A DNA stretch of 64,000 nucleotides, taken from an uncultured Candidatus Bathyarchaeia archaeon (GTDB lineage Archaea; Thermoproteota; Bathyarchaeia; TCS64). The notes under the pieces were generated by a model. The model was given only the letters and a program-made list of their open reading frames with translations, made no database searches and was not told where the DNA came from. The stretch is taken from assembly GCA_964587735.1 (NCBI GenBank), contig CAZPMB010000001.1, positions 15,464 to 79,463 of the forward strand. Reading direction: 5' to 3'. Positions 1 through 64,000 of the stretch are shown here, one piece after another. The number at the start of each line of letters is the position of its first letter. The stretch's first letter is position 1. The position numbers were made by a program, and so were the translations under genes.

Positions 1-459
1 CCCGCGCCCAAGGTGCTCGAGGCCGGCCTCCATGTCCATGATCAGGACCTCATCCCTCTGGATGAGGAGGTGCTGGACAATCACCCTCAAGAGGGCGTTG
101 GCCGGGCACATGCAGCCGGTGTCGCCGCCCTTGACGGTGCCCATCACCAGAAGCTTCACGCCGTCAGGGCCGACTACCCCGAAATTCTCGACGACGTCGC
201 TCACCGTTGGAGTCAGCCTGAATAGCTGCCCGTAGGACCTCCCAGGCGCAACGCCCGTCTTCTCCTGAATCAGAGCCTCATTCTCCGAGAGGGGGACGAT
301 CTTGTCGGCTACATCGGATGGGATCCCGAGCGATGAGGCGGTGTTTATGTTGGGGTCGGCGTCAACGACAAGCACTTTATAGCCTTCCCTTGCGAGCAGC
401 CTCGCCAGGGTGCCCGAGACGAAGGTCTTGCCCACTCCGCCCTTTCCGGCTACGGCCAT
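1..459 (-). CDS. cooC: CooC/AcsF-type nickel-insertion ATPase (MinD/ParA family), 5' part only; the C-terminus runs off the window start
   Basis: Reverse complement of 444-459 gives MAVAGKGGVGKTFVSGTLARLL... (Walker A GKGGxGKT), and DADP and MDMEAGLEHL motifs match the downstream CooC paralog. The minus-strand frame is open to position 1. Confidence 0.75.
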   Translation of the reverse strand, partial: MAVAGKGGVGKTFVSGTLARLLAREGYKVLVVDADPNINTASSLGIPSDVADKIVPLSENEALIQEKTGVAPGRSYGQLFRLTPTVSDVVENFGVVGPDGVKLLVMGTVKGGDTGCMCPANALLRVIVQHLLIQRDEVLIMDMEAGLEHLGRG

Positions 460-466
460 CTTCAAC

Positions 467-1255
467 TTAGGTACCTCCTTTCAACACTTCTAAGCCGATC
501 CTATGGGCTATCTTTCCAACTGCCATGTAAGCGGGGGAGTCGTCGGGGAGACCGAGCAGGGGTCTGCCCGCCATGTTGTAGGATGCTATATTTTCATCCA
601 CGGGCAGGATTCCAGCCAGCTCTATTCCGATATCTTTGGACGCATTCTTAAGGACGCCCACCGTCCCCTTTTGGAAACAGTTGCCAACAAGGTAGATCTT
701 CTTGACGCCGATGTGAACCTCCTTGGCGAGATCCTTTATCCGCCTCGCCGTCTCCAAGCCCATCTTCGAGGGATCCGTGACGATGAGCATGACGTCGACA
801 TCCCTGTCCGTCCTCCGACTGAGGTGCTCCAGCCCGGCCTCCATGTCGAGAAGGGTTACGGAGTAGTTCCCAGTCAGGGTGTCGAGGATCCTTGTGAGGA
901 CGTTGTTGACGAAGCAGTAGCATCCCTCCCCCTCGGACCGGCCCATGGCGAGGAGGTCGAACCTCTCACCCTCGACGAGGGTCTCGAAGACCCATGCCTC
1001 TAATATGTCCCTCTTGGGGACCGTTGGAGACAGCGTGCCCTTCTCTATCTGGTTCTTCATCTCCCTGGAGGCTTGGCCGACGGTCCTGGCGACCTTCACG
1101 CCCAAGACATCGGGCAGGTTGGTCGAGGGGTCAGCGTCCACGACGAGAGGCGTCTCCCCCGTGTTCTGGATAATCCACTTGAGGAGTAGGGCCGTGAGGG
1201 TGGTCTTGCCGGCCCCTCCCTTCCCCGAGACGGAGATGACTGTCTTCCTCGCCAT
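467..1255 (-). CDS. cooC: CO dehydrogenase/ACS nickel-insertion accessory ATPase CooC
   Basis: 262 aa, MARKTVISVSGKGGAGKTTL Walker A, VVDADPSTNL, MEAGLEHLSRRT (MinD-type deviant Walker). Sits at the 3' end of the cdh operon. Confidence 0.85.
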   Translation of the reverse strand: MARKTVISVSGKGGAGKTTLTALLLKWIIQNTGETPLVVDADPSTNLPDVLGVKVARTVGQASREMKNQIEKGTLSPTVPKRDILEAWVFETLVEGERFDLLAMGRSEGEGCYCFVNNVLTRILDTLTGNYSVTLLDMEAGLEHLSRRTDRDVDVMLIVTDPSKMGLETARRIKDLAKEVHIGVKKIYLVGNCFQKGTVGVLKNASKDIGIELAGILPVDENIASYNMAGRPLLGLPDDSPAYMAVGKIAHRIGLEVLKGGT

Positions 1256-1297
1256 CTAGAATCTCATCCGGACGATGATAGAAAAAGGTTGGGGAAA

Positions 1298-2713
1298 CTA
1301 CTCCTCCGGGAAGGGCTTCCACTTCTCTTCGAGGTAGCTCGCTATTCCTGAAGAGTCGAGGGGTCCGACGGACACGGTCCATCCGGAGACCTCCTGGATC
1401 TCGCCGCTCAAGCGAGCTGCCCTACCCGGGATCACGAGGTGCCTGTGTTTCACGAGGTCCCCGACCTTGTAGCTCTTGATGGCCTCGCCGATGATGTCGG
1501 CGGTCAGCTTCCTGCCGGCAACCGCGCTCTCGACAGAGATCCCCTCGGTATCGACGACTACGAGGTAGCAGGTTACCTTCGCCGACTCGATGTCTGACGC
1601 CACTGTGTAGTAGGTCAGGGCGAAGTTGGTCGTCATCAGAACCGGGGATAGTTCGTTAGGCTCGCCGAAGGTCCTCACCCCCGCCTCGACCGAGACGGGT
1701 TTCCTGGGGTCTGTGTACAGGTTCTGCCTGAGGATGACGAGGGGGAGCATGGACCAGCCTGCCACGCTGTGGAGGATCAGCACGTCGGAGAACCTAGCCA
1801 CAAGGGCAGAGGCGATCACCGCCTCGTTCCACTCGTTGATGACGGGGTCCTCGGCCTTCTCGGCCCAAGCGACCATCGGTGCCCCGAGCATGGGGAAGCC
1901 GAGGAACTCCTCCTCCTCGTTGATGGCGTCCCACCTGAGGATAGTGAAGTTGTTTATGGTTGCGGAGAGCCCATCTTCGGCCTGGGTACCCGGATCTAGG
2001 ACGATGTCCTCGACGCCGTACTCCCAAAGGGTCCTCGCGATGGACTTGAGCGTGTTTAGGTCGAATGGGGCCGAGGCGACGATCGGGCACTTGTACATGA
2101 GCGCTAGGTCGGCCATCTCCCTCCAGTTATTTTTATTTGCCGCGTAGATGAGCGGGCGTTTGTCGCTGACCGAGGAGAGGCCATGTTCCATGACGGTCGG
2201 GTCCAGGGCGCAGAGGATGAGGGGCAAGTCGGTCAGCCCAGCCGCCTTCTTCACTGACGCCTGGAATTTTGCCGCGTTGTTTGAGGTCGACCTGACGGCG
2301 ATCATGTCGAGCCTCAGCTTCATCCCGATGTAGTCGTACTCGAAGCCGGAGGCAGTCTTTATCCTCGCCTCCAACTCCTCATCGGGCATCTCGTCGGTGA
2401 CGTCGATGGCTATCGCCGTTGGGTTGAAGTAGGTGAACTCGTGCCTGTACATTACGTACTCCCCTCCGAGCGTAGCCCTCCTTTCACCGGCGCCAACAAC
2501 AATCGACCGGACTGAGGGCTTCAGCAGGGCCCACAGCTTATCGAACGCGGCCTTGTTCTTCGCCTCGAGGAGTGGTGGGCAGCCCTGGAGCGTCGCCTCC
2601 CTGTTTACAAGCTTCGCGGCGAAGGCCATGCAGTTTGTCTCTCCGCACTCCTTGCAATTTGTCCCAGGCAGCAGCTTGTAGACCTCTATCGGGCTCAGTT
2701 CCTTCGCTGGCAT
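1298..2713 (-). CDS. cdhE: Acetyl-CoA decarbonylase/synthase gamma subunit (corrinoid iron-sulfur protein large subunit)
   Basis: 471 aa. N-terminal CKECGETNCMAFAAKL Fe-S motif followed by the TIM-barrel and corrinoid-binding regions typical of CdhE/AcsC. Operon context. Confidence 0.85.
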   Translation of the reverse strand: MPAKELSPIEVYKLLPGTNCKECGETNCMAFAAKLVNREATLQGCPPLLEAKNKAAFDKLWALLKPSVRSIVVGAGERRATLGGEYVMYRHEFTYFNPTAIAIDVTDEMPDEELEARIKTASGFEYDYIGMKLRLDMIAVRSTSNNAAKFQASVKKAAGLTDLPLILCALDPTVMEHGLSSVSDKRPLIYAANKNNWREMADLALMYKCPIVASAPFDLNTLKSIARTLWEYGVEDIVLDPGTQAEDGLSATINNFTILRWDAINEEEEFLGFPMLGAPMVAWAEKAEDPVINEWNEAVIASALVARFSDVLILHSVAGWSMLPLVILRQNLYTDPRKPVSVEAGVRTFGEPNELSPVLMTTNFALTYYTVASDIESAKVTCYLVVVDTEGISVESAVAGRKLTADIIGEAIKSYKVGDLVKHRHLVIPGRAARLSGEIQEVSGWTVSVGPLDSSGIASYLEEKWKPFPEE

Positions 2714-2723
2714 CAGATCCCCC

Positions 2724-3941
2724 CTAAATCTTGAGCGTGACCCACTCCGTGGTCTCGCTCGGCTTCTTTCCGCTCATCAGGTTGCTGATCATCTTCCCAA
2801 CCTCCCTTGCAGCGGCCGGATGCATCATCATGAAGTAGTCGACGCCTGCCAGGAGGAGCGTCTGCCCGGTGATCGTCTCCCATATCGGCCCCCTCAGCTC
2901 CCTCGGCGACCACTCGGGGCCCATCTTCATCCACGCCTCCCTCGCGGCCCACGCGTTTGTGGTGCCGGAGGAGAGGGGGTGGTTGAGCTCGGGGTCCCCC
3001 TTCAGCGCGGCGAGGCGGCTCCTCTCCATAACGGTGAAGGCGTAGTCGAGGCCGTAACCCAATGCGGCTGTGGTCGTATCCATCACGATCTGGTCCTTTG
3101 GGATGAAGTCGTACAGCTTGCGGTTCAACTCCCTAGCCTTGTTGACGTCCATCGAGGTGAAAGCGATGATCGTGTGGCCATTATCCTTCACGAACTTCGC
3201 CGACGCCTCTATGTCCATGTCCAGGGTCACCGAGTTGAAGAGCAGGCGCTCTCCCTTGGTGACCTCGGCGATGGCCTTGAAGACCTTGAGGTCCTTCTTC
3301 GGGTCGCCGCAACCGCCGATGGCTATGGGGACATCCACGGCCTGAAGCACGTCCTCAGTCTTTTTCACCGCGTACTCCGGCGAGGCACCCTCGATGAGGG
3401 GATCGATCGTCAGGAAGTGGAGGTTGATCATCTCAGCCCCGAACTTGTCGACACAGAGCCTCGCCCACTCCGCCGTGTCCCCGAGGACCTCCCTATAGTG
3501 ATCCTTTACAGCCTTTGCCAGAGGGACCTTTGGCCAGTCGAAGACGTCAAAGGCGATCACCGGCTTGTGGGGCGGCGGGTGCAGAAAGTTGTAGAAGGCC
3601 GGCGCAGACTCGCCACCGATCACCACGTGCGAACCCCTCGACCCACCCTCGGCCCTGGTCGCCCCGAGCCTGACCTCAACTATCTTGCCCGGGTACTCCT
3701 CTCGCGGTATCCCGACCTCAGCCTCGAGCAGCGAAGTCGGCTTTGCCTTCGCTGGAACGATCGTCGGCATCGCCTTCGGAGCTCCCATGATCATTCCGGG
3801 CGTCAGGCTGAGCTCCAGCTCGTCGAAGCTTATCTCAACGTCCTCGAGCTCGATCTGCTGGAACTTCGCCAGGGCCTCCAGGATATCAAGGCTGATCGGG
3901 AGGACTCCCTTTTTCTCGCCCTTCTCCGTCAAGGGGCTCAC
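2724..3941 (-). CDS. cdhD: Acetyl-CoA decarbonylase/synthase delta subunit (corrinoid Fe-S protein small subunit)
   Basis: 405 aa with CdhD/AcsD-like sequence. Its start overlaps the cdhC stop by 4 nt, suggesting translational coupling. Confidence 0.8.
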   Translation of the reverse strand: MSPLTEKGEKKGVLPISLDILEALAKFQQIELEDVEISFDELELSLTPGMIMGAPKAMPTIVPAKAKPTSLLEAEVGIPREEYPGKIVEVRLGATRAEGGSRGSHVVIGGESAPAFYNFLHPPPHKPVIAFDVFDWPKVPLAKAVKDHYREVLGDTAEWARLCVDKFGAEMINLHFLTIDPLIEGASPEYAVKKTEDVLQAVDVPIAIGGCGDPKKDLKVFKAIAEVTKGERLLFNSVTLDMDIEASAKFVKDNGHTIIAFTSMDVNKARELNRKLYDFIPKDQIVMDTTTAALGYGLDYAFTVMERSRLAALKGDPELNHPLSSGTTNAWAAREAWMKMGPEWSPRELRGPIWETITGQTLLLAGVDYFMMMHPAAAREVGKMISNLMSGKKPSETTEWVTLKI

Positions 3942-5323
3942 TTCCTCTCGACTTTTATGATCATCTTCTCCGCCCTGATCTTTGCGTTCTTCAGGATTAT
4001 CTTGAGGCTCATCCCGGCCGGCATACCCTGGATGGGTATAGCCGAGGCCGGCATCTCCAAAGTGGGGACGGTGATCTCCCCGGCCTCCTCAGCGGCCTTG
4101 ACTGGCGCTTCCACCCACTTGCCCACGATGGGGTGGTCCTTGTCCTTCAGCCATGCCCTCAGATCGTCGAGGCCCTTGACGTCGCTCTCTGTGGGTATCT
4201 TGTCCACGATCTCGGGGGGCATGAATTCCTTGATGCGCTCCTTGATCTCGACGGGCATCCAGACGACCCTGTTCCAGCCACCGTCGGCCTGGAGAAACTT
4301 GGGGCTGCGCATGTACTCTATGGATAAGCCGTGGAAGCCGTCGACCTGTCGTCCGCCAGCCGTGAGGTCGGAGATCGTGACGAAGCTGAGGCCATTCACG
4401 GTCTCCCCCTTGAAGTTTCGGTGGACGACTCCGAAGCCGTCGAGCTCCGGTATGTAGAACGCGCACCCCTCGAAGCATCCGCAGCTTGTGTGGGGGTACC
4501 CAAAGGCGGTGTAGAGCTGAACCCGCTCTATCTCTCCTAGGGATTTCTCCCTGATGACCTTGTCGACGCCGTCGTACTCACCCTTCTGCTGGTCGACGCA
4601 CTGCCCCTTGACTATCTCGAAGACGGGTCCCTTGGGGTCGACCTTGGCGGTTGCCCTGCCGTCGAACCAGCTTATGGCGCCGCAGTTCGCGTATCGCTGG
4701 GGGGTGATGACGCAGAGGTGGGTGGGTGCGAAGGACTGGCAGAGGCTGCAGCCGTAGAAGACATCTACCTCGTCGTCGCTCATGCCCCTGGCCCTGGCGT
4801 CCCTGGCCTCGTATATCTTCATCGCCTTCTCGTACCACTGCTTTATCAGACCGGGCTCTGTTATGAAGGTGATTTGGATCTTCTCGATGAACGGCATCTC
4901 GCTCTTGTACAGGCGCATAAGCACTTCCCCCAACAGCTTGAGGCTGTTGAAGCCCCGTTCGAATGACTTCTTGCTCAGCCTAATCTGGATGTCGTACCTC
5001 TGGTTCAGGTGCATGAAGCCCTCGATGAAGTTGGCGTACTCGTGGATCCGCCTCTCTATGACGCCCTCGAGATCCTTCTCGATCTCCTTTCCAGCGACCT
5101 CGATCAGGATCCCGAACGGATGGTTCGTGCCGGCCTCGAGCTCTGGGAGATCCTTATCGACAATTGAGATCTTACCGTCCTTTATCTCGTTGAGCGCCCT
5201 GGCCTGCACGAGCTCGAACTTGTACTGCTCCCGGGGTCCGCCGAGCTCCAACTGCATGTCGCGGCCCCTGATGCGCTCTCCCTCGTAGATGATCCCCACA
5301 CCCACGGGTATGTCCTCGAACAT
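3938..5323 (-). CDS. cdhC: Acetyl-CoA synthase catalytic (beta) subunit of the ACDS complex
   Basis: A-cluster motif HTSCGCFEGCAFYIPELDG. Start moved to the ATG at 5323 (MFEDIPVGV...), which is preceded by a GGAGGGG Shine-Dalgarno and lies 8 nt after the cdhB stop. The ORF track extends to a TTG at 5347. Confidence 0.88.
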   Translation of the reverse strand: MFEDIPVGVGIIYEGERIRGRDMQLELGGPREQYKFELVQARALNEIKDGKISIVDKDLPELEAGTNHPFGILIEVAGKEIEKDLEGVIERRIHEYANFIEGFMHLNQRYDIQIRLSKKSFERGFNSLKLLGEVLMRLYKSEMPFIEKIQITFITEPGLIKQWYEKAMKIYEARDARARGMSDDEVDVFYGCSLCQSFAPTHLCVITPQRYANCGAISWFDGRATAKVDPKGPVFEIVKGQCVDQQKGEYDGVDKVIREKSLGEIERVQLYTAFGYPHTSCGCFEGCAFYIPELDGFGVVHRNFKGETVNGLSFVTISDLTAGGRQVDGFHGLSIEYMRSPKFLQADGGWNRVVWMPVEIKERIKEFMPPEIVDKIPTESDVKGLDDLRAWLKDKDHPIVGKWVEAPVKAAEEAGEITVPTLEMPASAIPIQGMPAGMSLKIILKNAKIRAEKMIIKVERK

Positions 5324-5330
5324 CGACGTC

Positions 5331-5882
5331 TTATTTCCCCTCCTCAACCATCGACACTATTTTTTCTAAAGCCTCTTTCCACTCTTCCTCGCTCATGTTC
5401 CCCAGACTCCAGCTCGCGTTGGGCTGGTAGCTCGCGTCCAAAGAGATCGTTGTCAGGCCGGTCGCGAAGTGTTTCAGCCCGTTGAGCACCAGCCACTCAA
5501 GGTAGTACCGCAGTCCTGCGAAGACGACCAGATCGTACTGGCCCCCTCCGTCGAAACCCCTCCAGTTGGGGTCCCTAAGGCGGTCTCCAAGGTTCATCAG
5601 CGGCATGCTGTTCACCCCTTCGACCCTCCTATTCCTGAACTCGCTTATCAAATGTCCTGTGGCTGCGATCGTGACCTTTCTCTTCCTGTGTAGGCGTATT
5701 GCTGTGTCTATGAGGTCGCCGTCCTTTGTCTGGGTCCTCTTCGCCTCTGAGCCAACGACCAATAGGGGGCGCTTTGACTTCTTCACCATCGCAGCGACAA
5801 TCTCAGGCTTCGGGACGACGAATGCCTTCTTGGGGCCTGCAATCTCAGCGGTCTGCCCAAGGGTCGTTTTAGCGGACATCAC
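5331..5882 (-). CDS. cdhB: ACDS epsilon subunit
   Basis: 183 aa. Position and size match CdhB, and the ATGA start/stop overlaps cdhA. Confidence 0.7.
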   Translation of the reverse strand: MMSAKTTLGQTAEIAGPKKAFVVPKPEIVAAMVKKSKRPLLVVGSEAKRTQTKDGDLIDTAIRLHRKRKVTIAATGHLISEFRNRRVEGVNSMPLMNLGDRLRDPNWRGFDGGGQYDLVVFAGLRYYLEWLVLNGLKHFATGLTTISLDASYQPNASWSLGNMSEEEWKEALEKIVSMVEEGK

Positions 5883-8221
5883 GCCCGCCTCCTCACCATT
5901 CTCTCCAAGAGGGTCGGATCCGGCGTGGCGATCTTGTCCTCGACCCAGCCCTTCTCCCCAAGGACCCTCACAATCTCTTCCCTCATGGTGAAGGGGATGT
6001 CGGCCTGCCTCCTGACGTAGAGGTGGATGTCGTCGGGCATCGAGCCGTAGAGCCTCTGGTGGAGGTCGATGTAGTGGCTGAGCTTAACGGCCCTCCCCTT
6101 GTTCGTGTCGTTTGGGCGCATTGTGAGCTTGGCGACCACGACGATGGCCTCCTCGACCGTCTCGGCGGTGTAGAACAGGTGTTCAGGGGCCGGCCCAATG
6201 TAGACCTGCTCCCCATCCCTTGCGTTGTAGACGACCCAGTCCCCCTCGTTCTCCTTCCTGCCCAGAAGCATCCTCCTGTACTTGGATCCGTGGGGACCAA
6301 CAACGACGGGAATGCCGAGCCTCCAGCAGCCGGCGGCGATGGCGGCCGCCTTCTGGGACATCGCGCCCCAGGCGACGCCCACAGCACCGACCCTGTTGTG
6401 GATGTAGTCGGCTATCTCCTCGTAGTTCGCCCTAAGTGTGCGCTTAGCAAATATGTTTGCGATCTTTATTGCGGCCCCGGTGATGTGGGCATTAGCCACG
6501 CAGCTACCGACGTTCACTAGGCCCCCCGCGTCGAAGTTGCCAGGGTATTTCTCGTACAGGTTGAGGCCTTCCTCGTCTTTCGTCATAGCAATGCTCATCG
6601 CGGAGCACCCAGAGGTTACAACAATGAAGCGCCGCTTCAGGAACTCCTCCGCGATCCTAGCCAGGTCATCCCCGCCCTCGGGGTAATTGGCGCACCCCAC
6701 AAGGGCGACGACGCCGGGGATCTCGCCGAAGACTATGGGCTGGCCGACCTCCCTTATCTCTATGTCCTGGATGGCGCCCCGCCCTACCCTGATCGGGTAC
6801 TTCTCGGCGGCGATCTCCTGCTGGCTTGCTTTCGCCACCATCGATATTATGGGCATACCAACAGGGCACGCGCCCTCGCAACGGCCACATCCAACGCACA
6901 GATCATATAGGTCCGACAGTGGTTCGTAGTCACCGCTCTTCGCCGCTTGTAGAGCTTCGGCGATCTCCAGGTTGTTGGGACAGGCTCGCTCGCATTCCAA
7001 GCAGTTCCTGCACTTCTCGGCTAGCTCGGAGAGCTCTTTCAGTTCGAATGCCTTCGTTCCCCTGCGCTTTCTGACGCCGATAACAGTCTTGGCAGAGACC
7101 TCACCCACCTTCCTAGGCTCGATTATGAGTGCACCGTTTGCGGCTCCGGAGACGAGATCGTTCACGATGACATCGGGATCGTCATCGGTCCTATCCGGAA
7201 GGCCGAGGCAGCTCTTCTCGCTCGTGGCGATGACTGGTATGTCTAGCCGCTTGGCCTCTTCCAGCACGTCGGTCCTGAGGCACTGCTCGTCGACGACGAT
7301 GAGGTCAGGTATCCCAGAGCGGATGAACCTTAGCTGCCACGATATTGGGCCGATTATCTTTGAGCCCTTGTTGTACCGGCTCATGTCGTGGGCTGTGCAG
7401 CAGAGCCCCCCGACCTCAACCTCTCCGAAGAGGTTGTTCTCCATGAGATAGTCGATTATATCGACGCTCGGTAGCACGTTGTGGCCTATGCACATTATGA
7501 CCGGTTTCTTCGGGTCTATCGTGCCGTATCCGAGCTGCGCGAGCGGCGCCTCGGGGTCGCCCTTCGGGAATCCCAGTGTTGCGATCTGCATGATGTCCGC
7601 GACCTCGAGAGCCACATGGTCGAGCATCCCGGCGTGGAAGACCTTCGACTCGAAGTCTAAGTTGCTTCCCTCCTGCCCGGTGTGGGTGGCTGCCATTAGC
7701 TGAACGATCTGGGCCTCGACGTACTCGAGGGCGTCCTCAAGGTCTCTCAATGTCTTGGGCTTTATGCCGCAGACAAGCCGAACATGAGGTGCCTCGACTG
7801 CGGTGTTCAGCGCTACGTCGAGGGGGGCGTCCCTCCCATGCTCCTCCATGATGTGGTCGAGCATGTGCCTGGCGTGGGCCGCGTGGGTTGCGGCTCCGAT
7901 GCAGCAGGCTATCAGGACGATCCTGGACTGCTGAGCGGCCATTGATATACCACAGGCGCCACGCTTGTCGCCCGTCAGGTCGCACTTTCCAAAGGTGCAG
8001 AGGCAGCAGAGGTCGCAGAAGGGCATGTAGAACGGCTTGTATCGCTCTAGGAGCTTCCTGTCCCAGCTCCTGAGTGCGCCGACGCTGGGCATGGGGGTGG
8101 GGCCCATGGGCTCCTCCCATGTCTCGTCGTAGATCCTGCCGACCTCTATCTCCAGCCCCTTGAAGGTGCCGAGAGTCGAGGAGAGTTCATCGATCTTGAG
8201 CTTCAGATCCCTCTTGGACAA
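5879..8221 (-). CDS. cdhA: ACDS alpha subunit (Ni-Fe-S CO dehydrogenase catalytic subunit with ferredoxin-like insert)
   Basis: 780 aa. Cys-rich N-terminus FCDLCCLCTFGKCDL...ACGIS, 2x[4Fe-4S] insert CRNCLECERACP / CVGCGRCEGACP, and C-cluster region CTAHD... Confidence 0.9.
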   Translation of the reverse strand: MSKRDLKLKIDELSSTLGTFKGLEIEVGRIYDETWEEPMGPTPMPSVGALRSWDRKLLERYKPFYMPFCDLCCLCTFGKCDLTGDKRGACGISMAAQQSRIVLIACCIGAATHAAHARHMLDHIMEEHGRDAPLDVALNTAVEAPHVRLVCGIKPKTLRDLEDALEYVEAQIVQLMAATHTGQEGSNLDFESKVFHAGMLDHVALEVADIMQIATLGFPKGDPEAPLAQLGYGTIDPKKPVIMCIGHNVLPSVDIIDYLMENNLFGEVEVGGLCCTAHDMSRYNKGSKIIGPISWQLRFIRSGIPDLIVVDEQCLRTDVLEEAKRLDIPVIATSEKSCLGLPDRTDDDPDVIVNDLVSGAANGALIIEPRKVGEVSAKTVIGVRKRRGTKAFELKELSELAEKCRNCLECERACPNNLEIAEALQAAKSGDYEPLSDLYDLCVGCGRCEGACPVGMPIISMVAKASQQEIAAEKYPIRVGRGAIQDIEIREVGQPIVFGEIPGVVALVGCANYPEGGDDLARIAEEFLKRRFIVVTSGCSAMSIAMTKDEEGLNLYEKYPGNFDAGGLVNVGSCVANAHITGAAIKIANIFAKRTLRANYEEIADYIHNRVGAVGVAWGAMSQKAAAIAAGCWRLGIPVVVGPHGSKYRRMLLGRKENEGDWVVYNARDGEQVYIGPAPEHLFYTAETVEEAIVVVAKLTMRPNDTNKGRAVKLSHYIDLHQRLYGSMPDDIHLYVRRQADIPFTMREEIVRVLGEKGWVEDKIATPDPTLLERMVRRRA

Positions 8222-8377
8222 TGATACACGACCTTAAATGGATCTCTAAAGTCTCCATCTATTTCATTAAAAACCTTATCATCAGCTCTCAATGTTAACT
8301 TCAGTTTTTTTCTTCAGTCACCGACAACGTTTAAAAGCGCTTCGAGGGTAGGTTATTGATCCTTGGAGTTTTCAGAG
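8222..8377. promoter_or_regulatory. Divergent AT-rich intergenic promoter region between cdhA (-) and metF (+)
   Basis: A 156-bp AT-rich spacer carries TATA-like elements (ttttaatgaaat ~30 bp upstream of the cdhA start; tttaaaag at ~8324 upstream of metF). Confidence 0.35.
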
Positions 8378-9310
8378 ATGGTGAATAATCGCCCTGCCTA
8401 TAGCAACCTCATGAAGGACATCAAGAGGGGTAAATTCGTGCTTACCGGGGAGCTGGAGCCCGAAAAGACGACCGGCCTCGATGAGATCCTGGCCAGCGCG
8501 AGGGCCATGAAGCCCTACGTCGTCGCCGCAAACGTGACGGACAACCCCCTGGCGATGGCTTATATGAACTCCCTAGTGCCCTCGTATATCGTCCAGAGGG
8601 AGACTGGGCTTGAGACCGTCTACCAGATGGTCATCAGGGATAAGAACAGGCTTGCTCTCGTCTCCGATGTCCTCGCAGCGGCCCACCTTGGAATAAGGAA
8701 CATCCTCGCAATCTCCGGTGACCACACAGTACTGGGAGACAACAAGGGCGCCAAGTCCGTCTACGACCTCGACTCGGCCCAGTTCGTCTACATGCTGCAC
8801 AAGATGATCGACGAGGGGGTCGACCTAGTGGGAAACGAGATCCACGGCAAGGTGCCGATAAACGTGGGCATCGCGGCCAACCCGAACGCTGACCCCCTGG
8901 AGCCGGAGATCCTGAAGATCGGCAGGAAGGTGAAGATCGGGGCCGACTTCATCCAGACCCAGACCATGTTCGACATGGATCTCATCAAGGAGTTCCTCAA
9001 GGAGGTCGAGAAGTTCAAATGCCCAACCCTCATAGGCATCTTCCCCCTCAAGTCATTCGGCATAGCCGATTTCTTCGACAAGAACATCCCAGGAGTCCAC
9101 GTGCCCAAGGACCTACTCGAAGCGATGAGGAAGTGCAAGGATGAACCCGACAAGGAGAAGCGAAATGTGTTATACGACGAGGTGAACATGGAGTTCTTCT
9201 CTCCGTTCATCAAGGAGATCAGGAAGACGACGAAGGCGGCGGGTATCCACGTGATGGCAGTGCTGTACGAGCGGATATTCGAGCCTCTGCTCAAGGAGAC
9301 TTTGAGGTGA
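8378..9310 (+). CDS. metF: 5,10-methylene-THF reductase MetF (acetogen/Bathyarchaeota type)
   Basis: MTHFR-fold sequence (ISGDHTVLGDNKG...). ATG at 8378 chosen over the TTG at 8363. Confidence 0.8.
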   Translation: MVNNRPAYSNLMKDIKRGKFVLTGELEPEKTTGLDEILASARAMKPYVVAANVTDNPLAMAYMNSLVPSYIVQRETGLETVYQMVIRDKNRLALVSDVLAAAHLGIRNILAISGDHTVLGDNKGAKSVYDLDSAQFVYMLHKMIDEGVDLVGNEIHGKVPINVGIAANPNADPLEPEILKIGRKVKIGADFIQTQTMFDMDLIKEFLKEVEKFKCPTLIGIFPLKSFGIADFFDKNIPGVHVPKDLLEAMRKCKDEPDKEKRNVLYDEVNMEFFSPFIKEIRKTTKAAGIHVMAVLYERIFEPLLKETLR

Positions 9311-9316
9311 GATGGG

Positions 9317-9952
9317 ATGATCATAACTAAGCAGAAGCCGGACGAAGAGATCAAGGAGATGATCGAGCCCTACAAGAAGCTGTTCATAGTCGGCTGTGGA
9401 ACGTGCTCGACTACCTGTCAGACAGGAGGCGAAGAGCAGGTGAAGGACATGGCGAAGAAGCTCGGGGAGAAGGTCATCGGCTCTGCCATGGTCGAGCAGC
9501 CATGCGACATCAGAATCGACAGGAAGGAACTCAAAGATCACAAAGCAGACATTAAGAAAGCCAACGCGATCCTGGTCATGTCGTGCGGCTCAGGTGTACA
9601 GACCGTTGGAGAATACTCTGGTAAGATAGTCCTTCCTGCGCTTGAAACCCTGTTCATCGGAGAGATAGAGAGGATCGGCAAGTTCTACGACAGGTGCCGG
9701 GCATGCGGGGAGTGCATCCTCGATGAGACCGGGGGGGTCTGCCCTATCACACGCTGCGCCAAGGCCATACTCAATGGGCCATGCGGCGGCCAGGTCGACG
9801 GGAAGTGCGAGGTCGGCGGCTACAAGAACGACTGTGCCTGGGTCCTCATCTGGAAGAAGCTGAAGGAGGAGGATAGGCTGGACGTCTTCACGACTTTCAG
9901 GCCACCGAGGGACAACTCGAAGAAGGTGCTGACAACAGAACTCATATTCTGA
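9317..9952 (+). CDS. metV: MetV, Cys-rich small subunit of methylene-THF reductase
   Basis: 211 aa with FIVGCGTCSTTCQTGG, RCRACGECILDETGGVCPITRCAKAILNGPCGG, as in acetogen MetV. Lies 6 nt after metF. Confidence 0.75.
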   Translation: MIITKQKPDEEIKEMIEPYKKLFIVGCGTCSTTCQTGGEEQVKDMAKKLGEKVIGSAMVEQPCDIRIDRKELKDHKADIKKANAILVMSCGSGVQTVGEYSGKIVLPALETLFIGEIERIGKFYDRCRACGECILDETGGVCPITRCAKAILNGPCGGQVDGKCEVGGYKNDCAWVLIWKKLKEEDRLDVFTTFRPPRDNSKKVLTTELIF

Positions 9953-10000
9953 TAATGTCTGATCTCATTCTTTTTACAGTTTTTATTAATGGCTAGAAAA
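9953..10000 (+). terminator. T-rich tract downstream of metV (candidate archaeal intrinsic terminator)
   Basis: ctcattctttttacagtttttatt lies immediately after the metV stop. Confidence 0.25.
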
Positions 10001-10106
10001 ATGAATGAGTATACCTTTTGCCTCTGGAAAAGGATATTAGCTAATCCCCGACTTTATCAGTCGGTGCCTTTGAGACGGTTTTGTCACAGAAATAGGAGAC
10101 AAAAAC

Positions 10107-11834
10107 ATGGTCTACGATGAGATCAGGGCCATCGCATTGAAACACGCAGTTCACAACGCCGCCATACACGATGGCAGGGCGCAGAAAGGTCCAGTGATAG
10201 GTAGGATCTTGGGGGAATCTCCCCATCTGAGGCAGAAGGCAGAAGAGGTTATGACCATTGTCGATGAGGTGGTTCAGCTGGTCAATTCATGGCCCATTGA
10301 GCGTCAAAGAGAAATGCTGCGAGAATTATGGCCAGAACTCCTTGAGGCTAGGAGAAAAGAGGGGAGGAAGGGCCTGCCACCGCTAGAGAACGTAGATAGG
10401 TTCGAGGAGGTACGCACCAGGTTCGCCCCAAACCCAGACGGCCCACTTCACCTGGGGAGCGCCGAGCCAATAATCTTCTGCGACGAGTACGCGCGTATGT
10501 ACAAAGGTAAGTTCATCCTCAGGTTCGAGGACACGTCTCCCGATGTGAAGGCACCGATGCTTGAGATGTACGACTGGATCATGGAGGACCTGAAGTGGCT
10601 CGGCGTCGATGTGCACGAGGTGTACATGCAGTCGGACAGGCTCGATATCTACTACAGACACGCCGAAAAGCTGCTGGAGATGGGTGCGGCCTATGTATGT
10701 ACCTGCAAGTCCTCGGACTTCAAGAAACACTATACAGCTAGCGAAGCCTGCCCCTGCAGGGATAAGCCCCCTGAGGTCCACCTAAATAGGTGGAAAATGA
10801 TGCTCGACGGGACATACGGGAAGGGCGACGCCGTGGTCAGGATCAAGACGGAACTGAATCACCCGAACCCCGCGATAAGGGAGTGGCCGGCCCTGCGGCT
10901 AGCGACTCGTTCCCACCCGAGGAAGGGGAGGAGGTACAGGGTCTGGCCCCTCTACAACTTCAGCTGCGCCGTCGACGACCACGAGATGGCGATATCCCAC
11001 ATCATTAGAGGGAAGGAACACGAGGTCAACACAATCAGACAGAGGTACATATACAAATACATGGGGTGGGAGTTACCGGAGATTATCAACGTGGGCCGGC
11101 TCGGACTCGAGGTGGGCGTCCTCAGCAAGTCGAAGATCCGTGCAGGGCTTGATGCAGGGATTTACAAGAGCTGGGACGACCCTAGGCTGGGGACCCTTAG
11201 AGCTCTCAGGCGGCGTGGCCTCCAGCCGGAGGCAATCAGGGAGCTGATGATCCAGGTAGGACCGAAGCCGATCAACGCAACCTTAAGCTGGGATCACATC
11301 GCATCCGTGAACCGTGGGATCATCGAGCCCATAGCAAACAGGTATTTCTTCGTTAAAGATCCCGTAAAGCTGCGCGTCTCCGGACTTGAACACGAATACA
11401 CAGCAAGGCTGCCACTGCACCCAGACCATCCAGAACGCGGAACCAGAGATTACACCGTTGAACCAGTGAAAGGAGAATCTTCGTTCGAGATATCGAGCGA
11501 CGACGCAAGGGATCTTACTCGTGACAACATCATAAGGCTGATGGGGCTATTCAACATCAAGATCGCAAAAAAAACATCTGAAGTCATACATGCCCAATAC
11601 CACTCCAAGAGCCGCCAAGAGGCCCGAGATGTCAACGCGACTTTCATCCACTGGCTTCAAGAAAAGGAGGGTGTTGAGGCTCGAGTTGTCATGCCTGATG
11701 CGTCGACCGCAGAGGGACGTGCTGAACAAGGTTGCCTGAAGCTCAAGGTGAACGACATGATCCAGTTCGAGCGCTTCGGATTCGTACGTGTAGACAGCAT
11801 TTCTCCGTTCATCGCCTATTTCGCCCACCGATAG
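10107..11834 (+). CDS. gltX: Glutamyl-tRNA synthetase (archaeal type)
   Basis: 575 aa with class-I HIGH-like PDGPLHLGSA and KMSKS-like VLSKSK. AGGAGA Shine-Dalgarno upstream. Confidence 0.85.
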   Translation: MVYDEIRAIALKHAVHNAAIHDGRAQKGPVIGRILGESPHLRQKAEEVMTIVDEVVQLVNSWPIERQREMLRELWPELLEARRKEGRKGLPPLENVDRFEEVRTRFAPNPDGPLHLGSAEPIIFCDEYARMYKGKFILRFEDTSPDVKAPMLEMYDWIMEDLKWLGVDVHEVYMQSDRLDIYYRHAEKLLEMGAAYVCTCKSSDFKKHYTASEACPCRDKPPEVHLNRWKMMLDGTYGKGDAVVRIKTELNHPNPAIREWPALRLATRSHPRKGRRYRVWPLYNFSCAVDDHEMAISHIIRGKEHEVNTIRQRYIYKYMGWELPEIINVGRLGLEVGVLSKSKIRAGLDAGIYKSWDDPRLGTLRALRRRGLQPEAIRELMIQVGPKPINATLSWDHIASVNRGIIEPIANRYFFVKDPVKLRVSGLEHEYTARLPLHPDHPERGTRDYTVEPVKGESSFEISSDDARDLTRDNIIRLMGLFNIKIAKKTSEVIHAQYHSKSRQEARDVNATFIHWLQEKEGVEARVVMPDASTAEGRAEQGCLKLKVNDMIQFERFGFVRVDSISPFIAYFAHR

Positions 11835-11884
11835 GAACGACGAAAAGTGCGTACTATTCCATCCGAACCTTTAAGATACATCAC

Positions 11885-11900
11885 AAGGTTTAAAAATAGA
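11885..11900 (+). promoter_or_regulatory. TATA-box-like element upstream of rpl7ae
   Basis: tttaaaaata lies ~40 bp upstream of the ATG at 11939. Confidence 0.3.
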
Positions 11901-11938
11901 TGTCTGGTTAAAGGGTATGCACACCAGAAGGAAATGAT

Positions 11939-12331
11939 ATGTCTAAAAAAGATGTAGATCCTTCGAAATCCTTCTACGTCAGGTTCGCGGTCCCCAAAGA
12001 GGTCGCGGAGGCGGCTTACGAGGCCCTCAAGATAGCCCATGAGACGGGTAAGGTTAGGAAGGGGACGAACGAGGCGACGAAGTCGATAGAGAGGGGCAAG
12101 GCGAAGCTCGTCGTCGTCGCCGAGAACGTCGAGCCCCCGGAGATCGTCGCCCACATCCCTCTTTTGTGCGATGAGAGGAAGGCGCCGTATGTCTTTGTGC
12201 CCGAGAAGCAGCGATTGGGCCAGGCGGCCGGCCTTCTTGTCGGCTCCGCTGCCGCCGCAATTGAGGAGCCTGGCGATGCGGCGGATTTGGTCAATGAGAT
12301 CGTCTCAAAGCTAAAGGAGATCGTAAGGTAG
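11939..12331 (+). CDS. rpl7ae: Ribosomal protein L7Ae (K-turn binding)
   Basis: 130 aa: [40 protein letters not shown]... Confidence 0.9.
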
Positions 12332-12332
12332 G

Positions 12333-12545
12333 ATGTCCAGAGAGTCCGAGGTCCTGACCCCGGCGACCGTTATCCAGATCCTGGAGAGGACTGGGCTCAC
12401 CGGGGAGGTCATGCAGGTCAGGGTCAGGATCGAGGACGGGCCGGACAAGGGACGAATCATCACGAGGAACGTGAAGGGCCCCGTCAGGATCGACGACATC
12501 CTCCTCCTGAGGGAGACTGAGAGGGAAGCAAGGAAGATCAGGTAG
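12333..12545 (+). CDS. rps28e: Ribosomal protein S28e
   Basis: 70 aa: [48 protein letters not shown]. Confidence 0.9.
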
Positions 12546-12553
12546 GGAAATCG

Positions 12554-12736
12554 ATGCCCCAGGTATACAAGTGCAGCTTCTGCGGCTATGACATCCCGCC
12601 GGGTACGGGCATCAACTACATCAGGCGGGACGGTAGGGTCCTCAGGTTCTGCTCGAGCAAATGTAGGAAGAACGCCCTCAAGCTGAAAAGGGACCCGAGA
12701 AAGTTCAAGTGGACAAAGGCCTACGTCAAGCGCTGA
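12554..12736 (+). CDS. rpl24e: Ribosomal protein L24e
   Basis: 60 aa: [40 protein letters not shown]. Confidence 0.9.
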
Positions 12737-12784
12737 GACCCAATCCTTAAATCAGATACGACGATATCTCTTGGAGGCTTCCGA

Positions 12785-13303
12785 TTGTACGAGGAGACCC
12801 TAGTCATCCTTAAGCCCGACGCCCTCGAGCGCCGTCTGGTCGGGAGCATAATCAAGAGGTACGAGGATGTGGGTCTCGAGGTTTTAGATATACGCTTTAT
12901 CTCCAACGTGAGCGAATCCCTCATCAATCAGCATTATCCCACATCGATGGCGCGAGGCCTTGGCGAGAAGGCGCAGAAGGCGATGAAGGGCATCATAGAC
13001 CCGGAGGCCCATGGTAAGTTGGTTCTGGAGAGGCTTCGGAAATATTTTACGAGGGGGCCGGTCATCGCCATTAGGATAGGGGGCGAGGACGCAATACAAG
13101 TTGTCAGGAGGGTAACGGGTTACACGGATCCAGCTACCGCTGAAAAGGGAACGATAAGGGGGGATTACGCCGCAGACTCCATCTTGAAGAGTACCAAGGA
13201 GGGCAGAGCATGCGAAAACCTCATCCACGCATCCGGCGACATCAAGGAGGCCATGAGGGAACTGGACCTCTGGTTCCCTAGAAAACGAAACCCTATTTCC
13301 TGA
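12785..13303 (+). CDS. ndk: Nucleoside diphosphate kinase
   Basis: ETLVILKPDALERRLVG..., catalytic-His region NLIHASGD. Conserved archaeal position after L24e. TTG start as in the track. Confidence 0.85.
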   Translation: MYEETLVILKPDALERRLVGSIIKRYEDVGLEVLDIRFISNVSESLINQHYPTSMARGLGEKAQKAMKGIIDPEAHGKLVLERLRKYFTRGPVIAIRIGGEDAIQVVRRVTGYTDPATAEKGTIRGDYAADSILKSTKEGRACENLIHASGDIKEAMRELDLWFPRKRNPIS

Positions 13304-13685
13304 AACCTAAATGCGCTGAAAGGTCGACGAGCATCGGGGAAGCGAATCATATATCTATGGATTAAAAATATGTCTTTACGAAGCCATCTTGAGGCAAATA
13401 ACCTCGATCCTTTTTGCCTCAAAATGTGTTCAAACAGTCGTTCAGAAGATTACTTTTCGGGCCCAAAGACAACGTTTGAAGTCTAACCCTATGATCGAGG
13501 CGTTATCAAAATTCTCGTCTCTCAGAACACGGCGAACAGGCAAGGCACCACTTTAGACCCTGAAATTATGACTTGGAAATTCATTCTTGTGGTGTGAATC
13601 TCCACTAAGAGAATGTGAATGTGCGTAAAACTCCACAACCTTACTGGCTAACATTTTTTGATTACTTCAATATATTGAACCTGGG

Positions 13686-15776
13686 TTGAATAGGCGTACT
13701 CTGGTTGTGTGCGAGAAGCCCGATGCTGCGAGGCGTATTGCTCAGGCCCTCGACGATGATAATGCCCCTGATGGATACAGCGAGCGCGGCGTTCCATACT
13801 ATATCGCGAGGAGGGGTGAAGAAGACCTCATCATAGTCTCAGCCCTTGGTCACCTTTTCACAGTGGCCCAGAACGGAGGTGGCTGGACTTATCCTGTGTT
13901 CGGTATGAGATGGGTGCCGGCGTACGAGGCGGACAAGAAACTGGCGAGGACTAAAGGTTTCATCGAGGTAATCACCAAACTGGCCTTGGGGGTGGATAGC
14001 TATGTGAATGCCTGCGATTATGACATGGAGGGCAGCCTCATCGGCTATATGGTCCTCTTAAAAACTTGTGGAGAGGGAAGCCTGGATAGGGCCAGGAGGA
14101 TGAGATATTCGACACTGACTGATGTGGACCTGAAGAAGTCATGGGAGGAGATGTCCAACGCTCTCGACTTCCCGTTGATTGAGGCTGGGCGAGCGCGCCA
14201 CGAGGTGGACTGGCTTTTCGGGATAAACCTGTCAAGGGCTTTGACTATCTCGGTGAAGAACGTCACGGGCTTCTACAAGACTCTCAGCATCGGCAGGGTT
14301 CAGGGCCCCACCCTTAGCTTCATCAGCGACAGAGAGGTCGAGATCGGGTCCTTCGTACCGATCCCCTTCTGGACAGTAAATGCCGAGGCGAGGATAGATG
14401 GAAAGAAGTTCATACTAGAGCATGAGAGGCCCCGAATCAACGTTCGAAAAGAGGCGGAGAAGGTCGAATCCGACTGTCGGGGGAAAAAAGGGGTCGTTAA
14501 GTCGATTCAGTCGGCTAGAAAGGAGGATTGGCCATTTCCACCATTCAACCTCGGTGACTTACAGAGGGAGGCATACTACAAGCTCCGACTCTCACCGAGC
14601 ATGACGTTGAGGGCCGCGGAGAGGCTCTATATCGAAGCGCTCATCAGCTATCCCCGCACCTCAAGTCAGAGGCTGCCTCCCTCAATAGACTTTAAGGAGA
14701 TACTAGAGGGCCTCCAAAGACGAAGGGAATACAGTGAACTTGCGACGATCTTGTTGGCGAAAACATTGCTTAAACCAATGCAGGGAGAGAAGGACGACCC
14801 TGCCCACCCGGCGATTCATCCAACAGGAAGACTACCAGACAGCCTTGGAAGGACTGATAGCCGTGTGTTTGATCTGATATGCAGGCGATTCATGGCGTCT
14901 TTTGATAGACCCACGATTAAGGTCAACATCGATGCCATCGTGGATATAGGTGGACAGATCTTTCACCTCAAAGGCAGCAGGATCCTCGAAAAGGGGTGGA
15001 TGATGTTCTACGAGCCTTACATCAAGGAGAAGGAGACTGAGCTCCTATCTCTCAAAGAGGGACAAATGATTCCCATAACGAGTGTCAACTTGTCCGAAAG
15101 ATGCACCAGGCCCCCACCTAGGTTCAACCAAGCGAGCTTGCTCAAGCTGATGGAGGACGAGATGATCGGGACCAAGGCCACCAGGGCAGACATAATCGAC
15201 ACCCTTTTCAGAAGGGGCTATGTCAATGGCGGGGACATCGAGATGACGGACCTCGGCTTCGCCATCGTTGAGACCATGAGTCGATACAGCCCTCAGATCC
15301 TCTCGTTGGAGATGACAAGGAACCTGGAGCGGGAGCTGGACTCGATCCAATCAGGCGAAGTTACTGCGAATACCGTGGTCGAAGGGGCTAAGGATCTCCT
15401 TGGACCCGTCCTGTCCGATTTCAAAGAGAAGGAGAGGCTGATAGGTGCCGAGATCGACGAAGCGCTGAGGAGGGAAGCTCAGAAGGCCAGTTTCCTCGGC
15501 CCTTGCCCCGCGTGCAAGAATGGGGAGATCAGGATTGTGAGGAACAATGAGACAGGGAAGAGGTTCGCCGGCTGTAGCAACTTCTACGCCGACCTCTGCA
15601 CAGTCAGCTATCCTCTACCTCAGAGAGGTAAAATTCAGCCGACAGGGAGACGCTGCATGAGCTGTAATACGCCCATCGTTAGGGTGATAAGAAGGGGCAG
15701 ACGCCCCTGGGATCTATGTCTGAATCCTAGATGTCCCACCAAGGGGAAGAATGGGGATGACGGAAGACAGGTGTAG
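13686..15776 (+). CDS. topA: DNA topoisomerase I (type IA) with C-terminal zinc ribbons
   Basis: 696 aa. Toprim N-terminus LVVCEKPDAARRIAQAL, central type-IA domains, and C-terminal CPACKNGE...CSNFYADLC...CMSCNT...CLNPRCP zinc ribbons. Confidence 0.85.
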   Translation: MNRRTLVVCEKPDAARRIAQALDDDNAPDGYSERGVPYYIARRGEEDLIIVSALGHLFTVAQNGGGWTYPVFGMRWVPAYEADKKLARTKGFIEVITKLALGVDSYVNACDYDMEGSLIGYMVLLKTCGEGSLDRARRMRYSTLTDVDLKKSWEEMSNALDFPLIEAGRARHEVDWLFGINLSRALTISVKNVTGFYKTLSIGRVQGPTLSFISDREVEIGSFVPIPFWTVNAEARIDGKKFILEHERPRINVRKEAEKVESDCRGKKGVVKSIQSARKEDWPFPPFNLGDLQREAYYKLRLSPSMTLRAAERLYIEALISYPRTSSQRLPPSIDFKEILEGLQRRREYSELATILLAKTLLKPMQGEKDDPAHPAIHPTGRLPDSLGRTDSRVFDLICRRFMASFDRPTIKVNIDAIVDIGGQIFHLKGSRILEKGWMMFYEPYIKEKETELLSLKEGQMIPITSVNLSERCTRPPPRFNQASLLKLMEDEMIGTKATRADIIDTLFRRGYVNGGDIEMTDLGFAIVETMSRYSPQILSLEMTRNLERELDSIQSGEVTANTVVEGAKDLLGPVLSDFKEKERLIGAEIDEALRREAQKASFLGPCPACKNGEIRIVRNNETGKRFAGCSNFYADLCTVSYPLPQRGKIQPTGRRCMSCNTPIVRVIRRGRRPWDLCLNPRCPTKGKNGDDGRQV

Positions 15777-15984
15777 ATTATGCTGGTTAAGGCGGGGAAA
15801 AGATTCTGAATATTGTCCTTTTCACCTGAAGGCCCTCAGGAATCTTGAGAATGCATACGGCGCTTGGAAGAAAGCGACAGACATTGGGTGGTACGAGTTT
15901 TTGGGAGAGGTCTCTAGGATGGAGGGAACGGGGCCTTGGGCGAAGGAGGTAGCCGTCTATCTCCTGGGCGAGAAATCCAAATAG
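15751..15984 (+). CDS. Hypothetical small Cys-rich protein overlapping the topA 3' end
   Basis: 77 aa: MGMTEDRCRLCWLRRGKDSEYCPFHLKAL (C..C....C..H), in a different frame from topA. Codon usage is acceptable but there is no homology evidence. Confidence 0.3.
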   Translation: MGMTEDRCRLCWLRRGKDSEYCPFHLKALRNLENAYGAWKKATDIGWYEFLGEVSRMEGTGPWAKEVAVYLLGEKSK

Positions 15985-16078
15985 ACCCCTTGTTCCGTCG
16001 CTCAAAGGATTTTAAGTTATTTTCGGTTATTTTATCCTTTTTTCAAACGATCTCGGTTCAATTGGTTGCATCGCGATT

Positions 16079-16429
16079 CTAGGATTCTTCCTCCTTCCTG
16101 ATCTCCCATCGGCTCTCCCTGCCGTCCCTTATCCACATTCCACCGAGTGACTTGACGGCATCGTTCACCGGCCCCCAGAGATCGCCAAGGAACTTCTTCG
16201 GCCTCACGGTAACGACCTCCTCGCCCTCGTTTATATCGATCAGCGTTAGGTCGATGCCCGCAGCCACAAGCCTCTCGCCTATACCCATGGGGGGCCAAGC
16301 CCCAGCCTCCTGAGGTTGCGGCACAACCGAGCCTTGGGCGATCTTCCCCACAGACAGGACAACGCCTATCTTCGCCCCGCATTCGGGGCATGTTATCCAC
16401 GTGATCTTAGAATCCTCTCTCTCCGACAA
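16079..16429 (-). CDS. Hypothetical zinc-ribbon protein
   Basis: 116 aa with ITCPECGAKIG; coding-like composition. The overlapping alternative-frame ORF 16032-16400 is Arg-rich and looks like a shadow ORF. Confidence 0.45.
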   Translation of the reverse strand: MSEREDSKITWITCPECGAKIGVVLSVGKIAQGSVVPQPQEAGAWPPMGIGERLVAAGIDLTLIDINEGEEVVTVRPKKFLGDLWGPVNDAVKSLGGMWIRDGRESRWEIRKEEES

Positions 16430-16689
16430 CCAGGCTCACCACGCATAAGTGATGAGACCAACGTCTTAAAAATGTGAGCATGAGCATATTCGTCTGGTCT
16501 CAGAGGAGAAAAAGCAGGATTTTGTCCCATATTCATGAGACAAAATAAGCGATAAACAAGCTAAAGTCCATTTTTTATGTCGATTAATTTTTCAAATATT
16601 TTCCCATGGAATTATTTTAAGTTTTAATTGAATTAAATATTATATAATTAGTTCTTAATTTTGTTTTAAATCGACATTTCAATAAAAAC

Positions 16690-16700
16690 CGTTATAATAG
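16690..16700 (+). promoter_or_regulatory. TATA-box-like element (ttataatagg) ~35 bp upstream of the C2H2 ORF
   Basis: AT-rich spacer 16440-16732, with ttataa immediately upstream of the ATG at 16733. Confidence 0.3.
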
Positions 16701-16732
16701 GTTAATATCAGCTATATTTTCCCGGGACACCC

Positions 16733-16906
16733 ATGTCTGTCCAAGTGGAGAAGTTTCAATGCCCGTACTGTGAAAAGCAGTCCGCGAGCCCAGGGGGGCT
16801 GCGTTTCCACATCAAATTGGAGCACCCCGAGAAGTTCGATGAGTTCAACCAAAAGCATTACTCGAAGATGATTGAAAGGTTCAAGCTGTCCATCGCCATT
16901 GTGTAG
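16733..16906 (+). CDS. Small C2H2-type zinc-finger protein (57 aa); not in the supplied ORF track because it is below the length cut-off
   Basis: MSVQVEKFQCPYCEKQSASPGGLRFHIKLEHPEKFDEFNQKHYSKMIERFKLSIAIV. Classic C-x2-C...H-x4-H spacing. A standalone gene with its own AT-rich upstream region. Confidence 0.5.
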   Translation: MSVQVEKFQCPYCEKQSASPGGLRFHIKLEHPEKFDEFNQKHYSKMIERFKLSIAIV

Positions 16907-17219
16907 TGACCTCATAAAGAAGGTTGTATTCCATTTTCAGGGCTCATGTACGCTAGGCGTGTCCAAAATTCTGAAGGTATGTATTCTATAAGGCCTCGGG
17001 AAATTCAAACGAAGTAATTTCGAAATTCGTCGGCGTTCAAGTACGAATTACACAATAATGTTAATTTCCTCCGCCTATTATGAGGGGGTTCGATGCCTCG
17101 AACAACTATAATGGTCAGAAACTATGTCCCAAAAAATCAAGCCTCATAGGACCATGGGAGCGGATGCCAAATGAACGATTAAAAACTCTTGTCAATATAT
17201 TGTTTGTCAGGTGGTTTGT

Positions 17220-17942
17220 ATGAGGCTGATCGATAGGATATACCTCGTTGGAGGGTCGGACTATGGGTATTCGGCGCCAGGCGACTGCAACGTGTACATG
17301 GTGGATTGCGGTGGTGCGCTGGCCCTTATCGACACCGGTGGTGGAAACGGCATCCCATCGGTACTTGGAAATATCAGGAGAATGGGGTTCGACCCCGCGT
17401 CCCTTGATGTGGCCTTTTTGACACACTGCCACTACGACCACATAGGGGGCAACAAAGCCATTAAGGAGTCAACCGGATGTAAAATCGCAGCCCACGAAAT
17501 TGAGAAGGAAGAGATAGAAACCCTAGGCGGACTCACCCACTACGAGATGGCTCGAGAAGAGGGCCTGAGCTTCGAGCCCGCCGAAGTAGATATTGCGCTT
17601 CATGGAAATCAGAGGTTCAAAGTCGAAGAACTAGAATTCGAAATTATCCATACTCCAGGGCATACGCCGGGTGGAATTTCTCTCCTGCTCAAGGATTTAG
17701 GAACGACCAACCTGTTCTCCGGCGATACGGCATCTGCCAGGGGAAGGCTTGGATATATAAATGCGCTGGGCTGCGACCTCAAGAACTGGAAGACCTCCAT
17801 AAAGAAGCTGCTGGCCCTGAGGCCAGAGAGGCTTTTCCCGGGCCATGGCGTCTTCGTCCTCTCTGGGGCCACCGACGATCTTGCTCTTCTCGACCAGAAG
17901 ATGAACGCCCCATGGATAAACATAGTGACATCTGTCGGTTGA
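17220..17942 (+). CDS. Metallo-beta-lactamase-fold hydrolase
   Basis: THCHYDHIGG motif plus a downstream HTPGHTPGG and C-terminal H. ATG at 17220 chosen over the GTG at 17211. Confidence 0.8.
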   Translation: MRLIDRIYLVGGSDYGYSAPGDCNVYMVDCGGALALIDTGGGNGIPSVLGNIRRMGFDPASLDVAFLTHCHYDHIGGNKAIKESTGCKIAAHEIEKEEIETLGGLTHYEMAREEGLSFEPAEVDIALHGNQRFKVEELEFEIIHTPGHTPGGISLLLKDLGTTNLFSGDTASARGRLGYINALGCDLKNWKTSIKKLLALRPERLFPGHGVFVLSGATDDLALLDQKMNAPWINIVTSVG

Positions 17943-17999
17943 CACGCCAGCCATCGAAAATCTCAATGATCAAGCAACATTCCTCCGACTCCAATATAT

Positions 18000-19112
18000 A
18001 TGTGTCAACACCGAGCTCATTGTGGTAATAAGTTACAAATGGATTCCTCATTTGGCTTTGAGGGTTCACAGTATCTGATGGGATTCCTTCACTGCTTATT
18101 TATAGCTCTGCTCTCGCTTGCCACATGGTTCTGCTTCAATGCCCTTAACCCTGTGTTCTTAGCCTTCATTTACGGGGTAATTATCACCAACGTTGTGAGG
18201 GCCCCCCGAAGCCTTACCCCTGGAATTAACTTCTGTGCCCATCAGTTAATGGAGGGCGTTGTTGCCATCCTTGGCTTCGTTGTAACCTTCAGAAGATTTG
18301 ACCTGACCGTCTTTGGGGTTCTCAACTCCGCATTAATCATCTTCCTGACTCTATTTCTTTCACATCGGCTTGGCAAGGAAATTGGCTTGAGCGAAAACCT
18401 AGCGACGCTGATCGGGGTTGGAACGTCGATCTGTGGCACTTCTGCCATAGCCGTTACCTCCATAAAAATGGACGCAAGCGAAGAAGAGACAAGGGTCGCC
18501 ATTGGTTGTACAACCATCCTTGGCTTGATCCTCACGATCGTTTATGCCCTGTTATTTTTATACACACCACTGAGTCTCTGGTTGAACGGAGACCCAGATG
18601 CTTATGCCCTGTGGGTCGGTACCAGCACTCATGAGATACAAAATGTAATTGCCATCGCGAGTATCCTTGGGTCCAATGCGTTTGGATTCGCAATATTGAT
18701 AAAAATATTTAGAATATTGATGCTCGGACCGGCCAGTTATTTTATTGTCCATTTTCTAGGTCGGAAGAAAGGAGCAGAATCGAAGGGGCAGACTGTGGCA
18801 TCCTATCTGCCCTTGTATAGCTTATTGTTTTTAACTAGCGCCCTCGCTCACGCCTTCATCGATGTTTACGCAACCGAGTTGGGAAGATTTGGAGCTTTAT
18901 GGGGCGGGTTTGAAGATTCGCTGCAAAAGGCAGTCCTGCCCCTCCTTCTTTCTGTAGCTTTGGCTGGGGCCGGATCATCGGTTAAAATATCTGATCTCCG
19001 TAAAATGGGAAGGAAAACTCTGTCCTTCTCGGCTCTCCTTGCTTTGATAGGAGGATCGATTTCCCTGGCTCTCACATATGCTGTATCTAATGTGCTGAAT
19101 GTATTTATTTAG
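18000..19112 (+). CDS. YeiH/UPF0324 family membrane protein (putative sulfate exporter family transporter)
   Basis: Polytopic membrane protein. GVGTSICGTSAIAV and WVGTSTHEIQNV match the YeiH signature segments GAGSSICGAAAV / GSTVHEVAQV. Start uncertain (18000 or 18042). Confidence 0.7.
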   Translation: MCQHRAHCGNKLQMDSSFGFEGSQYLMGFLHCLFIALLSLATWFCFNALNPVFLAFIYGVIITNVVRAPRSLTPGINFCAHQLMEGVVAILGFVVTFRRFDLTVFGVLNSALIIFLTLFLSHRLGKEIGLSENLATLIGVGTSICGTSAIAVTSIKMDASEEETRVAIGCTTILGLILTIVYALLFLYTPLSLWLNGDPDAYALWVGTSTHEIQNVIAIASILGSNAFGFAILIKIFRILMLGPASYFIVHFLGRKKGAESKGQTVASYLPLYSLLFLTSALAHAFIDVYATELGRFGALWGGFEDSLQKAVLPLLLSVALAGAGSSVKISDLRKMGRKTLSFSALLALIGGSISLALTYAVSNVLNVFI

Positions 19113-19164
19113 AAGATAAATCTGGAGACCTATTCAACAGATACAAGAATATAAAGTTAAACCA

Positions 19165-19728
19165 TTACGCTGTGGGGGTTACGGTCTCCTTTTTTATCGG
19201 CATCCCGAATATTTTTCGGACCGGCTCATTTTTGGTGCTTGAGTTGTAGCTAAACTTGACCTCCTTTACGGAGTCGCTCCTCATAGTCTCAGCCGTATCG
19301 AGATCCGGTTTTTCATTTATCGCCATTTGCTCTTCTCTCTCCGCCCTTAATTCCTCAGTCCTTTTCTGGAGGACAAGGTGGTAATCCTCGAGGCTCTTGT
19401 CGGGCTTATTTGGACTTGTCAAAGCGAGTTCCGCGTCAATAATCAGCCTTGGCGTCGTTTGCGAATCGAACCTCGCCCTAATTTCGTGTGACCTCCTTCG
19501 CAGTATCCGATGGTAGTCCTCGACGTCATCTTTCTCAGGGAGCTTGTTATACATCTTCAAGTAGTTGATGTCGAACTGGGAATAGATGCTGCCTATGAAA
19601 AATCCCAGCGACGCGTCTTCCTTTGAGGACACTGACAGGTCGAGCATATCAACGAGTCTCTTTATTTTCCCTATCTCGCAGTCCTCCAACTTCGAATCGA
19701 TGTACTGCTCGCACACCCCACGTAGCAA
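19165..19728 (-). CDS. Hypothetical protein with an internal duplicated segment
   Basis: 187 aa. Repeats EDYHRILRRRSHEIRARF / EDYHLVLQKRTEELRAER; charged and likely coiled-coil. Confidence 0.4.
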   Translation of the reverse strand: MLRGVCEQYIDSKLEDCEIGKIKRLVDMLDLSVSSKEDASLGFFIGSIYSQFDINYLKMYNKLPEKDDVEDYHRILRRRSHEIRARFDSQTTPRLIIDAELALTSPNKPDKSLEDYHLVLQKRTEELRAEREEQMAINEKPDLDTAETMRSDSVKEVKFSYNSSTKNEPVRKIFGMPIKKETVTPTA

Positions 19729-19928
19729 CGGATCCGTAGAGACCCCACCTAACTGGCTCTTTCGGAAAATGGAGTGATTATATTTATAGTGGTTATGTAT
19801 CAGTGATACATTTCACATTTTTCAGGAGGCGCCTTATTCAGGTTATTAGATCATCTTCATAGCTCCGCGTCGCCTGTGAACCATATATAAGCGAAGCAGT
19901 TCCTCATACTTTGCGTGGTCTGCTGGCC

Positions 19929-20720
19929 ATGGCGTTAAAAAAGGACTCGCCAAGGATCGTCTTGGATAGACCAAACATCGATGAGGCATATCATGCCGTA
20001 AAGGCAGGGATATCGGGGCACAAGACCGTCGTAATCATCGGCAAGTGCAGCGTGGACTACGAAGGGAGGGCAAGCTCAAGATTGGAGTCTGGAGAGAGGA
20101 TAGTCCTTTTCAAGCCCGATGGCTCCGCCCTAGTCCACAGGCCAAGAGACTATGCCCCGGTCAACTGGCAGCCGCCTGGTTCCCTGTTCAGGACGAGGTT
20201 AGACGAGGGCCAGCTTCAGGTCAGAGTATTCAGGAGAAAAGAGAATGAGATTCTGAGTGCGAGATTCGAGGAAATCACCCTCGTCGCCGTGTTGGATCTC
20301 AGAGACAAGGGCGAATTCTACCTCTATGCAAGCGAGGAGGATATGAAACGAGCTATCTTAGCTGAGCCGTCACTTTTGGAGGAGGGATTTAGGCCGTTGA
20401 CCGCTGAGAGGCCGGTGGAGCCAGGCTTCATTGACATCCTCGGCTTCGACAGAGCAAACACACTAATGGTGGTGGAGATCAAGAGAAAGGCAGCTACGAA
20501 AGAGGCGGTAAAACAGCTCAGAAGGTATGTTGATTTCTTCACAGCTGGTTCCGAGCAGAAGGTAAGGGGAATCCTAGTCGCCCCAGATCTAGCTCGAGGA
20601 GCACAGCGTTTGCTGGCGTCTTTGGGCCTGGAGTTCAAAGCGTTGTCGCCACAGAGATGTGCTGAGACACTGAGAAAGACTAGGGGTAAACCGTTGACTG
20701 AGTTCTTCGTTCATCAATAA
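19929..20720 (+). CDS. nucS: Endonuclease NucS (EndoMS, mismatch-specific)
   Basis: N-terminal dimerisation/ssDNA domain plus a C-terminal RecB-like nuclease with GFIDILGFD...MVVEIKRK (D-x-E-x-K). ATG at 19929 chosen over the TTG at 19911. Confidence 0.75.
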   Translation: MALKKDSPRIVLDRPNIDEAYHAVKAGISGHKTVVIIGKCSVDYEGRASSRLESGERIVLFKPDGSALVHRPRDYAPVNWQPPGSLFRTRLDEGQLQVRVFRRKENEILSARFEEITLVAVLDLRDKGEFYLYASEEDMKRAILAEPSLLEEGFRPLTAERPVEPGFIDILGFDRANTLMVVEIKRKAATKEAVKQLRRYVDFFTAGSEQKVRGILVAPDLARGAQRLLASLGLEFKALSPQRCAETLRKTRGKPLTEFFVHQ

Positions 20721-20776
20721 TGAAATGGTCATAAATTAAATACGGTATCGCCTGTGATCTTCATGGAGTCGTATAA

Positions 20777-21895
20777 ATGAAGGTAGATCCGTTTCTAGTC
20801 GAGAAATGGTTGAACAAGCATGAGCTTGATGTCGAGATCAACATCTCAGAGACCTGCGTCGACCCATTCACGCTCGGAGAGTTCTTGAGCCTCACAGACA
20901 GAGAAGGCTTCTTCGAGGATTTCTCGAATACCAAGCTTACATATGGACACATACCCGGATCACCGAGTCTACGGGAGGGGTTGGCTGGGCTCTATGGGAA
21001 CATGGGGCCCGAGAACATACTTGTAGCGGGCGGTGCAATTAGTGCAAACTTTCTGGTGTTTTACAGCTTGGTCGAGCCCGGTGATTCTGTGATCTCTGTT
21101 CATCCCACTTACCAGCAGTTGTATAGCGTTGCAAAGTCATTCGATGCCAACGTGAAATTGTTGAGGTTGAGGATGCGTGACGGCTGGCTACCAAGGATCG
21201 ACGAGCTCGCGGGCTTGGTCGACGACAGGACAAAGCTCATCGTCATCAACAACCCAAACAATCCCACGGGTAGCCTAATTGGAACCGAGACCCTACATGC
21301 TATCGCAGAAATAGCGGAAGATTCAGGAGCCTATCTTTTGGATGACGAGTCCTATCGTGGCCTCTACGTTGATCCTGATGAATCTGTCCCCTCAGTCGTC
21401 GAGCTGAGCGACAGGGGGATAGCTACGGGGTCCTTCTCAAAGACTTTCTCCTTGACGGGCCTTCGACTTGGATGGATCGCAGCTGATAAGCCTATCATGA
21501 AGGAGTTTGAGGACAGAAGGGATTACACCACGATCAGCAACGGGATGATAGACGATGCCATTGCTTCAATAGCGGTCGAGAACGTGAACCTGATACTGAA
21601 GCGCAACCTGGGTATCATACGCACTAATTACCGGATCCTTTCTGAATGGGTAGAGGACGAGCCGCTCATCGAGTGGGTCCCTCCGAGGGCGGGTACATTA
21701 GCCTTCCTGAAATACAAGTTAGACATGCCATCCGAGGATCTCTGCAGACGCCTTCTAGAAGAGAAAAGTGTTCTGCTTGTGCCCGGCTCTTGCTTCGATA
21801 TGGAGAGATTTCTACGGATCGGCTTCGGCAACAACACAGGTGTCCTCAAGGAAGGCTTATCACGATTTAAAGAGTTCTTAGACCATTACAGATAG
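20777..21895 (+). CDS. PLP-dependent aminotransferase class I/II
   Basis: 372 aa with NNPNNPTG and SFSKTFSLTGLRLGW (PLP-lysine motif). Confidence 0.8.
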   Translation: MKVDPFLVEKWLNKHELDVEINISETCVDPFTLGEFLSLTDREGFFEDFSNTKLTYGHIPGSPSLREGLAGLYGNMGPENILVAGGAISANFLVFYSLVEPGDSVISVHPTYQQLYSVAKSFDANVKLLRLRMRDGWLPRIDELAGLVDDRTKLIVINNPNNPTGSLIGTETLHAIAEIAEDSGAYLLDDESYRGLYVDPDESVPSVVELSDRGIATGSFSKTFSLTGLRLGWIAADKPIMKEFEDRRDYTTISNGMIDDAIASIAVENVNLILKRNLGIIRTNYRILSEWVEDEPLIEWVPPRAGTLAFLKYKLDMPSEDLCRRLLEEKSVLLVPGSCFDMERFLRIGFGNNTGVLKEGLSRFKEFLDHYR

Positions 21896-22064
21896 TACTC
21901 AATTCTTATTTCTTAATCTCTTAGGAGCTGAATCATATCTTCGTTTTCTCTGCTATTTTCCCGGTTTGAAATTATGGTAGTATCATTAAAGACATTTTTT
22001 ACAAGCTCAAGGGAAAAATTTAATATTCAGAAAATTTCTGAATATTAAATCGAGGTCAAATTTA

Positions 22065-22817
22065 TTGAAAAACACGCTTGATGCTGGTCAGGATATCGCT
22101 AAAAATGCTACAGATAAATTATTTGATAGCCACCTTAGGCCTTTGAGAAGCAAGAATGCAAGAACAATTTTTCAAACATTTGTCAATGCGAGAGATGTAA
22201 AATTTCTAACAACACTAGATCTTCAAACAAAACTTGACGAGCTCGGAATATTACTGTCTAAAAAGGAGATCAACGGATGGCTTCGTTCACTCTATGATGC
22301 AGGTTTAATCGCCAAAGAAGAAGACAGAGGGAAACCAACAACATTGGCGTATGATAACAAGTACACATTTGACATGTGGACGTTGACCGTAAAAGGGAAA
22401 GAAATTGCTGAAGGAATAGAAGAATTCTTAAAGGGAAAAACCGAGCCCGTTACGTTCCTCTCAGAAATGAAAATCGAGGAGATTGCTGTCGAGGCCGAGA
22501 AAATAAAGCAGCATATTCTTAGTAAAATAGATGAGTTATACATTCAACTCACTTGCCTTAGAAACCTGCACGTAGTCGATAGGGGTCTAACTATGAACGA
22601 TCTGAGGAGGAGCCTGATGCCTCAAGCCACAATATTTGAGGGAGCCTTCTTGAACTCCTTAAGGCAGGGCTTATTCGTAGAGGTTGATATACCTAAGGCT
22701 AATGGCCTGTTCTCGAGATTATTACATTTCATAGGCAGTTCTCAGAAGAGAGAACTTAGATATCATCTCACAGAAAAAGGAAGGCTTCTGACGGAACAAT
22801 TATGGTCAAAAACATAG
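22065..22817 (+). CDS. Hypothetical protein, likely winged-helix, encoded in a low-GC island
   Basis: 250 aa and AT-rich relative to its neighbours. Start ambiguous (TTG at 22065). wHTH-like segment INGWLRSLYDAGLIAKEED. Confidence 0.4.
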   Translation: MKNTLDAGQDIAKNATDKLFDSHLRPLRSKNARTIFQTFVNARDVKFLTTLDLQTKLDELGILLSKKEINGWLRSLYDAGLIAKEEDRGKPTTLAYDNKYTFDMWTLTVKGKEIAEGIEEFLKGKTEPVTFLSEMKIEEIAVEAEKIKQHILSKIDELYIQLTCLRNLHVVDRGLTMNDLRRSLMPQATIFEGAFLNSLRQGLFVEVDIPKANGLFSRLLHFIGSSQKRELRYHLTEKGRLLTEQLWSKT

Positions 22818-23179
22818 GAGCCCTAATTTCGTTAATAATGGTAGCAAATTTATCCGAATGTAAAGAGGCAATGGGCTCTCTCCTCAAAAATAGACAGAAT
22901 TTACATCCAATGCATTTGCGATTCTTTAATATGACACGGGATTAGTATTTGATACCTATTAATTAGGACGATAAAGAGGTAAATATTTGATAAAAATGGT
23001 GCAATTTTCTCTGCCTATCTTCGACACCTTATGATATACATACCTTCGAATTTTGGGACATTATTTCCAACCAAGTATATTGATTGTACCATCTCTGTGG
23101 CGAAAACAGGTTTCGATTCAATCGGGATGGGGCTTATATTGGCGAAGTTCTCCTGTTCTTAGGGTACTTTGGTTTGACG

Positions 23180-24442
23180 ATGGAGCACGTGATCGTCGAG
23201 GATAAACTTTCGAATGGTATCAGGGTCGTAGTGGAGCCCATGCCCACCAGGAGAGTATTGTCGTTGGGTCTATGGGTGAGGGCAGGATCTAGGGACGAGC
23301 AAGAAAATATCCAAGGCTGCTCGCACCTCATCGAGCACATGGTGTTTAAAGGAACAGAGAAGAGGTCGGCTGAGCAGATCTCCACTGCGATAGAAGAGAG
23401 GGGAGGGTACCTGAACGCCTTCACGGATAGAGACTTAACCTGCTTCACGGCTCAAACCCTCCAAGAGGACGCGGAGCTCGCGATCGATGTACTGTCAGAC
23501 ATGATTCAGGCGCCCCTCTTCCAAGAGGAGGACCTTAAAAGGGAGAAACAGGTGGTGTTGGAAGAGATAAGCAGGAAGGACGACAACCCTGAGCACCTCA
23601 TCGAGGATCTGTCGAACGAAGCTGTTTGGAAAGGTAGTCAAGAGGCCCATTCAATCCTAGGAACAAAAGAATCGATCAATAAAGTATTCAGAAATCAGCT
23701 TGTAGCATACCATAACAACTTTTACACCCCAAATAACATTGTCGTCACAGCCGCAGGTGGCATAGAGCCCGGCAAATTATTCGATACACTGGATAATTAT
23801 TTCATAGACGAGAAAACCGGGCATGTATCAACTCGTAAAAAACCGGTGTTCAAAAGAACCGCAAAGTTCCATGAAAGGGATTCTAGCCAAGTCCAATTGA
23901 GCATAGCCTCTGAGGGATTAGCCTTTAAAGATCGGAAGCGTTATGCCCTCTCGTTGCTGAACTCCTATCTTGGAGTTGGCTCCAGCTCGCAGCTTTTCCT
24001 GAAGGTCAGAGAGAAGGAAGGCCTTGTTTATTCCATCTATACAGACGATAAATCCATGGAGGACTGCGGTCTCTACAGAATATTCGCCGGGACTAACGTA
24101 TCGAATGTGGAGAAGGTCTTCGACATCATACTAAAGGAGTTAGAGCGGCTCCAGAATGAGGGACTCACGGCCAAGGAATTGGAAAAAAACAAACAGAAGA
24201 TGAGGGGAATGCTCGGCCTCAGCTTCGAGAGCGTAAGGACGAGGATGTACCACCTTGGAATGTCCACTTTAAGGCTCGGGAAGCCTCAAACATTCGAAGA
24301 AATCATTGAAAACATGGAGAAGGTTACCCTTGATGAGGTCAATCAGCTGGCTGCCGAAACATTCGATAGACGTAGTTTATCCTATATCACCTTGGGCCTG
24401 CCATGTGAGATTGCCACAAGACTGAAAAAAACCTTATTCTAA
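23180..24442 (+). CDS. M16 (pitrilysin/insulinase) family zinc peptidase
   Basis: HxxEH motif GCSHLIEHMVFKGT plus a downstream E. Start set at MEHVIVEDKLSNGIRVV. Confidence 0.8.
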   Translation: MEHVIVEDKLSNGIRVVVEPMPTRRVLSLGLWVRAGSRDEQENIQGCSHLIEHMVFKGTEKRSAEQISTAIEERGGYLNAFTDRDLTCFTAQTLQEDAELAIDVLSDMIQAPLFQEEDLKREKQVVLEEISRKDDNPEHLIEDLSNEAVWKGSQEAHSILGTKESINKVFRNQLVAYHNNFYTPNNIVVTAAGGIEPGKLFDTLDNYFIDEKTGHVSTRKKPVFKRTAKFHERDSSQVQLSIASEGLAFKDRKRYALSLLNSYLGVGSSSQLFLKVREKEGLVYSIYTDDKSMEDCGLYRIFAGTNVSNVEKVFDIILKELERLQNEGLTAKELEKNKQKMRGMLGLSFESVRTRMYHLGMSTLRLGKPQTFEEIIENMEKVTLDEVNQLAAETFDRRSLSYITLGLPCEIATRLKKTLF

Positions 24443-25215
24443 ACTATTTTGTACGGCTCGGCGGTGTTCCACAGTTGTTCGAAGTAGATCTTAGCTATCA
24501 TAGTCAAACCCACATGGTCCGACCAGATCGCAATGCTCTGCTCCTCAGCCACGCTCCTTCCTAGAAATAGGAGAGACTCCTTGCCATCGACCACAACTCC
24601 TCCTCCGAACATCTCCTGCCTTACCCTTATCTCCGCAAATTGGGCGATATATCTCTCCAAAGAGACGATGAGATCCTTTGTCGTTAGAAGACGGATATAG
24701 ACCCTTTTATCACGCAGGAGTTCAAGAGATGGTAGCATCATAGGCGTGAGCTCAGGTGGGATCTCTGGGAGGGCCACCATGAGCTCCCTCTGCACCTTCT
24801 GGGAGATCTCCTTGAGGGTTGAGGCTATATTCTCCATGCCCCTTATAATCCAGATCTCGGGCTTCTCCTTGACACCCCTCCTCTCATAAAGGGGCTGCAG
24901 CTCTGATACAACAACCTCCCTGAACTGCTCGAACCGATTCTCTTTTCGCAATCTCTCTGACTCAAGGGCCTCAACTGGTGGCCTGGGATAATACAGCCTT
25001 GGACGCCCACCCCTAATCTCGACCCACCCTTTCTGATCGAGGCTGTCGAGAACACTGTAGACCTTGGAATATGGTATGGAAGTCTGCTCGCTCACCTGGC
25101 CGGCTGTGAGCTCCCCGGACTTAACTAAGGCAACATAAGCCAAGCCCTCGTACTCCGTGAGCCCGATCTCCTTTAGGGACCTTTCCACCTTCGTGCTCAA
25201 CGGCGGTTCGGGCAA
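24439..25215 (-). CDS. TrmB-family transcriptional regulator
   Basis: N-terminal wHTH LTEYEGLAYVALVKSGELTAGQVSEQTSIPYSKVYSVLDSLDQKGWV plus the TrmB C-terminal domain. Divergent from the radical SAM gene. Confidence 0.7.
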   Translation of the reverse strand: MPEPPLSTKVERSLKEIGLTEYEGLAYVALVKSGELTAGQVSEQTSIPYSKVYSVLDSLDQKGWVEIRGGRPRLYYPRPPVEALESERLRKENRFEQFREVVVSELQPLYERRGVKEKPEIWIIRGMENIASTLKEISQKVQRELMVALPEIPPELTPMMLPSLELLRDKRVYIRLLTTKDLIVSLERYIAQFAEIRVRQEMFGGGVVVDGKESLLFLGRSVAEEQSIAIWSDHVGLTMIAKIYFEQLWNTAEPYKIV

Positions 25216-25278
25216 CCCGTACCCCTCAGCTTAGTAACACCCTTAGACAAATTTACCTCTATCTGCTGTTACAGACCG

Positions 25279-26886
25279 ATGTTCACCAAACAAGGGGGGA
25301 TAATTGAAAGAAGCTTAAATAATTCCCGATCAGATGAACATTTTACAAGTTGGCCTCGAGGTGATCGGTTGAGGGAGATCAAGCAAACGGAAAGCCTGTG
25401 CCCTGAATGTCTGAAAGTACTATCAGCCACGATATTCGAGGACAATGGAAGGGTATACATGCGTAAGGTGTGCCTCGAGCACGGGGAGTACACCGATCTT
25501 TATTGGGACAGCTACGAGGACTACGAAAGGGCGCTACGTTTCGATCACCTTGGTACGAAGCTCAACAATCCGAGGACCAAGGTGAAGAAGGGCTGCCCCT
25601 TCGACTGCGGCATATGCCCCGAGCACAAGTCCCACACGGTCCTAGCCATCGTGGACGTCACCAACAGGTGCAATCTCAGGTGCCCAATATGCTTTGCTCA
25701 TGCAGGGGCCGCTGGTTACCTTTACGAGCCAACAGTCGAAGAGATAAGGGGCATGCTAGGGAATCTGATGGCGAATGATCCGGTCCCCCCTCCGGCCCTT
25801 CAGTTCAGTGGCGGCGAGCCCACCGTGCGGGATGACCTCCCGAACCTCGTGAGAATGGCAAGGGAAATGGGCTTCTTCCACATCGAAGTCAACTCGAATG
25901 GAATAAGGATGGCGGAGAGCGTCGACTACTGTAAGGCACTCAAGGACGCAGGGGTCAGCACGGTCTACCTACAGTTTGACTGCGTTACCGCTGAGCCGTA
26001 CATCGTTGCAAGGGGGCACAACCTTCTACCAATAAAGCTGAAGGCCCTTGAGAACCTCAAGGAAGCCGGCTTCCGGAGCGTCGTGCTCGTGCCCGTGCTC
26101 GTCAGAGGGGTAAACGACGACCAGGTAGGAGACATCATACGCTTTGCAATCGAGCACAACGACGTCGTGAGGTGCGTTAACTTCCAACCGGTGGCATTCA
26201 CGGGCCGGATAAACAAAGAGGATAGGGAGAAAATGCGAATTACCATCCCCGACCTTATTCGCTTGGCTGAGGAGCAGACGGACGGGCTCATCAAACGCTC
26301 CGATTGGTATCCAGTCCCATCGGTTGTCCCCTTTGTCGAGTTCATGAGCAATCTGAAGAACCGAAATTACGTGAGCTTCATGGCCCATCCCCACTGCGGC
26401 ATGGCGACATACCTAATAGTAGAAGGTGATAAAGTAAAACCAATCACCCAATACTTCGATGTCGATGGATTCATAGAGGCCCTTGAGATCGCGAACAAGA
26501 GATTGAAGAAGGGGCAAAAAACAAGGGCGAAGATGACTATGGCGTCGGCCGCCCTGAAAAAGATAGACATGGGCATGTTCCGAAAGTACATCCTTCCAGT
26601 TATTACCCGCGGTGACTACGAGAGCCTCAGCGAACTGCACCACAGGGTGATAATGATCGGCTCTATGCATTTCATGGACCCCTACAACTTCGACCTTGAG
26701 AGGGTAAACAGGTGCGTCATACATTATGCGACGCCGGATGGCAAGATCATCCCATTCTGCACAATGAACACATTGCACAGGAAGAATATCGAGAAGAAAT
26801 TCGCACAACCTCTGGACGCCTCCAAGCTCACACCCTTAGCCAATATCGATGAGCTGATGGGAAGGAAAGAAGCGGCTGACGAGTGA
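25279..26886 (+). CDS. Radical SAM enzyme, Tes/GDGT-MAS-like (candidate tetraether lipid synthase)
   Basis: 535 aa. N-terminal Cys cluster CPEC...CLEH, then CPFDCGICPEH and VTNRCNLRCPICFA (two CX3CX2C motifs), then GGEPT. The architecture is like archaeal MJ0619-type radical SAM proteins. Confidence 0.6.
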   Translation: MFTKQGGIIERSLNNSRSDEHFTSWPRGDRLREIKQTESLCPECLKVLSATIFEDNGRVYMRKVCLEHGEYTDLYWDSYEDYERALRFDHLGTKLNNPRTKVKKGCPFDCGICPEHKSHTVLAIVDVTNRCNLRCPICFAHAGAAGYLYEPTVEEIRGMLGNLMANDPVPPPALQFSGGEPTVRDDLPNLVRMAREMGFFHIEVNSNGIRMAESVDYCKALKDAGVSTVYLQFDCVTAEPYIVARGHNLLPIKLKALENLKEAGFRSVVLVPVLVRGVNDDQVGDIIRFAIEHNDVVRCVNFQPVAFTGRINKEDREKMRITIPDLIRLAEEQTDGLIKRSDWYPVPSVVPFVEFMSNLKNRNYVSFMAHPHCGMATYLIVEGDKVKPITQYFDVDGFIEALEIANKRLKKGQKTRAKMTMASAALKKIDMGMFRKYILPVITRGDYESLSELHHRVIMIGSMHFMDPYNFDLERVNRCVIHYATPDGKIIPFCTMNTLHRKNIEKKFAQPLDASKLTPLANIDELMGRKEAADE

Positions 26887-27080
26887 CACCTGAAGTCTAT
26901 GCGATTCTCCCAGACGCGATTGAAAAAAAGGTTTTTCCTACATCGGTAGCAAACATTGGAAAACATTTGATGTATGATTCAAATGTTGCCATGCAACCAT
27001 CCAAAATATTTGGTTATCCCTCTTGGCAGGTGAACCCCAAAAAAAATATTGGAGGCCTAGCAGCGTCTGATAACTTGTTT

Positions 27081-27602
27081 TTAAATTTTTAAACGATTTT
27101 TAATGGCGATAGAGATAACCACACCTATCCCAGAGCCTATCGCCTGTGGAATGTTTATTATTATTTCAGCTGCGGCAGCCTCTACCCCCATGCCTAGGAA
27201 GAAAGCCTCGGCGATAAAATATCCTAATATCAAGACGACGCCACCCGCAAACCAAGCAATTACGGTTCTATATATTGTGCGTTTTTCTGACTTCCCCGCC
27301 AAGTATCCTACAACATACCCCTCAGCGCCTTTAATTATCGTGGTGGGAATGACGAATATCATCCAACCGCCGAGTAGATCCGCAAGGCCGGACCCAAGGC
27401 CTCCGGCGATTGCGCCAATAACTGGTCCAAAGATAAGAGCCGTCGTGACGACAACAGCGTCTCCTAAATTGAAATACCCTCCAGTCGCAGGAAAGGGTAT
27501 CGTGAAGATCATTGTTCCTATGGTTGTTAACGCGCCCATCACCGCAATGGCCGCGATTTCCCGGGTCCCGAAACGACTAATCTCCGTCATAAAACTCACC
27601 AA
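27081..27602 (-). CDS. ECF-transporter S-component-like small membrane protein (ThiW/QueT-like)
   Basis: 173 aa, ~5 transmembrane helices, Gly-rich GGLGSGLADLLGG motif. Confidence 0.5.
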   Translation of the reverse strand: MVSFMTEISRFGTREIAAIAVMGALTTIGTMIFTIPFPATGGYFNLGDAVVVTTALIFGPVIGAIAGGLGSGLADLLGGWMIFVIPTTIIKGAEGYVVGYLAGKSEKRTIYRTVIAWFAGGVVLILGYFIAEAFFLGMGVEAAAAEIIINIPQAIGSGIGVVISIAIKNRLKI

Positions 27603-27910
27603 TCACCTTCATTACATATTCTAAATCTTTGCTGAAACAGCTATGGCGCTTTCCGATGTGCCACTTGCCTAAGACGTATGTGTGTGCCGAACACGCATCG
27701 ACTGCGATATAACTAAACGCGATACCTCCAGCCACAGCAAGCTCAGAATCTGTCTCAGGCATATTACTACTATAGTTATAACTAATATATTTAAAGCCTG
27801 ATGGTTTGTAATGTCATCTGCGTATTCATTTGGGAAGGCAGAAGGTCTTACCTTTTAAAAATCAGAACTTCATTCTCACTGAGGCGAGAATTAGCTTCGA
27901 ACGAGATACG

Positions 27911-29323
27911 CTAAAGCAATACCCTCAAATCGTCAAGGGCATCAAGGACGCGGCGACCTTTCTCAGTTATCTTCAGCAGCCGGCGCTTACCCTCCGCTTG
28001 AGGGGTTACCAAACCCTTCTCCTCGAGATCCGACAGGTGCTGGTAGACGGCTCCTAAGGTCATCTCACGCCCCAAGCCCTTCCAAAGGGCATAGCCATAG
28101 GTATTCCTGCGCGAAATTGCCTTCAAAAGGCGCTCCTTCGTCGCCAGCCTCAAGCCAAGACCCGGAGACCTCCTCTTCCGGCTGAGGCTTTTTAGGATGT
28201 CGTTGGTCTTCAACCCACTGCTAGTGATAATGCTGACGACCGAATCGGTTCGGTCCATCGAACCCATCTCCATCAGCTTAGGAAGGCAAGCAACGGTCGC
28301 GGCGCTCGCCGGCTCCACGAACATGCCCTCAGATCTGGCGATCTCCTTCTCGAAGAACAGCATCTCATCGTCCTTTACGGACACAGAGATGCCATCAGAT
28401 TCCCTTATATCTTTCAGAGCGGCGACCCCATATTTTGGCTCAGAGACCTTTATCGCCATCGCTACAGTATTCACATTTTCTAGCTCCAGGGGCTCTCCAG
28501 CTCCGAGCCTGAACGCCTCCGTTATGGGGGAGCAACCAGCCGCCTGAACCCCGATCAACCGGGGTTTCTTCTCGATGCGCCCCATCTCTTCGAGCTCTTT
28601 GAAACCCTTCCAAATGGAGTGGATGGTGACGCCGCTGCCCATCGCCACGACCACCCAGTCAGGGACTTCACCCTGCTCCGATATCTCGTATGAGATTGTC
28701 TTGAGAGCTTCCATCGATAGTGGGTTGAGCTCTGTCGTTGCTTGGTACCAACCCGTCTCAAGGGCCAGGTCGATCGCCCTCGTAATCGCCTCTTCGATGT
28801 TTTCACTCTCCTCGTCTACAGAGGCGTCATACGCGATCATCTGTGCGAGTTTACCGATATCCACATCGCTTGGGACTATGAGGTGGCATGCGACATCCTC
28901 TTTTGCAGAGTAGGCGGCGAGAGACGCGCCGTGATTACCATTGGTGGCACAGATTATAGAGTCAAACCCTTTCCCGACGGCATCAGAGAGGATCAGCGAG
29001 GCGGAACGATCCTTGTAAGAGCTTGTCGGATTCCTTGTTTCATCCTTCAGGATCAATGTCTTGAGGTTGAGATTTTCCTCGAGCCTCTTCGCCTCCCAGA
29101 GCGGCGTCCCTCCCTCGCCCATGCTGACAGGTTTGTGGACCCGAGGCATCACGAGACGATACCTCCAGAAAGCGAGAGGCCCCGTAAACTTAACGGATCT
29201 TAAGTAGTCCGTTTCGAGCGAATACTCTAGCATCCCTCCACAATTTGAGCAGAAGAACGATTTTCCATCATCTACAGATTTCAAACCGCACAGAGGGCAC
29301 TTTAATTGAAATGGGGAGGGCAT
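27911..29323 (-). CDS. thrC: Threonine synthase-family PLP enzyme with N-terminal zinc ribbon, apparently fused to a C-terminal PadR-like wHTH domain
   Basis: CPLCG...CSNCGG ribbon; PLP-lysine motif SSYKDRSAS; C-terminal ~90 aa TYGYALWKGLGREMTLGAVYQHLSDLEEKGLV...RRLLKITEKGRRVL is PadR-like. Confidence 0.7.
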   Translation of the reverse strand: MPSPFQLKCPLCGLKSVDDGKSFFCSNCGGMLEYSLETDYLRSVKFTGPLAFWRYRLVMPRVHKPVSMGEGGTPLWEAKRLEENLNLKTLILKDETRNPTSSYKDRSASLILSDAVGKGFDSIICATNGNHGASLAAYSAKEDVACHLIVPSDVDIGKLAQMIAYDASVDEESENIEEAITRAIDLALETGWYQATTELNPLSMEALKTISYEISEQGEVPDWVVVAMGSGVTIHSIWKGFKELEEMGRIEKKPRLIGVQAAGCSPITEAFRLGAGEPLELENVNTVAMAIKVSEPKYGVAALKDIRESDGISVSVKDDEMLFFEKEIARSEGMFVEPASAATVACLPKLMEMGSMDRTDSVVSIITSSGLKTNDILKSLSRKRRSPGLGLRLATKERLLKAISRRNTYGYALWKGLGREMTLGAVYQHLSDLEEKGLVTPQAEGKRRLLKITEKGRRVLDALDDLRVLL

Positions 29324-29427
29324 CTCTCGTATAACTATTGGAAAGCAACTGTTTAAGTGTTAAGCGTATCCGTCATCCTTTTATTCCCAATTCCACATGG
29401 AGGGCTTGAATACCGGGAAATAAATCC

Positions 29428-29736
29428 ATGAAGCTTAGCGAGTTGCGGCCGGGCATGGAGAATGTAGACCTTAGAGTCAAGGTCTTAAAGCTAAAAGAGC
29501 CCAGGCGCGTGAAGACGAACAAAGGCGTCACCCATGTTCTGGTTGAGGGTGAGGTCGAGGACGAGACAGGTAGGCTGGGGCTCACCGTCTGGAACGAGTT
29601 AATCGAACAACTGAAGAATGTAGACGCGGGTAGCAGAGTGGACCTGAAGAACTGCTTCATAACCTCATTTAGAGGAGTCCTTAGCGTGAATGTTGGACGG
29701 GACTCAAAGATAGAAAAACCCGAGGAGAGAGCGTGA
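29428..29736 (+). CDS. OB-fold nucleic-acid-binding protein (SSB/RPA-like)
   Basis: 102 aa: VDLRVKVLKLKEPRRVKTNKGVTHVLVEGEVEDETGRLGLTVWNEL... beta-rich OB pattern. Confidence 0.5.
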   Translation: MKLSELRPGMENVDLRVKVLKLKEPRRVKTNKGVTHVLVEGEVEDETGRLGLTVWNELIEQLKNVDAGSRVDLKNCFITSFRGVLSVNVGRDSKIEKPEERA

Positions 29737-30314
29737 TGGAGGATCGTATTTTGGATGAGATCCGGCTTGAAGTAAAAAGACTAACGCCCCACAATGGTAC
29801 ACACGGCTTCGATCACACGTTGAGAGTCTACAAAACTTGCATGAGGATCGGCTTCTCAACCGGAGCCGACCTCTCAGTCCTCCTGCCGGCAGCCCTACTC
29901 CATGATGTCGCCAGGGAAGAGGCCGAACACAACAACGCAAGCTCCGTGAAGGCTCGTGAGATCCTCATGTCCCTAAACTATCCTCGTGAAAAGATGGAAT
30001 TGGTGGCCAGGGCAATCTCCACTCACAGCTTCTCAGGCAGGCTAACGCCAGATTCTCTCGAGGCGGAGATCCTCTCAGACGCCGACAAGCTCGACGCAAT
30101 GGGCGCCCTGGGCGTTTACAGGGCCGCCATGTATAGCGGGGAGAAGGGCAGGCCAATAGAGGAATTTACCGCCCACTTCTATGAGAAGCTGCTGAAGCTC
30201 AAGGAGAAGCTATACACAGACGAGGCAAAACGTATCGCTGATTCCAAACATAGATTCATGCTGTCTTTCTTGGAGCAGCTAGGCAAGGAGCTATCGCTCG
30301 ATTCTCAGGTTTGA
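29733..30314 (+). CDS. HD-domain phosphohydrolase
   Basis: H...HD motif HGFDHTLRV...LLHDVARE...DADKLDAMGALG. Overlaps the OB gene stop by 4 nt. Confidence 0.75.
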   Translation: MMEDRILDEIRLEVKRLTPHNGTHGFDHTLRVYKTCMRIGFSTGADLSVLLPAALLHDVAREEAEHNNASSVKAREILMSLNYPREKMELVARAISTHSFSGRLTPDSLEAEILSDADKLDAMGALGVYRAAMYSGEKGRPIEEFTAHFYEKLLKLKEKLYTDEAKRIADSKHRFMLSFLEQLGKELSLDSQV

Positions 30315-30315
30315 T

Positions 30316-30870
30316 TTAGGCTACGCCCCATCGCCTGTACAGCTCGTGGTCGATTCCCAGTTGGTCGAGGATCCTCCCAACGACAAAGTCGACTAAGTCC
30401 CCGATGGTCCTAGGCTCGTGATAGAATGCCGGCATCGCCGGCAGTACCGTGGCTCCGAGGTAACTCAGCTTGGCCATGTTTTCAAGGTGTACGGCGTGGA
30501 GCGGAGTCTCACGGGGTACAATGACAAGGGTCCTCCGCTGCTTCAACTGAACATCGGCAGCCCTCGTGATCAGATCCTCGCAGTATCCAGAAGCTATCCC
30601 ACCTATTGTCTTCATGGAGGCAGGAACTATGATCATCCCATCAACCTTGTACGAGCCGCTTGAAATAGGGGCTGTGAGGTCCGTGGGTTTGTATTGAATA
30701 CTAGATAGGTCATCAAGTGCACCTTGACTACCCAACTCGTGTTCGATGATAAGCCTGGCGGAGTCGCTGATGACGAGATGGACTTTGATGTGCCTCTCTC
30801 TGAAGAACTCGAGTAACCTTTTACTATACACGGCACCGCTCGCCCCGGTCACGGCGACTATCAGCTCCAT
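30316..30870 (-). CDS. ubiX: UbiX/Pad1-type flavin prenyltransferase
   Basis: MELIVAVTGASGAVYSKRLLEF...VHLVISDSARLI. Start set at MELIV. Confidence 0.85.
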   Translation of the reverse strand: MELIVAVTGASGAVYSKRLLEFFRERHIKVHLVISDSARLIIEHELGSQGALDDLSSIQYKPTDLTAPISSGSYKVDGMIIVPASMKTIGGIASGYCEDLITRAADVQLKQRRTLVIVPRETPLHAVHLENMAKLSYLGATVLPAMPAFYHEPRTIGDLVDFVVGRILDQLGIDHELYRRWGVA

Positions 30871-30918
30871 ATCTGGTGTTCCTCTAGAACTCATTCTAGA
30901 TACCCATCATAAAGCTTT

Positions 30919-31584
30919 TTGAGGGTTTCACCGAGTCAGATACGTGGTTTCATCTTGAGGATCAGGCTTGTGATACCGATAACTGGTTTATCTGCTGATG
31001 CCATCGTGGAGCGACTCGAGTTCCTGAGGGAGATTGCCGATCCTGGGACCGAGGTAGATGCCGTTCAGATCGCTGTTGGGCCGCCGGCGATCGAGTCCGA
31101 GGTCGACGAGATACATGCCGGGCCCGACGTTTTACGCCTTGTGAGGGAGGCAGAGGCCGAAGGATGCGACGCTGCGATCATCTGGTGTGGAAGTGATCCA
31201 GCGCTGGAAGCTGCCCGTGCGCTTGTAGACATCCCTGTGATCGGGCCAGGCGAGTCCATGAGGGCAATTGCTTCTATCCTTGGTAAAAAGCCCTGCAACA
31301 TCACTCCCGAGATACCCGTTCTGGAGATGAGGGGCAATCTGGGCAGAACAGTTGAGGCCGTCAAATCGATGGTCGTGTCAAAGGTAGAAAAGGGTGAAGG
31401 GGATGTATTCTTCCTAGGATGCCTAGCGTTATGGGGGATCGGCAGGAGGCTAAGGGAACAAATCGGGGTCCCGATAATCGATGGAGCAGAGGCCTCGCTT
31501 AAGATGGCGGAGATGGCAGTAAAACTGGGCCTAAGACACAGTAGGATATCGTATCCAAAGTATCCACCTAAGCACCGTCTGTGA
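30919..31584 (+). CDS. Asp/Glu/hydantoin racemase superfamily protein (HyuE-like)
   Basis: PGTEVDAV...EGCDAAIIWCGSDPALEAARALVDIPVIGPGESMRAIA. The true start may be the internal TTG/GTG near LVIPITG. Confidence 0.6.
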   Translation: MRVSPSQIRGFILRIRLVIPITGLSADAIVERLEFLREIADPGTEVDAVQIAVGPPAIESEVDEIHAGPDVLRLVREAEAEGCDAAIIWCGSDPALEAARALVDIPVIGPGESMRAIASILGKKPCNITPEIPVLEMRGNLGRTVEAVKSMVVSKVEKGEGDVFFLGCLALWGIGRRLREQIGVPIIDGAEASLKMAEMAVKLGLRHSRISYPKYPPKHRL

Positions 31585-31607
31585 ATGTTTCTCTAGCCAA
31601 ATGATGC

Positions 31608-31910
31608 CTAGTACTCGCCTTCTTCCTCTTCTTCTTCCTTGTCTTCTTCGCCCTTAGGCTGGGGCGGATGCACAGGGTCGATGCAGATGTATAGTATGTT
31701 ATTGCCCCTGATGAAGACGTCGCCGTAGCTTGCTATAAGACCGTTCTCGTCGTACTCCTTGGCGCCCTTCAGCATGAGGTTCATGTAACCGTCAGCCCTC
31801 GTCATCCTACCCCAATACTCACCTCTGCTCTTGAGTGTGACAGTCACGTTGTTACCCACACTTTTGATGAGGACATTAAGCGGCTTCTTTCTCGGCTCCA
31901 AACTGTACAC
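31608..31910 (-). CDS. Sm-like archaeal protein (SmAP) with a poly-Glu C-terminal tail
   Basis: Sm1/Sm2 motifs (NVTVTLKSRGEYWGRMTRADGYMNLML...FIRGNNILYI), then KGEEDKEEEEEEGEY. Confidence 0.75.
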   Translation of the reverse strand: MYSLEPRKKPLNVLIKSVGNNVTVTLKSRGEYWGRMTRADGYMNLMLKGAKEYDENGLIASYGDVFIRGNNILYICIDPVHPPQPKGEEDKEEEEEEGEY

Positions 31911-31986
31911 CTTATGTAAGATTCAACTATCTACCCCCCCACTTCGATATAAAAGGTTTCTGAGACTGAGATAAAACGCGATATTT

Positions 31987-32586
31987 TCAGTTTTTCTTGA
32001 TCTTCGCAAATACCAACCAGTCCTTCAGATCCTCATCTTGAGCGAAAGGGATACTAGTCAACCCCGAGTCTTTGACAACCTTCATGAACAGATCCTCAGA
32101 GAATGCCTTTTTGAGAGCCGATACAATTATGATGGAATCTGGTCGACTCACCCTCCTAATCTCTATTAGGGTTTGGCATGGCGATGGCAAGTTCTGAATA
32201 AGGGTGACCGCGAAGACGATATGAAAGACCTTGGATCTGAAGGGGAGATTATCAGCGTCGGCCTGGATGAGATGCGTATTTATCTTGCCTTTCAACCCCG
32301 ACAGAGCCGTCGAGAGCAGCCTGTGCGATATATCAACGCCGATGCAGTGCGAGTTCAGCCTCTGAAGGAGGAGCCCGGTTCCGCACCCATCGTCTAAGAC
32401 CAAGTCATCTAGAAGAGGTTTGATCTTTTCTAGGATCAAGTTGTACTTAGCTTCCTGTTCCTCAGCGTACCTGATGTCATAGATTTGCCCACCCAGCGAA
32501 TCATAGGACCTGAGAACGCTCCTTTTACCCTTCCCCGCCGTTGCATTCTTACCGTGAAAGGTGTTTGATCCCCCTTTTTGTCTCAT
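31987..32586 (-). CDS. Class I SAM-dependent methyltransferase
   Basis: Motif I VLDDGCGTGLL, plus post-I and motif II patterns. Confidence 0.7.
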   Translation of the reverse strand: MRQKGGSNTFHGKNATAGKGKRSVLRSYDSLGGQIYDIRYAEEQEAKYNLILEKIKPLLDDLVLDDGCGTGLLLQRLNSHCIGVDISHRLLSTALSGLKGKINTHLIQADADNLPFRSKVFHIVFAVTLIQNLPSPCQTLIEIRRVSRPDSIIIVSALKKAFSEDLFMKVVKDSGLTSIPFAQDEDLKDWLVFAKIKKN

Positions 32587-32827
32587 GTTGTCGAGACTAA
32601 TCTGATTTCTAAACCAATAAAAATGATAATATTCTGCTATTTATTCCTCTTCGCTCATGATCCGTGCCTTGAGCACTCTATCCCCCTTCGCAAAACCATG
32701 AATGACCTCTTTGTTTGCACAAGTTGAGTGGCAATAATGCTTCCTGCAAAAAAAGATAGCTACAATTTCTCTTCGAGCTGTTAACGTCTCGAAATCTTTT
32801 TTAGAAGACCCTAAACCCATCATCTTC

Positions 32828-34567
32828 ATGGACTCATTCTGCTCGAAGGAAGGGCACCAACAAACTTATGTGAGTGATTCTAATGCTCGACGCAGAAGCT
32901 CAAAGGTTCTGGATGGGGTCGAAAGGGTGGTCCACCGCTCCCTGCTGAAGGGTGTGGGTCTTACAGATCAAGATCTGAGGAAGCCCCTAGTCGCAATAGC
33001 AAATTCCTGGAACGAGATAGTCCCCGGTCACATTCATCTCGACAGGCTCGCTTTTCAAGTAAAGAAGGGGATCGTCGAGGCCGGCGGGACGCCGTTGGAG
33101 TTCAACACTATAGGGGTGTGCGACGGAATCGCCATGGGCCACGAGGGAATGAGGATGAGCCTGCCAAGTCGCGAGCTAATAGCGGACTCGGTCGAGATCA
33201 TGGTTGAGTCCCACGGGTTCGACGCGATGGTCTGCCTCACAACCTGCGACAAGATAGACCCTGGGATGATGATGGCTGCGGCACGCCTCGATATCCCCAC
33301 CATCTTCTGCCTTGGCGGGCCGATGGAGCCGGGTTGCCCTGCCTGGGGGAGGTTCAAGGACACGCCCATCACCGTTCAGGAGCTTTTCATGGTCCCGAGC
33401 CTCGTGAAATCGGGAGAGATGAGCGAGGAGGAGGCTGAGTATCTGGAGGAAGTCTGCTGCTCGGGGGCAGGGGCCTGTGGCGGGATGTTCACCGCTAACT
33501 CGATGCAGTGCCTGATAGAGGCCATCGGAATGGCCCTCCCGCAGATGGCGACGGCTCCGTCGATGGGGGCGCAGAGGATGCGCCTGGCCTACAAGACAGG
33601 GCAGCAGGTAATGAAACTATTACAGGCGGGTCTGACACCAGGCGAGATAATGACGGAGAAGGCCTTTAGGAACGCTATAACGGTGGACATGGCCCTCGGG
33701 GGCTCCACGAACACCGTCCTCCACCTCAAGGCGATCGCGTTGGAGATGGGGCTAGATCTCGACCTTGCCCTCTTCGACGAATTGAGCAGGAGAACGCCAC
33801 ACATCTGCAACATGGCCCCGGCGGGGTCCTACAAGATTAAAGACCTACACAGATCAGGCGGAGTACCAGCCGTGATGAGGGAGCTCGGGGACCGCATCGA
33901 CACCGGCGTACTCACGGTCTCGGGGAAGACCCTCGGCGAGGCCATCTCAGGTGTCGAGGTTGTCGATCGTCTGGTGATTCGGCCGGTCTCTGACCCTATC
34001 CATAAAGAGGGCGGTATAGCAGTCCTAAGAGGGAGCCTGGCGCCTGATTCGTGTGTCGCCAAGGTCTCGGCGATGAGCCCAAAGATGATGAGATTCAGGG
34101 GTAGAGCCGTGGTTTTCGAGAGGGAGGAGGACGCAGTCGACGCCATCCACGGGGGTGTTGTCGGGCCCGGGGACGCCGTTATAATACGCTACGAGGGGCC
34201 CAAGGGTGGCCCTGGGATGAGGGAGATGCTCACGGCGACAAGCGCGATAGTCGGCCACGGCCTCGAGGAGAGCGTCGCACTGATCACGGACGGCAGGTTC
34301 TCAGGGGCAACACGAGGCCCATGCATAGGGCACGTATCACCGGAGGCCTCGGGGGGAGGCCCTATAGCCCTGGTTAAAAATGGCGACAGGATACTAATTG
34401 ACATACCGGATCGCAGGATAGAACTCGACGTGCCAAAAATCGAAATGGGAAGAAGGAAGGGCGCCTGGAGGCCACCGGAGCCAAGAGTCAGGCACGGCTA
34501 CCTCGCCCGCTACGCCTCAATGGTCTCGTCGGCGGACAGGGGAGCCATACTGGAAAGGCCATCATAA
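32828..34567 (+). CDS. ilvD: Dihydroxy-acid dehydratase
   Basis: 579 aa: [42 protein letters not shown], and the Cys triad for the Fe-S cluster. Confidence 0.9.
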
Positions 34568-34635
34568 CGGCGATTGTAACCATTCGAAAAAGACAGAAAC
34601 ACTTCAAGCTTCTTGCGGATCGCTATCAATTCCTA

Positions 34636-35625
34636 TCACTTGGCTTCCTTTTTCAAGTTCAAGCGCTTGTAAAGATAATATACTGGAAGTCCAACTGCGA
34701 CGAACGGACCCAAAACAATAACTATCGCCAACAAACCCTGAATTATCGTGAACAAGGCTTGTAGCCCGGAGTTCACGGGGGCCCACCAGTCGACCTGAGG
34801 GAGCCCCATAACCAGTTCACCAACAGACTTGCTGAGAAGTACTGTTATTGTCGCCAGCTCAACCCGGTTCTCGAGATATTTGATCTTCCCGGTGATGCCC
34901 TCAATTTCCCCCCTGATCCTCTTCAACTCGCTCTCCACCTTGAGAACGTCCTCGACGGTGGCGCACATGCTGAGTATCTCTACAAACCTACCCTCCTGCT
35001 TCTGTAGGTTGCTAAGTTGGGCCTGCAGGTCAACGTAATTCTCAGTGACGTCCTCCCCCTTCAGGTCCCTGTTGACGACTTCCCCGAGCCCCTCGATCTC
35101 TGAGACGACCTCGTAGAATTTTTTCTGAGGGACTCGAACAGTAATTGACCCACCCTCGCTCCTTGTAGTGATTGCGGAGATAAAGCCCCCGTACTTCTCG
35201 GTTATGAGCATGATATCGTCCACCGTAGGATCGATGTCGTCAACCCTCACCTCTATTCTGGCGGTGAAGACAACCATCCTCTCGGTAAACGCCTCTACAA
35301 GTTCCCCTGGGCTCTCCTCTCCAGTCTCTGGCCACACGCTGAAAACCCAACTCCATCCCGAGAGCCCTGAGGCTGCCGATTTAGCCGAGTCTGATGTCCT
35401 CGCTGCATCTGCGGCTGTTTTTGCCGCGACTGCTGCCGCCTCTTCTTCGCTAACATCCTCAAAACCAGGTGTTGACAATATAAACTGGGTCTTAGCCTGA
35501 ATTCCCCCTCTCTGCCTGAACGTCGATCCCAAGGTATATGCCGAGATCATCGTCAAGAACAGAATACCGAAGACGAGGACCGCTTTCTTTGACGGCCGTG
35601 CAAGATGGATCCCAGATCTGATCAT
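34636..35625 (-). CDS. DUF4349-like membrane-anchored protein
   Basis: N-terminal signal/transmembrane segment, central coiled-coil (ENYVDLQAQLSNLQKQEGR...), C-terminal transmembrane helix. Confidence 0.5.
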   Translation of the reverse strand: MIRSGIHLARPSKKAVLVFGILFLTMISAYTLGSTFRQRGGIQAKTQFILSTPGFEDVSEEEAAAVAAKTAADAARTSDSAKSAASGLSGWSWVFSVWPETGEESPGELVEAFTERMVVFTARIEVRVDDIDPTVDDIMLITEKYGGFISAITTRSEGGSITVRVPQKKFYEVVSEIEGLGEVVNRDLKGEDVTENYVDLQAQLSNLQKQEGRFVEILSMCATVEDVLKVESELKRIRGEIEGITGKIKYLENRVELATITVLLSKSVGELVMGLPQVDWWAPVNSGLQALFTIIQGLLAIVIVLGPFVAVGLPVYYLYKRLNLKKEAK

Positions 35626-35927
35626 AGCTGCAACCCCATATTTTACACGTTATAATTATTAATTATTGAAACTAATATTTTATACCATGTTTTAGAACAA
35701 TCCATTCTAACTTTTGAACAGCTAATAATCAGGTCCTACAGCCGAAAGAGGGGTAAAAGGTTGTTTCAATTCGTCAAAAAACATGGAACAAAACATGTTT
35801 TTCTATTGAATACCTAGAAACGTGCCTAGGGATCCTAAGTGATACGCGTAAAAAATACCTTTAGTTCAAGTTATAGTCATTTTTTGAAAAATGAGGGTTA
35901 AAAGAATGTGGGAATGCTCGTGTTGAG

Positions 35928-36959
35928 TCAGTATAGGTATTTTCTCATGTGCACCGGTGTAGCGTGAGGAAGGGGTAGGTCTTTCATTGTTTTGAAGCCG
36001 GGCTCGGCGTTTATCACGTGGGGTATCATGTTGGCCGTAATCGCTATGGTGCCGAAGTCGCCGTGAACGCATGGGGAGATCCTTTCTCTTATCGGGGGCT
36101 CGCCGTTTATGACGACGCTGTCGAACTCATCTGGGGCGCCTATGTAAGCCTTGAAGTCGAGGGTTATCAACGTCTTACCGCCTTTGACGCCGAAGGCCTT
36201 CTGCATCGTGCCGGCGTTGTATCCCTTCGGAACCTCAATGGCGTCGCTGGCGGCGTCGTGGTCGAGGACAACCGGTTGAACTGGATCTACTCTTATCTCG
36301 CTGAGCTCCCAGCAGAGGGCGTCGGCGATCATCTTTATCGACTGCTCAAGGCCGACGTGGCCTGTGATCTCGTGCTTCCTGATCTTCTCGTTGAACTCCT
36401 TCAGGGTCAGGCCCGCGCCTATCTTCTGCTGGAACGGTATCCTACGAGTCGCTGCGTTCATCTGTCTGGTAACGTATATGTCGTCGACCCTTGTGCAGAC
36501 GCCTGTCAGGACAATGGGGAGGGTGTCCATTAGGAAACCCGGGTTGATCCCTGTTCCTAGGAGAGCAGCGCCCTTCTCGTATGCGAGCTTGTCGAGCTTC
36601 TTCGCGTACTCAGCCCCTTCCCTGGTCGCGTATGGGTAGGACAGCTCCTCACAGGTCGATACGCAGTTAACGCTTTGGTTCAGGATCTGAACTAACTGGT
36701 CGTATGTCTGCTTCAGGTAAGACATGGTCGTGTGACATACTATGTCTGGCTTTGTTGTCGACAACACCTCGTCCGTGTCGCATGAGATTTTTACCCCCAA
36801 TTTCTTGAGCCCTAGAACCTCTCCCAGATCCTTCCCGACGATCTGGGGGTTTATGTCGATTGCACCAACAATCTCTATTCCCTCTTTGGAGAGAAGGTGG
36901 GTGGCGAGGCGACGGCCGATGACGCCTATTCCATAAGAAACTGCCTTTACCTTTTCCAA
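35928..36959 (-). CDS. DapB-like NAD(P)-dependent oxidoreductase (2,4-diaminopentanoate / amine dehydrogenase family)
   Basis: N-terminal Rossmann KAVSYGIGVIGRRLATHL...GAIDINPQ with the family's characteristic C-terminal domain (~343 aa). Confidence 0.55.
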   Translation of the reverse strand: MEKVKAVSYGIGVIGRRLATHLLSKEGIEIVGAIDINPQIVGKDLGEVLGLKKLGVKISCDTDEVLSTTKPDIVCHTTMSYLKQTYDQLVQILNQSVNCVSTCEELSYPYATREGAEYAKKLDKLAYEKGAALLGTGINPGFLMDTLPIVLTGVCTRVDDIYVTRQMNAATRRIPFQQKIGAGLTLKEFNEKIRKHEITGHVGLEQSIKMIADALCWELSEIRVDPVQPVVLDHDAASDAIEVPKGYNAGTMQKAFGVKGGKTLITLDFKAYIGAPDEFDSVVINGEPPIRERISPCVHGDFGTIAITANMIPHVINAEPGFKTMKDLPLPHATPVHMRKYLY

Positions 36960-37277
36960 TGTTAATCTGGACTATCAGTCATCTCGGGACTTTAAACCTT
37001 GCGCGACGAAGAAGTAGAATAACACGAACATCAATTGAATTAGTATATGGATGGCATATTCGATAAACTTCAATGCGTTAATAGCGGTGGCGCACAAAAT
37101 TGTATTTTTATGTATCAATCAAATCCATTACCCTTTTTGAGGATTTCCATGACCTATTGAGCTCTATAGATACTTAGTACAATCGTATCAGGAACTATGC
37201 AATCAGAACAATATCAAATGCGCTCTAGATTGTCTCAAAATGTAGAGATAAAGAAGGCTTTTTATGGGATAAAAAAT

Positions 37278-38657
37278 CTACTGACCACGCTTGTAACGCC
37301 TAAGGGCGGCGTCGGCCGCGACCAACAGCGGGTCGTACAGCTCCGACACGGCAGGACAGTAAGCGAGCTCTATCGTGCTGAACTCCTCGATGTCCATGCC
37401 CTTTTTAATGGCCAGTGCGATGACGTTGACTCGCCAGGCGGCCCCTTCCTCTCCAACCGCCTGCCCTCCGAGGATCCGTCCTGTCTCTGCGTCGACTACA
37501 ACCTTAACGGAGATATTCTTTGTATCAGGCATCCAGTTCGGTTTGACCTGCATGTTCGCCCTGCCTGTGATGACCTTAAAACCGTTGTTTTCTGCGATCT
37601 CTGAGTTGTATCCCGCAGAGGCGATCTCGAGCTCGCCCACGAAGGATACGAAGGTGCCCAGCCCCCCGTCGTATTTCATGTCGCCGCCAGCCGCGTTTAT
37701 TCCTGCAACGATAGCCTGCCTAAAGGCAGTTGTCGCGAGGGCTATATTCGTCGGCTTTTTATCTACCCCGCTAAAGGACATTACGCAGTCGCCGACCACA
37801 TAGACGCCTTTAACGCTCGTCTCCATCCTCTCATCGGCTATTATCGCCCCATGATCATGTGCCAGACCAGCCTTGACTGCTAGCTCAGACTCCGGATCAA
37901 CACCAACGGCCATTACCACTATGTCAGTAGGGATCTTCTCCCCTGCGATCTCAACCAACTCAACCCTATCCCTGCCATTTATCTTGTCGAACCCCTTGCC
38001 GAAGAGGATGCGAAGGCCTTTGGATTCTAGATAACTGCGTACGAGCTCGCCCATGTCGGGGTCCAAGTTCCTTGGGAACGGCGGTGGGCTTCTCTTTGTC
38101 ACCGATACATCCAGCCCTAGTTCTTTCAGGGCCACGGCGATTTCAAGCCCGATTGCGCCGCCCCCAACCACCACGGCCCTCTTGCTCCTCAATGCCGCAT
38201 CCCTGAGCTCCTTGGCGTTCTCAGGGTTCGTCACGACGTAAACTCCTCGTCCCATGAACTCTTTAGCCCCTGGGATCGGAAGGATGGTAGGTTTACTACC
38301 AGTGGCGATGATTAGTGAGTCATAGTCGAGCCAAAAAACCTCCCCTGATTCGAGGTTCTTTACCTCGACACGCCTGCCCTCTGTGTCTATCGACAAAGCT
38401 TCATGCTTTAGAAGCTTATGCAGCTGCCTTGTAACAGGGACTGTATGCTTCAGGTCCTCGAAGCTCGAGACCTTGCCCTCGATGGCGTAGGGGAGACCGC
38501 AGGGGGAGAACATATCGTAGTCGCGTTTCTCGATGATAGTGATCTCCGCGTCCCTATCAACTCTTGTCGCTGCCCTCGAGGCGTATAGTCCCCCTGTTCC
38601 TAGGCCTATGATGACGATCTTACGTGAACGATGTGATGAATCCCTCTTTACACCCAT
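37278..38657 (-). CDS. CoA-disulfide reductase / NADH oxidase family flavoprotein
   Basis: IVIIGLGTGGLYAS FAD site, single redox Cys in FSPCGLPYAIEG, and a second Rossmann VVVGGGAIGLEIA. Confidence 0.8.
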   Translation of the reverse strand: MGVKRDSSHRSRKIVIIGLGTGGLYASRAATRVDRDAEITIIEKRDYDMFSPCGLPYAIEGKVSSFEDLKHTVPVTRQLHKLLKHEALSIDTEGRRVEVKNLESGEVFWLDYDSLIIATGSKPTILPIPGAKEFMGRGVYVVTNPENAKELRDAALRSKRAVVVGGGAIGLEIAVALKELGLDVSVTKRSPPPFPRNLDPDMGELVRSYLESKGLRILFGKGFDKINGRDRVELVEIAGEKIPTDIVVMAVGVDPESELAVKAGLAHDHGAIIADERMETSVKGVYVVGDCVMSFSGVDKKPTNIALATTAFRQAIVAGINAAGGDMKYDGGLGTFVSFVGELEIASAGYNSEIAENNGFKVITGRANMQVKPNWMPDTKNISVKVVVDAETGRILGGQAVGEEGAAWRVNVIALAIKKGMDIEEFSTIELAYCPAVSELYDPLLVAADAALRRYKRGQ

Positions 38658-38817
38658 GCCCTTTAATCCCTCTTACGAAGGAGCCATACCTTTTTAATCC
38701 TTTTTATCTCTCATCTTTTTTCAATTCAGCATATAATCGTCCTTTTTTCTCCATTAACTGAATGCAGCGTAAGTGTTCCATACCAGAAATAATTCGATTC
38801 AAATTATCAGGTCAGAG

Positions 38818-39918
38818 TTAATGCACGACATCCTGTATCTTTTTCCTCAACTCCCTCCCTCTAGAGCGTTCAAGCCTTGCCTTGAATATACTAAGTGAAA
38901 CGATCTGCTGGTCGAAGGAGATCGTCATCTCGGGGGAGAGATATGTTATGTTGGCGCTTCCAAATGAATCTGGAAATCTCTTCCTGTAACCTTCTTCCCA
39001 TCTCAGATGATCGCTTATATCACGATGATTACCAAACAATAACAAATTGTATCTCTCGTGAATGACCTTAATCGCAATCGGAATGTGCGGGTCCTTTCTT
39101 ATCTCCTCCATCACCTTGTCTCTGGAGTCTTTGATCTCAAGCAGCGAGTAAGTCATAATGTAATTGGGAGGAACGAAGAAACTTGGGAAACGGCACATCG
39201 GCTCGGAGATCAACTCTTCTTTGAGTAGCAACCCTATTCTCTTCTCTATAGTCTTCCTGTGTAAACCGGTCTTTTGGCAGAGCAGCGACTGATTTGTCTT
39301 CATTCCCTCTCCCGAAACAAGGCATTTCATTATTTTTATATCGGTCTCGTCAAGAGAATGCCCATTTATAGTCAGTTCGCCCTCGTCTCTGAAATCCTTC
39401 TCAATAAGGGATATCCCTGAGCTGGGGCTGTATTTTATCATGAGCTGATTCGAAAAATAGGCGGTGCTGGAAACAAATCTCGTGTCTTTGTCGGGCACGT
39501 TATACCTTATTTTTAGAACTGAGGGTATGGAGTCCATCCATATCTGGTAGCTCGTGATGCTTTCATGGTAGATGAACAGCACCATGTTGTACTCGCCTTG
39601 CCGCGACCTGAATGCAGCGAAGATATGGGGATCCTCTTTCACCCACTTGATGAACCTCTCATCCTCCGGCAGATTCATGCGAACAACAACTAAAAGGGGA
39701 TAAACCTTGTAAAGTCCGAGAAAAGGACATATAGGACGATCAAGAATTTTTCGGTCAAAAATGAGGTCAACCTTCTTCTTTATGGTGTTTCTGTGCTTGT
39801 CTAGTAATTTGGAAAGGGCGTTGAAATTCACGCTCACGGATTCCCCTGAGACGAGGCTCTCGAGTAGAATGAGGTTTTCCTTGTCTTCGAACAGATCCGA
39901 CATGCAATAGATTTGCAT
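38818..39918 (-). CDS. Tandem-duplicated Lrp/AsnC-like regulator (two HTH+RAM-like units in one 366-aa protein)
   Basis: Unit 1 LLESLVSGESVSVNFNALSKLLDKHRNTIKKKVDLIFDRKILDRPIC... and unit 2 IMKCLVSGEGMKTNQSLLCQKTGLHRKTIEKRIGLLLKEELISEPMC..., each followed by an alpha/beta segment. Low GC. Confidence 0.45.
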   Translation of the reverse strand: MQIYCMSDLFEDKENLILLESLVSGESVSVNFNALSKLLDKHRNTIKKKVDLIFDRKILDRPICPFLGLYKVYPLLVVVRMNLPEDERFIKWVKEDPHIFAAFRSRQGEYNMVLFIYHESITSYQIWMDSIPSVLKIRYNVPDKDTRFVSSTAYFSNQLMIKYSPSSGISLIEKDFRDEGELTINGHSLDETDIKIMKCLVSGEGMKTNQSLLCQKTGLHRKTIEKRIGLLLKEELISEPMCRFPSFFVPPNYIMTYSLLEIKDSRDKVMEEIRKDPHIPIAIKVIHERYNLLLFGNHRDISDHLRWEEGYRKRFPDSFGSANITYLSPEMTISFDQQIVSLSIFKARLERSRGRELRKKIQDVVH

Positions 39919-40159
39919 TTGACAATATTTATATTTTTTCTGTTACGAAGTGCAATAAATGCTATATAAATAAATCTATATTAAGATACTATTTATATCC
40001 AAAAAATATAAATTAATTGGCAAATATGCTGTAATACAAATTGAATAAATGATTAAAAATCGTCTTTTTCTTATATATTTTGTAATTGTAATTTAATTGC
40101 TCCCCTTTGATTAACATTTGCTTGAAGAATGATGAAATGAGAAGCTGGAGGGTCTTCTG

Positions 40160-41380
40160 ATGGAAAATGTGTCAGTCGATCTGCAAATACACCAAATAGC
40201 AGTCCTTGAAGAGATACTAGAGAATATAAACATCACGGCTTTAGAGGACAGGTGGGGGCCGGAGAAGGTCATCAGGGTTTACGACTCTGACATAGGAATG
40301 GAGGGCATCCTATGCATCGACAACACCGCACTGGGACCAGGTAAGGGTGGCATGAGAATTCGAGCCGGTGTCACCCCTGTGGAGGTGTTCAATCTCGCCC
40401 GTACGATGACCTGGAAGTGTGCATTGGCCGATCTCCCATTTGGTGGGGCCAAGGGGGGGATAAACGCTGACCCGTACACAATCGACAAGATAAAGTACAT
40501 GAAGTCCTTCGCCAGGTCAATCGCCGTGTTCTGCCCAAATCAGTGGGTCTCGGCGCCGGACATGAACGTGGGCGAGAAAGAGATAGAAGCCTTCGTCGAG
40601 GAGATCGGCGACCTAAAGGCAGCCACCGGAAAGCCGGAGAAACTTGGGGGCATCCCTCATGAACTCGGCACGACCGGGTTCGGCGTCGGCGTCTCCATCG
40701 AAACAGCCCTAGAGGTCCTTTCTCAGGTTGTCCCCATAAAGGATTCACTCGCAGGCCTGAAGGTAGCGATACAGGGATTTGGCAACGTAGGATCTGAGCT
40801 CGCAAAGTACCTTGCAAACAACGGCGCGAAGATCGTAGGCGTTAGCGACTACTGGGCAGCGGTCTATAACAGCGACGGGATAGACATCTCAAAGCTGCTG
40901 AAGCACTCCTACGCAACCGATGAAGCTCATTCTGTCAAGTATTGCAAGGGGGCGACTGAAATCCCGAGGGACGACCTTCTCTACGTCGATTGCGACATCC
41001 TTGTTCCCGCCGCCATCTCTAAGGTAATCACGGCCCAAAACGCGAGCCGGATCAAGGCAAAACTAGTTGTTGAGGCGGCGAACATACCGACAACTCCGGA
41101 AGCCGAGGAGATACTATTCAAACGAGGCGTCCTTGTGATGCCCGACATGCTTGTAAACGCCGGAGGAGTAATTGGCTCGTATGTGGAGTACCTTGGAAAG
41201 AGCGCAGATGAGGCGTTCTCCATGATAGAATCAAAGATCGGTAAGAACACCAAGGAAGTGCTCGAAACCGCGATAAACAGCGGGAATATAACACTGCCGA
41301 GGGCAATAGCGATGAAGATCGCGATGGACCGCGTCTCCAGAGCCATGCGCCAACGCAGTGGCTCTAAGGTCTTTGATTGA
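40160..41380 (+). CDS. gdhA: Glu/Leu/Phe/Val-family amino-acid dehydrogenase (glutamate dehydrogenase-like)
   Basis: Catalytic Lys/Gly motif LPFGGAKGGI and NAD(P) Rossmann GFGNVGSELAKYL. Confidence 0.8.
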   Translation: MENVSVDLQIHQIAVLEEILENINITALEDRWGPEKVIRVYDSDIGMEGILCIDNTALGPGKGGMRIRAGVTPVEVFNLARTMTWKCALADLPFGGAKGGINADPYTIDKIKYMKSFARSIAVFCPNQWVSAPDMNVGEKEIEAFVEEIGDLKAATGKPEKLGGIPHELGTTGFGVGVSIETALEVLSQVVPIKDSLAGLKVAIQGFGNVGSELAKYLANNGAKIVGVSDYWAAVYNSDGIDISKLLKHSYATDEAHSVKYCKGATEIPRDDLLYVDCDILVPAAISKVITAQNASRIKAKLVVEAANIPTTPEAEEILFKRGVLVMPDMLVNAGGVIGSYVEYLGKSADEAFSMIESKIGKNTKEVLETAINSGNITLPRAIAMKIAMDRVSRAMRQRSGSKVFD

Positions 41381-41397
41381 GGAAGGGAGGTGAGAAA

Positions 41398-41682
41398 ATG
41401 GAAGGTAAAATGCTTAGAATCTTGCAGACGCTTGATGTGGCCTCGTCTCCGTGTCCTTTGGGGTACATCTCTCTCCACACGAACATAGTTGAGCCTCTCA
41501 AGATGATGGAGGCGTTGGAGAGCGAGGGTTACTGCCGTCGATGCCCTAGCAGCGACTGGTCCCCGAGCAGGTCTCCGATGTTCGAGATCACCCAAAAGGC
41601 GCGACAGGAGCTCAAACAACTTGAGGCAAGCGTTCTACAAGTACCGCTCAGCGTCGTCGCGCAGACCATAACTCGCAACTAA
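41398..41682 (+). CDS. Hypothetical protein
   Basis: 94 aa starting at the ATG with a GGAGGTGA Shine-Dalgarno (the track's TTG is at 41377). Contains C..C/C..C (SPCPLG...CRRCP). Confidence 0.35.
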   Translation: MEGKMLRILQTLDVASSPCPLGYISLHTNIVEPLKMMEALESEGYCRRCPSSDWSPSRSPMFEITQKARQELKQLEASVLQVPLSVVAQTITRN

Positions 41683-41819
41683 GGTGTTCTCCCTCAATCA
41701 ACGGCGACGGCCGAATGGGCATCACTAACTTTTTTATAGACACAGTTTGGTTCGTTATAGAGGTCTGACGAATAGATGAATCGGTTTTATCCACAAATCG
41801 GTGAAGATAATTGAACGCG

Positions 41820-42842
41820 ATGTTATTGGAAAAGGTTAGGATCCCCTGGGCGGTGGCAAACCTGTCAAAGGAATACAAGGTCTTCGGCCCTGTCACCCGG
41901 AGATCTTATGTGTCGTTCCAAGAAATACCCAATGGAGAAGGGCTCAATCTCGAATATACTACTACCACATTGCCCCCTAAGAAGCTCTTCCACCACGCTG
42001 AGACATTATTACATTACCATAAAGAAGATTTCTCTGCCCCAAAGTTAGAATCAGATCAACATGTCCTGCTGTTTGGCGTACACCCATGCGACCTCAATGC
42101 CATCCAAAGGATGGACAAGTTCTTCTCGAAGGACTACATTGACTCATACTATTGTAGACGACGGGAAAGGTCGGCAATAGTTGCCCTCAACTGTGGAGTA
42201 CCAGATGACAAGTGCTTCTGCGCCTCCCTAGGAACTGGCCCCGACGTAAAAGAGGGGTTCGACCTACTCTTGACGGATCTAGGAGAGGCTTACCTTGTGG
42301 AGGTTGGGACCTCAAAGGGCAAAACCATGGTCGCAAAGCTAGGACTCAAGAACGCCTCTCAGACCCATTTCCACGAGAAGGCAAGGCGACTTAGAGAGGC
42401 AAGTAAAAAGTTTAAAAAACAAATCCGGATGGAGGGACTGGCAAAACAAGCAGCCGAGAATCCTAACCACGAGGCCTGGGCACTCATTGGCGACAGAGGA
42501 GGTCTCGCCGGCTGTTTCGCGTGTCTGTCCTGCGGTAACTGCAGCATGGTCTGTCCAACGTGCTACTGCTACGAGGTCGCAGAAATCCCCGATGTCTCAC
42601 TGAAAGAGGGGATCAGGAAAAGGGAGCTCGACTCTTGCCAGCTCCTAGAGTATGCCCTGGTGGCCCTCGGCCAGAACTTCAGGCCTGATAGGAGGTACCG
42701 TACACGCCATTGGATGACTTGTAAATTCGGTGGTGCTGGCGGACAGCAGAACACGAGCTGTGTGGGATGTGGCAGGTGCATCAGGTCTTGTCCCTCCCAC
42801 ATCGACCTGACCGAGGTGGCAAGGAGCCTCTGGGGGGAGTGA
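41820..42842 (+). CDS. hydB: Group 3b NiFe hydrogenase beta subunit (sulfhydrogenase HydB / AsrA-like Fe-S subunit)
   Basis: Two [4Fe-4S] motifs CLSCGNCSMVCPTCYC and CVGCGRCIRSCP. First gene of the four-gene hyd operon. Confidence 0.75.
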   Translation: MLLEKVRIPWAVANLSKEYKVFGPVTRRSYVSFQEIPNGEGLNLEYTTTTLPPKKLFHHAETLLHYHKEDFSAPKLESDQHVLLFGVHPCDLNAIQRMDKFFSKDYIDSYYCRRRERSAIVALNCGVPDDKCFCASLGTGPDVKEGFDLLLTDLGEAYLVEVGTSKGKTMVAKLGLKNASQTHFHEKARRLREASKKFKKQIRMEGLAKQAAENPNHEAWALIGDRGGLAGCFACLSCGNCSMVCPTCYCYEVAEIPDVSLKEGIRKRELDSCQLLEYALVALGQNFRPDRRYRTRHWMTCKFGGAGGQQNTSCVGCGRCIRSCPSHIDLTEVARSLWGE

Positions 42843-42843
42843 T

Positions 42844-43689
42844 ATGGAGAATCCGTTGATGCCGAGGAAGGCTATCATCAAGAAGATCGAGATAGAGACC
42901 TACGACTCCAAGACTTACACGTTCGAGTTCGAAGACGGAGGCCCGAAGGGATTGGATTTCAACCCCGGTCAGTTCGTTATGTTATCCATATTAGGGTATG
43001 GAGAGGCTGCAATATCCATAGCCCATGACCCCGATGACAAGTCAGGGCTCGACCTGACGATTAGGAACGTTGGGAGCGTTACTGACGCCCTGTCCCGCAT
43101 GAAGGTCGGGGATCTGGTCGGCATAAGGGGGCCTTACGGCAACGGCTGGCCAATAGATGACGCTGTAGGAAAACGAATACTATTGATCAGCGGTGGTTGC
43201 GGATGCGGCACCATCACGCCCATCATCCTGGCTCACAGGAACGACCAGTCTAGGTTCAAGTTCGTGGAGGTCCTCCATGGCGCGAGGACCCCCAACGACA
43301 TCATCTACAGGAAACACTACGAGGAGATCTGGCCTAAAATCCCTAACTGCAACGTGCTGCTATCATCCGACACGGTGCCACCGGGACAGACGTGGAAACA
43401 CAAGGTCGGCTTCGTCTTATCGCTGTTAAAGGATATGAAGTCCACACCTGAGGACACACTGGCCTTCATGTGCGGGCCAGAGGTCATGATGAAGTTCACC
43501 GCCCTCGACATGTTGAAAATGGGATTCTCCGAGGACCAGATCTACTGCTCCATGGAGAGGAGGATGAGGTGCGGCTTAGGGCTCTGCGGCCACTGCCAGC
43601 TTGGTTCAAAATACGTCTGCAAGGATGGACCGGTCTTTTCATATGCGGAGCTGCAGGAGCTCCCGGATCACATTATAAGGGGGAGCTGA
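42844..43689 (+). CDS. hydG: Group 3b NiFe hydrogenase gamma subunit (FAD/NAD(P)-binding, [2Fe-2S])
   Basis: FNR-like fold (FNPGQFVMLS...GGCGCGTITP) and C-terminal CSMERRMRCGLGLCGHCQ cluster motif. Confidence 0.8.
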   Translation: MENPLMPRKAIIKKIEIETYDSKTYTFEFEDGGPKGLDFNPGQFVMLSILGYGEAAISIAHDPDDKSGLDLTIRNVGSVTDALSRMKVGDLVGIRGPYGNGWPIDDAVGKRILLISGGCGCGTITPIILAHRNDQSRFKFVEVLHGARTPNDIIYRKHYEEIWPKIPNCNVLLSSDTVPPGQTWKHKVGFVLSLLKDMKSTPEDTLAFMCGPEVMMKFTALDMLKMGFSEDQIYCSMERRMRCGLGLCGHCQLGSKYVCKDGPVFSYAELQELPDHIIRGS

Positions 43690-43690
43690 T

Positions 43691-44446
43691 ATGTCGAAGC
43701 TGAAGTGTGGTTTCTTCAAGTTCACGGGCTGCGCGGGCTGCCAGATGGAAGTCCTTAGGGCAGAGGATGTCCTTCCTCAGATGCTAGAGCACGTTGAGAT
43801 AGCTTATTGGCCCATGGTGACCAGCAAGGGCTGGGAGGTGGATCTAGACGTTGCCTTCATAGAGGGCTCTGTCTCGACGCCAAGGGAAATTAGGGAGATC
43901 AAAGAGATCCGTGAGCGAACCAAGGTCTTAGTTGCCTTTGGCGATTGCGCGGTCACGGGCTGCATCCCCTCGATCAGGAACTTCATGACCCAGAGAGAGG
44001 CTGAGAAGGCAGTCTATCTGCATCCTTCTTGGATTGAATCGATCGGATTGAGGGGCATCTATGAGTACGTTGATGTGGAGGTCAGCCTGCCCGGGTGCCC
44101 GCCCCACAGAGACACCATCCTAGAGGTTGTAAAGGGGGCCGCACTCAAAAGGAGGCCCTACCTCAGGCGCCACGCTGTCTGCATCGAGTGCAAGCTAAAG
44201 GACAACGGCTGCCTCCTCACCGAGGAGAAACGACCGTGCATGGGACCTGTGACAAACGCTGGTTGCGGGGCAATCTGTCCAAGCTATAATCGCGAGTGCG
44301 AGGGGTGTTATGGTCCAATGAGCGCCCCAAACGCTGAATCCCTAGCAAAGATCCTTCTGGAGACGGGTATCACAGAGGAGGACGTGAAGAGGAAGTTCCG
44401 GAAGTATGCCGGTTGGACTCCAGATTTCATTAGGGAGGCGATGTAG
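43691..44446 (+). CDS. hydD: NiFe hydrogenase small subunit (group 3, delta)
   Basis: FTGCAGCQMEV...GDCAVTGC...LPGCPP proximal/medial cluster ligands. Confidence 0.85.
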   Translation: MSKLKCGFFKFTGCAGCQMEVLRAEDVLPQMLEHVEIAYWPMVTSKGWEVDLDVAFIEGSVSTPREIREIKEIRERTKVLVAFGDCAVTGCIPSIRNFMTQREAEKAVYLHPSWIESIGLRGIYEYVDVEVSLPGCPPHRDTILEVVKGAALKRRPYLRRHAVCIECKLKDNGCLLTEEKRPCMGPVTNAGCGAICPSYNRECEGCYGPMSAPNAESLAKILLETGITEEDVKRKFRKYAGWTPDFIREAM

Positions 44447-44447
44447 A

Positions 44448-45734
44448 ATGAAAGAGCGCGAGATAAGAGTCGAGTACGTGTCCAGGGTCGAAGGTCAAGG
44501 AGCAGTTGACCTTTTCGTCTCAAAGGATGGGGAGCTCATAGACGCCAAGGTCCGCGTTTATGAGCCCACTCGCTTCTTCGAGGCTCTTATGGTTGGGAGA
44601 AAATACGACGAACTCATGGAGCTTGCAGCTAGGATCTGCGGCATCTGCCCTGTCTCCCACGAGATAACGGCTCTTCGGGCCGTTGAGGAGGCCATTGGCC
44701 TAGAGGTAAGCGAGGCTACCAAGAGACTAAGAAAGCTAATGGCGATGAGCGCCTTCATCAGCAGCCACGTACTCAGCATCTATTTCCTCACCCTACCTGA
44801 TTACTTCGGATATAACGACCTCATCGAGGTGGCGAAGGAGAACCCTGAACTCTTGAAACGGGGCTTTGAACTTAAGAAACTAGGCAATGACCTGACAGAG
44901 CTGATCGGTGGTAGATCCGTCCACCCCGTCACTGCGGTCGTCGGCAGGTTCACCAACGCGATAAAGAAGCGGGATGCTGAAACGATGAGGAAGCGCTTTA
45001 TCGAGGCTAAAAGTGATGCTCTGGAGACTGTTGACCTCTTCAAGGGGCTGGAGATACCGAAGTTCACGAGGAAATGCGAGCATATGGCAATCAGCAGTCC
45101 CGAGGAATATGCCATCAACGAGGGAATGCTCGCCTCCACGGAAGGGATCAAAGTTCCTCAGAGGGAGTACCGACAGTTTGTCGAGGAAAACCAGGTACAA
45201 CACTCGAACGCCAAGCACTCAAACGTGAAGGGTCGAACATCCTATCTCGTTGGGCCACTCGCAAGGGTCAACATCAACTTAGATCAGCTGTCCCCGGATG
45301 CGAGAAGAGCGGCTAAGAGCGTGGGGCTTAATGTCCCGAACTACAGCCCATTCAAATCGCCTATCGCCAGGGCTGTAGAGGTCGTCCACTGCATCGACGA
45401 ATGCGCAGAGATCCTTGAAACCATGCCATATAGCGAGGAGCCCAGCCTGATCAAGTTGAGGGCAGGTGACGGCTATGCCATCACGGAGGCGCCTAGGGGC
45501 ATCAATTACCACCATTATTCACTGAATAGGGGTGGCATCGTAACAAAGGCGGACATTGCGCCACCAACCTGCCAGAACTACAGGAACATGGAGATGGACC
45601 TCATAGAGCTCGTTCCCACCATCCTAGACCTACAGGACGATGAGATCGCTCACAGGTGCCAGATGCTCATACGGGCGTACGACCCCTGCATCTCATGCTC
45701 GGTCCACTCCATTAAGATTCACAAGGTAAAATAA
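44448..45734 (+). CDS. hydA: NiFe hydrogenase large subunit (group 3b, alpha)
   Basis: N-terminal RICGICPVSH (RxCGxCxxxH) and C-terminal DPCISCSVH (DPCxxCxxH) Ni-Fe ligands. ATG at 44448 is 1 nt after the hydD stop. Confidence 0.9.
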   Translation: MKEREIRVEYVSRVEGQGAVDLFVSKDGELIDAKVRVYEPTRFFEALMVGRKYDELMELAARICGICPVSHEITALRAVEEAIGLEVSEATKRLRKLMAMSAFISSHVLSIYFLTLPDYFGYNDLIEVAKENPELLKRGFELKKLGNDLTELIGGRSVHPVTAVVGRFTNAIKKRDAETMRKRFIEAKSDALETVDLFKGLEIPKFTRKCEHMAISSPEEYAINEGMLASTEGIKVPQREYRQFVEENQVQHSNAKHSNVKGRTSYLVGPLARVNINLDQLSPDARRAAKSVGLNVPNYSPFKSPIARAVEVVHCIDECAEILETMPYSEEPSLIKLRAGDGYAITEAPRGINYHHYSLNRGGIVTKADIAPPTCQNYRNMEMDLIELVPTILDLQDDEIAHRCQMLIRAYDPCISCSVHSIKIHKVK

Positions 45735-46378
45735 ATATGGGGCTGCGTTTGTGGGTCATGTCGTCAAGATCACCTAAAAGCTCAGCGATGCCTTCCCTGA
45801 AGTTTAAACGTCTCAAAAATGAAGTTCTAATAAAATCCATTTATCGTACGTGTGCAGACGGTTAGGTAATTAGTACGAAATGATTTTAGGGTTAACAGTG
45901 TAGAATCATTCCATTTCAAATATTATATTCCAACATCTGCATTAACACTGCTCCAAGGCATTGCGAGAAACAGGGTCAGCGCGGGCCGACACGAGAGGAA
46001 GTCCCTCGGATTGCCTTTGAGACGGAGCGCTAAGGCTTTGGAGGCAATTAGACTTTCACTTCAAGGGGCCAGGGGACCGGTGAAATCCTTTATACCTTCT
46101 AGAAGGAATAAGGAGTTTTCCGCATGAGAACGGTCTTCACCGAGAGGGACAGGAGGCTTCTGGGGCAACATAAATTCAACAAGGCTATAGCAGAACCCTA
46201 TCATGTTACCCCGCGTCGTTGAATGGTCATAAGGGGTTCAATTTTATTAATTTCAATGGGAAGTCTTTTTGATGTTTGATGATCATTGACGTCAGTGGAC
46301 CGATTAAGCCTCTGTGCAACTCAGCTTTTTTTTTGGAATAAAACCGTCCATGAATTGATGTAATCTGAAGGTGTGGGA

Positions 46379-49084
46379 TTAAGAAACTCTTACTGTCTTC
46401 TCCACCCGAACTGCACACACCTTGAACTCGGGTATCTTAGATACGGGGTCAAGCGCAGCATTGGTTAACAGGTTGGCGGCGGCCTCCGAGAAATGGAACG
46501 GTATGAAGATTGAGCCCTCTGGTGAGCGCTCCGTAATATTGGCCTTAGCCACAATCACGCCCCTTCTAGACTCGACCCTTACCTCTTCCCCGTCCTCCAC
46601 GCCTAAACGCTTCGCGTCGTTAGGGTTAATCTCAACCAAGCACTCCGGGATTAAAGTGTCAAGGACCTCGGACCTTCTGGTCATTGTCCCTGTGTGAAAG
46701 TGCTGGAGCAGTCTCCCTGTCGTGAGCAAGAGGGGGTAATCTTCGTCGGGGTACTCCGCCGGTGAGATATACTCAACGGCGTGAAAACGCCCCTTCCCGC
46801 GGGCGAACTGATCCCTGTACATGAACGCCGTTCCAGGGTGATTCATGTTAAGGCAAGGCCATTGAAGGCCACTAGTCTCGAGCCTGTGGTGGTGAACCCC
46901 TCCGTATATAGGAGTCAAAGCTGCGATTTCATCCATTATATCAGATGAGGAGCCATAACTCATCTTGTAGCCCATCCGGCCAGCGAGTTTACAGACGATC
47001 TCCCAGTCGGGTAAGCTTGTGCCTATGGGCTCTATTGCCTTCCTGACGATCTGAATGCGACGTGCCGTATTCGTGAATGTCCCGCCTTTCTCTGCGAATG
47101 ATGTGGCTGGCAGCACGACATCAGCTATCTGTGCAGTCTCTGAAAGGAAGATGTCTTGGACAACGAGGAACTCCAGTTTACCGAGCGCCTCCCTGACATG
47201 GTTCAGATCGGGGTCGCTCATCAAAGGGTTCTCCCCTATCACATAGAGCCCCTTCAGGCCGCCATTGTAAGCAGCATTGATCATCTCCACAACGGTAAGG
47301 CCTGGCTCACCGCTGAGGGAAACACCCCAAGCCTCCTCAAACTTGATCCTTGTAGCCTCGTTGTCAATCGACTGATAACCAGGATATATGTTAGGGAGCG
47401 CGCCCATGTCACAGGCTCCCTGAACGTTGTTCTGCCCTCGCAGCGGGTTGACCCCTGTAGACTCCCGGCCCACATTCCCCGTGAGCATGGCGAGGTTCGC
47501 CATCGAAAGCACGTTGTCCGTACCCGTTATGTGCTGCGTGATGCCCATGCTGAAGACTATGGAGGCCTTTTCAGCGCCTCCGAAGAGGATCGCCGCCTCC
47601 TTGATCGCATCCTCGGGTACCCCAGTGATCTCCTCGACTAGGTCTGGCGTGTATCTCTCAACCGTTCTTTTGAATTCCTCGAAGTTCTCGCAACGACTTC
47701 GTATAAACTCCTCGTCGTGCAGGCCTTCATCAATGATGACATTCATCAGGCCGTTCAAAAGTGCTACATCAGTGCCGCCCCTCTGCCTCAGCCAAATAGT
47801 GGAGTGGTCGACGAGGTCTATCTTCCGGGGATCTGCGACGATAAGCTTCGCTCCCCTCTCGATGATGGCCTGTTTTATGTACATGGCGATGACCGGGTGG
47901 TTCTCGGTGGTATTGGAGCCTGTGACGAAGATGACATCTGCGCCCAGCAGTTCCCTGATGGAGTTCGTCATGGCGCCTGAACCGAAGGCCTTCGACAACC
48001 CGGCGACCGTGGGCGCGTGACAGAGCCTGGCGCAGTGGTCTACGTTATTATTGCCAAAACACATACGCACAAATTTCTGAAAGATGTAGTTATCCTCGTT
48101 AGTACACTTGGCCGATGCGAGGCCCGCAAGAGCGCTGTTGCCATATACTCTTTTCAGTTCCTGGAATTTTGAGGCGACCAGATCCAATGCCTCATCCCAT
48201 GTGGCTGGCTCGAGCTTGCCTTCTCTTTTTATCAGAGGGGTAGTAAGCCGGTCCTGGGAGTTAACCCAGTCGTAGCCGAAACGTCCCTTGACGCATAGGC
48301 TCCCCCTATTCTCCACACCGCCTTCTGCGCCCCTCACCTTGACTATCCGCCCGTCTTTGACATACAGCTCCACAGTGCAGCCCACGCCGCAGTAAGGGCA
48401 AGTGGTATCCACTCGCTTCAGCTCCCACCACCTCCCCATGAATCTAGACTGCTTCTCTATCAAGGCGCCAGTGGGGCACACCTGCAGGCACTCTCCGCAG
48501 TAGGTGCAGTCTGTATTGATTAGCGGCTGGCTCATACCGGACGCGATCCGGACATCGCTCCCGCGCTCCACGAAACCCAGGATATGCTCAACCCTCTCAT
48601 CTTGGCAGGCAGAAACACACCTGCCACAGAGAATGCATTTACTGGGGTCGCGTATGATAGCCGGGCTTGAACTGTCAGCAGGATCATTGGGTTCAACGAT
48701 CTCGAAGCTCAGACTGTCCATATCGATCTCCATATCGTATGCTAGGTCCTGGAGATCGCAGTTACCGTTGCTCTCACACGTGAGGCAGTGGATCTTGTGC
48801 CTCGTGAGAAGCAGTTCCACCACCATCTTGCGGGCCTGTCTGACCCTTTCGCTGTCGGTACGAACGATCATGCCTTTCCTGATGGGTGTAGCGCACGATG
48901 CCTCCAATCGCGGGGCTCCCTCTATCTCGACGACGCAGACGCGGCAGGCCCCCGTTATAGGAAGTCGGGGGTGGTGGCAGAGTGTTGGGATGTGTACGCC
49001 ATTCTCCTTGGCAGCCTCAAGTATGGTCTGACCGGACTTACCTGAGACCCTTCTCCCGTCGATTGTCAATTCAATTTCGCTCAT
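46379..49084 (-). CDS. fdhA: Formate dehydrogenase catalytic subunit, FdsA-type (NuoG-like [2Fe-2S]/[4Fe-4S] N-terminus + Mo/W-bisPGD domain), Cys-type
   Basis: N-terminal 2Fe-2S ferredoxin (CHHPRLPITGACRVC), CTYCGECLQVC / CPYCGVGC, and active-site VDHCARLCHAPTVAGL (Cys codon, not TGA). The ATG at 49084 has a GGTGG Shine-Dalgarno. Confidence 0.9.
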   Translation of the reverse strand: MSEIELTIDGRRVSGKSGQTILEAAKENGVHIPTLCHHPRLPITGACRVCVVEIEGAPRLEASCATPIRKGMIVRTDSERVRQARKMVVELLLTRHKIHCLTCESNGNCDLQDLAYDMEIDMDSLSFEIVEPNDPADSSSPAIIRDPSKCILCGRCVSACQDERVEHILGFVERGSDVRIASGMSQPLINTDCTYCGECLQVCPTGALIEKQSRFMGRWWELKRVDTTCPYCGVGCTVELYVKDGRIVKVRGAEGGVENRGSLCVKGRFGYDWVNSQDRLTTPLIKREGKLEPATWDEALDLVASKFQELKRVYGNSALAGLASAKCTNEDNYIFQKFVRMCFGNNNVDHCARLCHAPTVAGLSKAFGSGAMTNSIRELLGADVIFVTGSNTTENHPVIAMYIKQAIIERGAKLIVADPRKIDLVDHSTIWLRQRGGTDVALLNGLMNVIIDEGLHDEEFIRSRCENFEEFKRTVERYTPDLVEEITGVPEDAIKEAAILFGGAEKASIVFSMGITQHITGTDNVLSMANLAMLTGNVGRESTGVNPLRGQNNVQGACDMGALPNIYPGYQSIDNEATRIKFEEAWGVSLSGEPGLTVVEMINAAYNGGLKGLYVIGENPLMSDPDLNHVREALGKLEFLVVQDIFLSETAQIADVVLPATSFAEKGGTFTNTARRIQIVRKAIEPIGTSLPDWEIVCKLAGRMGYKMSYGSSSDIMDEIAALTPIYGGVHHHRLETSGLQWPCLNMNHPGTAFMYRDQFARGKGRFHAVEYISPAEYPDEDYPLLLTTGRLLQHFHTGTMTRRSEVLDTLIPECLVEINPNDAKRLGVEDGEEVRVESRRGVIVAKANITERSPEGSIFIPFHFSEAAANLLTNAALDPVSKIPEFKVCAVRVEKTVRVS

Positions 49085-49093
49085 TGAAACCAC

Positions 49094-52000
49094 CTATTCA
49101 TTCAGCTTCCTGTCACAGTGGAGGCACCTTTTCGCCTCCTCGATGACGTCATTCAGGTTATAACCTTGCTCGACCTCCCTGAAGCCCAGGGCCCTCTCCT
49201 CTGGAGGGAGGAGGAGGGCTTCTACTCTTCTCTGCTCAACTATTTCCGCTTCTAAATCGAATGGAATTTCGTCGATCCTTGCCTGTTTCCTAGCCACCTC
49301 GACCAGCTTCCCGTTACCGCCCAAGAACTTGTCGATGGCCAAAGCAGCCTTTATTCCATCGGCTATTGCCTCGATAACCGTCGCAGGTCCCCTAACAACA
49401 TCTCCTCCGGCGAAGACGCCCGCCTTACTGGTCTCCATGGTGTCCTCGTCCACGATGAGGGTTCCTAATCTGGTCGTAGAGATCTCTCCCTCGCCGGTAA
49501 AGAAGGAGAGATCAGTAGTCTGACCAACTGCGACAATGACCGAGTCGACGTCCACCGTAAACTCTTGACCTTCGACAGGCACGGGCCTTCTTCGACCGCT
49601 GCTGTCAAATTCACCTGGCCTGAGCTGAGAGCACAACATCTGTGCTACTTTCCCACCTTCACCTAGGATTTTCGTCGGCACGGCCATGAATCTGAACCTG
49701 ACGCCTTCATTCTCAGCCTCGGTGACCTCCTCGTCGGTAGCTGTCATGTCCTCCCTCTCTCTTCGATAGTACACGGTGACTTCTTTTCCCCCGAGCCGAA
49801 TCGCCGACCTGGCGGAATCGATGGCAGTGCTGCCTCCACCGATGACTGCAACTTTTTCGCCAAGCTCGACCTTCTTCCCGAGGTTGATATCCATCAAGAA
49901 CCGCACACCCTCGTGGACTCCCTCAAGGCCTTCGCCCTGAATCCCAAGAGCCCTGCCACTCTGTGCACCTACGGCCAGATAGACAACCTTGAACCCCTGT
50001 CCAAAAAGGTCGTTGAAAGTGAAGTCCTCCCCCAGACGCTGGTTTGTCTTGATCTCGACATCAAGTTCGCGTATGGCATCGATCTCGGCATTTAGGATGT
50101 TCTTGGGAAGCCGATAATTGGGTATGCAAACGGCCATCATTCCCCCGGCCACCGGCAACGCCTCGAAGACAGTGGCTTCGTAGCCCATCATGGCCAGGTG
50201 GTAGGCGGCAGTCAGCCCAGATGGTCCCGAGCCCACGACGGCCACCTTCACACCCCTCGTACTCCTTTGATAGAGCTTCGGAGCGGCACTCACGTAGTCC
50301 GAGACGAATCTCTTGAGCAGCCGCAGGGCTACTGGGTCATCGGTTTCACCTCGCCTGCACTTGAACTCGCATGGGTGGTTGCAGATGCGTCCACAGACAG
50401 AGGGGAAGGGGTTCCTCTCCCTGATCAGCGATAGGGCCTCCCCGAACCGGCCCTCTGAGATCAGAGCCACGTACCCATGGGTATCCAGGCCTGCGGGGCA
50501 GGCGTTCTGGCAGGGGGAATCGAACAGGGCTTCGCAGACCCCTGCAGGGCACTTCTTGTACTTAATGTGGGCCTCGTACTCGTCCCTGAAGTACCTGATG
50601 GTGGAAAGGACCGGGTTAGGGCCCGTGCGCCCCAGGCCACAGAGAGCTGTGTCGACTATGATATGAGCCAATTCCTCGAGATGCTCGATGTCTCCCTCCC
50701 TCCCCTCACCCGTCACAATCCTCTCCAAGATATCCAGCATTCTCTGGAAGCCCTCTCGACAAGGGGTGCACTTCCCACAGGACTCGCTCAGGCAGAACTC
50801 TAGGAAGTACCGGGCGATGTCGACCATGCAGGTGTCCTCATCCATGACAACAAGACCACCAGAGCCCATAATAGCCCCTAGTTGGTCCAGTGTCTCGTAA
50901 TCCGCAGGAACGCTAAGCTGTTCCTTCGGTATACAGCCCCCCGAAGGGCCTCCGCTCTGTACCGCCTTGAACCTCTTTCCTCCCTTGCATCCCCCGCCGA
51001 TGTCGTAGATGATCTTACCCATCTCCGTCCCGATGGGCACCTCGATCAATCCGGTGTTATTTATATCGCCGACAAGAGAGTAAACCTTCGTCCCTGCGCT
51101 CCGTTCTGTCCCTATTATTCTATACGCTTCTGCTCCTTTCCGAATGATCAACGGAACGTTTGCTAGGGTCTCCACGTTGTTCAGAGCGGTCGGCTTACCC
51201 CAAAGCCCCTTCTCGGATGGGAAAGGCGGTCTCGGTCTCGGGACTGCCCTCTTACCCTCAATTGAGGCAAGCAGAGCGGTCTCCTCTCCACAGACGAAGG
51301 CGCCTGCCCCCATCCTCATTTCGATGTCGAAATCGAATCCTGATCTAAAGATGTCTTTTCCAAGCAAGCCACATTCCCTCGCCCGCTCGATGGCCAGCTT
51401 TAACCTGCTAACAGCGAGGGGATACTCCGCTCTGATGTACACATATCCTTTGTTGGCGCCTATGGCGTAGCCTGCGATTGCCATACCCTCGATGACGCTG
51501 TGCGGGTCACCCTCTATGAGGCTCCTATTCATGAAAGCCCCCGGATCGCCCTCATCACAATTAGCCACTATGTATTTGGTATTCCCGCCAGCTATTCGCG
51601 TCAGGTGCCATTTGAAGCCGGTTGGGAAACCTGCGCCACCACGTCCCCTGAGCAGCGCAGCCCTAACCTCTTTAATGACATCCTCAGGCGTCATCGAGGT
51701 AAGAACCCTTGACAACGCCTGGTAACCATCTTTTTTAATGTATTCCTCTATCCTCGTCGGATCTATGTTGCCGCAGTTTCTAAGGATGTTTTTTGTCTGG
51801 TGTTTGAAGAAGGGGATATCGTCCATTGTTGTAAATGCATCTTTACTTACAGGGTCTACGTAGAGAAGGCGCCCAACAACCTCCTTATTGACTATCGTCT
51901 TTGAGACAATTTCAGGGACATCATCCGGTTTCACGTGAAAATAGCAGAATCCTTGGGGGTAGATCGTGACCCTCGGCCCATTTTCGCAGAAACCAGCGCA

Positions 52001-52204
52001 TCCTGTCTCCTTGATTCCCGAGACTAGCATGTTTAAACCCCGTTCCTCAAGCTCCTCTCTAAGTGTGGCAACGATTTTATCGGCGCCTTGAGACAGGCAG
52101 CCCGTTCCCAAACACACGGCGATGAACGGTTCGTTGGGATCGCTCTGGGCAATTATTTCCTTTCTGAGTCTTTCTAGATCAGAGGGCGAGTTTAAGTGAT
52201 CCAA
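49094..52204 (-). CDS. FDH beta-like subunit: fusion of thioredoxin-like [2Fe-2S] + NuoF-like (FMN/NAD) + 2x[4Fe-4S] + GltD-like FAD/NADPH oxidoreductase (1036 aa)
   Basis: AVCLGTGCLSQGADKI...CAGFCENGP; NuoF FMN motif GRGGAGFPTGFKWH; CDEGDPGAF; then CGRICNHPCEFKCRRG; VAVVGSGPSGLTAAYHL; VAVIGGGSTAIDSARSA. TTG start with a GAGGAAG Shine-Dalgarno. Confidence 0.85.
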   Translation of the reverse strand: MDHLNSPSDLERLRKEIIAQSDPNEPFIAVCLGTGCLSQGADKIVATLREELEERGLNMLVSGIKETGCAGFCENGPRVTIYPQGFCYFHVKPDDVPEIVSKTIVNKEVVGRLLYVDPVSKDAFTTMDDIPFFKHQTKNILRNCGNIDPTRIEEYIKKDGYQALSRVLTSMTPEDVIKEVRAALLRGRGGAGFPTGFKWHLTRIAGGNTKYIVANCDEGDPGAFMNRSLIEGDPHSVIEGMAIAGYAIGANKGYVYIRAEYPLAVSRLKLAIERARECGLLGKDIFRSGFDFDIEMRMGAGAFVCGEETALLASIEGKRAVPRPRPPFPSEKGLWGKPTALNNVETLANVPLIIRKGAEAYRIIGTERSAGTKVYSLVGDINNTGLIEVPIGTEMGKIIYDIGGGCKGGKRFKAVQSGGPSGGCIPKEQLSVPADYETLDQLGAIMGSGGLVVMDEDTCMVDIARYFLEFCLSESCGKCTPCREGFQRMLDILERIVTGEGREGDIEHLEELAHIIVDTALCGLGRTGPNPVLSTIRYFRDEYEAHIKYKKCPAGVCEALFDSPCQNACPAGLDTHGYVALISEGRFGEALSLIRERNPFPSVCGRICNHPCEFKCRRGETDDPVALRLLKRFVSDYVSAAPKLYQRSTRGVKVAVVGSGPSGLTAAYHLAMMGYEATVFEALPVAGGMMAVCIPNYRLPKNILNAEIDAIRELDVEIKTNQRLGEDFTFNDLFGQGFKVVYLAVGAQSGRALGIQGEGLEGVHEGVRFLMDINLGKKVELGEKVAVIGGGSTAIDSARSAIRLGGKEVTVYYRREREDMTATDEEVTEAENEGVRFRFMAVPTKILGEGGKVAQMLCSQLRPGEFDSSGRRRPVPVEGQEFTVDVDSVIVAVGQTTDLSFFTGEGEISTTRLGTLIVDEDTMETSKAGVFAGGDVVRGPATVIEAIADGIKAALAIDKFLGGNGKLVEVARKQARIDEIPFDLEAEIVEQRRVEALLLPPEERALGFREVEQGYNLNDVIEEAKRCLHCDRKLNE

Positions 52205-52220
52205 TGATCATCTTCCTCGG

Positions 52221-52697
52221 CTAGCTGTATCTGGATAGTATCTCAGGAATTTTGGTAACGGTTACATGGCTGTACAGGTCCTTGTCAAGCCTGACGACAG
52301 GCGCTAGGGCGCATGCCCCCATGCAACGGATGGATTCGAGTGAAAACCTCATGTCTTCTGTCGTCTCCCCTTCCTCGATCTGCAATATATCCTTTACATG
52401 CATCATTATCCTCTTGCCCCCTCGGACGTAGCACGATGTACCCAGACACACGCTGATAGAATGCCTGCCCTTGGGCACCATAGTAAAGAGATTGTAAAAG
52501 GTCACAACCCCGTATACTCTTGTGAGGGGCACGTTGAGCACCTTCGCAATCTCAGCTTGTACATCCTTGGGAAGATAACCAAAAACCTCTTGAGTCTGAT
52601 GTAAAACCTCGATAAGGGACTCCGGTTTACCCCTGTGTTTGGCAATAATATCTTTTAGTTTCGCTGCATTTTCCTCATTAGCCAGTATCGATTCCAT
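52221..52697 (-). CDS. NuoE/HoxE/FdsG-like thioredoxin-fold [2Fe-2S] ferredoxin subunit
   Basis: 158 aa with CLGTSCYVRGG...CMGACALAPVV. First gene of the fds-like operon. Confidence 0.8.
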   Translation of the reverse strand: MESILANEENAAKLKDIIAKHRGKPESLIEVLHQTQEVFGYLPKDVQAEIAKVLNVPLTRVYGVVTFYNLFTMVPKGRHSISVCLGTSCYVRGGKRIMMHVKDILQIEEGETTEDMRFSLESIRCMGACALAPVVRLDKDLYSHVTVTKIPEILSRYS

Positions 52698-52746
52698 GTT
52701 GAAACAGCTCCTTTTCAGATGTCTAGAGGATATATTTATACGCTTG

Positions 52747-53733
52747 TTACAAGGCCGAACGGATTCTTCGGCTCATCTCAATCATGGGGTGAACACCCCT
52801 CCTCTTTGCCATCGTTATAAGCAAAAAGAGAGCACAACCAGGGAGGAGTAATAAAGCCAGCTGATTAAAGGCCCTATAGAACAATGGAGTCTCTTTCTGT
52901 AGCAGCCATGTGATGGGCATCGTGCTCGCTTCTCCCTCCCACCACAAGCTCGGCGTGATCCAGGTAATCCACCGGACCAGATCGCAGCCTAGCGGGATCA
53001 TGACGAGGACAAAGTGATAAAGCCAGAACATTAATCCGGCATCGTCGTCATCGAACGCGAAAGGTGCGAGGAGGCACCCTACATACCAGGATATCAAAGT
53101 TAAGAACTCCAACTCCTTGTGGTAATCTGATACGAACCAGAAGGCGAGGAAAACTATGGGGCCCATAATGAACGGGGTAAGAATTAACCAGGGGAACCTA
53201 CCCCCAGACCTTGCATCCCTCTTATCTGGCATCAAATAATCCGCGAAGAAGATGATAGCCATAAGACCGGCGACGAGGAAGAAGCCTCTCGACGTCTTGA
53301 TGAGCAGGGGAAAATAGCCCAGTACGGGGACTCTATAAATCACCTTCCCCATTACATTCCCCTCCCTGACTGGTTGGGCGTCCTCAACAGGGTTATGGTC
53401 CCCCTTGGTCACGAACCACCACGTTCCGCTCCTGTTGAATTTTTCCACGGCCCTGTGGACGATGTACTCGTCAGAGGAGGTAGACCTCAAGAAGACTATG
53501 ATGTCGCCCTCGGGCTGTGGCGCAGCCACCACATCCCCGAACTCATCTATGTGGTCAACGAGGATGAAGTCCCCGACCTCGAGAGTCGGGACCATGCTCC
53601 CGGAGACAACAACCATGATGGGGTATTGTGTCTTCAAGGTCAATTTCAGCACATGAACGCCCCCAAAGAGGGCGACGGCAAGGACCACAAAGAAGGTGAA
53701 GTACTTCGCGTACTCGATCAAGCCGTCGCCCAT
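52747..53733 (-). CDS. Signal peptidase I (S26 family, archaeal Sec11-like) with extended C-terminal membrane region
   Basis: VVVSGSMVPTLEVGDFILVDH catalytic-Ser box and a downstream GDHN region. 328 aa with extra transmembrane helices. Confidence 0.6.
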   Translation of the reverse strand: MGDGLIEYAKYFTFFVVLAVALFGGVHVLKLTLKTQYPIMVVVSGSMVPTLEVGDFILVDHIDEFGDVVAAPQPEGDIIVFLRSTSSDEYIVHRAVEKFNRSGTWWFVTKGDHNPVEDAQPVREGNVMGKVIYRVPVLGYFPLLIKTSRGFFLVAGLMAIIFFADYLMPDKRDARSGGRFPWLILTPFIMGPIVFLAFWFVSDYHKELEFLTLISWYVGCLLAPFAFDDDDAGLMFWLYHFVLVMIPLGCDLVRWITWITPSLWWEGEASTMPITWLLQKETPLFYRAFNQLALLLLPGCALFLLITMAKRRGVHPMIEMSRRIRSAL

Positions 53734-53760
53734 ACCTGGATCTTCCCTCAGTCTGTGAAT

Positions 53761-54114
53761 CTACGAACTCTTATTCGAGTCCACCCAAGCTGTCAGCAGA
53801 GGGCAGTTTATGGGCGACATCTGGCCACCGGTGAAGCACTTGTCCAGCTCTTCACAGGTGATGCATGGGCAATCCTTTATTGAGTCGATTGTGACGGGCT
53901 TCGTTTGGGAGAAGAGCTTGTAGGTCCACCTCCCCCCATGGAGCACCTTCCTCCTCTCCACAACGCCCTTCTCCTCGAACTTAAGGGAAAGCCTCGAACC
54001 CTCTCGACTCGTTACACCAAGCTTCTTCCACATCTCGCTCTGGAGTACGCCACCGCTCTCTGCATCCAAGATCAGCTGCAACGCCTTTCTTTCTAAATCG
54101 TTATTCCTTGGCAA
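53761..54114 (-). CDS. Winged-helix protein with C-terminal Cys cluster (putative DNA-binding regulator)
   Basis: 117 aa: LQSEMWKKLGVTSREGSRLSLKFEEKGVVERRKV wHTH-like; CPCITCEELDKC. Confidence 0.4.
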   Translation of the reverse strand: MPRNNDLERKALQLILDAESGGVLQSEMWKKLGVTSREGSRLSLKFEEKGVVERRKVLHGGRWTYKLFSQTKPVTIDSIKDCPCITCEELDKCFTGGQMSPINCPLLTAWVDSNKSS

Positions 54115-54135
54115 GGTCTGACCTCGGGTAGTCTG

Positions 54136-54696
54136 CTACTCATAGTAGATGAGTTCATCCTCTTCTAAGATTCCGTGCAGCTTGTGCACGGCCTCCTTGA
54201 CCATGTCCTCGTGCTTGGCCCCCGTGCAAACGAGCTTGCCACTCGCGAACAGGAGCATCACCACCTTCGGCGAACCCATCCTGTAGATGAGGCCTGGGAA
54301 CTGCTCCGGCTCGTACATCACGTTCTCCAAGATGTCAGCGGCTGTCTCAAGGTCGATCTTGCCGTGGAGGTTGGCGGAGGCGACGATGTTCTGGATCACA
54401 ATCTTAGGCTTCCCGAGGATGATGATTCCGTTGTTCTTAAGCTCCCTCACAACCTTGTTCACCGCGCTCCTCGCCATCTTCTCCGACTTTGACCCGGTAC
54501 AAACCATCTTCCCCGAGCCGAAAATCAGGGTTGCGGTCTTGGGACGCTTGAGCCTGAAGACGAGCCCGGGGAACTGCTTGGGGCGATACTCCACGTTCCT
54601 GAAGACCTTCATTATCGCGAGTAGGTCGATCTTCTGGTCTAGAGAAGCAGAGGCTACTACGTTCTCGATGCTTATATCCACTTTCTTCTCGGACAT
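54136..54696 (-). CDS. tbp: TATA-box binding protein
   Basis: Two direct repeats (IENVVASASLDQKIDL...FPGLVFRL / IQNIVASANLHGKIDL...FPGLIYRM). The start at MSEKK (54696) could instead be 54708. Confidence 0.9.
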   Translation of the reverse strand: MSEKKVDISIENVVASASLDQKIDLLAIMKVFRNVEYRPKQFPGLVFRLKRPKTATLIFGSGKMVCTGSKSEKMARSAVNKVVRELKNNGIIILGKPKIVIQNIVASANLHGKIDLETAADILENVMYEPEQFPGLIYRMGSPKVVMLLFASGKLVCTGAKHEDMVKEAVHKLHGILEEDELIYYE

Positions 54697-54735
54697 TCGA
54701 TACACCACACGATGCGAAGGCTTGAGCAGCAGCTC

Positions 54736-55074
54736 CTAGAGGCTGTTCACCCGGTTCAATAGCTCCTTGGGAAGGAGGTCTTGATTCTCGATCTCGACCA
54801 CGGGGAAAGAGTTCAAGCTCGGCTCGTGCATCATCTTGTCGCTCGAACTCACCTCGCCTGAGTAAGCGTTGTAAGTTATGAATCCCCCGTCGATTGCCTT
54901 AGCCTGCTTTACGAAGTAGAGGAAGACCTCGCTAAGGGTTCCGCCGATGATGAAGTATAGATGAGAGTCCCCGTTGCAGAGGTGTTGTATAACGTTCATT
55001 GTAGGGGACGAGGCGACTAGCATGACCAAGTCCCTCAGCGACTTGAGCTGGACAAATTTCATAGCCTTCCGCAT
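54736..55074 (-). CDS. Hypothetical protein
   Basis: 112 aa from MRKAMKFVQL; no recognisable motif. Confidence 0.35.
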   Translation of the reverse strand: MRKAMKFVQLKSLRDLVMLVASSPTMNVIQHLCNGDSHLYFIIGGTLSEVFLYFVKQAKAIDGGFITYNAYSGEVSSSDKMMHEPSLNSFPVVEIENQDLLPKELLNRVNSL

Positions 55075-55201
55075 ATTAATACCCAAACCGCTATTTAAAT
55101 ACTTTAAATAGCATGGCTCATTAATTTCGAACCAATAATTCCTCGCTAGTAGATCAAATGTAAAGAGCTTCAGCCTATTTCATTTAGAGTTCATGGTGAA
55201 A

Positions 55202-55972
55202 TCATTCTAACCTAATCCTTCCTAAGGCCACACCGACGGCGGTCTCGGCTAATATCTGTAGGGGATCAATGACTGGTACAGCCAAATCCCCGTCCTTGAG
55301 CACGAGGGAAACCTCCGTGCAGCCGCATATCACCGCCTTCGCACCACGGCTAACGAGGTTTTTCGCCACCTTCAGAACTATCCTCCTCCCTCCCTCTGGA
55401 TCCCCTGCCTTTATGTGCTCGTAGATGGCTTCCATGGACGCCTTTTGAAGGTCCTCTTGAGGGACGATTATCTCAATCCCTTGTTCGTGGAATACCCCAT
55501 CATAGATGCCGCTCTGAACTGTTCCAACTGTGGCGATGAGACCAGCGCACTTCAACCCAGGGAGTTCTCTACTAACCTTTTTCGCGGTTAACTCGATCAT
55601 GTGGAGTATCGGTATACCGACGTTATCTCTCAGCTCCCCGATGAAGTGGTGTGCCGTGTTGCATGGGATTATTATGAAGTCTGCACCCGCGGTCTCAAGA
55701 GCCCTCGCCGCCTTCACCATCTCCGGCAGGGGATTTGGTCCATCTCCGAGTACAGCAGGCGTCCTGTCCGGAACTTTTGAATTGCTATATATGATCGTCC
55801 TGGGGTGGTCCTGATCTCTCTTTACTTTGGTGGCTTTGATGATTCTGTAAAACAGGTCGGCTGTGGCCTCTGGCCCCATACCACCAAGGATACCAATGAT
55901 CTTTTCTTCAGCCCTTTCCTCATCGGAATCTATATGGTTTGATAAGTGGTTCTTCAAATTCCTTTTCCTCAT
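55202..55972 (-). CDS. Aspartate/glutamate racemase family protein
   Basis: IGILGGMGPEATADLF...IIIPCNTAHHF...ICGCTEVSLV (two catalytic Cys regions). A ~24-aa N-terminal extension means the start is uncertain. Confidence 0.75.
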   Translation of the reverse strand: MRKRNLKNHLSNHIDSDEERAEEKIIGILGGMGPEATADLFYRIIKATKVKRDQDHPRTIIYSNSKVPDRTPAVLGDGPNPLPEMVKAARALETAGADFIIIPCNTAHHFIGELRDNVGIPILHMIELTAKKVSRELPGLKCAGLIATVGTVQSGIYDGVFHEQGIEIIVPQEDLQKASMEAIYEHIKAGDPEGGRRIVLKVAKNLVSRGAKAVICGCTEVSLVLKDGDLAVPVIDPLQILAETAVGVALGRIRLE

Positions 55973-56004
55973 ATATGATTTTAACCGGTTTAGAGGTATT
56001 TGGG

Positions 56005-57435
56005 CTATTCGTATGCTCTCGAAAATCTATTTCCTTGAACCACTTTCGTATGTTTATCTTTTTTGAATGGGTCTTTCCCCGTGATGCAGTATGTGCAAAG
56101 TTTACCTTCTGGAAGCCCAATGGCCCTGATGACGTTTTCAGGTGAGTTATACCTCACCTTGTTTATCGATGGTAAGTTTGAGGCAACCAGATCGCCGATC
56201 TCGGGGAGGCTATGACCTTCGTAGGGTGCTGCCGCAAGGACCTTGTCTGGCGGGTCTGAGAAACATGAGTGGATGATTGGAGCGTAGCTGACGAGGTAAT
56301 CCACACCCTTTGCCCCAGCTTTGATTAGGTTCTTGGCGACGGATTCGCTCACGGTTCCACGGACGATGCTATCATCTGTTATGATGACCCTTCTTTCCTT
56401 AATAGTCTCTCTTATTATGTTATGCTTTAGGTCCGAGGCTATCTTCCTGTACTCTGGATCGTCGATGATGTACGTCCTCCCTAGGTAGGCGTTTTTTATG
56501 ACGCCCTCGTCTGCTGTGACGCCAAGCGCCTCAGCGACGCCGACACAGACGGAACGGCCAGAATCTGGGATAGGGATCACTACCAAATTATCAACGGGTT
56601 CGTAGAGGTTGCTATAGAATTTCTTGAGCGAATGGGTCTCAACAAGTGCATGGCCAAGCCTCTTTCTAACGGAGTGGACGTTCCTCCCCTCAATGACTGA
56701 GTCAGGCCTGCCAAAATAGACCCACTCGAAAGCGCAATGAGCGTACTTTGGCTCTATGAGTTGTAACTCCATCAGTCCATTTTCGTTCCTCCTGATCAAA
56801 GAACCGGGAATTACATCCCTCCTCTTGTCGATTTTCTGACCCATGGTCTCTGTAACGTCGATTGGAGCAGATTCCGAGGTTATAAAGAGCTCTTCGTCGT
56901 TCGACCCGAGATATAATGGCCTGATGCCTCTCTTATCCCTCGTTGCGATGAGTTCGCTCCTTTCATTGTCCTTGTCAAGCAAGGCCATCACCATCGAAAA
57001 ATACGTATTGGGTAACTCCAACATCGTCTCAGCAATTGCCGCATCGATCTCAGCACCGGCATCCATTTTCTTCAGGATCAAGCTTCCCAAGACCTCCTCG
57101 TTGAGCCCCGACACACGCTCTTGCACATGCCCGTCCAAAGCAATGGCGATTTTGAAGCGTTCTGATTCCAGTTCTAAAGGAGGAAGCCTGCCCTTGTTGG
57201 CGTTCTCGCCAGAAGCGCATCCAATCGCGACGTAGTCGTTCGGGTGCATGAAGGATTTGAATTGATCCCTGAAGACGTTCGAGACGAGGCCTTCACCCTT
57301 CCATGTCCTGATGGAATGGTCGCCGGCAGCCGACATGCCAGAGCTCTCCTGACCCCTGTGCTGGACGCCATAGAGTACGTTGAGGGCCTTCTGGATCGCG
57401 TTGTCCTTGGAGTATACGCCGACTACACCCTGCAT
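56005..57435 (-). CDS. purF: Amidophosphoribosyltransferase homologue (PurF family) whose N-terminal nucleophile Cys is replaced by Gln
   Basis: MQGVVGVYS...LYGVQHRGQESSGM (canonical PurF is MCGIVGI...HRGQESAGI); PRTase motifs IPIPDSGR, ITDDSIVRGTVS, HSCF. GGTGG Shine-Dalgarno before the ATG at 57435. Confidence 0.8.
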   Translation of the reverse strand: MQGVVGVYSKDNAIQKALNVLYGVQHRGQESSGMSAAGDHSIRTWKGEGLVSNVFRDQFKSFMHPNDYVAIGCASGENANKGRLPPLELESERFKIAIALDGHVQERVSGLNEEVLGSLILKKMDAGAEIDAAIAETMLELPNTYFSMVMALLDKDNERSELIATRDKRGIRPLYLGSNDEELFITSESAPIDVTETMGQKIDKRRDVIPGSLIRRNENGLMELQLIEPKYAHCAFEWVYFGRPDSVIEGRNVHSVRKRLGHALVETHSLKKFYSNLYEPVDNLVVIPIPDSGRSVCVGVAEALGVTADEGVIKNAYLGRTYIIDDPEYRKIASDLKHNIIRETIKERRVIITDDSIVRGTVSESVAKNLIKAGAKGVDYLVSYAPIIHSCFSDPPDKVLAAAPYEGHSLPEIGDLVASNLPSINKVRYNSPENVIRAIGLPEGKLCTYCITGKDPFKKDKHTKVVQGNRFSRAYE

Positions 57436-57889
57436 ATTCCACCATTGGAAAACCTTAGGATAAAAAATCAACGACCAACTAGTGACTGTGACGTTGTCAG
57501 ATTTATAGAACCATAGCAATTTTTCGCGCCAGCAGGCTTCTATCCTATAACCCATTTACAATTTTTTTTAGGAGCTTTGTCCCCATTGACCCAACAAGAA
57601 CTCGCTTCATAACTCTATGGATGACTATGGTCATATCTGCATCGACCTCAACCATCATCTGATTCGACTGACAACGCCGTTGGATTGTTGTGAGAACTAA
57701 CAGAGAATAGAATTAGTTGCCTTGGCCTCGCCAGTGTCGCACTAAACCGAGCTTGAAATGAATAGAATGAAACCTGAGAGGGGAAAAGAAGACATAACTC
57801 TTTTTAGCTCTCACTAAGTTATAGTTTCTATGTCCAATAAAGCTATAATTGAATTTTACTATATGAAATAAAGGTAAAATGGCAGGATA

Positions 57890-58171
57890 TTAAGAAAACC
57901 ATTTAATATAGTGTGATCTACGTTCATTAAACCTCTTTTTTAACTCTTTCAGTATTACGCCTCCACCTATTAAGATGGATGATGCTAACAAGATGAAACC
58001 AAGACTGAGGTATGCGACAACAGACCATACCACGCCAGTCTGTACTCCAATATTAAAAACTCGAGCCAAAAAGTAGCCTAGAAAGGGTATGAACAACTCA
58101 TCAGGAGTGGGAATAATTATATAGATTGCCAAGACCATTAGAACAAAGGCGAGTGGTGTTCTTTTCATCAT
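57890..58171 (-). CDS. Hypothetical small membrane protein in an AT-rich island
   Basis: 93 aa, 2-3 predicted transmembrane helices, low GC; weak support. Confidence 0.3.
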   Translation of the reverse strand: MMKRTPLAFVLMVLAIYIIIPTPDELFIPFLGYFLARVFNIGVQTGVVWSVVAYLSLGFILLASSILIGGGVILKELKKRFNERRSHYIKWFS

Positions 58172-58937
58172 GATTCGAAGTCTGACAAATTCGACCTATG
58201 CCATTTCCGGTGTCTCAAACGATGGCTATTCTGTATTGTTACAAATTGACTTTAAAAAGTCTTAATAGCTTTTATCCAGTTAACATATATGTACAATGAA
58301 TTGTTAGATCCATACGTGCAGGAGTCTATTTCTTTTTTTGTACAAATTCCCCTTTTATTGCATTTAATTTGTTAAAATTCAAATAATATTTTCAAATAAT
58401 ATTTATTTCTTTAAACAATTTAATTGCGTTATATGTCGCAAAAATTAGAGACATTACTTTAATATACGGAACTTTACACGTATAAGTTAAACAACCCCTT
58501 CTGATATGAGAAAAAATCTAACCCTTTTTTATTTGCAATGAACTCCACAAACGCGCGCGTGGATTTTAAGTTAAAATACATTGGGCCTATATCTGGCGAC
58601 AGTGTGACAATAGACCAATTGGACGCATTGGATTTTAGAATTGAGGTTCCCCCCAAACAATTGATTTCGTGGGCAACTTTATATACGCTGGACAAAGAAT
58701 TACGCATCAATAGCTATCTGGTCTTTTTACTTTTCAAATTTTTTTTTATTCTCCTATCCATATTTCAACAATCTTAAGCAATTCAAAGAACATTCTGGTA
58801 AATTTCAAGTATTGTTGTATTCTCGTCGAACACACATAATTTCGAAACAAACATTCTCTCAATATGTTAAACGAATCGATGAACGCTAAGCATGATGATA
58901 GACAATAATAATGGAAGTTTTCACACGATTCAGCAAC

Positions 58938-59588
58938 TCAAGTTACGTAATGGGTGAAAATAAGGTATACGCCTACAACGATAAGGGTTAACCCACTCGC
59001 CCTCTGAAACCATGGGGTGAACCGATGAACTCTCTTGATTAAGACCTCTTTCGCTTCTGCAACGAGGATGCTTGTCAACATCAAAGGGGCGCCCATACCC
59101 ATGGCGTAAGCTGCGAAGGTCAGCACCCCGTTAGCTAGGCCTTTTGAAATGGCATAGAACAGGAGGGAAAGGAATATTGGTGCCGAGCAGCCTGCGCTCG
59201 CTAACCCATACATAAATCCGAACAGATAGAAGCCGATGTGACCCTTCGTATCAGGGGCTACGAAGGGGACACTGATATAAGGCAGATTGACCTGCATCGT
59301 CGTCGCTAATCCTAATACGATCAGTATAACTCCGGTAAACAGGTTCATCATCGGTATCAGCTGTGGTAGAAGCACCCCGAAGCCGGAGGCAAGCAGCCCC
59401 ACGGAAGAAAATACCGTAATTAGACCGAGTGTACAGGCGATAGCGCCCGAGATGGCTTTTCCAACAGATAAACCTGGGCCTAGGTAGAATGAGATGTAGC
59501 CAGGGAGTAAAGCGTAGCCGCATGGCGAGAAAATGGAGAATATGCCGGCTGTGAACGCGAAAGCAAGCCCAGATAATTGGATACTCAT
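58938..59588 (-). CDS. ccdA: Cytochrome c-type biogenesis / thiol-disulfide electron-transfer membrane protein CcdA (DsbD-core family)
   Basis: SIFSPCGYALLPGYISFY and a second Cys region ASAGCSAPIF; ~6 transmembrane helices. Confidence 0.8.
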   Translation of the reverse strand: MSIQLSGLAFAFTAGIFSIFSPCGYALLPGYISFYLGPGLSVGKAISGAIACTLGLITVFSSVGLLASGFGVLLPQLIPMMNLFTGVILIVLGLATTMQVNLPYISVPFVAPDTKGHIGFYLFGFMYGLASAGCSAPIFLSLLFYAISKGLANGVLTFAAYAMGMGAPLMLTSILVAEAKEVLIKRVHRFTPWFQRASGLTLIVVGVYLIFTHYVT

Positions 59589-59600
59589 CTCACATCCTTC

Positions 59601-60119
59601 CTAGTGGATCAGTGTTAGGATCTCCCTCTCGAGCGTTGTCTCAGGCGTCAGCCCCTCGTGCCTGAACGCTATCCTACCCTGCATGTCCAGGAGCACAAAC
59701 GTAGGCACGGACTTCACGCTGAGGAGCTGACTCACAGGAGGATCGGCTAAATCTCTGGCGTGAATCCAATCTACGTCCCATGTGTTCTTCCAATCCCTCA
59801 ACTTATCCTCGTTATCATAGGATGGATCAACACTGATGGTGATCAACACGACCTTCTCACCGAACTCTTCATGCAGTTTAATTAACTCCGGCATAGAGGC
59901 TCTACAAAAGCTACACCATGTTGCCATGAAGTCTAGGAGGACAACACTGCCCCTGAAATCGTTTAGATGGAAAACCCCATCATCGATGTCTGAAAGTGAA
60001 AAGTCCAATTGCTCTCCCTTTGGCTGAAAGATATACCACCCACCGAAAATCAGCGCCAGGAGCACTACACCGACTATCAACCAATGTGACCATTGAAACC
60101 TCCCCAATCGCTTGTCCAC
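59601..60119 (-). CDS. Membrane-anchored thioredoxin-like thiol:disulfide oxidoreductase (TlpA/ResA-like)
   Basis: N-terminal transmembrane segment then LLDFMATWCSFCRASMPEL (WCxxC). Immediately downstream of ccdA. Confidence 0.75.
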   Translation of the reverse strand: MDKRLGRFQWSHWLIVGVVLLALIFGGWYIFQPKGEQLDFSLSDIDDGVFHLNDFRGSVVLLDFMATWCSFCRASMPELIKLHEEFGEKVVLITISVDPSYDNEDKLRDWKNTWDVDWIHARDLADPPVSQLLSVKSVPTFVLLDMQGRIAFRHEGLTPETTLEREILTLIH

Positions 60120-60357
60120 CTTGTTTCTTCTCAGCCATCCTCAATTTCATACACCAATTTAATCTTGACGTATTTCTGATTCACCAGCTATAAACGACCC
60201 TGTCTATGTCCAACTGTCAATCTACCGATTGTGACAAGTAATTTCGATACCTCAGGCTTGAATTAGCTTTCTCAATCATATCTGTATCACGGCGTATTTG
60301 TCGACTTTCCTTTCGTTGAAACATGTCGTCACGCAGCCCTTTGGTTTAAAATTGTAG

Positions 60358-61260
60358 TTGAAAGTCTCCCAGGACAGTCACATTCTTTATTGTGTAAATA
60401 TCAAGTTTGAACGGTGTAGGTATTTGACCATCTATAACGAATATGGAAGACGAATCGAGGAGCAGATTAGGCCCTCCAGCTATCCCATCGCCGTGAAGCT
60501 GATTGATAGCGATCAGGACATTCCCAAAGACGCCAAGATGCCCAGGAGGGATTACGGTGCTTGCATGGCGACGTGCCAGTGCTTCGCCCTTTCGCGGAAG
60601 TACGGTGAAACCGTCGCACAGGTCTTTGAGGATATGTGGTGTCCAGAACCAGTCATAGGCTTTGGTTTTCGTGCGCCATCAAAGTACTTCGTACAAGGAC
60701 ATAATCGGTATCCCGGAGGGGTAGTTTCGTTGGAGGCTGGGGCCAATTGGGCTAAAGGGTTTCCAAGGCTCGAGGCAGGGAGGCATATCGGCTTGGTCTC
60801 CGCGCCCCTCAGGATGGCAACCTTCGAGCCTGATGTTGCCGTGATCTATTGCAACTCTGCCCAGCTCCTGCGGCTACTGTTGGGTATTGCATACGAGGAT
60901 GGAAGGGACGTTGACACTGTTCTCAGCGGTCACGCGGCTTGTGTTTATGCGGTCGTCCCGGCAATATTGAATGGGAAGTGTCAAGTGGCTGTCCCATGTA
61001 GGGGTGACAGGGGTCGAGCTGGCGCATATGATGATGAGATGATTTTCTCAGTACCTAAGACGCAGATCGGTAGGCTTGCCCACGGGCTTGAACAGAATGG
61101 CACAGGCCATTACCCGACGGGCATCTCAATGGTCCCAGAGTATGAGCTGTCCACAAGTTATGCTGAACTGGCTCGACAGTTGGGAATGAAGAAGGCAGAC
61201 TGCTCGGAGATAAGGGGAAATACGGATGAGGAACGGAAGCGTTCACTGCAATACAGGTAA
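60358..61260 (+). CDS. DUF169-family protein (start uncertain)
   Basis: YPIAVKLIDSD... N-terminal DUF169-like motif and conserved Cys/His (CMATCQC). No ATG before residue ~60, so a TTG/GTG start is assumed. Confidence 0.45.
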   Translation: MKVSQDSHILYCVNIKFERCRYLTIYNEYGRRIEEQIRPSSYPIAVKLIDSDQDIPKDAKMPRRDYGACMATCQCFALSRKYGETVAQVFEDMWCPEPVIGFGFRAPSKYFVQGHNRYPGGVVSLEAGANWAKGFPRLEAGRHIGLVSAPLRMATFEPDVAVIYCNSAQLLRLLLGIAYEDGRDVDTVLSGHAACVYAVVPAILNGKCQVAVPCRGDRGRAGAYDDEMIFSVPKTQIGRLAHGLEQNGTGHYPTGISMVPEYELSTSYAELARQLGMKKADCSEIRGNTDEERKRSLQYR

Positions 61261-61480
61261 ACATACGAAGTCAAAAATATTGTTGCATCAACAATATTTT
61301 TACGTATGACTTCTGGACAAGAATGTCTGAAGGAGACAATTTTCAAATAGTTTAACACTGGATTACGTAATGACATTAACGCTGAACATGAAATGACTCT
61401 AGCATATCCTTTTTATTACGGCGGTTTGTGGGAATACAAAGGACGAAGAGAACGACTTAGGAAGGAACTAAGGTTTGTTC

Positions 61481-61963
61481 ATGGGAAGGGACTCTATAGC
61501 GCCTTTCGTCGCCTCGCCAATCCCTGTCGTGAGGAAGATGCTGGAGTGTGCAGAGCTAAAACCCGGAGAGACGCTCTACGACCTAGGCAGCGGAGACGGC
61601 AGGATAGTCATCATGGCGGCACAGGAATTTGGCGCACGTGGTGTCGGCGTGGAGATGAACAGAAGGCTTATCGACGAGGCCATTGAGAAGATGCAGGAGC
61701 TAGGACTCAGCGATAGGGTCAGATTCATTCACGGCAACATATTCAGTGTAGACCTGAGCCCTGCCGATGTAGTCACAATGTACCTCACAACGGGAGCGAA
61801 CGAGAAGGTGAGGCCAAAGCTCGAGAAGGAGCTAAAGCTAGGCGCAAGGATCGTGTCCCACGACTTCTACATCCCAGGCTGGGAGAACTCTACGAACTTC
61901 AAGTTCAACGAAGGATACAGGACCCACAACATATATCTGTACGAGTGGAATCGAAAAGCCTAA
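61481..61963 (+). CDS. Small class I SAM-dependent methyltransferase
   Basis: ETLYDLGSGDGRIVIMAA motif I and VRFIHGNIF. ATG at 61481 with a GGAAGGA Shine-Dalgarno. Confidence 0.65.
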   Translation: MGRDSIAPFVASPIPVVRKMLECAELKPGETLYDLGSGDGRIVIMAAQEFGARGVGVEMNRRLIDEAIEKMQELGLSDRVRFIHGNIFSVDLSPADVVTMYLTTGANEKVRPKLEKELKLGARIVSHDFYIPGWENSTNFKFNEGYRTHNIYLYEWNRKA

Positions 61964-62039
61964 CTACATGCAACTGAGCCATATTGAACCAAAACCCTCA
62001 ATCGTTTTAACAAGTAACCACTGTCTGCGATAATGGCAT

Positions 62040-62729
62040 CTATCCGTTCTCTAGGCCGGCCAGAAATTCCGGTAACTCGCATATGCTGGAGATTGCATAT
62101 CCCGTCCATGGTTGAGACTCTGCGTTTCTTATCCATACAGGAATTATCCCTGCATTAATGGCACCCTTCATGTCGGTCTCGATGCTGTCCCCAACATGAA
62201 CAGCCTCGCTAGACTCAACGCCGAGCCTCTCCAAGACGTATCTGAAGATTTCTGGGTTTGGCTTCCTGATACCGATGTCTCGGGAACAAAGGATGACCTT
62301 GAAGTATTTAGCCATTCCAGCCCGTTTAAGCACGAACCTCGGCTGGTCGCTCATGGTGTTTGACAAGAGGGCTATCGAATAATGTTCTGAGACGTTTCGC
62401 AGTACGTCTTCGGTGCATGGGAAGAGGTTCTGCTTATAATGTTCTCTGAATATGTCATGGATCATCTCAAGGGTTCTTCTTTCAGGTGGCACGCCAGCGG
62501 TCGTGAGGGCTGACCTATAAACCTCTTCAAGGGTCATCTCCTCACCTTTTGCCCTCACCCTCTCAAGCTCCTCAAGCGAACCCTTGATTGCCTTTTTCAA
62601 CCTATCTAGTTCAACCGAGTTTCCCAACCCCCTTAGCATACTGTGAATCGCGCTGTGGAACTCGTTCCATTCTATTCGACCAGAGGCGAGGGTTCCGCCG
62701 AAGTCCAGTATGACCGCCTTGATGACCAT
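62040..62729 (-). CDS. HAD-superfamily hydrolase
   Basis: Motif I VILDFGGTL, motif III/IV K...GDSIETDMKGAINAG. Confidence 0.8.
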   Translation of the reverse strand: MVIKAVILDFGGTLASGRIEWNEFHSAIHSMLRGLGNSVELDRLKKAIKGSLEELERVRAKGEEMTLEEVYRSALTTAGVPPERRTLEMIHDIFREHYKQNLFPCTEDVLRNVSEHYSIALLSNTMSDQPRFVLKRAGMAKYFKVILCSRDIGIRKPNPEIFRYVLERLGVESSEAVHVGDSIETDMKGAINAGIIPVWIRNAESQPWTGYAISSICELPEFLAGLENG

Positions 62730-62862
62730 CTAAAATATAATTACGAGCAAGCTATTTTTTATTTATCAATTTTATCTCACTCGTGATTTATCGAAGCCTT
62801 GTCTTTTTGGGATTCGCTTGAGCCGCCCTTCAATGCATCGAGAGGACTTAAAAAAAGGGGAT

Positions 62863-63181
62863 TTAGGGTTTTGCCATCTTCTTCGCCATGTCAACGATTA
62901 TCGGTATGCTCATCTCGGCAGACGAGACACCGACGCTGAATGGTAGCAGCGAGGCCGCCTCTATCTCGTGCTTTGAGGCCCCAGCCCTGAAGGCTTCTGC
63001 CACGAAGTGTTTAAGGGCTCCTGGGTCCCTAGTAGCTGAATAGATGCCGACGAGGACGAGGAGCCGTGTTTTCTCGTTTAGGGCTCCTTGGACGTTAGCC
63101 TCTCTTGATAGCTCCTGGAATGACCTTGATACCCTCGGGGCATTCTTCACTGAATATCTCCCACGCGCTCTTCTCGCTCAT
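62863..63181 (-). pseudogene. Carboxymuconolactone decarboxylase (CMD/AhpD-like) family gene interrupted by an apparent 1-nt frameshift near 63118-63125
   Basis: The ATG at 63181 gives MSEKSAWEIFSEECPEGIK... then a stop after 28 aa. The -1 frame continues ...SFQELSREANVQGALNEKTRLLVLVG... to 62863. Spliced together, the two pieces read as one typical ~118-aa CMD protein. Confidence 0.5.
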
Positions 63182-63366
63182 TGGATCGCCTAAAGAAGGT
63201 CTGATCACGTTGGGATATATGTAGATTACAAGGGTATTCGGTTGTTCAATGCCTGAGAAGCCGATTGTGGTCGTTGATTGATATCATGTCGTTGGCTCGA
63301 ATTGCACCTTATAGGTTAAATACCGTGTTTCTATCAATGGAGTAAAGAACTCGACGAGGCGTTTGC

Positions 63367-64000
63367 GTGGTGGACAGGTTCAGGGGCGACGTTGACACGA
63401 TTGTGAGGAAGATGAGGAAAGAGATGGATGACAACGGGTACGCCAAGATGCTCGCCCTCAAGGAGAGGCTCCTCAAGCTCAACAGCCAGAACCTTGTGAA
63501 GATCAACCATTCGGTCATGGAGCTCGTCGCTGCGAAGCACCTGATTCAAAATGGTTTCGATGTGGAGCTCGAGCACAGCCTCAACGGAGTCTCGTGCGAC
63601 ATCTACGCAGTGAAGGGGTACGGTTCAGTCATTGTAGAGGTCGAGACTGGGTTTGTGCCCCCTGAGCACGCTGTCGACCCGCTTAACTACCTCAATGCAC
63701 GGAACGCAAGCAAGATGATCAGGTACAGCGGCTTCGCAAACAAATTCATTCTAGCCACACCCCCCTATTACGTAATGAAGATCCCCCTGGCCTTGACGAA
63801 GCCCCCCCGGTTCAGAACACAGGAGGAGATCTCAGAGATTAAGGGGCTCTGCGACCTCTATTACACGAGCCCGCCGGTCTCCGTTGAGGAGATCAGGAAC
63901 GCTAGGCTCCACTCAATCTTCGCGGTTGATGTCGACAAGGTCTCTGTGAGGGAGTGGGAGGTCAATGAGTACCTTGATAAGACCGGAATCTGGAACACCT
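63367..64000 (+). CDS. Hypothetical protein, 3' end beyond the window; possible PD-(D/E)xK-like nuclease fold
   Basis: Open frame from GTG 63367 / ATG 63412 to the window end (not in the track because there is no stop). SCDIYAVKGYGSVIVEVETG resembles a D-x(n)-E-x-K core. Weak. Confidence 0.4.
   Translation, partial: MVDRFRGDVDTIVRKMRKEMDDNGYAKMLALKERLLKLNSQNLVKINHSVMELVAAKHLIQNGFDVELEHSLNGVSCDIYAVKGYGSVIVEVETGFVPPEHAVDPLNYLNARNASKMIRYSGFANKFILATPPYYVMKIPLALTKPPRFRTQEEISEIKGLCDLYYTSPPVSVEEIRNARLHSIFAVDVDKVSVREWEVNEYLDKTGIWNT

Follow-up and report, generated by a model that had tools for sequence, protein, structure and literature searches.

In a 64-kb stretch of DNA from an uncultured Candidatus Bathyarchaeia archaeon (hereafter the window), the genes of an archaeal-type CODH/ACS complex (ACDS) lie back to back with metF and metV. 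This arrangement raises the question whether an archaeal carbonyl branch has here been joined to a methyl-branch reductase of bacterial, tetrahydrofolate (THF)-dependent type, as the first-pass annotation had proposed, or whether both halves of the locus belong to one archaeal pathway.

Gene content of the locus

Genes were called from an ORF listing followed by Pfam and NCBIfam profile searches of the window ORFs (Table 1). Profile matches reproduced the initial reading of the gene order, with cdhA-B-C-D-E and two CooC-like genes on the minus strand (1-8221) and, opposite cdhA, a divergent MetF/MetV pair recognized by PF02219 and PF12225. A bathyarchaeial host is likewise borne out by the top MetF matches, which are 91% identical 'Ca. 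Bathyarchaeota' proteins.

Table 1. Features of the cdh–metFV locus (positions within the 64-kb window).
Feature	Position	Strand	Remarks	Evidence
CooC/AcsF-like P-loop ATPase no. 2	1..465	-	N-terminal 155 aa, gene cut by window edge	PF01656 CbiA E=1.1e-14
CooC-like nickel-insertion accessory ATPase	467..1255	-		PF01656/PF10609; Carboxydothermus hydrogenoformans CooC 3kje, full-length, E=1.3e-19
cdhE	1298..2713	-	ACDS gamma (corrinoid Fe-S protein, large subunit)	NF003195 586 bits vs cutoff 306
cdhD	2724..3941	-	ACDS delta	TIGR00381 427 bits vs cutoff 253; NF003375 500 vs 488
cdhC	3938..5347	-	ACDS beta (A-cluster, acetyl-CoA synthase), short archaeal form	TIGR00316 632 bits vs 356
cdhB	5331..5882	-	ACDS epsilon, archaeal-type-specific	TIGR00315 138 bits vs 101; PF02552
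cdhA	5879..8221	-	ACDS alpha (CODH, C-cluster)	TIGR00314 1171 bits vs 781; 945 bits to solved ACDS alpha 8riu
Divergent intergenic region	8222..8377	.	156 bp	Sequence and alignment of orthologous regions
TATA-like box for cdhA	8266..8274	-	GTTTTTAAT on minus strand; ~49 nt upstream of cdhA start	
TATA-like box for metF	8330..8337	+	TTTAAAAG; ~44 nt upstream of ATG 8378	
Shine-Dalgarno-like GGAG	8365..8368	+	9 nt ahead of metF ATG	Conserved column block in alignment
metF	8378..9310	+	Archaeal-clade MTHFR-family methylene-pterin reductase, catalytic TIM-barrel subunit	PF02219 98 bits, E=7.7e-28
metV	9317..9952	+	Cysteine-rich Fe-S/zinc-ribbon partner subunit	PF12225 112 bits
gltX (archaeal GluRS)	10107..11834	+	Conserved downstream neighbour, outside pathway	NF003169 746 bits

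The ACDS is complete, with TIGR00314, TIGR00315, TIGR00316, TIGR00381 and NF003195, and thus also the archaea-specific epsilon subunit, all scoring above their curated cutoffs. CdhA reaches 794-945 bits against solved alpha subunits (3cf4, 8riu, 9c0q), the match of CdhC to the bacterial alpha/beta fusion model is confined to the C-terminal 400 positions, and the Pfam search of CdhE reveals PF03599 together with the FeS domain PF04060. The set resembles the ACDS (CdhABCDE) of Methanosarcina and other methanogens in its five subunits in A-B-C-D-E order, its epsilon and short beta subunits, and the presence of CooC-type maturation ATPases. However, methanogens carry one cooC inside the operon, whereas two cooC genes follow cdhE in the window; moreover, the window comes from a non-methanogenic host, and neither mcr nor mtr is found in its 64 kb. 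Both CooC-type ATPases would serve nickel insertion into the five-subunit CODH/ACS. The one at the window edge has a full-length orthologue (265 aa) at the equivalent position in loci L001 and L002; identity by tblastn is 83-89%. At the other end, gltX occupies the equivalent position in L001, L002, L005, L009, L010 and L011.

Family and phylogeny of MetF and MetV

MetF scores 98 bits against PF02219 (cutoff 24) over residues 19-305, and the profile of its clade matches the MTHFR structures of human, yeast, Thermus and E. coli with E-values of 1e-17 to 1e-8. In E. coli MTHFR the catalytic and pterin-binding residues are Glu28, Asp120 and Gln183 (PMC11094777). Two motifs of MetF that are invariant in alignment A1, GD(H) and (Q)TQ, coincide with RGD and ITQ of the solved MTHFR structures and provide the equivalents of the pterin-binding Asp120 and Gln183 (E. 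coli numbering). The Glu of the TGELEPE motif is also invariant in alignment A1 and presumably corresponds to Glu28, an assignment made by deduction since the PDB alignments stop short of that Glu. Sequence comparison thereby identifies MetF as a flavin-type TIM barrel of the MTHFR family that retains the conserved pterin-binding Asp and Gln. The initial view of MetF as a true MTHFR-family enzyme with a MetV partner is sustained; the enzyme is not Mer-like. The partner gene metV starts 6 bp downstream of metF and 13 Cys are present in its translation, some of them in CxxCxxxC and CxxCxxC motifs. Throughout the clade MetV adjoins MetF or is fused to it, and MetV-MetF fusions exist.

In an NJ tree (100 bootstraps), an archaeal MetF clade of Bathyarchaeia and Asgard sequences was recovered in 97/100 bootstraps. 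The window MetF is 54% identical to other archaeal members and on average ~34% identical to bacterial representatives. Among clusters built at 50% identity, only ~6 exceed 49% identity to the window MetF, their named members being Bathyarchaeota, Hecatellales and Lokiarchaeota; beyond these, identity drops sharply to <=44% and the named members are all bacterial (Clostridia, Brocadia, Thermodesulfobacteriota). By this placement, MetF is a member of an archaea-only clade and not a bacterial import, and its initial classification as a bacterial, THF-type enzyme is not supported.

The tree agrees with the archaeal 'ANME-1-type' MetF/MetV clade defined by Chadwick et al. 2022 (PMC9012536), whose hosts are ANME-1, Ca. 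Syntrophoarchaeum, Ca. Alkanophaga, Hadarchaeota, Bathyarchaeota, Verstraetearchaeota and Asgard archaea. Since ANME-1 and Syntrophoarchaeum sequences are absent from the tree, the tie of the window MetF to them is drawn from the inclusion of Bathyarchaeota in the published clade (PMC9012536). The window pair shares with the ANME-1-type clade an MTHFR-family MetF that is always accompanied by MetV and separate from bacterial MetF, a host range of only uncultured archaea, and H4MPT-bound C1 units as proposed substrate. In contrast, the gene order is metF-metV in the window and metV-metF in the rest of the clade and in acetogens, and the window pair is divergently joined to cdhA. The MetVF of Clostridium ljungdahlii (PMC8760232, PMC8515935) is likewise composed of a MetF TIM barrel and a Cys-rich PF12225 MetV, without an additional NAD(P)-binding domain or adjacent Hdr genes, and stands in a Wood-Ljungdahl context. 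Unlike acetogen MetVF, however, the window pair occurs in an archaeon, in inverted gene order, next to an archaeal ACDS and without AcsE; its MetF is ~34-37% identical to bacterial representatives, and the pair probably acts on H4MPT rather than on H4F.

Proposed role, direction and cofactor of MetFV

It appears reasonably probable that the archaeal-clade MetFV supplies the adjacent ACDS with methyl-H4MPT by reducing methylene-H4MPT, within a core acetyl-CoA cluster. The methyl branch would end at MetFV, with its reversible conversion of methylene-pterin to methyl-pterin, and the methyl-pterin would be passed to the neighbouring corrinoid/methyltransferase module CdhDE. The pterin in question is most likely tetrahydromethanopterin and not folate; given this cofactor, the pathway would be an archaeal one in which MetFV does or shares the job of the F420-dependent Mer.

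Electrons would flow from a low-potential donor through the Fe-S clusters of MetV to the flavin of MetF. In clostridia, the FMN/Fe-S enzyme MetVF accepts electrons in vitro from reduced ferredoxin and not from NAD(P)H (PMC8760232). By analogy, the donor of the window enzyme could be ferredoxin, or else an Hdr/Mvh-type module encoded apart from metFV, of the kind that relatives possess, and F420H2 would not be expected to serve. Either choice is a guess, because no Hdr/Mvh module stands beside metFV in the window. In clade loci, HdrA-MvhD, NfnB-like-MvhD, Fer4-MvhD or an MvhAG-like hydrogenase is fused to metVF or located beside it. Where an HdrA-MvhD or NfnB-like-MvhD fusion immediately precedes metV in these relatives, the arrangement resembles the MetFV-HdrABC-MvhD complex that PMC9012536 cites for Moorella thermoacetica (Mock et al. 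2014) and by analogy suggests an electron-bifurcating or confurcating supply. The window differs from this complex, and also from Syntrophoarchaeum and many Bathyarchaeia/Asgard loci with adjacent HdrA/MvhD, in that neither hdr nor mvhD was found beside metFV or anywhere in the 64 kb.

Mer carries out the step proposed for MetFV, from methylene-H4MPT to methyl-H4MPT feeding ACDS, and likewise folds as a TIM barrel, in which the catalytic Glu has an analogue (PMC11094777). However, Mer belongs to the unrelated luciferase-like family PF00296, lacks both a flavin prosthetic group and an Fe-S partner, and uses F420H2 as donor. Nor are the two enzymes simple alternatives, as true Mer (TIGR03555, 420 bits) coexists with metVF in ~14 related loci. 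With both present in so many relatives, replacement of Mer by MetF is not general, and MetFV could play a role distinct from that of Mer.

All steps of the proposed sequence are reversible and the sequence gives no direction. The pathway might thus run oxidatively in a heterotrophic or methylotrophic host, a possibility that can be entertained only tentatively: ACDS would cleave acetyl-CoA, or corrinoid methyltransferases would load methyl-pterin, and MetFV would oxidise the methyl group towards CO2, with MetV delivering electrons to ferredoxin or to an Hdr-type confurcating module. Oxidative operation of the MetF clade has been proposed in ANME-1 and alkane oxidisers (PMC9012536; PMC10322722), and the scheme mirrors the proposals for ANME-1, Syntrophoarchaeum and Alkanophaga. 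It is also consistent with two members of the subclade that lack cdhA upstream (L005, L020), where genes for a B12-binding corrinoid protein, DUF166 and a CooC-like protein precede metFV, and with the reported transfer by Bathyarchaeia of the methyl group of methoxylated aromatics to H4MPT (PMC10321748). On the other hand, the coupling of metFV with an Mvh-like hydrogenase and RACo in L021 and L025 suits H2-driven reduction, and the 2-oxoacid:ferredoxin oxidoreductase encoded downstream of metFV in L015-type loci suits acetyl-CoA assimilation.

The choice of H4MPT as cofactor has to be weighed against a folate-specific MetFV, whose methyl-THF would be taken directly by ACDS or would belong to a separate folate C1 network beside cdh (fhs-folD, reductive glycine pathway, methionine synthesis). 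Such a function agrees with the family annotation as MTHFR and with the conservation of the catalytic Asp and Gln contacting the folate pterin ring, although these residues do not discriminate because pterin-ring contacts are common to both cofactors. It is kept in play because folate-branch genes are reported in some Bathyarchaeia orders and because genes for an NAD-type formate dehydrogenase and its NuoE/F-like partners are located at 46379-52697 of the window; this dehydrogenase could supply formate to Fhs. A folate methyl branch and the reductive glycine pathway have been described in Wuzhiqiibiales and Mazuousiales, Fdh being unique to Mazuousiales (PMC10321748), and methylene-THF reductase has been reported in Bathy-3, -8 and -17 (PMC7886697). 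The same orders reportedly possess a complete H4MPT pathway as well (Hou et al. 2023, PMC10321748), and ANME-1 has this type of MetF but lacks other folate enzymes (PMC9012536). H4MPT specificity of the archaeal-clade MetF is presented in the latter study as a hypothesis, with no assay cited.

The genomic neighbours, surveyed as recurrent clusters in 83 related loci and by a scan of ~55 ORFs in the window, also point away from folate. F420-dependent Mtd (NF002162, 392 bits) adjoins metF in 8 loci. In L071, fwdDBAC (TIGR03121 817 bits, TIGR03129 577 bits) is divergent from mvhD-metV-metF-mtd, and fwdDBA is also found in L032. In the subclade to which the window belongs, 10-11 loci encode FwdC (TIGR03122, 249 bits vs 131) and an MptN-like ligase past cdhE, and cofE adjoins the cooC pair in the nearest relatives. 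Genes of the fhs, folD or acsE type were found neither among the ~55 scanned ORFs of the 64-kb window nor among the recurrent neighbour clusters of the 83 loci, where mtd, fwd, mer, cofE and hdr/mvh recur; an AcsE-type methyl-THF:corrinoid methyltransferase is thus missing from both cluster and window. The window itself contains no fwd, ftr, mch, mtd, mer or H4MPT-biosynthesis genes within its 64 kb. One ORF considered as an H4MPT-related gene (25279-26886) was rejected, as it encodes the GDGT synthase Tes. In combination with the distance of the archaea-only MetF clade from bacterial enzymes, these neighbours make folate specificity improbable.

The same evidence bears on the supposed bacterial-archaeal hybrid, against which the annotation itself had named an H4MPT methyl branch as counter-evidence: such a branch is indicated in relatives by the neighbouring genes and asserted in PMC10321748. 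With its MetF on an archaea-only branch and a probably archaeal cofactor, the locus is most likely not a bacterial/archaeal hybrid.

Putative promoters, codon usage and conservation of the divergent pair

The longest metF ORF begins with TTG at 8363. Aligning the intergenic regions of 22 orthologous loci identifies the conserved ATG at 8378. From this start the gap to cdhA is exactly the 156 bp first described. A shared, bidirectional promoter had been predicted for it, but two separate TATA-like boxes are observed instead, in opposite orientation and ~64 bp apart. The cdhA box is kept as ATTAAAAAC / ATTATAAAAC-TTAT in the nearest relatives, and the metF box occurs as TTTAAA(A/T)G, TCTTAAAA or TCTAAAAA at the equal alignment position in nearly all 22 loci. 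Agreement with the archaeal TATA consensus, together with conservation, suggests that both boxes function as promoters, so that the cdh set and the metFV set would each have their own core promoter within the gap. The stretch between the boxes (~55 bp) is not conserved across the 22 loci and no shared regulatory site was found in it; neither a single shared control element nor overlapping core promoters could be detected in the 156-bp gap by the 22-locus alignment. This leaves room for co-regulation, which may occur via a lineage-specific factor.

As regards codon usage, GC3 is 0.82 in metF, 0.76 in metV and 0.72-0.85 in the cdh genes, compared with 0.55-0.73 in other window genes (gltX 0.68). 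The cdh and metFV genes thereby share the high-GC3 signature of ribosomal-protein genes (0.75-0.89) and TBP (0.80). Since this signature of high expression is found in both sets, joint expression at a high level is probable. For co-regulation, the common signature is the sole positive hint.

The divergent cdhA<>metF-metV arrangement is present in 22 loci from 21 species-representative Bathyarchaeia genomes, plus one metagenome contig. Related genomes thus do contain metFV, as expected at the outset, and the layout, originally thought to be rare as a single tight locus, is conserved across a Bathyarchaeia lineage. Other Bathyarchaeia have metV-metF less than 10 kb from cdh in a convergent layout (10 loci), so the linkage arose or persisted in two architectures. 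That the adjacency is accidental, with metFV part of a housekeeping block (gltX, rpl7ae, rps28e, rpl24e, ndk) without a tie to cdh, is very improbable: metFV-gltX does persist without upstream cdhA in L005, L007, L010 and L020, one of them the complete 1.5-Mb genome CP070640.1, but the divergent pair is kept in the 21 species-level genomes while MetF identity to that of the window falls to 72% (L032), the second linkage exists in other orders, a partial duplicate in CP070784.1 still joins cdhA and metF, and the GC3 of metF fits cdh and not gltX. Judged from these comparisons, the pairing of cdhA with metFV is not a matter of chance. In conclusion, the locus is the core acetyl-CoA-pathway (Wood-Ljungdahl) cluster of one Bathyarchaeia lineage, and a cluster of known kind.

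Gene content of the window and the cdhA-metF intergenic region

An ORF map combined with profile searches of the window confirmed the identities of all genes named in the first-pass annotation, including a complete cdhABCDE set and the divergent metF-metV pair (see table); the window gave no matches when scanned for Rfam families and tRNAs. TBP, NucS, TrmB, an archaeal glutamyl-tRNA synthetase and the tetraether lipid synthase Tes are all encoded in the window, which therefore derives from an archaeon. The earlier assignment to Bathyarchaeia proved to be a good one, as the top MetF matches are 91% identical and belong to proteins named 'Candidatus Bathyarchaeota archaeon'. The exact MetV of the window is found only on 14 short metagenome contigs (<6 kb), and the MetF of the nearest species-representative genome shows 86-87% identity.

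Features of the window, in window coordinates
Feature	Position	Strand	Remarks
Second CooC-like ATPase			downstream of cdh genes; first 155 residues only, gene cut by window edge
CooC-like ATPase	467-1255		downstream of cdh genes; full-length match to Carboxydothermus CooC, E=1.3e-19
cdhE	1298-2713	minus	above curated NCBIfam equivalog cutoff
cdhD	2724-3941	minus	above curated NCBIfam equivalog cutoff
cdhC	3938-5347	minus	above curated NCBIfam equivalog cutoff
cdhB	5331-5882	minus	above curated NCBIfam equivalog cutoff
cdhA	5879-8221	minus	NCBIfam equivalog, 1171 bits (cutoff 781); 945 bits against solved archaeal ACDS alpha subunit
TATA-like box, cdhA side	8266-8274	minus	reads GTTTTTAAT towards cdhA; conserved
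TATA-like box, metF side	8330-8337	plus	reads TTTAAAAG towards metF; conserved
metF	start ATG 8378	plus	PF02219
metV	ends 9952	plus	PF12225; after metF
Archaeal glutamyl-tRNA synthetase		plus	after metF-metV
Tes, tetraether (GDGT) lipid synthase, radical-SAM	25279-26886	plus	NF045702, 674 bits (cutoff 450)
Group-3 [NiFe] hydrogenase operon, sulfhydrogenase type	41811-45734	plus	four genes
Formate dehydrogenase cluster	46379-52697	minus	three genes

The longest metF reading frame starts at TTG 8363. This start was discarded in favor of ATG 8378, which proved conserved when 22 orthologous intergenic regions were aligned and is preceded at Shine-Dalgarno spacing by GGAG (8365-8368). With the conserved start, the gap between cdhA and metF amounts to 156 bp, the figure given previously. 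The two TATA-like boxes within this gap are located 44-49 nt from their respective start codons in opposite orientation, and the approximately 55 bp between them display no conservation across the aligned regions. In place of the proposed shared promoter, the gap is predicted to hold two core promoters arranged back to back, which are not demonstrably shared; transcription is predicted to start near 8244 on the minus strand and near 8360 on the plus strand. Codon usage, independently of the promoter boxes, supports joint high expression: GC at third codon positions (GC3) reaches 0.82 in metF and 0.76 in metV and ranges over 0.72-0.85 among the cdh genes, close to the ribosomal-protein genes (0.75-0.89) and TBP (0.80), compared to 0.55-0.73 in the other genes of the window. 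Co-expression of cdh and metFV is therefore probable. Within window positions 1-13303, the high GC3 of cdh, metF, metV, the three ribosomal-protein genes and TBP (0.72-0.89) explains why the first 8 kb have 60% GC, a pattern suggestive of codon bias linked to expression rather than of acquisition from elsewhere.

Further downstream, the radical-SAM gene considered as a marker of methanopterin biosynthesis turned out to encode Tes, whose N-terminal zinc ribbon is labelled 'HMPTM' by Pfam and can mislead towards that pathway. In the formate dehydrogenase cluster, FdhA is bacterial in style and bears a 2Fe-2S/NuoG-like module at its N terminus (TIGR01591, 913 bits); the other two genes encode a 1036-residue protein that fuses NuoF-like and GltD-like parts, and a 2Fe-2S protein resembling NuoE. 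The set resembles electron-bifurcating or NAD-linked formate dehydrogenase complexes. For the large subunit of the neighboring hydrogenase, the best NCBIfam matches are HydA/ShyA at about 264 bits, far under the cutoffs; the enzyme is a possible NAD(P)-linked source or sink of H2, situated 32 kb from metFV.

Conservation of the locus among relatives

When genomes, one for each species, were scanned with an alignment of MetF, 80 loci were obtained, onto which the ten proteins of the window were placed by tblastn. In 22 of these loci, from 21 species-level genomes, cdhA lies directly upstream of and divergent from metF-metV, and most of them carry the full cdhABCDE operon. These loci belong to the MetF subclade of the window (MetF identity at least 72%), and their number contradicts the notion that so tight an arrangement is rarely seen. 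Two further loci have cdhA at a distance of 1-4 kb. A wider context is common to CP070784.1, a complete genome, and to a metagenome contig of 89 kb, namely cofE, cooC, cooC and cdhEDCBA, divergent from metF, metV, gltX, rpl7ae, rps28e and rpl24e. Four loci (L005, L007, L010, L020) retain metFV without an upstream cdhA, one of them in the complete genome CP070640.1. The remaining Bathyarchaeia and the Asgard archaea (50-61% identity) have the order metV-metF, in some cases as fused genes, and in ten of these Bathyarchaeia loci a cdh operon is found within 10 kb in convergent orientation. Linkage of metFV to cdh therefore exists in two architectures, divergent in the subclade and convergent in other Bathyarchaeia.

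Several individual loci deserve mention. The order metF-metV is confined to the subclade of the window, with metV-metF everywhere else; in several Bathyarchaeia (L043, L045, L050, L064, around 9250-10900; protein P0122) MetV and MetF form a single polypeptide of about 545 residues. In CP070784.1 the divergent pair recurs in part, as a second copy (L004, 7512-10936) some 20 kb away from the full locus of that genome (L008). Here a lone cdhA (780 residues), with PFOR genes beside it, faces a lone metF (309 residues) across the same promoter-like boxes, and cdhB-E and metV are missing. CdhA and MetF of the window are 86% identical to this copy versus 82-83% to the full locus; the partial copy may be a genuine pair of paralogues or an artefact of assembly. 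In L005 (970-4750) and L020 (around 1500-4340), where cdhA is missing upstream, a DUF166 protein, an MtaC-like B12-binding corrinoid protein and a CooC-like ATPase precede metF-metV, which hints at a tie to corrinoid methyltransferase systems. Two contigs under bacterial names, L031 (Krumholzibacteriaceae) with a typical Bathyarchaeia cdh-metFV locus and L042 (Pirellulales) with a typical Bathyarchaeia metVF locus, are probably mis-binned. One of the two MetF copies of a Promethearchaeota contig (L075, 3671-4609) groups with the Bathyarchaeia subclade (90/100 bootstraps), indicating either transfer or mis-binning.

Ancestry of MetF and genomic company of metFV

When 1.8 billion cluster representatives were searched exhaustively, only about six MetF clusters with at least 49% identity emerged, the named members of which are Bathyarchaeota, Hecatellales and Lokiarchaeota. 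Beyond these, scores drop from about 320 to 229 and then 190 bits (identity at most 44%), and the named members are Clostridia, Brocadia and Thermodesulfobacteriota. In a neighbor-joining tree of 140 sequences all archaeal locus-derived MetFs form one clade, which obtained 97/100 bootstraps in a 64-taxon subset. MetF of the window shares 80% identity with its own subclade and 54% with the other archaeal members, against 34% with representatives from bacteria. MetF is not bacterial, and the idea of a hybrid locus is not upheld. The clade agrees with the 'ANME-1-type' MetF clade of Chadwick et al. 2022, which consists of uncultured archaea only, including Bathyarchaeota and Asgard, is always paired with MetV and has been proposed to act on tetrahydromethanopterin (H4MPT) (PMC9012536). 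Its invariant GD and TQ motifs align with the Asp and Gln through which MTHFR of E. coli binds the pterin ring (PMC11094777); judged from sequence, MetF is a real MTHFR-family enzyme. A sequence search for a solved MetV or MetFV structure returned none.

For the neighbor survey, 1,220 ORFs from the loci were clustered and recurrent clusters annotated. In eight loci metF adjoins a gene for F420-dependent Mtd (NF002162, 392 bits). In L071, fwdDBAC diverges from a run of fer4-mvhD, metV, metF and mtd. Genes for CofE and FrhB-like proteins occur near metVF in the clade, and HdrA-MvhD or NfnB-like-MvhD fusions adjoin it. In 10-11 loci of the subclade, FwdC (249 bits, cutoff 131) and an MptN-like ligase (270 bits, under the cutoff of 350) are encoded beyond cdhE, and L032 of the same subclade has fwdDBA. 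L015-type loci carry a 2-oxoacid:ferredoxin oxidoreductase downstream. True Mer (420 bits, cutoff 349) is found near metVF in about 14 loci, including mer-metV-metF operons in Frey- and Jordarchaeia. The frequent co-occurrence of Mer with MetVF shows that MetFV does not simply take the place of Mer; it may act alongside Mer as a second reductase that draws on another electron donor. Taken together, the context of the clade favors a putative H4MPT-linked role for MetFV.

In the Jord-/Freyarchaeia loci L059, L063, L070 and L082 (around 5500-10900), an operon-like run consists of a distant MetF paralogue (280 residues, 23% identity), true Mer, metV and metF, so that Mer and MetVF are encoded side by side; the run is preceded by genes for an HdrA-MvhD fusion and for two regulators of the Lrp/AsnC type. 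In a sister group of the subclade (L021 and L025, 10001-15350; L019), a ferredoxin-MvhD fusion gene (fer4-mvhD) interrupts metF-metV, followed by MvhA/MvhG-like [NiFe] hydrogenase genes, RACo, two cooC genes and cofE, which suggests that MetFV of these genomes is driven by H2. Beside cofE and past the cooC pair, L016, L021 and L025 encode a 276-residue 'PterinBD-DUF4346' protein (L021, 19945-20775) that may be related to pterin cofactor metabolism.

On two counts, a folate role of MetFV retains a low probability. Two Bathyarchaeia orders reportedly possess a folate methyl branch and a reductive glycine pathway besides a complete H4MPT pathway, and in that analysis formate dehydrogenase is unique to one of them (Hou et al. 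2023, PMC10321748); an NAD-type formate dehydrogenase with NuoE/F-like subunits is encoded in the window. The folate hybrid envisaged in the first-pass annotation found no backing, as fhs, folD and acsE-type genes are present neither in the 64-kb window nor among the recurrent neighbors of clade loci. Less probable still are two further readings. In the former, a folate-specific MetFV of this Bathyarchaeia lineage would pass methyl-tetrahydrofolate straight to the archaeal-type ACDS without AcsE, the methyl group being supplied by a formate dehydrogenase/Fhs/FolD route; if true, this would be a natural chimera of a bacterial methyl branch and an archaeal carbonyl branch. In the latter, MetFV would be an F420-independent methylene-H4MPT reductase dedicated to ACDS and fed directly by the ferredoxin pool that CODH reduces.

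Proposed reaction sequence and implications for the MetFV clade

For an H4MPT-linked MetFV, the Fe-S clusters of MetV would receive electrons from a low-potential donor. By analogy this could be ferredoxin, which serves clostridial MetVF as electron donor in vitro (PMC8760232), or an Hdr/Mvh module encoded apart from metFV, of the kind seen in relatives. The electrons would pass to the flavin of MetF, where methylene-H4MPT would be reduced to methyl-H4MPT. CdhDE would then transfer the methyl group via its corrinoid to the A-cluster of CdhC, to meet CoA and the CO provided by CdhA. Every step would be reversible, and the net direction could be acetogenesis, or methyl or acetyl oxidation.

In its lineage of Bathyarchaeia, the locus constitutes the ordinary Wood-Ljungdahl core. 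A 'metF' in Bathyarchaeia should not automatically be taken as evidence of a bacterial-type pathway. The archaeal MetFV clade has been invoked as a stand-in for Mer in ANME-1, alkane-oxidising archaea, Asgard and Bathyarchaeia (PMC9012536, PMC10322722). Its recurrent wiring to ACDS, Mtd, Fwd, Mer, CofE and Hdr/Mvh modules, with folate genes not seen, and its coexistence with true Mer in many genomes argue for an H4MPT-linked enzyme with a donor unlike that of Mer. While the locus alone gives no answer, the comparative picture sharpens the question of cofactor and electron donor for the whole clade, and a compact two-gene metFV as in the window is a good candidate for heterologous expression to test archaeal MetFV function.

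Follow-up and report, generated by a model that had tools for sequence, protein, structure and literature searches.

A threonine synthase-like protein fused to a PadR-type winged helix is a candidate vitamin B6-responsive regulator in Bathyarchaeia

To our knowledge, no mechanism of vitamin B6 regulation has been established in Archaea. Enzymes that double as transcription regulators, such as RbkR, BirA and PutA, are familiar, and ThiR is an archaeal regulator with a ThiN-like domain. RbkR itself is a documented bifunctional archaeal regulator (PMC8305020). In Bacteria, PdxR regulons comprise pdxST, pdxK and pdxU, and the MocR transcription factors reportedly do not occur in Archaea (PMC5320631). 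A 2023 survey of pyridoxal 5'-phosphate (PLP) metabolism covered Bacteria and Archaea, and regulators were not analysed (PMC9997740). We found no earlier description in the literature of a ThrC-like/winged-helix fusion regulator or of an archaeal B6 regulon. Here, we analysed a gene for such a fusion in a 64-kb stretch of DNA (the window) from an uncultured Bathyarchaeia archaeon. Judged from sequence and predicted structure, the 470-aa product is rather probably a B6/PLP-responsive one-component regulator and not the threonine synthase of the cell. The features on which this reading rests are collected in Table 1.

Table 1 Features of the fused gene and its surroundings, in window coordinates.
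Feature	Position	Strand	Basis
ECF-type transporter S-component (PF07155), PdxU2/HmpT-like; proposed target	27081..27602	-	Pfam 114.7 bits, 4HZU_S match
Candidate operator, imperfect 22-bp palindrome with perfect core TAGTT-AT-AACTA at 27773-27784	27768..27789		Motif scan, spacer comparison
TATA-like box TTTAAATATA, directly 5' of the operator; putative promoter of the transporter unit	27786..27795	-	Read from sequence
Fused CDS, 470 aa: zinc ribbon, ThrC-like PLP-fold domain, linker, PadR-type winged helix	27911..29323	-	ORF, Pfam, NCBIfam, AlphaFold
PadR-type winged helix-turn-helix, residues 394-470	27914..28144	-	Pfam, model topology, PDB matches
Predicted recognition helix, residues 423-435, LGAVYQHLSDLEE	28019..28057	-	Model and cross-phylum alignment
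Basic, probably flexible linker, residues 371-393	28145..28213	-	pLDDT, conserved motif
Fold-type-II PLP domain (PALP, residues 66-367), ThrC-like; proposed PLP sensor	28223..29128	-	Pfam, PDB match, Foldseek
Codon AAG for K104, PLP Schiff-base lysine column	29012..29014	-	Alignment of fused family
N-terminal Cys4 zinc ribbon, residues ~5-36, C9/C12/C25/C28	29216..29311	-	Homologue alignment, AlphaFold model
CTTAAAC box ~30 nt upstream of the fused-gene ATG; candidate own-promoter TATA element	29351..29357	-	Conserved in K-type upstream regions

A preliminary description had proposed that a single 470-aa ORF joins an N-terminal zinc ribbon to a ThrC-like domain and a C-terminal PadR-type domain, and this architecture was borne out. 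The ORF begins with ATG and runs without frameshift or internal stop. Both domains exceed their Pfam cutoffs: PALP scores 237 bits against 35, and PadR (residues 399-461, covering profile positions 1-74 of 75) scores 35.7 bits against 27. We looked for an internal start combined with a frameshift and for a PadR score below threshold, and found neither. The motif TSSYKDRSAS lies at residues 100-109, and TYGYALWKG, HLSDLEEKGLV and KITEKGRRVL are also present. Pfam matches to the zinc ribbon are weak. Its four cysteines are invariant in 94 homologues and the AlphaFold model places beta strands at residues 5-8 and 33-36; a ribbon of the same kind occurs in canonical Bathyarchaeial ThrC. The model (mean pLDDT 86) consists of a ThrC-like core, a low-confidence linker with pLDDT below 50, and a winged helix of H-H-H-strand-strand-H topology at residues 392-469, in which a single helix (454-469) follows the wing. 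Compared by sequence to solved structures, the last 82 aa match PadR-family regulators best, with weak E-values of ~0.004.

The fusion is widespread. Orthologues are fused rather than split: both Pfam domains are carried by all 120 closest clusters (57-100% identity), the fusion is kept in more than 500 Bathyarchaeia species genomes, and in nearly all of 80 Bathyarchaeia genome loci a single frame runs to residue ~470, with a few ending at contig edges. Split genes or an assembly artefact were ruled out by the single frame, the lack of an internal stop and the fusion in these >500 genomes. The architecture is not rare and is already contained in the curated NCBIfam model NF004170, so that what is new is the interpretation rather than the fusion. 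A neighbour-joining topology suggests a single fusion event, which we do not claim because strict monophyly of the fused proteins was recovered in 1 of 60 bootstrap replicates and one unfused sequence is nested among them. The linker, with its conserved motif (family consensus KRRKSPGLGS), and the winged helix show roughly the conservation of the enzyme core, and purifying selection on the winged helix is comparable to that on the core. Within the predicted recognition helix, the core AVYQHL is near-invariant from Bathyarchaeia to Asgard archaea and Thermococcus. At the column of the PLP Schiff-base lysine, the 80 loci divide into 43 with Arg (R-type) and 37 with Lys (K-type).

The spacer downstream of the fused gene holds a candidate operator. 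The sequence TAGTT-N2-AACTA has a single match in the window, between a TATA-like box and the ECF transporter gene; in most related spacers, the palindrome likewise adjoins a TTTAA(A/T) box. Among unique spacers, the inverted repeat occurs in 12 of 14 from K-type and 26 of 36 from R-type loci, whereas shuffled controls reached no more than 2. All 49 exact matches in 783 kb scanned fall at the fused-gene/ECF locus; with a relaxed pattern, 75 of 77 matches across the 80 genome loci lie at the ECF-gene promoter, as do ~105 of 120 sites in metagenomes. Metagenome matches away from ECF genes (pilin-like protein, integrase, intein-containing reductase, nitroreductase) we attribute to chance in AT-rich bacterial or phage DNA. 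Gene adjacency and operator co-occur in more than 150 loci. The palindrome lies ~170 nt from the ECF start in the window, compared to 7-40 nt in most loci, and it stays at the ECF start when the ECF gene is displaced or inverted. We dismissed a role as terminator of the fused gene, since the palindrome tracks the moved ECF start and precedes pdxS where no fused gene lies upstream. Asgard loci also have the motif ahead of their ECF gene, and the recognition helix pattern AVYQHL.EL and the half-site arrangement AGTT-N2-AACT are both conserved from Bathyarchaeia to Asgard. The palindrome could also be the site of a different transcription factor. A search for an RNA element in the spacer gave no Rfam match anywhere in the window. 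A 61-aa ORF between operator and ECF gene (27577-27762) is probably not a gene, because the closest relative does not conserve it. Upstream of the fused gene, we searched for an autoregulatory operator and found no inverted repeat above shuffled controls in either K- or R-type loci; the two types share only two AT-rich boxes there, which we read as back-to-back TATA elements.

ECF S-components typically import micronutrients, and HmpT was reportedly once predicted to carry hydroxymethylpyrimidine. The substrate of HmpT is pyridoxamine (PMC4860826), and PF07155 holds PdxU and PdxU2, the known B6 importers (PMC9997740). The only PDB relative of the window ECF protein is 4HZU_S (HmpT/PdxU2; E=3e-15, 59.8 bits). 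Pocket positions D/E48, aromatic 83, Y128, N150 and Q153 are conserved, and two of six pocket residues differ from HmpT (H84->K, Q87->E). We propose from these comparisons that the neighbouring S-component imports a B6 vitamer. In 61 of 81 loci, K and R types alike, a PF07155 gene lies directly downstream of the fused gene, with three further cases found later, while the genes upstream of the fused gene differ completely. The same partner was seen in Loki, in another Asgard lineage and in the subclade with a hydrophobic residue at the lysine column. A further apparent partner, Family F48, was dismissed as an antisense shadow ORF of the ECF gene.

In related loci, the operator also marks the genes for PLP synthase. 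It precedes pdxS in three loci (L079, L104 and L173): in L173 an identical operator lies upstream of pdxS-pdxT, and in L079 and L104 pdxS(T) takes the place of the ECF gene directly after the fused gene. All three loci are Arg-type, two of them closely related, and none belongs to the K-type clade of the window. This placement points to B6 itself as the signal. Around the fused genes of Thermococcus, Odin/Baldr and Thermoprotei, we found no ECF or pdx neighbour, which suggests that function may vary across the fused family.

We next consider the PLP-fold domain. The best PDB match to the fused protein is the threonine synthase 2d1f (E=6e-55), and the core of the AlphaFold model superposes on solved threonine synthases with TM scores of 0.82-0.85, normalised to the target (Foldseek). 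K104 lies within NPTSSYKDRS, where the canonical motif is NPTGSFKDRG. The preliminary description of a complete ThrC-like PLP fold thus holds for fold and lysine and does not extend to the canonical motifs: the window protein has TTELNPLS, GSGVT and TNGNHGAS where canonical ThrC has NSxNPxR, GNAGN and STGNTSAS, and an acidic E198 at a canonical Ser position. Canonical motifs are present in the PDB ThrCs and in unfused Bathyarchaeial ThrC; other unfused archaeal ThrC-like proteins vary in these motifs too. Going by the Thermus structure, these motifs presumably include the contacts to the substrate phosphate.

In most other fused proteins, the K104 column is occupied by Arg (AGA/AGG) or a hydrophobic residue. 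Among the top 150 representatives, the 74 full-length fused proteins carry L, R, I, V, M and other residues at this position, and 67 of 68 unfused relatives carry K. The lysine is lost in almost all of the wider fused family, including Asgard, Thermococcus, Thermoprotei and half of the sampled Bathyarchaeia. The PLP-contact columns N130, G229/G231, T367 and D105-R106 are conserved across the family, lysine-less members included. On our reading, its members would mostly be lysine-less pseudoenzyme PLP sensors. The lysine-keeping clade of the window protein is nested among lysine-less fused relatives, some of which share operator and target. This clade may have kept the lysine or regained it by a single AGR-to-AAR transition, and both histories fit the tree because support for the fused proteins is low (1 of 60 bootstraps).

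The retained lysine, together with His131 and the intact PLP site, makes residual or moonlighting catalysis in this clade possible. A stronger version, in which the clade is both a transcription regulator and a working PLP enzyme (a threonine synthase or another catalyst of beta/gamma-replacement or elimination), would fit the invariance of K104 in 120 of 120 close homologues and 37 of 37 K-type loci and its covariation with His131 and S368. The window protein also passes the thrC model TIGR00260 (186.5 against a cutoff of 167.1), and we found no canonical thrC in the window, nor, for any of the 37 K-type loci, within ~6 kb. However, TIGR00260 does not discriminate for activity, because the lysine-less proteins P0271, P0289, P0294 and L057 pass as well; the canonical motifs are replaced, no threonine-pathway genes were found in the window, and the nested position among lysine-less relatives with the same operator and target speaks against it. 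We consider such a bifunctional protein unlikely.

Still less likely, in our judgement, is an amino-acid sensor of the GabR type, in which PLP is a fixed cofactor, threonine, homoserine or another effector is read through an external aldimine, and the ECF cargo is not B6. GabR responds to PLP plus GABA (PMC5320631), and the intact lysine and PLP site of the window protein resemble it in this respect; ThrC ancestry suggests an amino-acid pocket, and the transporter departs from HmpT at the two pocket positions noted above. Yet relatives of the Arg and hydrophobic types, which are incapable of forming an internal aldimine, keep the same operator and target; the operator also stands ahead of pdxST, and the transporter is of a micronutrient-importing class whose family includes known B6 carriers.

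All public annotations call the fused gene a threonine synthase, and curated NCBIfam models span its full length. Taken at face value, this would describe a housekeeping enzyme with the winged helix as a structural or oligomerisation appendage and the palindrome as the site of another factor or a core promoter element. The window protein aligns end to end with NF004170 (PRK05638; residues 7-463 to model positions 2-441 of 442) at 350.3 bits, below the curated cutoff of 421; the top scorers of this model, from Thermococcus (800 bits) and Odin/Baldr (458 bits), carry Arg in place of the catalytic lysine. The equivalog name "threonine synthase" is therefore very probably wrong. A housekeeping role is also at odds with the selection on the winged helix, the recognition helix conserved across phyla, the joint occurrence of adjacency and operator in >150 loci, and the absence of a threonine-pathway context; we regard it as highly improbable. 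A canonical thrC with all canonical motifs adjoins Arg-type fused genes in six loci. Taken together, these data suggest that the window protein is probably not a biosynthetic threonine synthase. The primary role as an amino-acid biosynthetic enzyme assumed in the preliminary description is probably wrong, because of the lysine loss in the family, the coexisting neighbouring thrC, and a partner and cis-element that point to B6; between its two options of a moonlighting enzyme and a recruited ligand sensor, the family-wide lysine loss, the coexistence of thrC and the B6 context favour the sensor.

We therefore return to a B6-responsive regulator and propose how it might work. The ThrC-derived fold-type-II domain would bind PLP and thereby report the B6 status of the cell, with PLP held in the window protein through K104 as an internal aldimine. 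The domain would dimerise as ThrC does, setting two C-terminal winged helices, on flexible basic linkers, onto the half-sites of TAGTT-N2-AACTA, whose centres are 7-12 bp apart according to the half-site length assumed. Binding between the TATA-like box and the downstream unit would block transcription initiation, such that the PLP-loaded protein represses the B6 uptake gene and, in related genomes, also pdxST. DNA binding, dimerisation, repression rather than activation, the PLP effector and the transporter substrate are what we infer; the computed basis consists of the conserved architecture, the lysine loss, the specificity of the operator and its co-migration with ECF and pdxST genes, and the conservation of helix and half-site. 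With its lysine, the window clade might sense PLP covalently or be a genuine hybrid of enzyme and regulator. Extended to the whole family, the reading becomes evenly poised: the fused proteins could be the missing archaeal B6/PLP regulator, repressing PdxU2-like import and pdxST via AGTT-N2-AACT from Bathyarchaeia to Asgard, convergent with MocR/PdxR, with the lysine kept or regained in the window clade. A co-operonic AIR-synthase-like gene might then be an unrecognised B6 salvage kinase.

If true, this would supply a concrete candidate archaeal B6 regulator, with operator and targets, and would mend a systematic annotation error affecting hundreds of archaeal "threonine synthases" without the catalytic lysine, NCBIfam equivalog members among them. 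For Bathyarchaeia, Asgard archaea and Thermococcales, this misannotation would mislead metabolic reconstructions about threonine prototrophy. The family would also offer a natural Lys/Arg series for the evolution of a sensor from an enzyme.

How does the locus compare to known systems? Canonical ThrC (TIGR00260; 2d1f, 2zsj, 1uim, 6cgq) shares the fold, 31-36% identity, the Schiff-base lysine and the zinc ribbon; in contrast to it, the window protein lacks NSxNPxR, GNAGN and STGNTSAS and has a winged helix, and the relatives closest to its clade are lysine-less. NF004170/PRK05638 has the same three-part architecture. As in the PadR family (PF03551), the winged helix exceeds the Pfam gathering score, and PadR proteins are its closest solved relatives. 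Classical PadR proteins have an N-terminal winged helix and their own dimerisation helices, whereas here it is C-terminal, 390 aa of enzyme-like module precede it, and the ThrC-like domain would provide dimerisation. PadR operators are typically of the ATGT-N8-ACAT type, from which TAGTT-N2-AACTA differs. Like RbkR and ThiR, the fused protein would be an archaeal one-component regulator that joins an enzyme domain to a DNA-binding domain and controls vitamin synthesis or uptake genes. Their vitamins are riboflavin and thiamine, their enzyme folds are different and their HTH is N-terminal; their sensor is an enzyme of the vitamin pathway, whereas here it derives from a PLP-using enzyme outside the B6 pathway.

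The closest functional parallel is with MocR/PdxR, of which the family would be, if our reading is true, the archaeal counterpart. Both tether a winged helix to a PLP-enzyme fold through a flexible linker, with PLP as the signal (here proposed). PdxR controls pdxST, pdxK and pdxU; the candidate operator described here stands ahead of PdxU2-like genes, in the window as in >150 loci, and ahead of pdxST in three Arg-type loci. The parts are non-homologous, however, and the fused protein is not a member of that family: its enzyme-like domain is of fold type II and ThrC-like, theirs a fold-type-I aminotransferase, and its winged helix is PadR-type and C-terminal, theirs GntR-type and N-terminal. 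It also carries an extra N-terminal zinc ribbon, and most members lack the PLP lysine. Apo-PdxR activates pdxST, whereas the simple inverted repeat here overlaps an archaeal promoter, which suggests a repressor. In conclusion, the two systems would be a clear instance of convergence, the same circuit having been assembled twice from PLP folds and winged helices that are unrelated to each other.

We observed that the fused protein is encoded by one ORF of 470 aa in which the Pfam models PALP (residues 66-367, 237 bits, cutoff 35) and PadR (residues 399-461, 35.7 bits, cutoff 27) both score above their cutoffs, as the preliminary description had proposed for the enzyme-like fold and the C-terminal segment. 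Both domains are present in 120/120 of its closest clusters, and the fusion is thus no artefact. Scanning one genome per species returned more than 505 relatives; among the best 80, which were examined, labels are almost all Bathyarchaeia (2 bear bacterial MAG names) and nearly all proteins continue to residue ~470, the few exceptions being contig ends. Four cysteines (C9, C12, C25 and C28), invariant across 94 homologues, form an N-terminal zinc ribbon. The best solved matches to the protein are threonine synthases (2d1f, E = 6e-55), spanning residues 47-376 only, and those to its C-terminal 82 residues are, weakly, PadR regulators. An AlphaFold model built from 94 homologues (mean pLDDT 86) has a ThrC-like core, a low-confidence linker (371-393) and a winged helix at residues 392-469 (H-H-H-strand-strand-H); the core superposes on ThrC structures with target-normalised TM scores of 0.82-0.85. 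Since the NCBIfam model NF004170/PRK05638 ("threonine synthase", 442 positions) matches the protein from end to end, the architecture has already been catalogued.

A HMMER search was run against 1.84 billion representatives, and the top 150 matches were sorted, using a local C-terminal-domain profile, into 74 full-length proteins with the winged helix and 68 without. At the Schiff-base column (K104 of the window protein, between conserved NPTGSF and DR), lysine is found in 67 of the 68 unfused relatives. The fused proteins of this set carry L, R, I, V, M, F, T and similar residues, with lysine only in the clade of the window protein, where it is present in 120/120 close homologues, and in one Lokiarchaeal cluster. 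Lysine-less fused proteins come from Odin-, Baldr-, Hermod- and Promethearchaeota, Thermococcus chitonophagus and Thermoprotei, and their source labels are mostly "threonine synthase", some "pyridoxal-phosphate dependent enzyme". The 80 Bathyarchaeia genome loci fall cleanly into a K-type with lysine, like the window protein (37 loci; at least 56% identity to it; FKDRS / GNHGAS / MGSG[AV]T), and an R-type with arginine (43 loci; ~50% identity; FRDR[CA] / GN[LM]GAS / MGSGGT). The codons are AAG/AAA for lysine and mostly AGA/AGG for arginine, one transition apart. In simple distance trees (PALP domain only, neighbour-joining, 60 bootstraps), the K-type clade is supported in 60/60 replicates; K-type and R-type Bathyarchaeia (58/60) form one clade with four Asgard representatives (51/60), which falls within a wider Arg-bearing group (44/60). 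The window clade is therefore a lysine-keeping exception, kept or regained, among pseudoenzymes. The PLP-contact columns (N130, G229, G231, T367 and D105-R106) are conserved in lysine-less members, which suggests that the pocket is still in use there. On sequence grounds, the majority of the fused family cannot be enzymes.

The protein had also been described as an amino-acid biosynthetic enzyme with a ThrC-like PLP fold. The fold and K104 hold up, but the canonical motifs do not: the window protein has TNGNHGAS, TTELNPLS and GSGVT at these sites, and acidic E198 at the site of a Ser in canonical ThrC. In the Thermus structure, several of the canonical positions presumably bind the substrate phosphate. 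Variation at these positions is also seen among other unfused archaeal ThrC-like proteins, and the motif argument against ThrC activity is therefore suggestive, not decisive. Six R-type loci (L066, L069, L186, L188, L198 and L123) have an unfused 411-aa ThrC adjoining the fused gene, with a zinc ribbon and the full set of canonical motifs (NPTGSFKDRG, STGNTSAS, NSINPYR, GNAGN), which groups with solved ThrCs. In these loci, the ones open to checking, the fused protein is not the housekeeping ThrC. This canonical neighbour and the missing lysine of most fused relatives argue against the biosynthetic reading, and a plain ThrC is very improbable, less likely than a B6 regulator. No second ThrC or threonine-pathway gene was found within the 64-kb window. 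The adjacent thrC may be an ancestral-duplication remnant or a mark of co-regulation.

Curated models fail to discriminate lysine-less proteins from enzymes. NF004170 (cutoff 421) gives 800 bits on an Arg-bearing T. chitonophagus representative (P0142, WP_068578498.1) and 458 bits on an Arg-bearing Odin/Baldr one (P0271), and TIGR00260 (thrC) is passed by several lysine-less proteins (P0271, P0289, P0294 and L057). Archaeal 'threonine synthases' are systematically misannotated, and this widespread error distorts metabolic reconstructions.

Neighbour clustering of the 80 loci and the window showed that the same-strand gene directly downstream, a PF07155 ECF S-component gene, is conserved in 61/81 loci, K- and R-types alike; in 3 further cases it had been left uncalled or was hidden behind an antisense shadow ORF. 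Upstream genes are entirely different between the two types, and the Ssb-like and HD-domain pair of the window is a conserved upstream feature of K-type loci alone. More distantly, the fused gene is paired with PF07155 in the Lokiarchaeal K-retaining form and in a second Asgard lineage, and a hydrophobic-residue subclade has the PF07155 gene divergent from the fused gene with an AIR-synthase-like gene beside it. No such pairing was found in Thermococcus, Odin/Baldr-type contigs or one Thermoprotei contig. The T. chitonophagus locus (L081, CP015193.1) has neither an ECF or pdx neighbour nor an operator-like palindrome near the fused gene.

Coordinates of the features in the window and in related loci (L-numbers)
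Feature	Locus	Positions	Strand	Remark
Fused gene	window	27911-29323	-	
ECF S-component gene	window	27081-27602	-	PF07155, 114.7 bits
Candidate operator core	window	27773-27784		
Leader	window	27603-27767		~170 nt from operator to ECF start
61-aa ORF	window	27577-27762	-	begins 10 nt past operator core
Small OB-fold Ssb-like gene + HD-domain gene	window	29428-30314	+	divergent from fused gene; the two promoters appear as back-to-back AT-rich boxes (ATAAAAG, CTTAAAC)
TrmB-family regulator	window	24439-25215	-	divergent partner of radical-SAM gene
Radical-SAM gene	window	25279-26886	+	HMPTM-type N-terminal zinc ribbon (PF23545)
G+C-rich segment	window	1-8000		~60% G+C, negative AT skew (rest ~50%, 42-55% per 2-kb bin); could be compositionally distinct
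AIR-synthase-related gene	L077	2424-3431		
AIR-synthase-related gene	L079	10329-11336		
AIR-synthase-related gene	L206	3334-4347		
Arg-type fused gene and neighbours	L081	3414-7326		directly after proteasome subunit and aCPSF1-like KH/beta-CASP nuclease; then amino-acid-kinase-family gene
Unfused thrC	L066	257-1492	-	divergent from Arg-type fused gene
Unfused thrC	L069	1697-2932	-	divergent from Arg-type fused gene

An AT-rich palindrome, the candidate operator, is conserved in the spacer ahead of the ECF gene, as TAGTATAGTT-NN-AACTATACTA in R-type loci (26/36 unique spacers, shuffled maximum 2) and as TATAGTT-NN-AACTATA, often in two tandem copies, in K-type loci (12/14, shuffled maximum 2). 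Its core, TAGTT-NN-AACTA, occurs once in the 64-kb window, also at one mismatch, and all 49 exact matches in 783 kb of related loci lie at the fused-gene/ECF locus. With a relaxed 16-mer, 75 of 77 matches are at the ECF promoter and the remaining 2 at an overlooked ECF gene. In L006, L045, L054 and L060 the ECF gene has been moved or turned round, and the palindrome travels with the ECF start; the palindrome is therefore a promoter element, and a role as terminator of the fused gene is excluded. A TTTAA(A/T) box touches its 5' side, and its end usually lies 7-40 nt from the start codon. Archaeal repressors block initiation from sites between the TATA-like box and the start, and the palindrome would be placed to do so. 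The window leader is longer than in most loci and gave no Rfam match; the closest relative, L001, has a similarly long leader but does not share the small ORF.

Half-site and spacing are the same upstream of Asgard PF07155 genes, with CAAGTT-AT-AACTTG in L208 and tandem TAAGTT-TG-AACTTA and TATAAGTT-GA-AACTTATA in L204. The predicted recognition helix, (A/S)(V/I)YQHL.EL, is shared by K- and R-type Bathyarchaeia, Loki, other Asgard and the hydrophobic subclade, and differs slightly in Thermococcus (AVHQHI) and Thermoprotei (AVYQNL).

Among solved structures, the only meaningful relative of the window S-component is 4HZU chain S (E = 3e-15), which is L. brevis HmpT/PdxU2 with a bound substrate identified as pyridoxamine (PMC4860826). 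Characterised B6 importers of prokaryotes are limited to PdxU and PdxU2/HmpT, which both belong to PF07155, and P5PA (PMC9997740). The conserved HmpT pocket residues E41, H84, Q87, Y120, N140 and Q143, and W76, which also touches the ligand (PMC4860826), were mapped by alignment onto positions conserved over the 61-member family. Y120, N140 and Q143 are identical (Y128, N150, Q153), E41 is conservatively replaced (D48; D/E in the family) and W76 stays aromatic (F83; Y/F/W in the family). Since H84 and Q87 are changed (K91, E94), the pocket is related to that of HmpT, not identical.

A metagenome scan with the 20-base R-type palindrome returned 120 sites. At ~105 the ECF gene points away from the palindrome, 89 of them with the fused gene opposite, and most exceptions look like chance matches in bacterial or phage DNA. 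PLP synthase genes stand in place of the ECF gene at 3 sites. L173 has a perfect palindrome ~14 nt upstream of pdxS (NF003215, 494 bits, cutoff 395), followed by pdxT (TIGR03800, 214, cutoff 106); L104 has pdxS at the usual ECF position after the fused gene and operator; and in the genome locus L079 pdxS-pdxT directly follow at that position. L079 shares its upstream context (gene families F34 and F43, then the fused gene) with L075 and L077, where the ECF gene takes the pdxS-pdxT place, and targets have therefore been exchanged behind one operator. L173 and L079 are closely related contigs (PdxS 94% identical; same upstream genes, F34 and an ABC-2-type permease); in L079 the fused regulator separates the permease from operator-pdxS, whereas L173 lacks it there and has a perfect operator. 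R-type relatives alone show the pdxST link. In Bacteria, PdxR regulons consist of pdxST, pdxK and pdxU, and Archaea are described as lacking the MocR family ("not present in Archaea"; PMC5320631). In 38 R-type loci the S-component gene is followed by an AIR-synthase-related gene (PF00586+PF02769; ThiL 112 bits, HypE 137 bits, both below cutoff). Such a gene is also present downstream of pdxS-pdxT in L079 and next to the ECF gene in the distant subclade (L206). Since alternative B6 kinases are still to be found (PMC9997740), its product might be a salvage kinase for B6 that has escaped recognition.

Given the observed anatomy, conservation and association of the operator with ECF and pdxST targets, the fused protein is probably a one-component, PLP-responsive repressor of a B6 importer gene, which favours the earlier suggestion of a ThrC fold recruited as ligand sensor. 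The ThrC-derived domain would bind PLP, in the window protein via K104, and the protein would dimerise in the ThrC manner. Two tethered PadR-type winged helices would sit on the palindrome overlapping the promoter, and the ECF S-component, as the putative B6 importer, would be repressed when PLP is plentiful. A GabR-like sensor of an amino acid is less likely than this B6 regulator, and we consider it improbable.

An incomplete literature search found no description of the fused family as a regulator or of any archaeal B6 regulator, and the family is a concrete, testable candidate for the open question of archaeal B6 regulation. The logic of the proposed circuit is known from bacterial MocR/PdxR; archaeal RbkR follows a like logic for another vitamin, as archaeal ThiR reportedly also does. 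The fused protein is built from parts unrelated to those of the three systems: a zinc ribbon, a ThrC-like domain of fold type II and a PadR winged helix at the C-terminus.

Follow-up and report, generated by a model that had tools for sequence, protein, structure and literature searches.

A tandem Lrp/AsnC-like protein encoded in Bathyarchaeia and Asgard archaea divergently from a glutamate-dehydrogenase-like operon: a putative single-chain regulator

The regulators of the Lrp/AsnC family (FFRP), such as FL11/PH1519 and PH0140 of Pyrococcus, Lrp and AsnC of E. coli, AldR of M. tuberculosis, and Grp/ST1022 of Sulfolobus, are the closest known systems to the protein considered here. Among the archaeal Lrp-type factors, Ptr2 of Methanocaldococcus and Ss-LrpB of Sulfolobus act from sites upstream of the BRE/TATA elements, being homodimers on palindromic boxes, and Sa-Lrp is reportedly an example of a global or architectural protein of the family. 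The Lrp fold is also kept by enzymes, namely the siroheme decarboxylase AhbA/B and the fused NirDL (4ch7/4czc), which alone among the solved proteins has two Lrp-like units in one chain. The catalytic motif HxYxR of siroheme decarboxylase is located in the beta-sheet domain, where it lines the inter-subunit cavity (PMC4145669). Neither a tandem regulator of the Lrp type nor the family presented below was found described in the literature searched, including the main archaeal Lrp review.

The gene of interest lies in a window of 64 kb, the whole stretch of DNA analysed, from an uncultured archaeon of the Bathyarchaeia (Table 1). The 366-aa protein of the preliminary description was recovered as the mechanical ORF 38818..39918 of the minus strand, opened by an upstream in-frame ATG at 39918 and containing both of the motifs quoted there. 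The true start is Met6 (39903), giving 361 aa, on the grounds of the homologues, which begin at this residue, of the public collections, in which the exact 361-aa protein is present and the 366-aa form absent, and of the promoter geometry, with the TATA box ~27 nt 5' of Met6. The members of the family are annotated only as "hypothetical protein", and the gene occurs in one copy per fetched locus.

Table 1. Coordinates of the genes, domains and control elements at the regulator locus
Feature	Position	Strand	Remarks
2,4-Diaminopentanoate-dehydrogenase-like (Ord-like) gene	35928-36959		Downstream of regulator
CoA-disulfide-reductase-like (CoADR) gene	37278-38657		Downstream of regulator
3' spacer	38658..38817	.	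35.6% GC; ordinary intergenic region with the CoADR-like gene's promoter
Tandem Lrp/AsnC-like regulator CDS	38818..39903	-	361 aa from Met6; stop codon 38818-38820
C-terminal Lrp-like unit	38821..39378	-	Residues 181-366
C-unit beta-alpha-beta-beta-alpha-beta core	38938-39159	-	~Residues 254-327
C-unit wHTH	39217-39348	-	~Residues 191-234; AsnC-type signature LHRKTIEKRIGLLLKEELI
N-terminal Lrp-like unit	39379..39903	-	Residues 6-180 (366-aa numbering)
N-unit beta-alpha-beta-beta-alpha-beta core	39451-39696	-	~Residues 75-156; Lrp-like motif QGEY(D/N)xxLF
N-unit wHTH	39751-39882	-	~Residues 13-56; recognition helix KHRNTIKKKV
Divergent promoter spacer, regulator/gdh-like gene	39904..40159	.	256 nt, 24.2% GC, most AT-rich in the window
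Predicted regulator TATA box TATAAATA	39926..39933	-	Centred ~27 nt 5' of the Met6 ATG
Candidate operator, box c ATAGCATTTATTG	39953..39965	-	Begins at -62 from the regulator ATG
Conserved block, box b ACAGCATATTTGCCAA	40017..40032	-	~-128 from the regulator ATG; weaker relative of box c
gdh-proximal conserved block	40080..40099	+	TTGTAATT box 40080-40087, adjoining the predicted gdh TATA
Predicted gdh TATA box TTTAATTG	40092-40099	+	
GGAGGG Shine-Dalgarno before the gdh-like gene	40147-40152	+	
ELFV-family amino-acid dehydrogenase (GDH-like)	40160..41380	+	Presumed regulated target; Pfam ELFV_dehydrog 4e-55
s94, 94-aa winged-helix protein	41398..41682	+	Second putative DNA binder; co-conservation
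Group-3b sulfhydrogenase-like NiFe hydrogenase, four genes (HydB/G/D/A-like)	41811..45734	+	NCBIfam

The internal duplication of the regulator is statistically solid, since the two halves match each other by BLASTP (E=7e-16, 26% identity over 123 residues), as do the N-half and C-half profiles of the family by hhalign (98.5% probability, E=2e-15). Two successive HTH and RAM-like units had been read from the sequence, with a structure prediction of each half against Lrp/AsnC proposed as the check, and this reading held: in the AF2 model (pTM 0.84) both units show the H-H-E-H-H topology of a wHTH, and each half contains a modelled beta-alpha-beta-beta-alpha-beta fold of the RAM type. The core of the N-unit is followed by an additional beta-hairpin and helix, and residues 337-365 form a long basic C-terminal helix of the C-unit. 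The whole monomers superpose on Lrp/AsnC structures, and the superposition covers 227 residues on the fused NirDL and ~165 residues on two-domain ferredoxin-like barrels. The net charge is +3.8 in both HTH regions, with the RAM cores acidic or neutral. Conservation is very high within the family (58-93% identity across orders), and the beta-sheet cores contain many invariant His, Tyr, Asn and Trp residues. Transcription factors seldom show such conservation together with invariant core residues, and the pattern would fit a catalytic or cofactor-binding site as well, which runs counter to a regulatory reading.

The similarity to the Lrp/AsnC family at the sequence level is weak but consistent, the family profile matching PH0140 (E=0.005), PH1519/FL11 and NMB0573, with alignments to PH0140 and PH1519 that span the HTH plus RAM. 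The AsnC-type wHTH expected of the Lrp/AsnC (FFRP) regulators is found in the family, although below threshold in the window protein itself (HTH_24 15.9 bits against a threshold of 21.9, and HTH_AsnC-type likewise), as the orthologues P0117 and P0070 exceed the Pfam gathering thresholds for both HTH_AsnC-type and HTH_24 on the C-unit, and HTH_AsnC-type is matched at E<=0.1 by 27 of the 37 members. The RAM domain model PF01037 matches only one of the 37, with E=0.037; the QGEY(D/N) motif is similar to the TGxYD motif of Lrp. Matches to the Pfam 'DUF1441' in 33 of the 37 members comprise only a 22-25-residue stretch of the HTH, and this membership was dropped as adding nothing beyond it. The claim of a covalently fused double Lrp/AsnC-like protein is thus upheld by the structure comparison, the sequence similarity and the Pfam matches of the orthologues.

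The position of the gene, divergent from a member of the glutamate dehydrogenase family, had been noted at the outset, and the arrangement proved to be conserved across phyla. The divergent pair of the regulator with the gdh-like gene and s94 was found in Bathyarchaeia, in Prometheo-, Atabey-, Hermod- and Thorarchaeota, and in 'Parvarchaeota', while in Thermoplasmatota the gdh-like gene lies downstream of the regulator; the regulator and gdh trees are congruent. This recurrence, in Bathyarchaeia, four Asgard lineages and others, was the outcome of the suggested orthologue survey and strengthens the regulatory reading. The gdh-like protein scores 238 bits, where the cut-off for the archaeal GdhA is 750 bits, therefore its specificity is uncertain. 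Within the cassette s94 always directly follows the gdh-like gene; the hydrogenase cluster 3' of the two (NCBIfam sulfhyd_Shy/Hyd matches of 1e-48 to 1e-78, under the equivalog cut-offs) probably belongs to the same transcription unit, as hydB follows s94 in L001 and L002, and related redox modules follow gdh-s94 in L004 and L007. The placement beside an amine dehydrogenase and CoADR, which had also been taken as fitting, is present in the window, but of the relatives only the nearest, L001 and L002, keep it. In a large clade, at least 19 Bathyarchaeia loci have, with no gdh-s94 neighbour, another strictly conserved divergent partner operon of the membrane hydrogenase/GltD-like type, which consists of two small ORFs, MrpD, NuoH, NuoB, a GltD-like protein and a NiFe hydrogenase.

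The divergent spacer itself is of nearly constant length, 254-256 nt in Bathyarchaeia and in Prometheo-, Atabey- and Hermodarchaeia and 264 nt in Thorarchaeota, with conserved blocks seen in the alignments A2 and A3. The element TAT(T/A)AATA stands at a constant distance from the regulator ATG across phyla, and the predicted TATA box of the window, given its centre ~27 nt before the Met6 ATG, implies a leaderless mRNA. A search of the region 39919-40159 for binding sites had been recommended, and it yielded a position-fixed candidate, box c, with the asymmetric 13-nt family consensus ATGG(T/C)ATTTATTG. The Gibbs motif of box c reaches 10.4-10.7 bits against 7.7-8.9 in shuffles, and the box is fixed at -54 or -62; with a PWM trained on the other clade, its site ranks first in the 15-kb segment around the regulator gene, and it is the best PWM match in the whole window (15.2 bits). 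In the same cross-validation, the box was not recovered in L003, L009, L020, Thorarchaeota and L041. Box b is a conserved column block in A3, with PWM matches at -128 in L003, L004 and L015, but it stays below 6 bits in the window and is therefore tentative. On the other side of the spacer, the arrangement TTTGTAATT-N4-5-TTTAA(A/T) is conserved 5' of gdh in the loci of Bathyarchaeia, Asgard archaea and 'Parvarchaeota'; the box equivalent to the gdh-proximal one is the top PWM match of locus L008, and the window copy of this box has no match to the PWM.

Several other signals were set aside. A PWM match of 18 bits in L020 lies inside a coding region and was treated as chance, and a match at 37051 (11.5 bits), in the spacer 5' of the Ord-like gene, was not reproduced in the syntenic L001 and L002 and is therefore not claimed as a regulon member. 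Unguided repeats in the AT-rich spacer were many, short and indistinguishable from chance, and cross-species footprinting was used instead. The scan of the region for sigma-70 promoters and intrinsic terminators gave matches no commoner than in shuffles; the sigma-70 model is inapplicable to archaeal promoters.

The duplication, the fold, the conservation across the family, the conserved synteny and spacer length, and the position-fixed DNA box are established here. Our main reading, to which we would assign a probability of about 0.65, is that the protein is a single-chain Lrp pseudo-dimer and a putatively DNA-binding, specific transcription factor of the divergent promoter region shared with the gdh-like operon. 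Two complete wHTH and RAM-type units, joined head to tail, would make up the pseudo-dimer, with the RAM-like domains packing together within one polypeptide, like the two subunits of a classical Lrp dimer, so that DNA would meet two basic HTHs, related but not identical. The regulator would act on the promoter region of the operon for the gdh-like dehydrogenase, the 94-aa wHTH protein and the NAD(P)-linked NiFe hydrogenase; at its own leaderless promoter it may bind the asymmetric ~13-bp box that lies upstream of the BRE/TATA, which would amount to autoregulation, and it may also bind the related boxes adjoining the gdh TATA box. The RAM-like core would sense a small molecule and so tie amino-acid oxidation and reductant disposal to its signal. 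We infer the DNA binding, the direction of control and the nature of the effector (an amino acid or a related metabolite).

The specific gdh-operon regulator that binds the boxes might instead be s94, the double Lrp-like protein then being a global or architectural chromatin protein or a broad regulator whose adjacency to gdh is historical or due to co-transfer. This is unlikely in our estimate, though members of the Lrp family can be global or architectural, and very high conservation with a single gene per locus would agree with such a role. For s94, domain searches found no family match, but its AF2 model (pLDDT 86) has a confident wHTH topology, with Foldseek matches to the MarR family, Sso10a-2, STIV F93 and APE_0880a, and the protein is co-conserved with gdh; as a second wHTH protein it might itself be what binds the conserved boxes, a point counter to the regulator reading. 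However, the position-fixed box also occurs in the ~19 Bathyarchaeia loci without gdh-s94, where inverted copies, on which the motif was untrained, are found at -147 to -149, facing the other divergent operon; the box therefore tracks the regulator gene and not s94. A global role also fits poorly with the rarity of PWM matches of >=10 bits, of which the 64-kb window contains only three, including box c itself.

The single-chain regulator reading has further to be set against an enzyme, or a cofactor- or metabolite-processing protein, modelled on AhbA/B and NirDL, in which the Lrp fold is retained, the cleft between the RAM-like domains is the active or ligand site, and the HTHs are vestigial; the protein would then work not on DNA but in the metabolism served by the adjacent dehydrogenase and hydrogenase genes. 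NirDL is indeed the best full-length structural match of the regulator, and, as counter to a regulatory reading, this match is an enzyme; the resemblance is architectural only, and extends to the two Lrp-like units, which would form one functional pseudo- or heterodimer. We consider the enzymatic alternative quite unlikely. The identity to NirDL and AhbA/AhbB (4czd) is ~8-10%, with no detectable sequence relationship, and the HxYxR motif carried by NirDL was found nowhere in the sequence of any family member (0/37). The PDB sequence matches at E<=10 include Lrp/AsnC regulators but no AhbA/B or NirDL chain, and no NirDL-like family is among the Pfam matches. The genomic context differs as well: the haem-pathway radical-SAM genes ahbC, ahbD and nirJ are absent from the seven annotated loci, where gdh-like, hydrogenase, glutamate-synthase-like or Mrp/Nuo-like genes are the neighbours. 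The only trace there is a faint Radical_SAM fragment of 130 aa in L007. Both recognition helices are invariant (HRxT) and basic across the family, which argues against vestigial HTHs, and the regulator gene is divergent from its partner and not co-transcribed with it, an arrangement typical of a regulator.

The low GC content of the gene, from which horizontal acquisition had been proposed, is real, with 44.2-44.4% against 52-59% in the neighbours (~42% and ~57% in the preliminary description), and it is the second lowest among the 55 genes of the window (mean 52.9%, sd 3.8). However, the conserved gene lies 5-11 GC points under its neighbours in all the relatives examined except L006, where it falls inside their range, and its GC3 tracks each host genome (e.g., 0.92 in L005). 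Conservation of the gene at the same GC in relatives had been named in the preliminary description as grounds for refuting the acquisition, and it is seen here for the relative GC. About 60% of the deficit derives from amino-acid composition, from which alone 47.6% GC is predicted for the window regulator; the residual of -0.034 is inside the spread of the other window genes, and the deficit is concentrated at codon positions 1 and 2 (FYMINK 33%, GARP 17%). The AT-rich flanks are likewise real but not distinctive, since the 26 spacers of the window average 39.8% GC, so that AT-rich spacers are the norm here and 38658-38817 is typical; in the alignment of this spacer with L001 and L002, an A-rich, TATA-like stretch is conserved ~30 nt ahead of the CoADR ATG. 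Neither tRNA, integrase or mobility genes nor repeats were found flanking the regulator gene, and the Rfam and tRNA scans gave no match in the spacers or in the rest of the window. A foreign low-GC island of recent acquisition is thus extremely unlikely against this evidence and the conserved synteny and spacer length, whatever the low GC suggests, although the Asgard and Bathyarchaeia sequences interleave in trees, so that the whole cassette may have moved laterally in ancient times. The gene is a conserved partner of the gdh-like operon in Bathyarchaeia and Asgard archaea.

The Bathyarchaeia and Asgard archaea are abundant, mostly uncultured organisms of sediments, and peptides and amino acids are thought to be their main substrates; to our knowledge, almost nothing is known of how this metabolism is regulated. 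The regulator is among the most conserved regulator-like genes beside their GDH-like and hydrogenase operons. Should the protein be a single-chain Lrp, a defined protein, a 256-bp control region and a candidate 13-bp box would offer a tractable entry point in vitro, and the protein would be a natural example of how the fusion of a homodimeric transcription factor frees the DNA-reading heads to diverge and to read asymmetric sites, as well as a sister case to the Lrp-fold enzymes AhbA/B and NirDL for the switch of the fold between regulation and catalysis. More tentatively, and as a speculative extension of the main reading, the family might constitute an undescribed class of archaeal transcription factors, obligate single-chain Lrp pseudo-dimers with diverged HTHs reading an asymmetric operator, shared by Bathyarchaeia and several Asgard lineages. 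Such a class would be a dedicated switch coupling amino-acid oxidation by GDH-like dehydrogenases to NAD(P)H/H2 redox modules (sulfhydrogenase, Mbh/Mrp-GltD complexes), with operators on both divergent promoters integral helical turns apart (~95 and 126 bp), which would allow looping or wrapping.

Thus, the regulator is an uncharacterised single-chain variant of the Lrp/AsnC family, with a putative role in DNA binding. Unlike the classical members, it has two units in a single 361-aa chain, and since these are fused and share only 26% identity, they make up an obligatory and asymmetric 'dimer'. The candidate box, too, is asymmetric and not palindromic, each unit has an additional C-terminal beta-hairpin plus helix, and neither RAM domain is detectable with Pfam PF01037. 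The uncharacterised tandem Lrp/AsnC proteins P0214 and P0217 from metagenomes (330-345 aa) have two units like the regulator and are weakly related to its family by profile (E 1e-6 to 1e-5), but, unlike it, they contain canonical domains above threshold (2x HTH_AsnC-type, AsnC_trans_reg), whereas the family presented here stands apart as a tightly conserved clade (~13 clusters at 50% identity) and has a synteny of its own. As with Ptr2 and Ss-LrpB, the candidate box lies upstream of the BRE/TATA of the promoter that it would control, and one control region contains multiple boxes.

The regulator gene comprises an ORF of 366 aa that includes both sequence stretches quoted in the preliminary description, and its halves (residues 1-180 and 181-366) are homologous as single sequences (BLASTP E=7e-16, 26% identity over 123 residues), as are the N-half and C-half profiles of the family (hhalign probability 98.5%, E=2e-15). 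According to the AlphaFold2 model from a 37-sequence alignment (pLDDT 88.1, pTM 0.84), each half is predicted to form a winged helix-turn-helix (HTH), then a beta-alpha-beta-beta-alpha-beta unit, plus an extra hairpin and helix. The evidence for Lrp/AsnC kinship from sequence is weaker but points in the same direction as the two structure-comparison methods, which agree with each other: the window protein has only a sub-threshold Pfam match to HTH_24 in its second half (E=0.0095, 15.9 bits, cut-off 21.9 bits) and nothing meaningful in NCBIfam; the family profile matches PH0140 (E=0.005), PH1519/FL11 (0.02) and NMB0573 (0.03); some orthologues score above the Pfam cut-offs of both HTH_AsnC-type and HTH_24; and canonical domains (2x HTH_AsnC-type and AsnC_trans_reg) are found in distantly related two-unit proteins. 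Fold and HTH signature place the protein in the Lrp/AsnC superfamily, and its preliminary description as a covalently duplicated Lrp/AsnC-like protein was correct as judged from the half-versus-half homology, predicted fold, profile matches and orthologue domains. The family has more than 320 members, about 360-400 aa long and with 58-93% full-length identity, which come mainly from Bathyarchaeia metagenome genomes and are annotated as "hypothetical protein" or, occasionally, "Lrp/AsnC family"; it is compact and distinct, since its profile, searched exhaustively against 1.84 billion representatives, gave only 122 matches, about 13 of which are full-length clusters at 50% identity.

The true start is almost certainly Met6, where all regulator homologues begin, because the public gene calls contain the exact 361-aa sequence and no 366-aa form, and a conserved TATA-like element is positioned about 27 nt before this ATG, a distance implying a leaderless mRNA. 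A perfect inverted repeat (TGCAA-N5-TTGCA; minus strand ATGCAAATCTATTGCATG) between the upstream in-frame ATG and the Met6 ATG overlaps the start codon; only the window lineage has this repeat, and the loci L001-L003 from other genomes are without it.

Positions of the regulator gene, its neighbours, the spacer elements and the compositionally deviating regions in the window
Feature	Position	Strand	Remarks
Region of higher GC	1-8200		~60% GC, GC3 0.67-0.85
Spacers beside 250-aa ORF	21896-22064; 22818-23083		28-34% GC
250-aa ORF	22065-22817	+	GC 39.8%, GC3 0.40
CoA-disulfide-reductase-like and Ord-like genes	35928-38657	-	both after regulator
PWM match	37051		upstream of Ord-like gene
Regulator, 366-aa ORF	38818..39918	-	upstream ATG at 39918
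Regulator, 361 aa from Met6	38818..39903	-	ATG at 39903
Inverted repeat	39901-39918		
(i) TAT(T/A)AATA box	39926-39933		~27 nt upstream of regulator ATG
(ii) 13-nt asymmetric box	39953-39965		consensus ATGG(T/C)ATTTATTG, window copy ATAGCATTTATTG; fixed -54 or -62
(iii) weaker block related to 13-nt box	40017-40032		~-128
(iv) TTGTAATT box	40080-40099		abuts predicted gdh TATA
gdh-like ELFV dehydrogenase gene	40160-41380	+	divergent from regulator
gdh, s94 and hydrogenase genes	40160-45734	+	
s94, 94-aa ORF	41398-41682	+	
AT-rich region	57556-58937		1.38 kb, 34.5% GC
93-aa ORF	57890-58171		single ORF of AT-rich region

The reading of the tandem Lrp as a DNA-binding regulator is favoured, with a probability of roughly 0.65, by the recognition helices, invariant as H-R-x-T in both units of the family alignment, by the basic HTH regions (net charge +3.8 in both, with acidic or neutral RAM-like cores) and by transcription divergent from conserved partners, an arrangement typical of regulators; the helix of the C-unit follows the AsnC-type pattern T-[IV]-x-x-R-[IV]-x-x-L-x-x-x-G-x-I. 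That the protein is instead an enzyme or a ligand-processing protein with the Lrp fold is unlikely, in spite of an unusually high sequence conservation in the family and the many invariant polar and aromatic residues in the beta-sheet cores. In the Lrp-fold enzymes NirDL and AhbA/B the HxYxR motif lines the cavity between two beta-sheet domains (PMC4145669), whereas it occurs in 0 of 37 family members; no AhbA/B or NirDL chain was found among the family-profile matches, nor any sequence relationship to those enzymes, and haem-pathway radical-SAM genes occur in none of the annotated loci. Identity as a siroheme decarboxylase, of which HxYxR is the defining feature, is ruled out.

The conserved genomic context, surveyed in 48 fetched loci, is the strongest new evidence. 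The divergent pair of the gdh-like ELFV dehydrogenase and the 94-aa ORF s94 is found in Bathyarchaeia (the window, L001-L004, L015), Prometheoarchaeota (L008), Atabeyarchaeia (L009), Hermodarchaeum (L020), and Thorarchaeota and relatives (L031, L033, L046, L047); divergent gdh alone in 'Parvarchaeota' (L034, L036) and L041; and in Thermoplasmatota (L043-L045) the regulator precedes a gdh-like gene in the same orientation. The gdh-regulator spacer keeps a length of 254-256 nt in four lineages and 264 nt in Thorarchaeota, and the neighbour-joining trees of the regulator and gdh are broadly congruent, so that these genes evolve as a cassette. An NAD(P)H-linked redox module always lies downstream of gdh-s94: a sulfhydrogenase-like NiFe hydrogenase in the window, NuoE/F-like and glutamate-synthase-like genes in L004, and GXGXG, HoxH and glutamate-synthase-like genes in L007. 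A large clade of Bathyarchaeia, termed Mrp-linked and comprising at least 19 loci, has another, strictly conserved operon in place of gdh-s94 as the divergent partner, with two small ORFs, MrpD, NuoH, NuoB, a GltD-like oxidoreductase and a NiFe hydrogenase. The theme common to the partners is amino-acid/glutamate-linked redox metabolism and reductant disposal. The gdh-like enzyme of the window is itself divergent in sequence, with a score of 238 bits that is far below the 750-bit GdhA cut-off, so that its substrate is not certain.

In the window, the ELFV dehydrogenase gene and s94 are followed by a four-gene group-3b sulfhydrogenase-like NiFe hydrogenase, a gene order suggesting an operon in which amino-acid oxidation is linked to NAD(P)H/H2 turnover. 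Two extra ELFV-dehydrogenase paralogues (32-36% identity to window gdh) accompany the divergent pair in L031, L033, L046 and L047, just downstream of the regulator at ~1.4-4.2 kb from its start. The genes after the window regulator, for a CoA-disulfide-reductase-like protein and an Ord-like 2,4-diaminopentanoate dehydrogenase (ornithine fermentation), are arranged in this way only in the window and its closest relatives L001 and L002.

The 94-aa ORF s94, without a Pfam or NCBIfam match, always follows gdh and is co-conserved with it across the Bathyarchaeia and Asgard loci. It is modelled as a confident winged helix (pLDDT 86) resembling MarR cores and the small archaeal/viral wHTH proteins Sso10a-2, STIV F93 and APE_0880a, with the invariant residues Cys19, His27, Thr28, Asn29 and Trp54, and is possibly another regulator encoded in the cassette.

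Four conserved elements were found in the regulator-gdh spacer by spacer alignment and gapless profiles anchored on the start codons. The 13-nt box scored 10.4-10.7 bits in the Gibbs search versus 7.7-8.9 bits in shuffled controls, and of the 57 sites in 418 kb of loci that reach at least 10 bits with its PWM, 26 fall within 100 nt upstream of the regulator. In L005, L006 and L010-L029 the box stands at -54 (+), with inverted copies at -147 to -149 (-); in the Mrp-linked clade these copies, not included in PWM training, face the divergent operon. The PWM trained on this clade alone ranks the window box first among ~30,000 positions (14 bits), as it does the boxes in L001 and L036; its top pick in L008 is the gdh-proximal box, and it did not recover the 13-nt box in L003, L009, L020, Thorarchaeota and L041. 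The gdh-proximal box of the window does not fit the PWM of the 13-nt box. A match to the PWM upstream of the window's Ord-like gene is not conserved in L001 and L002. The inverted boxes are ~95 bp apart from centre to centre in the Mrp-linked clade and ~126 bp in L008, near-integral helical turns (roughly 9 and 12) that would suit cooperative binding on one DNA face, a suggestive spacing only. Since the 13-nt box is also present in loci without gdh-s94, we infer that it is a candidate site of the tandem Lrp rather than of s94, which may act as a co-regulator or may even itself bind some of the boxes.

The low GC content reported earlier was borne out for the regulator gene (44.2-44.4% versus 52-59% in neighbours, the second lowest of 55 window genes) and for its flanking spacers (35.6% and 24.2%); the horizontal acquisition proposed on this ground was not, given the deficit shared by relatives, GC3 values tracking the host, the amino-acid composition and the lack of mobility genes. 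Among six relatives examined, the regulator is 5-11 GC points below its neighbours except in L006, where it is within their range, and its GC3 follows each host genome (0.92 in L005, 0.74 in L001). The deficit of the window gene resides in codon positions 1 and 2 (GC1 0.45, GC2 0.31), a consequence of the protein's high content of F/Y/M/I/N/K (33%) and low content of G/A/R/P (17%); the GC predicted from this composition with window codon usage, 47.6%, accounts for ~60% of the deficit, and the residual of -0.034 is inside the spread of other window genes. Window spacers are AT-rich as a rule (mean 39.8% GC), the 24.2% of the regulator-gdh spacer fits a double promoter, and no tRNA or mobility gene was found flanking the locus. 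Apart from the island claim, Asgard and Bathyarchaeia sequences interleave in the regulator and gdh trees, a pattern that rests on quick NJ trees and MAG taxonomy and would allow for the cassette as a whole having moved laterally in ancient times.

The window's true outlier in composition is the 250-aa ORF, with GC 10 points below the amino-acid-composition prediction and a weak HTH_45 match only; a foreign origin is more plausible for this ORF than for the regulator gene. The AT-rich region further downstream gave no Rfam or tRNA match, and its single ORF has no Pfam match. Composition also shifts near 8.2 kb, the remainder of the window averaging ~50-52% GC.

Neither a tandem Lrp-type regulator nor this family was found described in the literature open to search or in the main review of archaeal Lrp proteins. 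The tandem-Lrp architecture with its cross-phylum synteny is noteworthy and directly testable, the function being a putative one. Unlike every characterised Lrp-type regulator, the tandem Lrp, whose two halves have diverged, is probably an obligate pseudo-dimer within a single chain, bears extra C-terminal elements on each unit, and has an asymmetric candidate operator.
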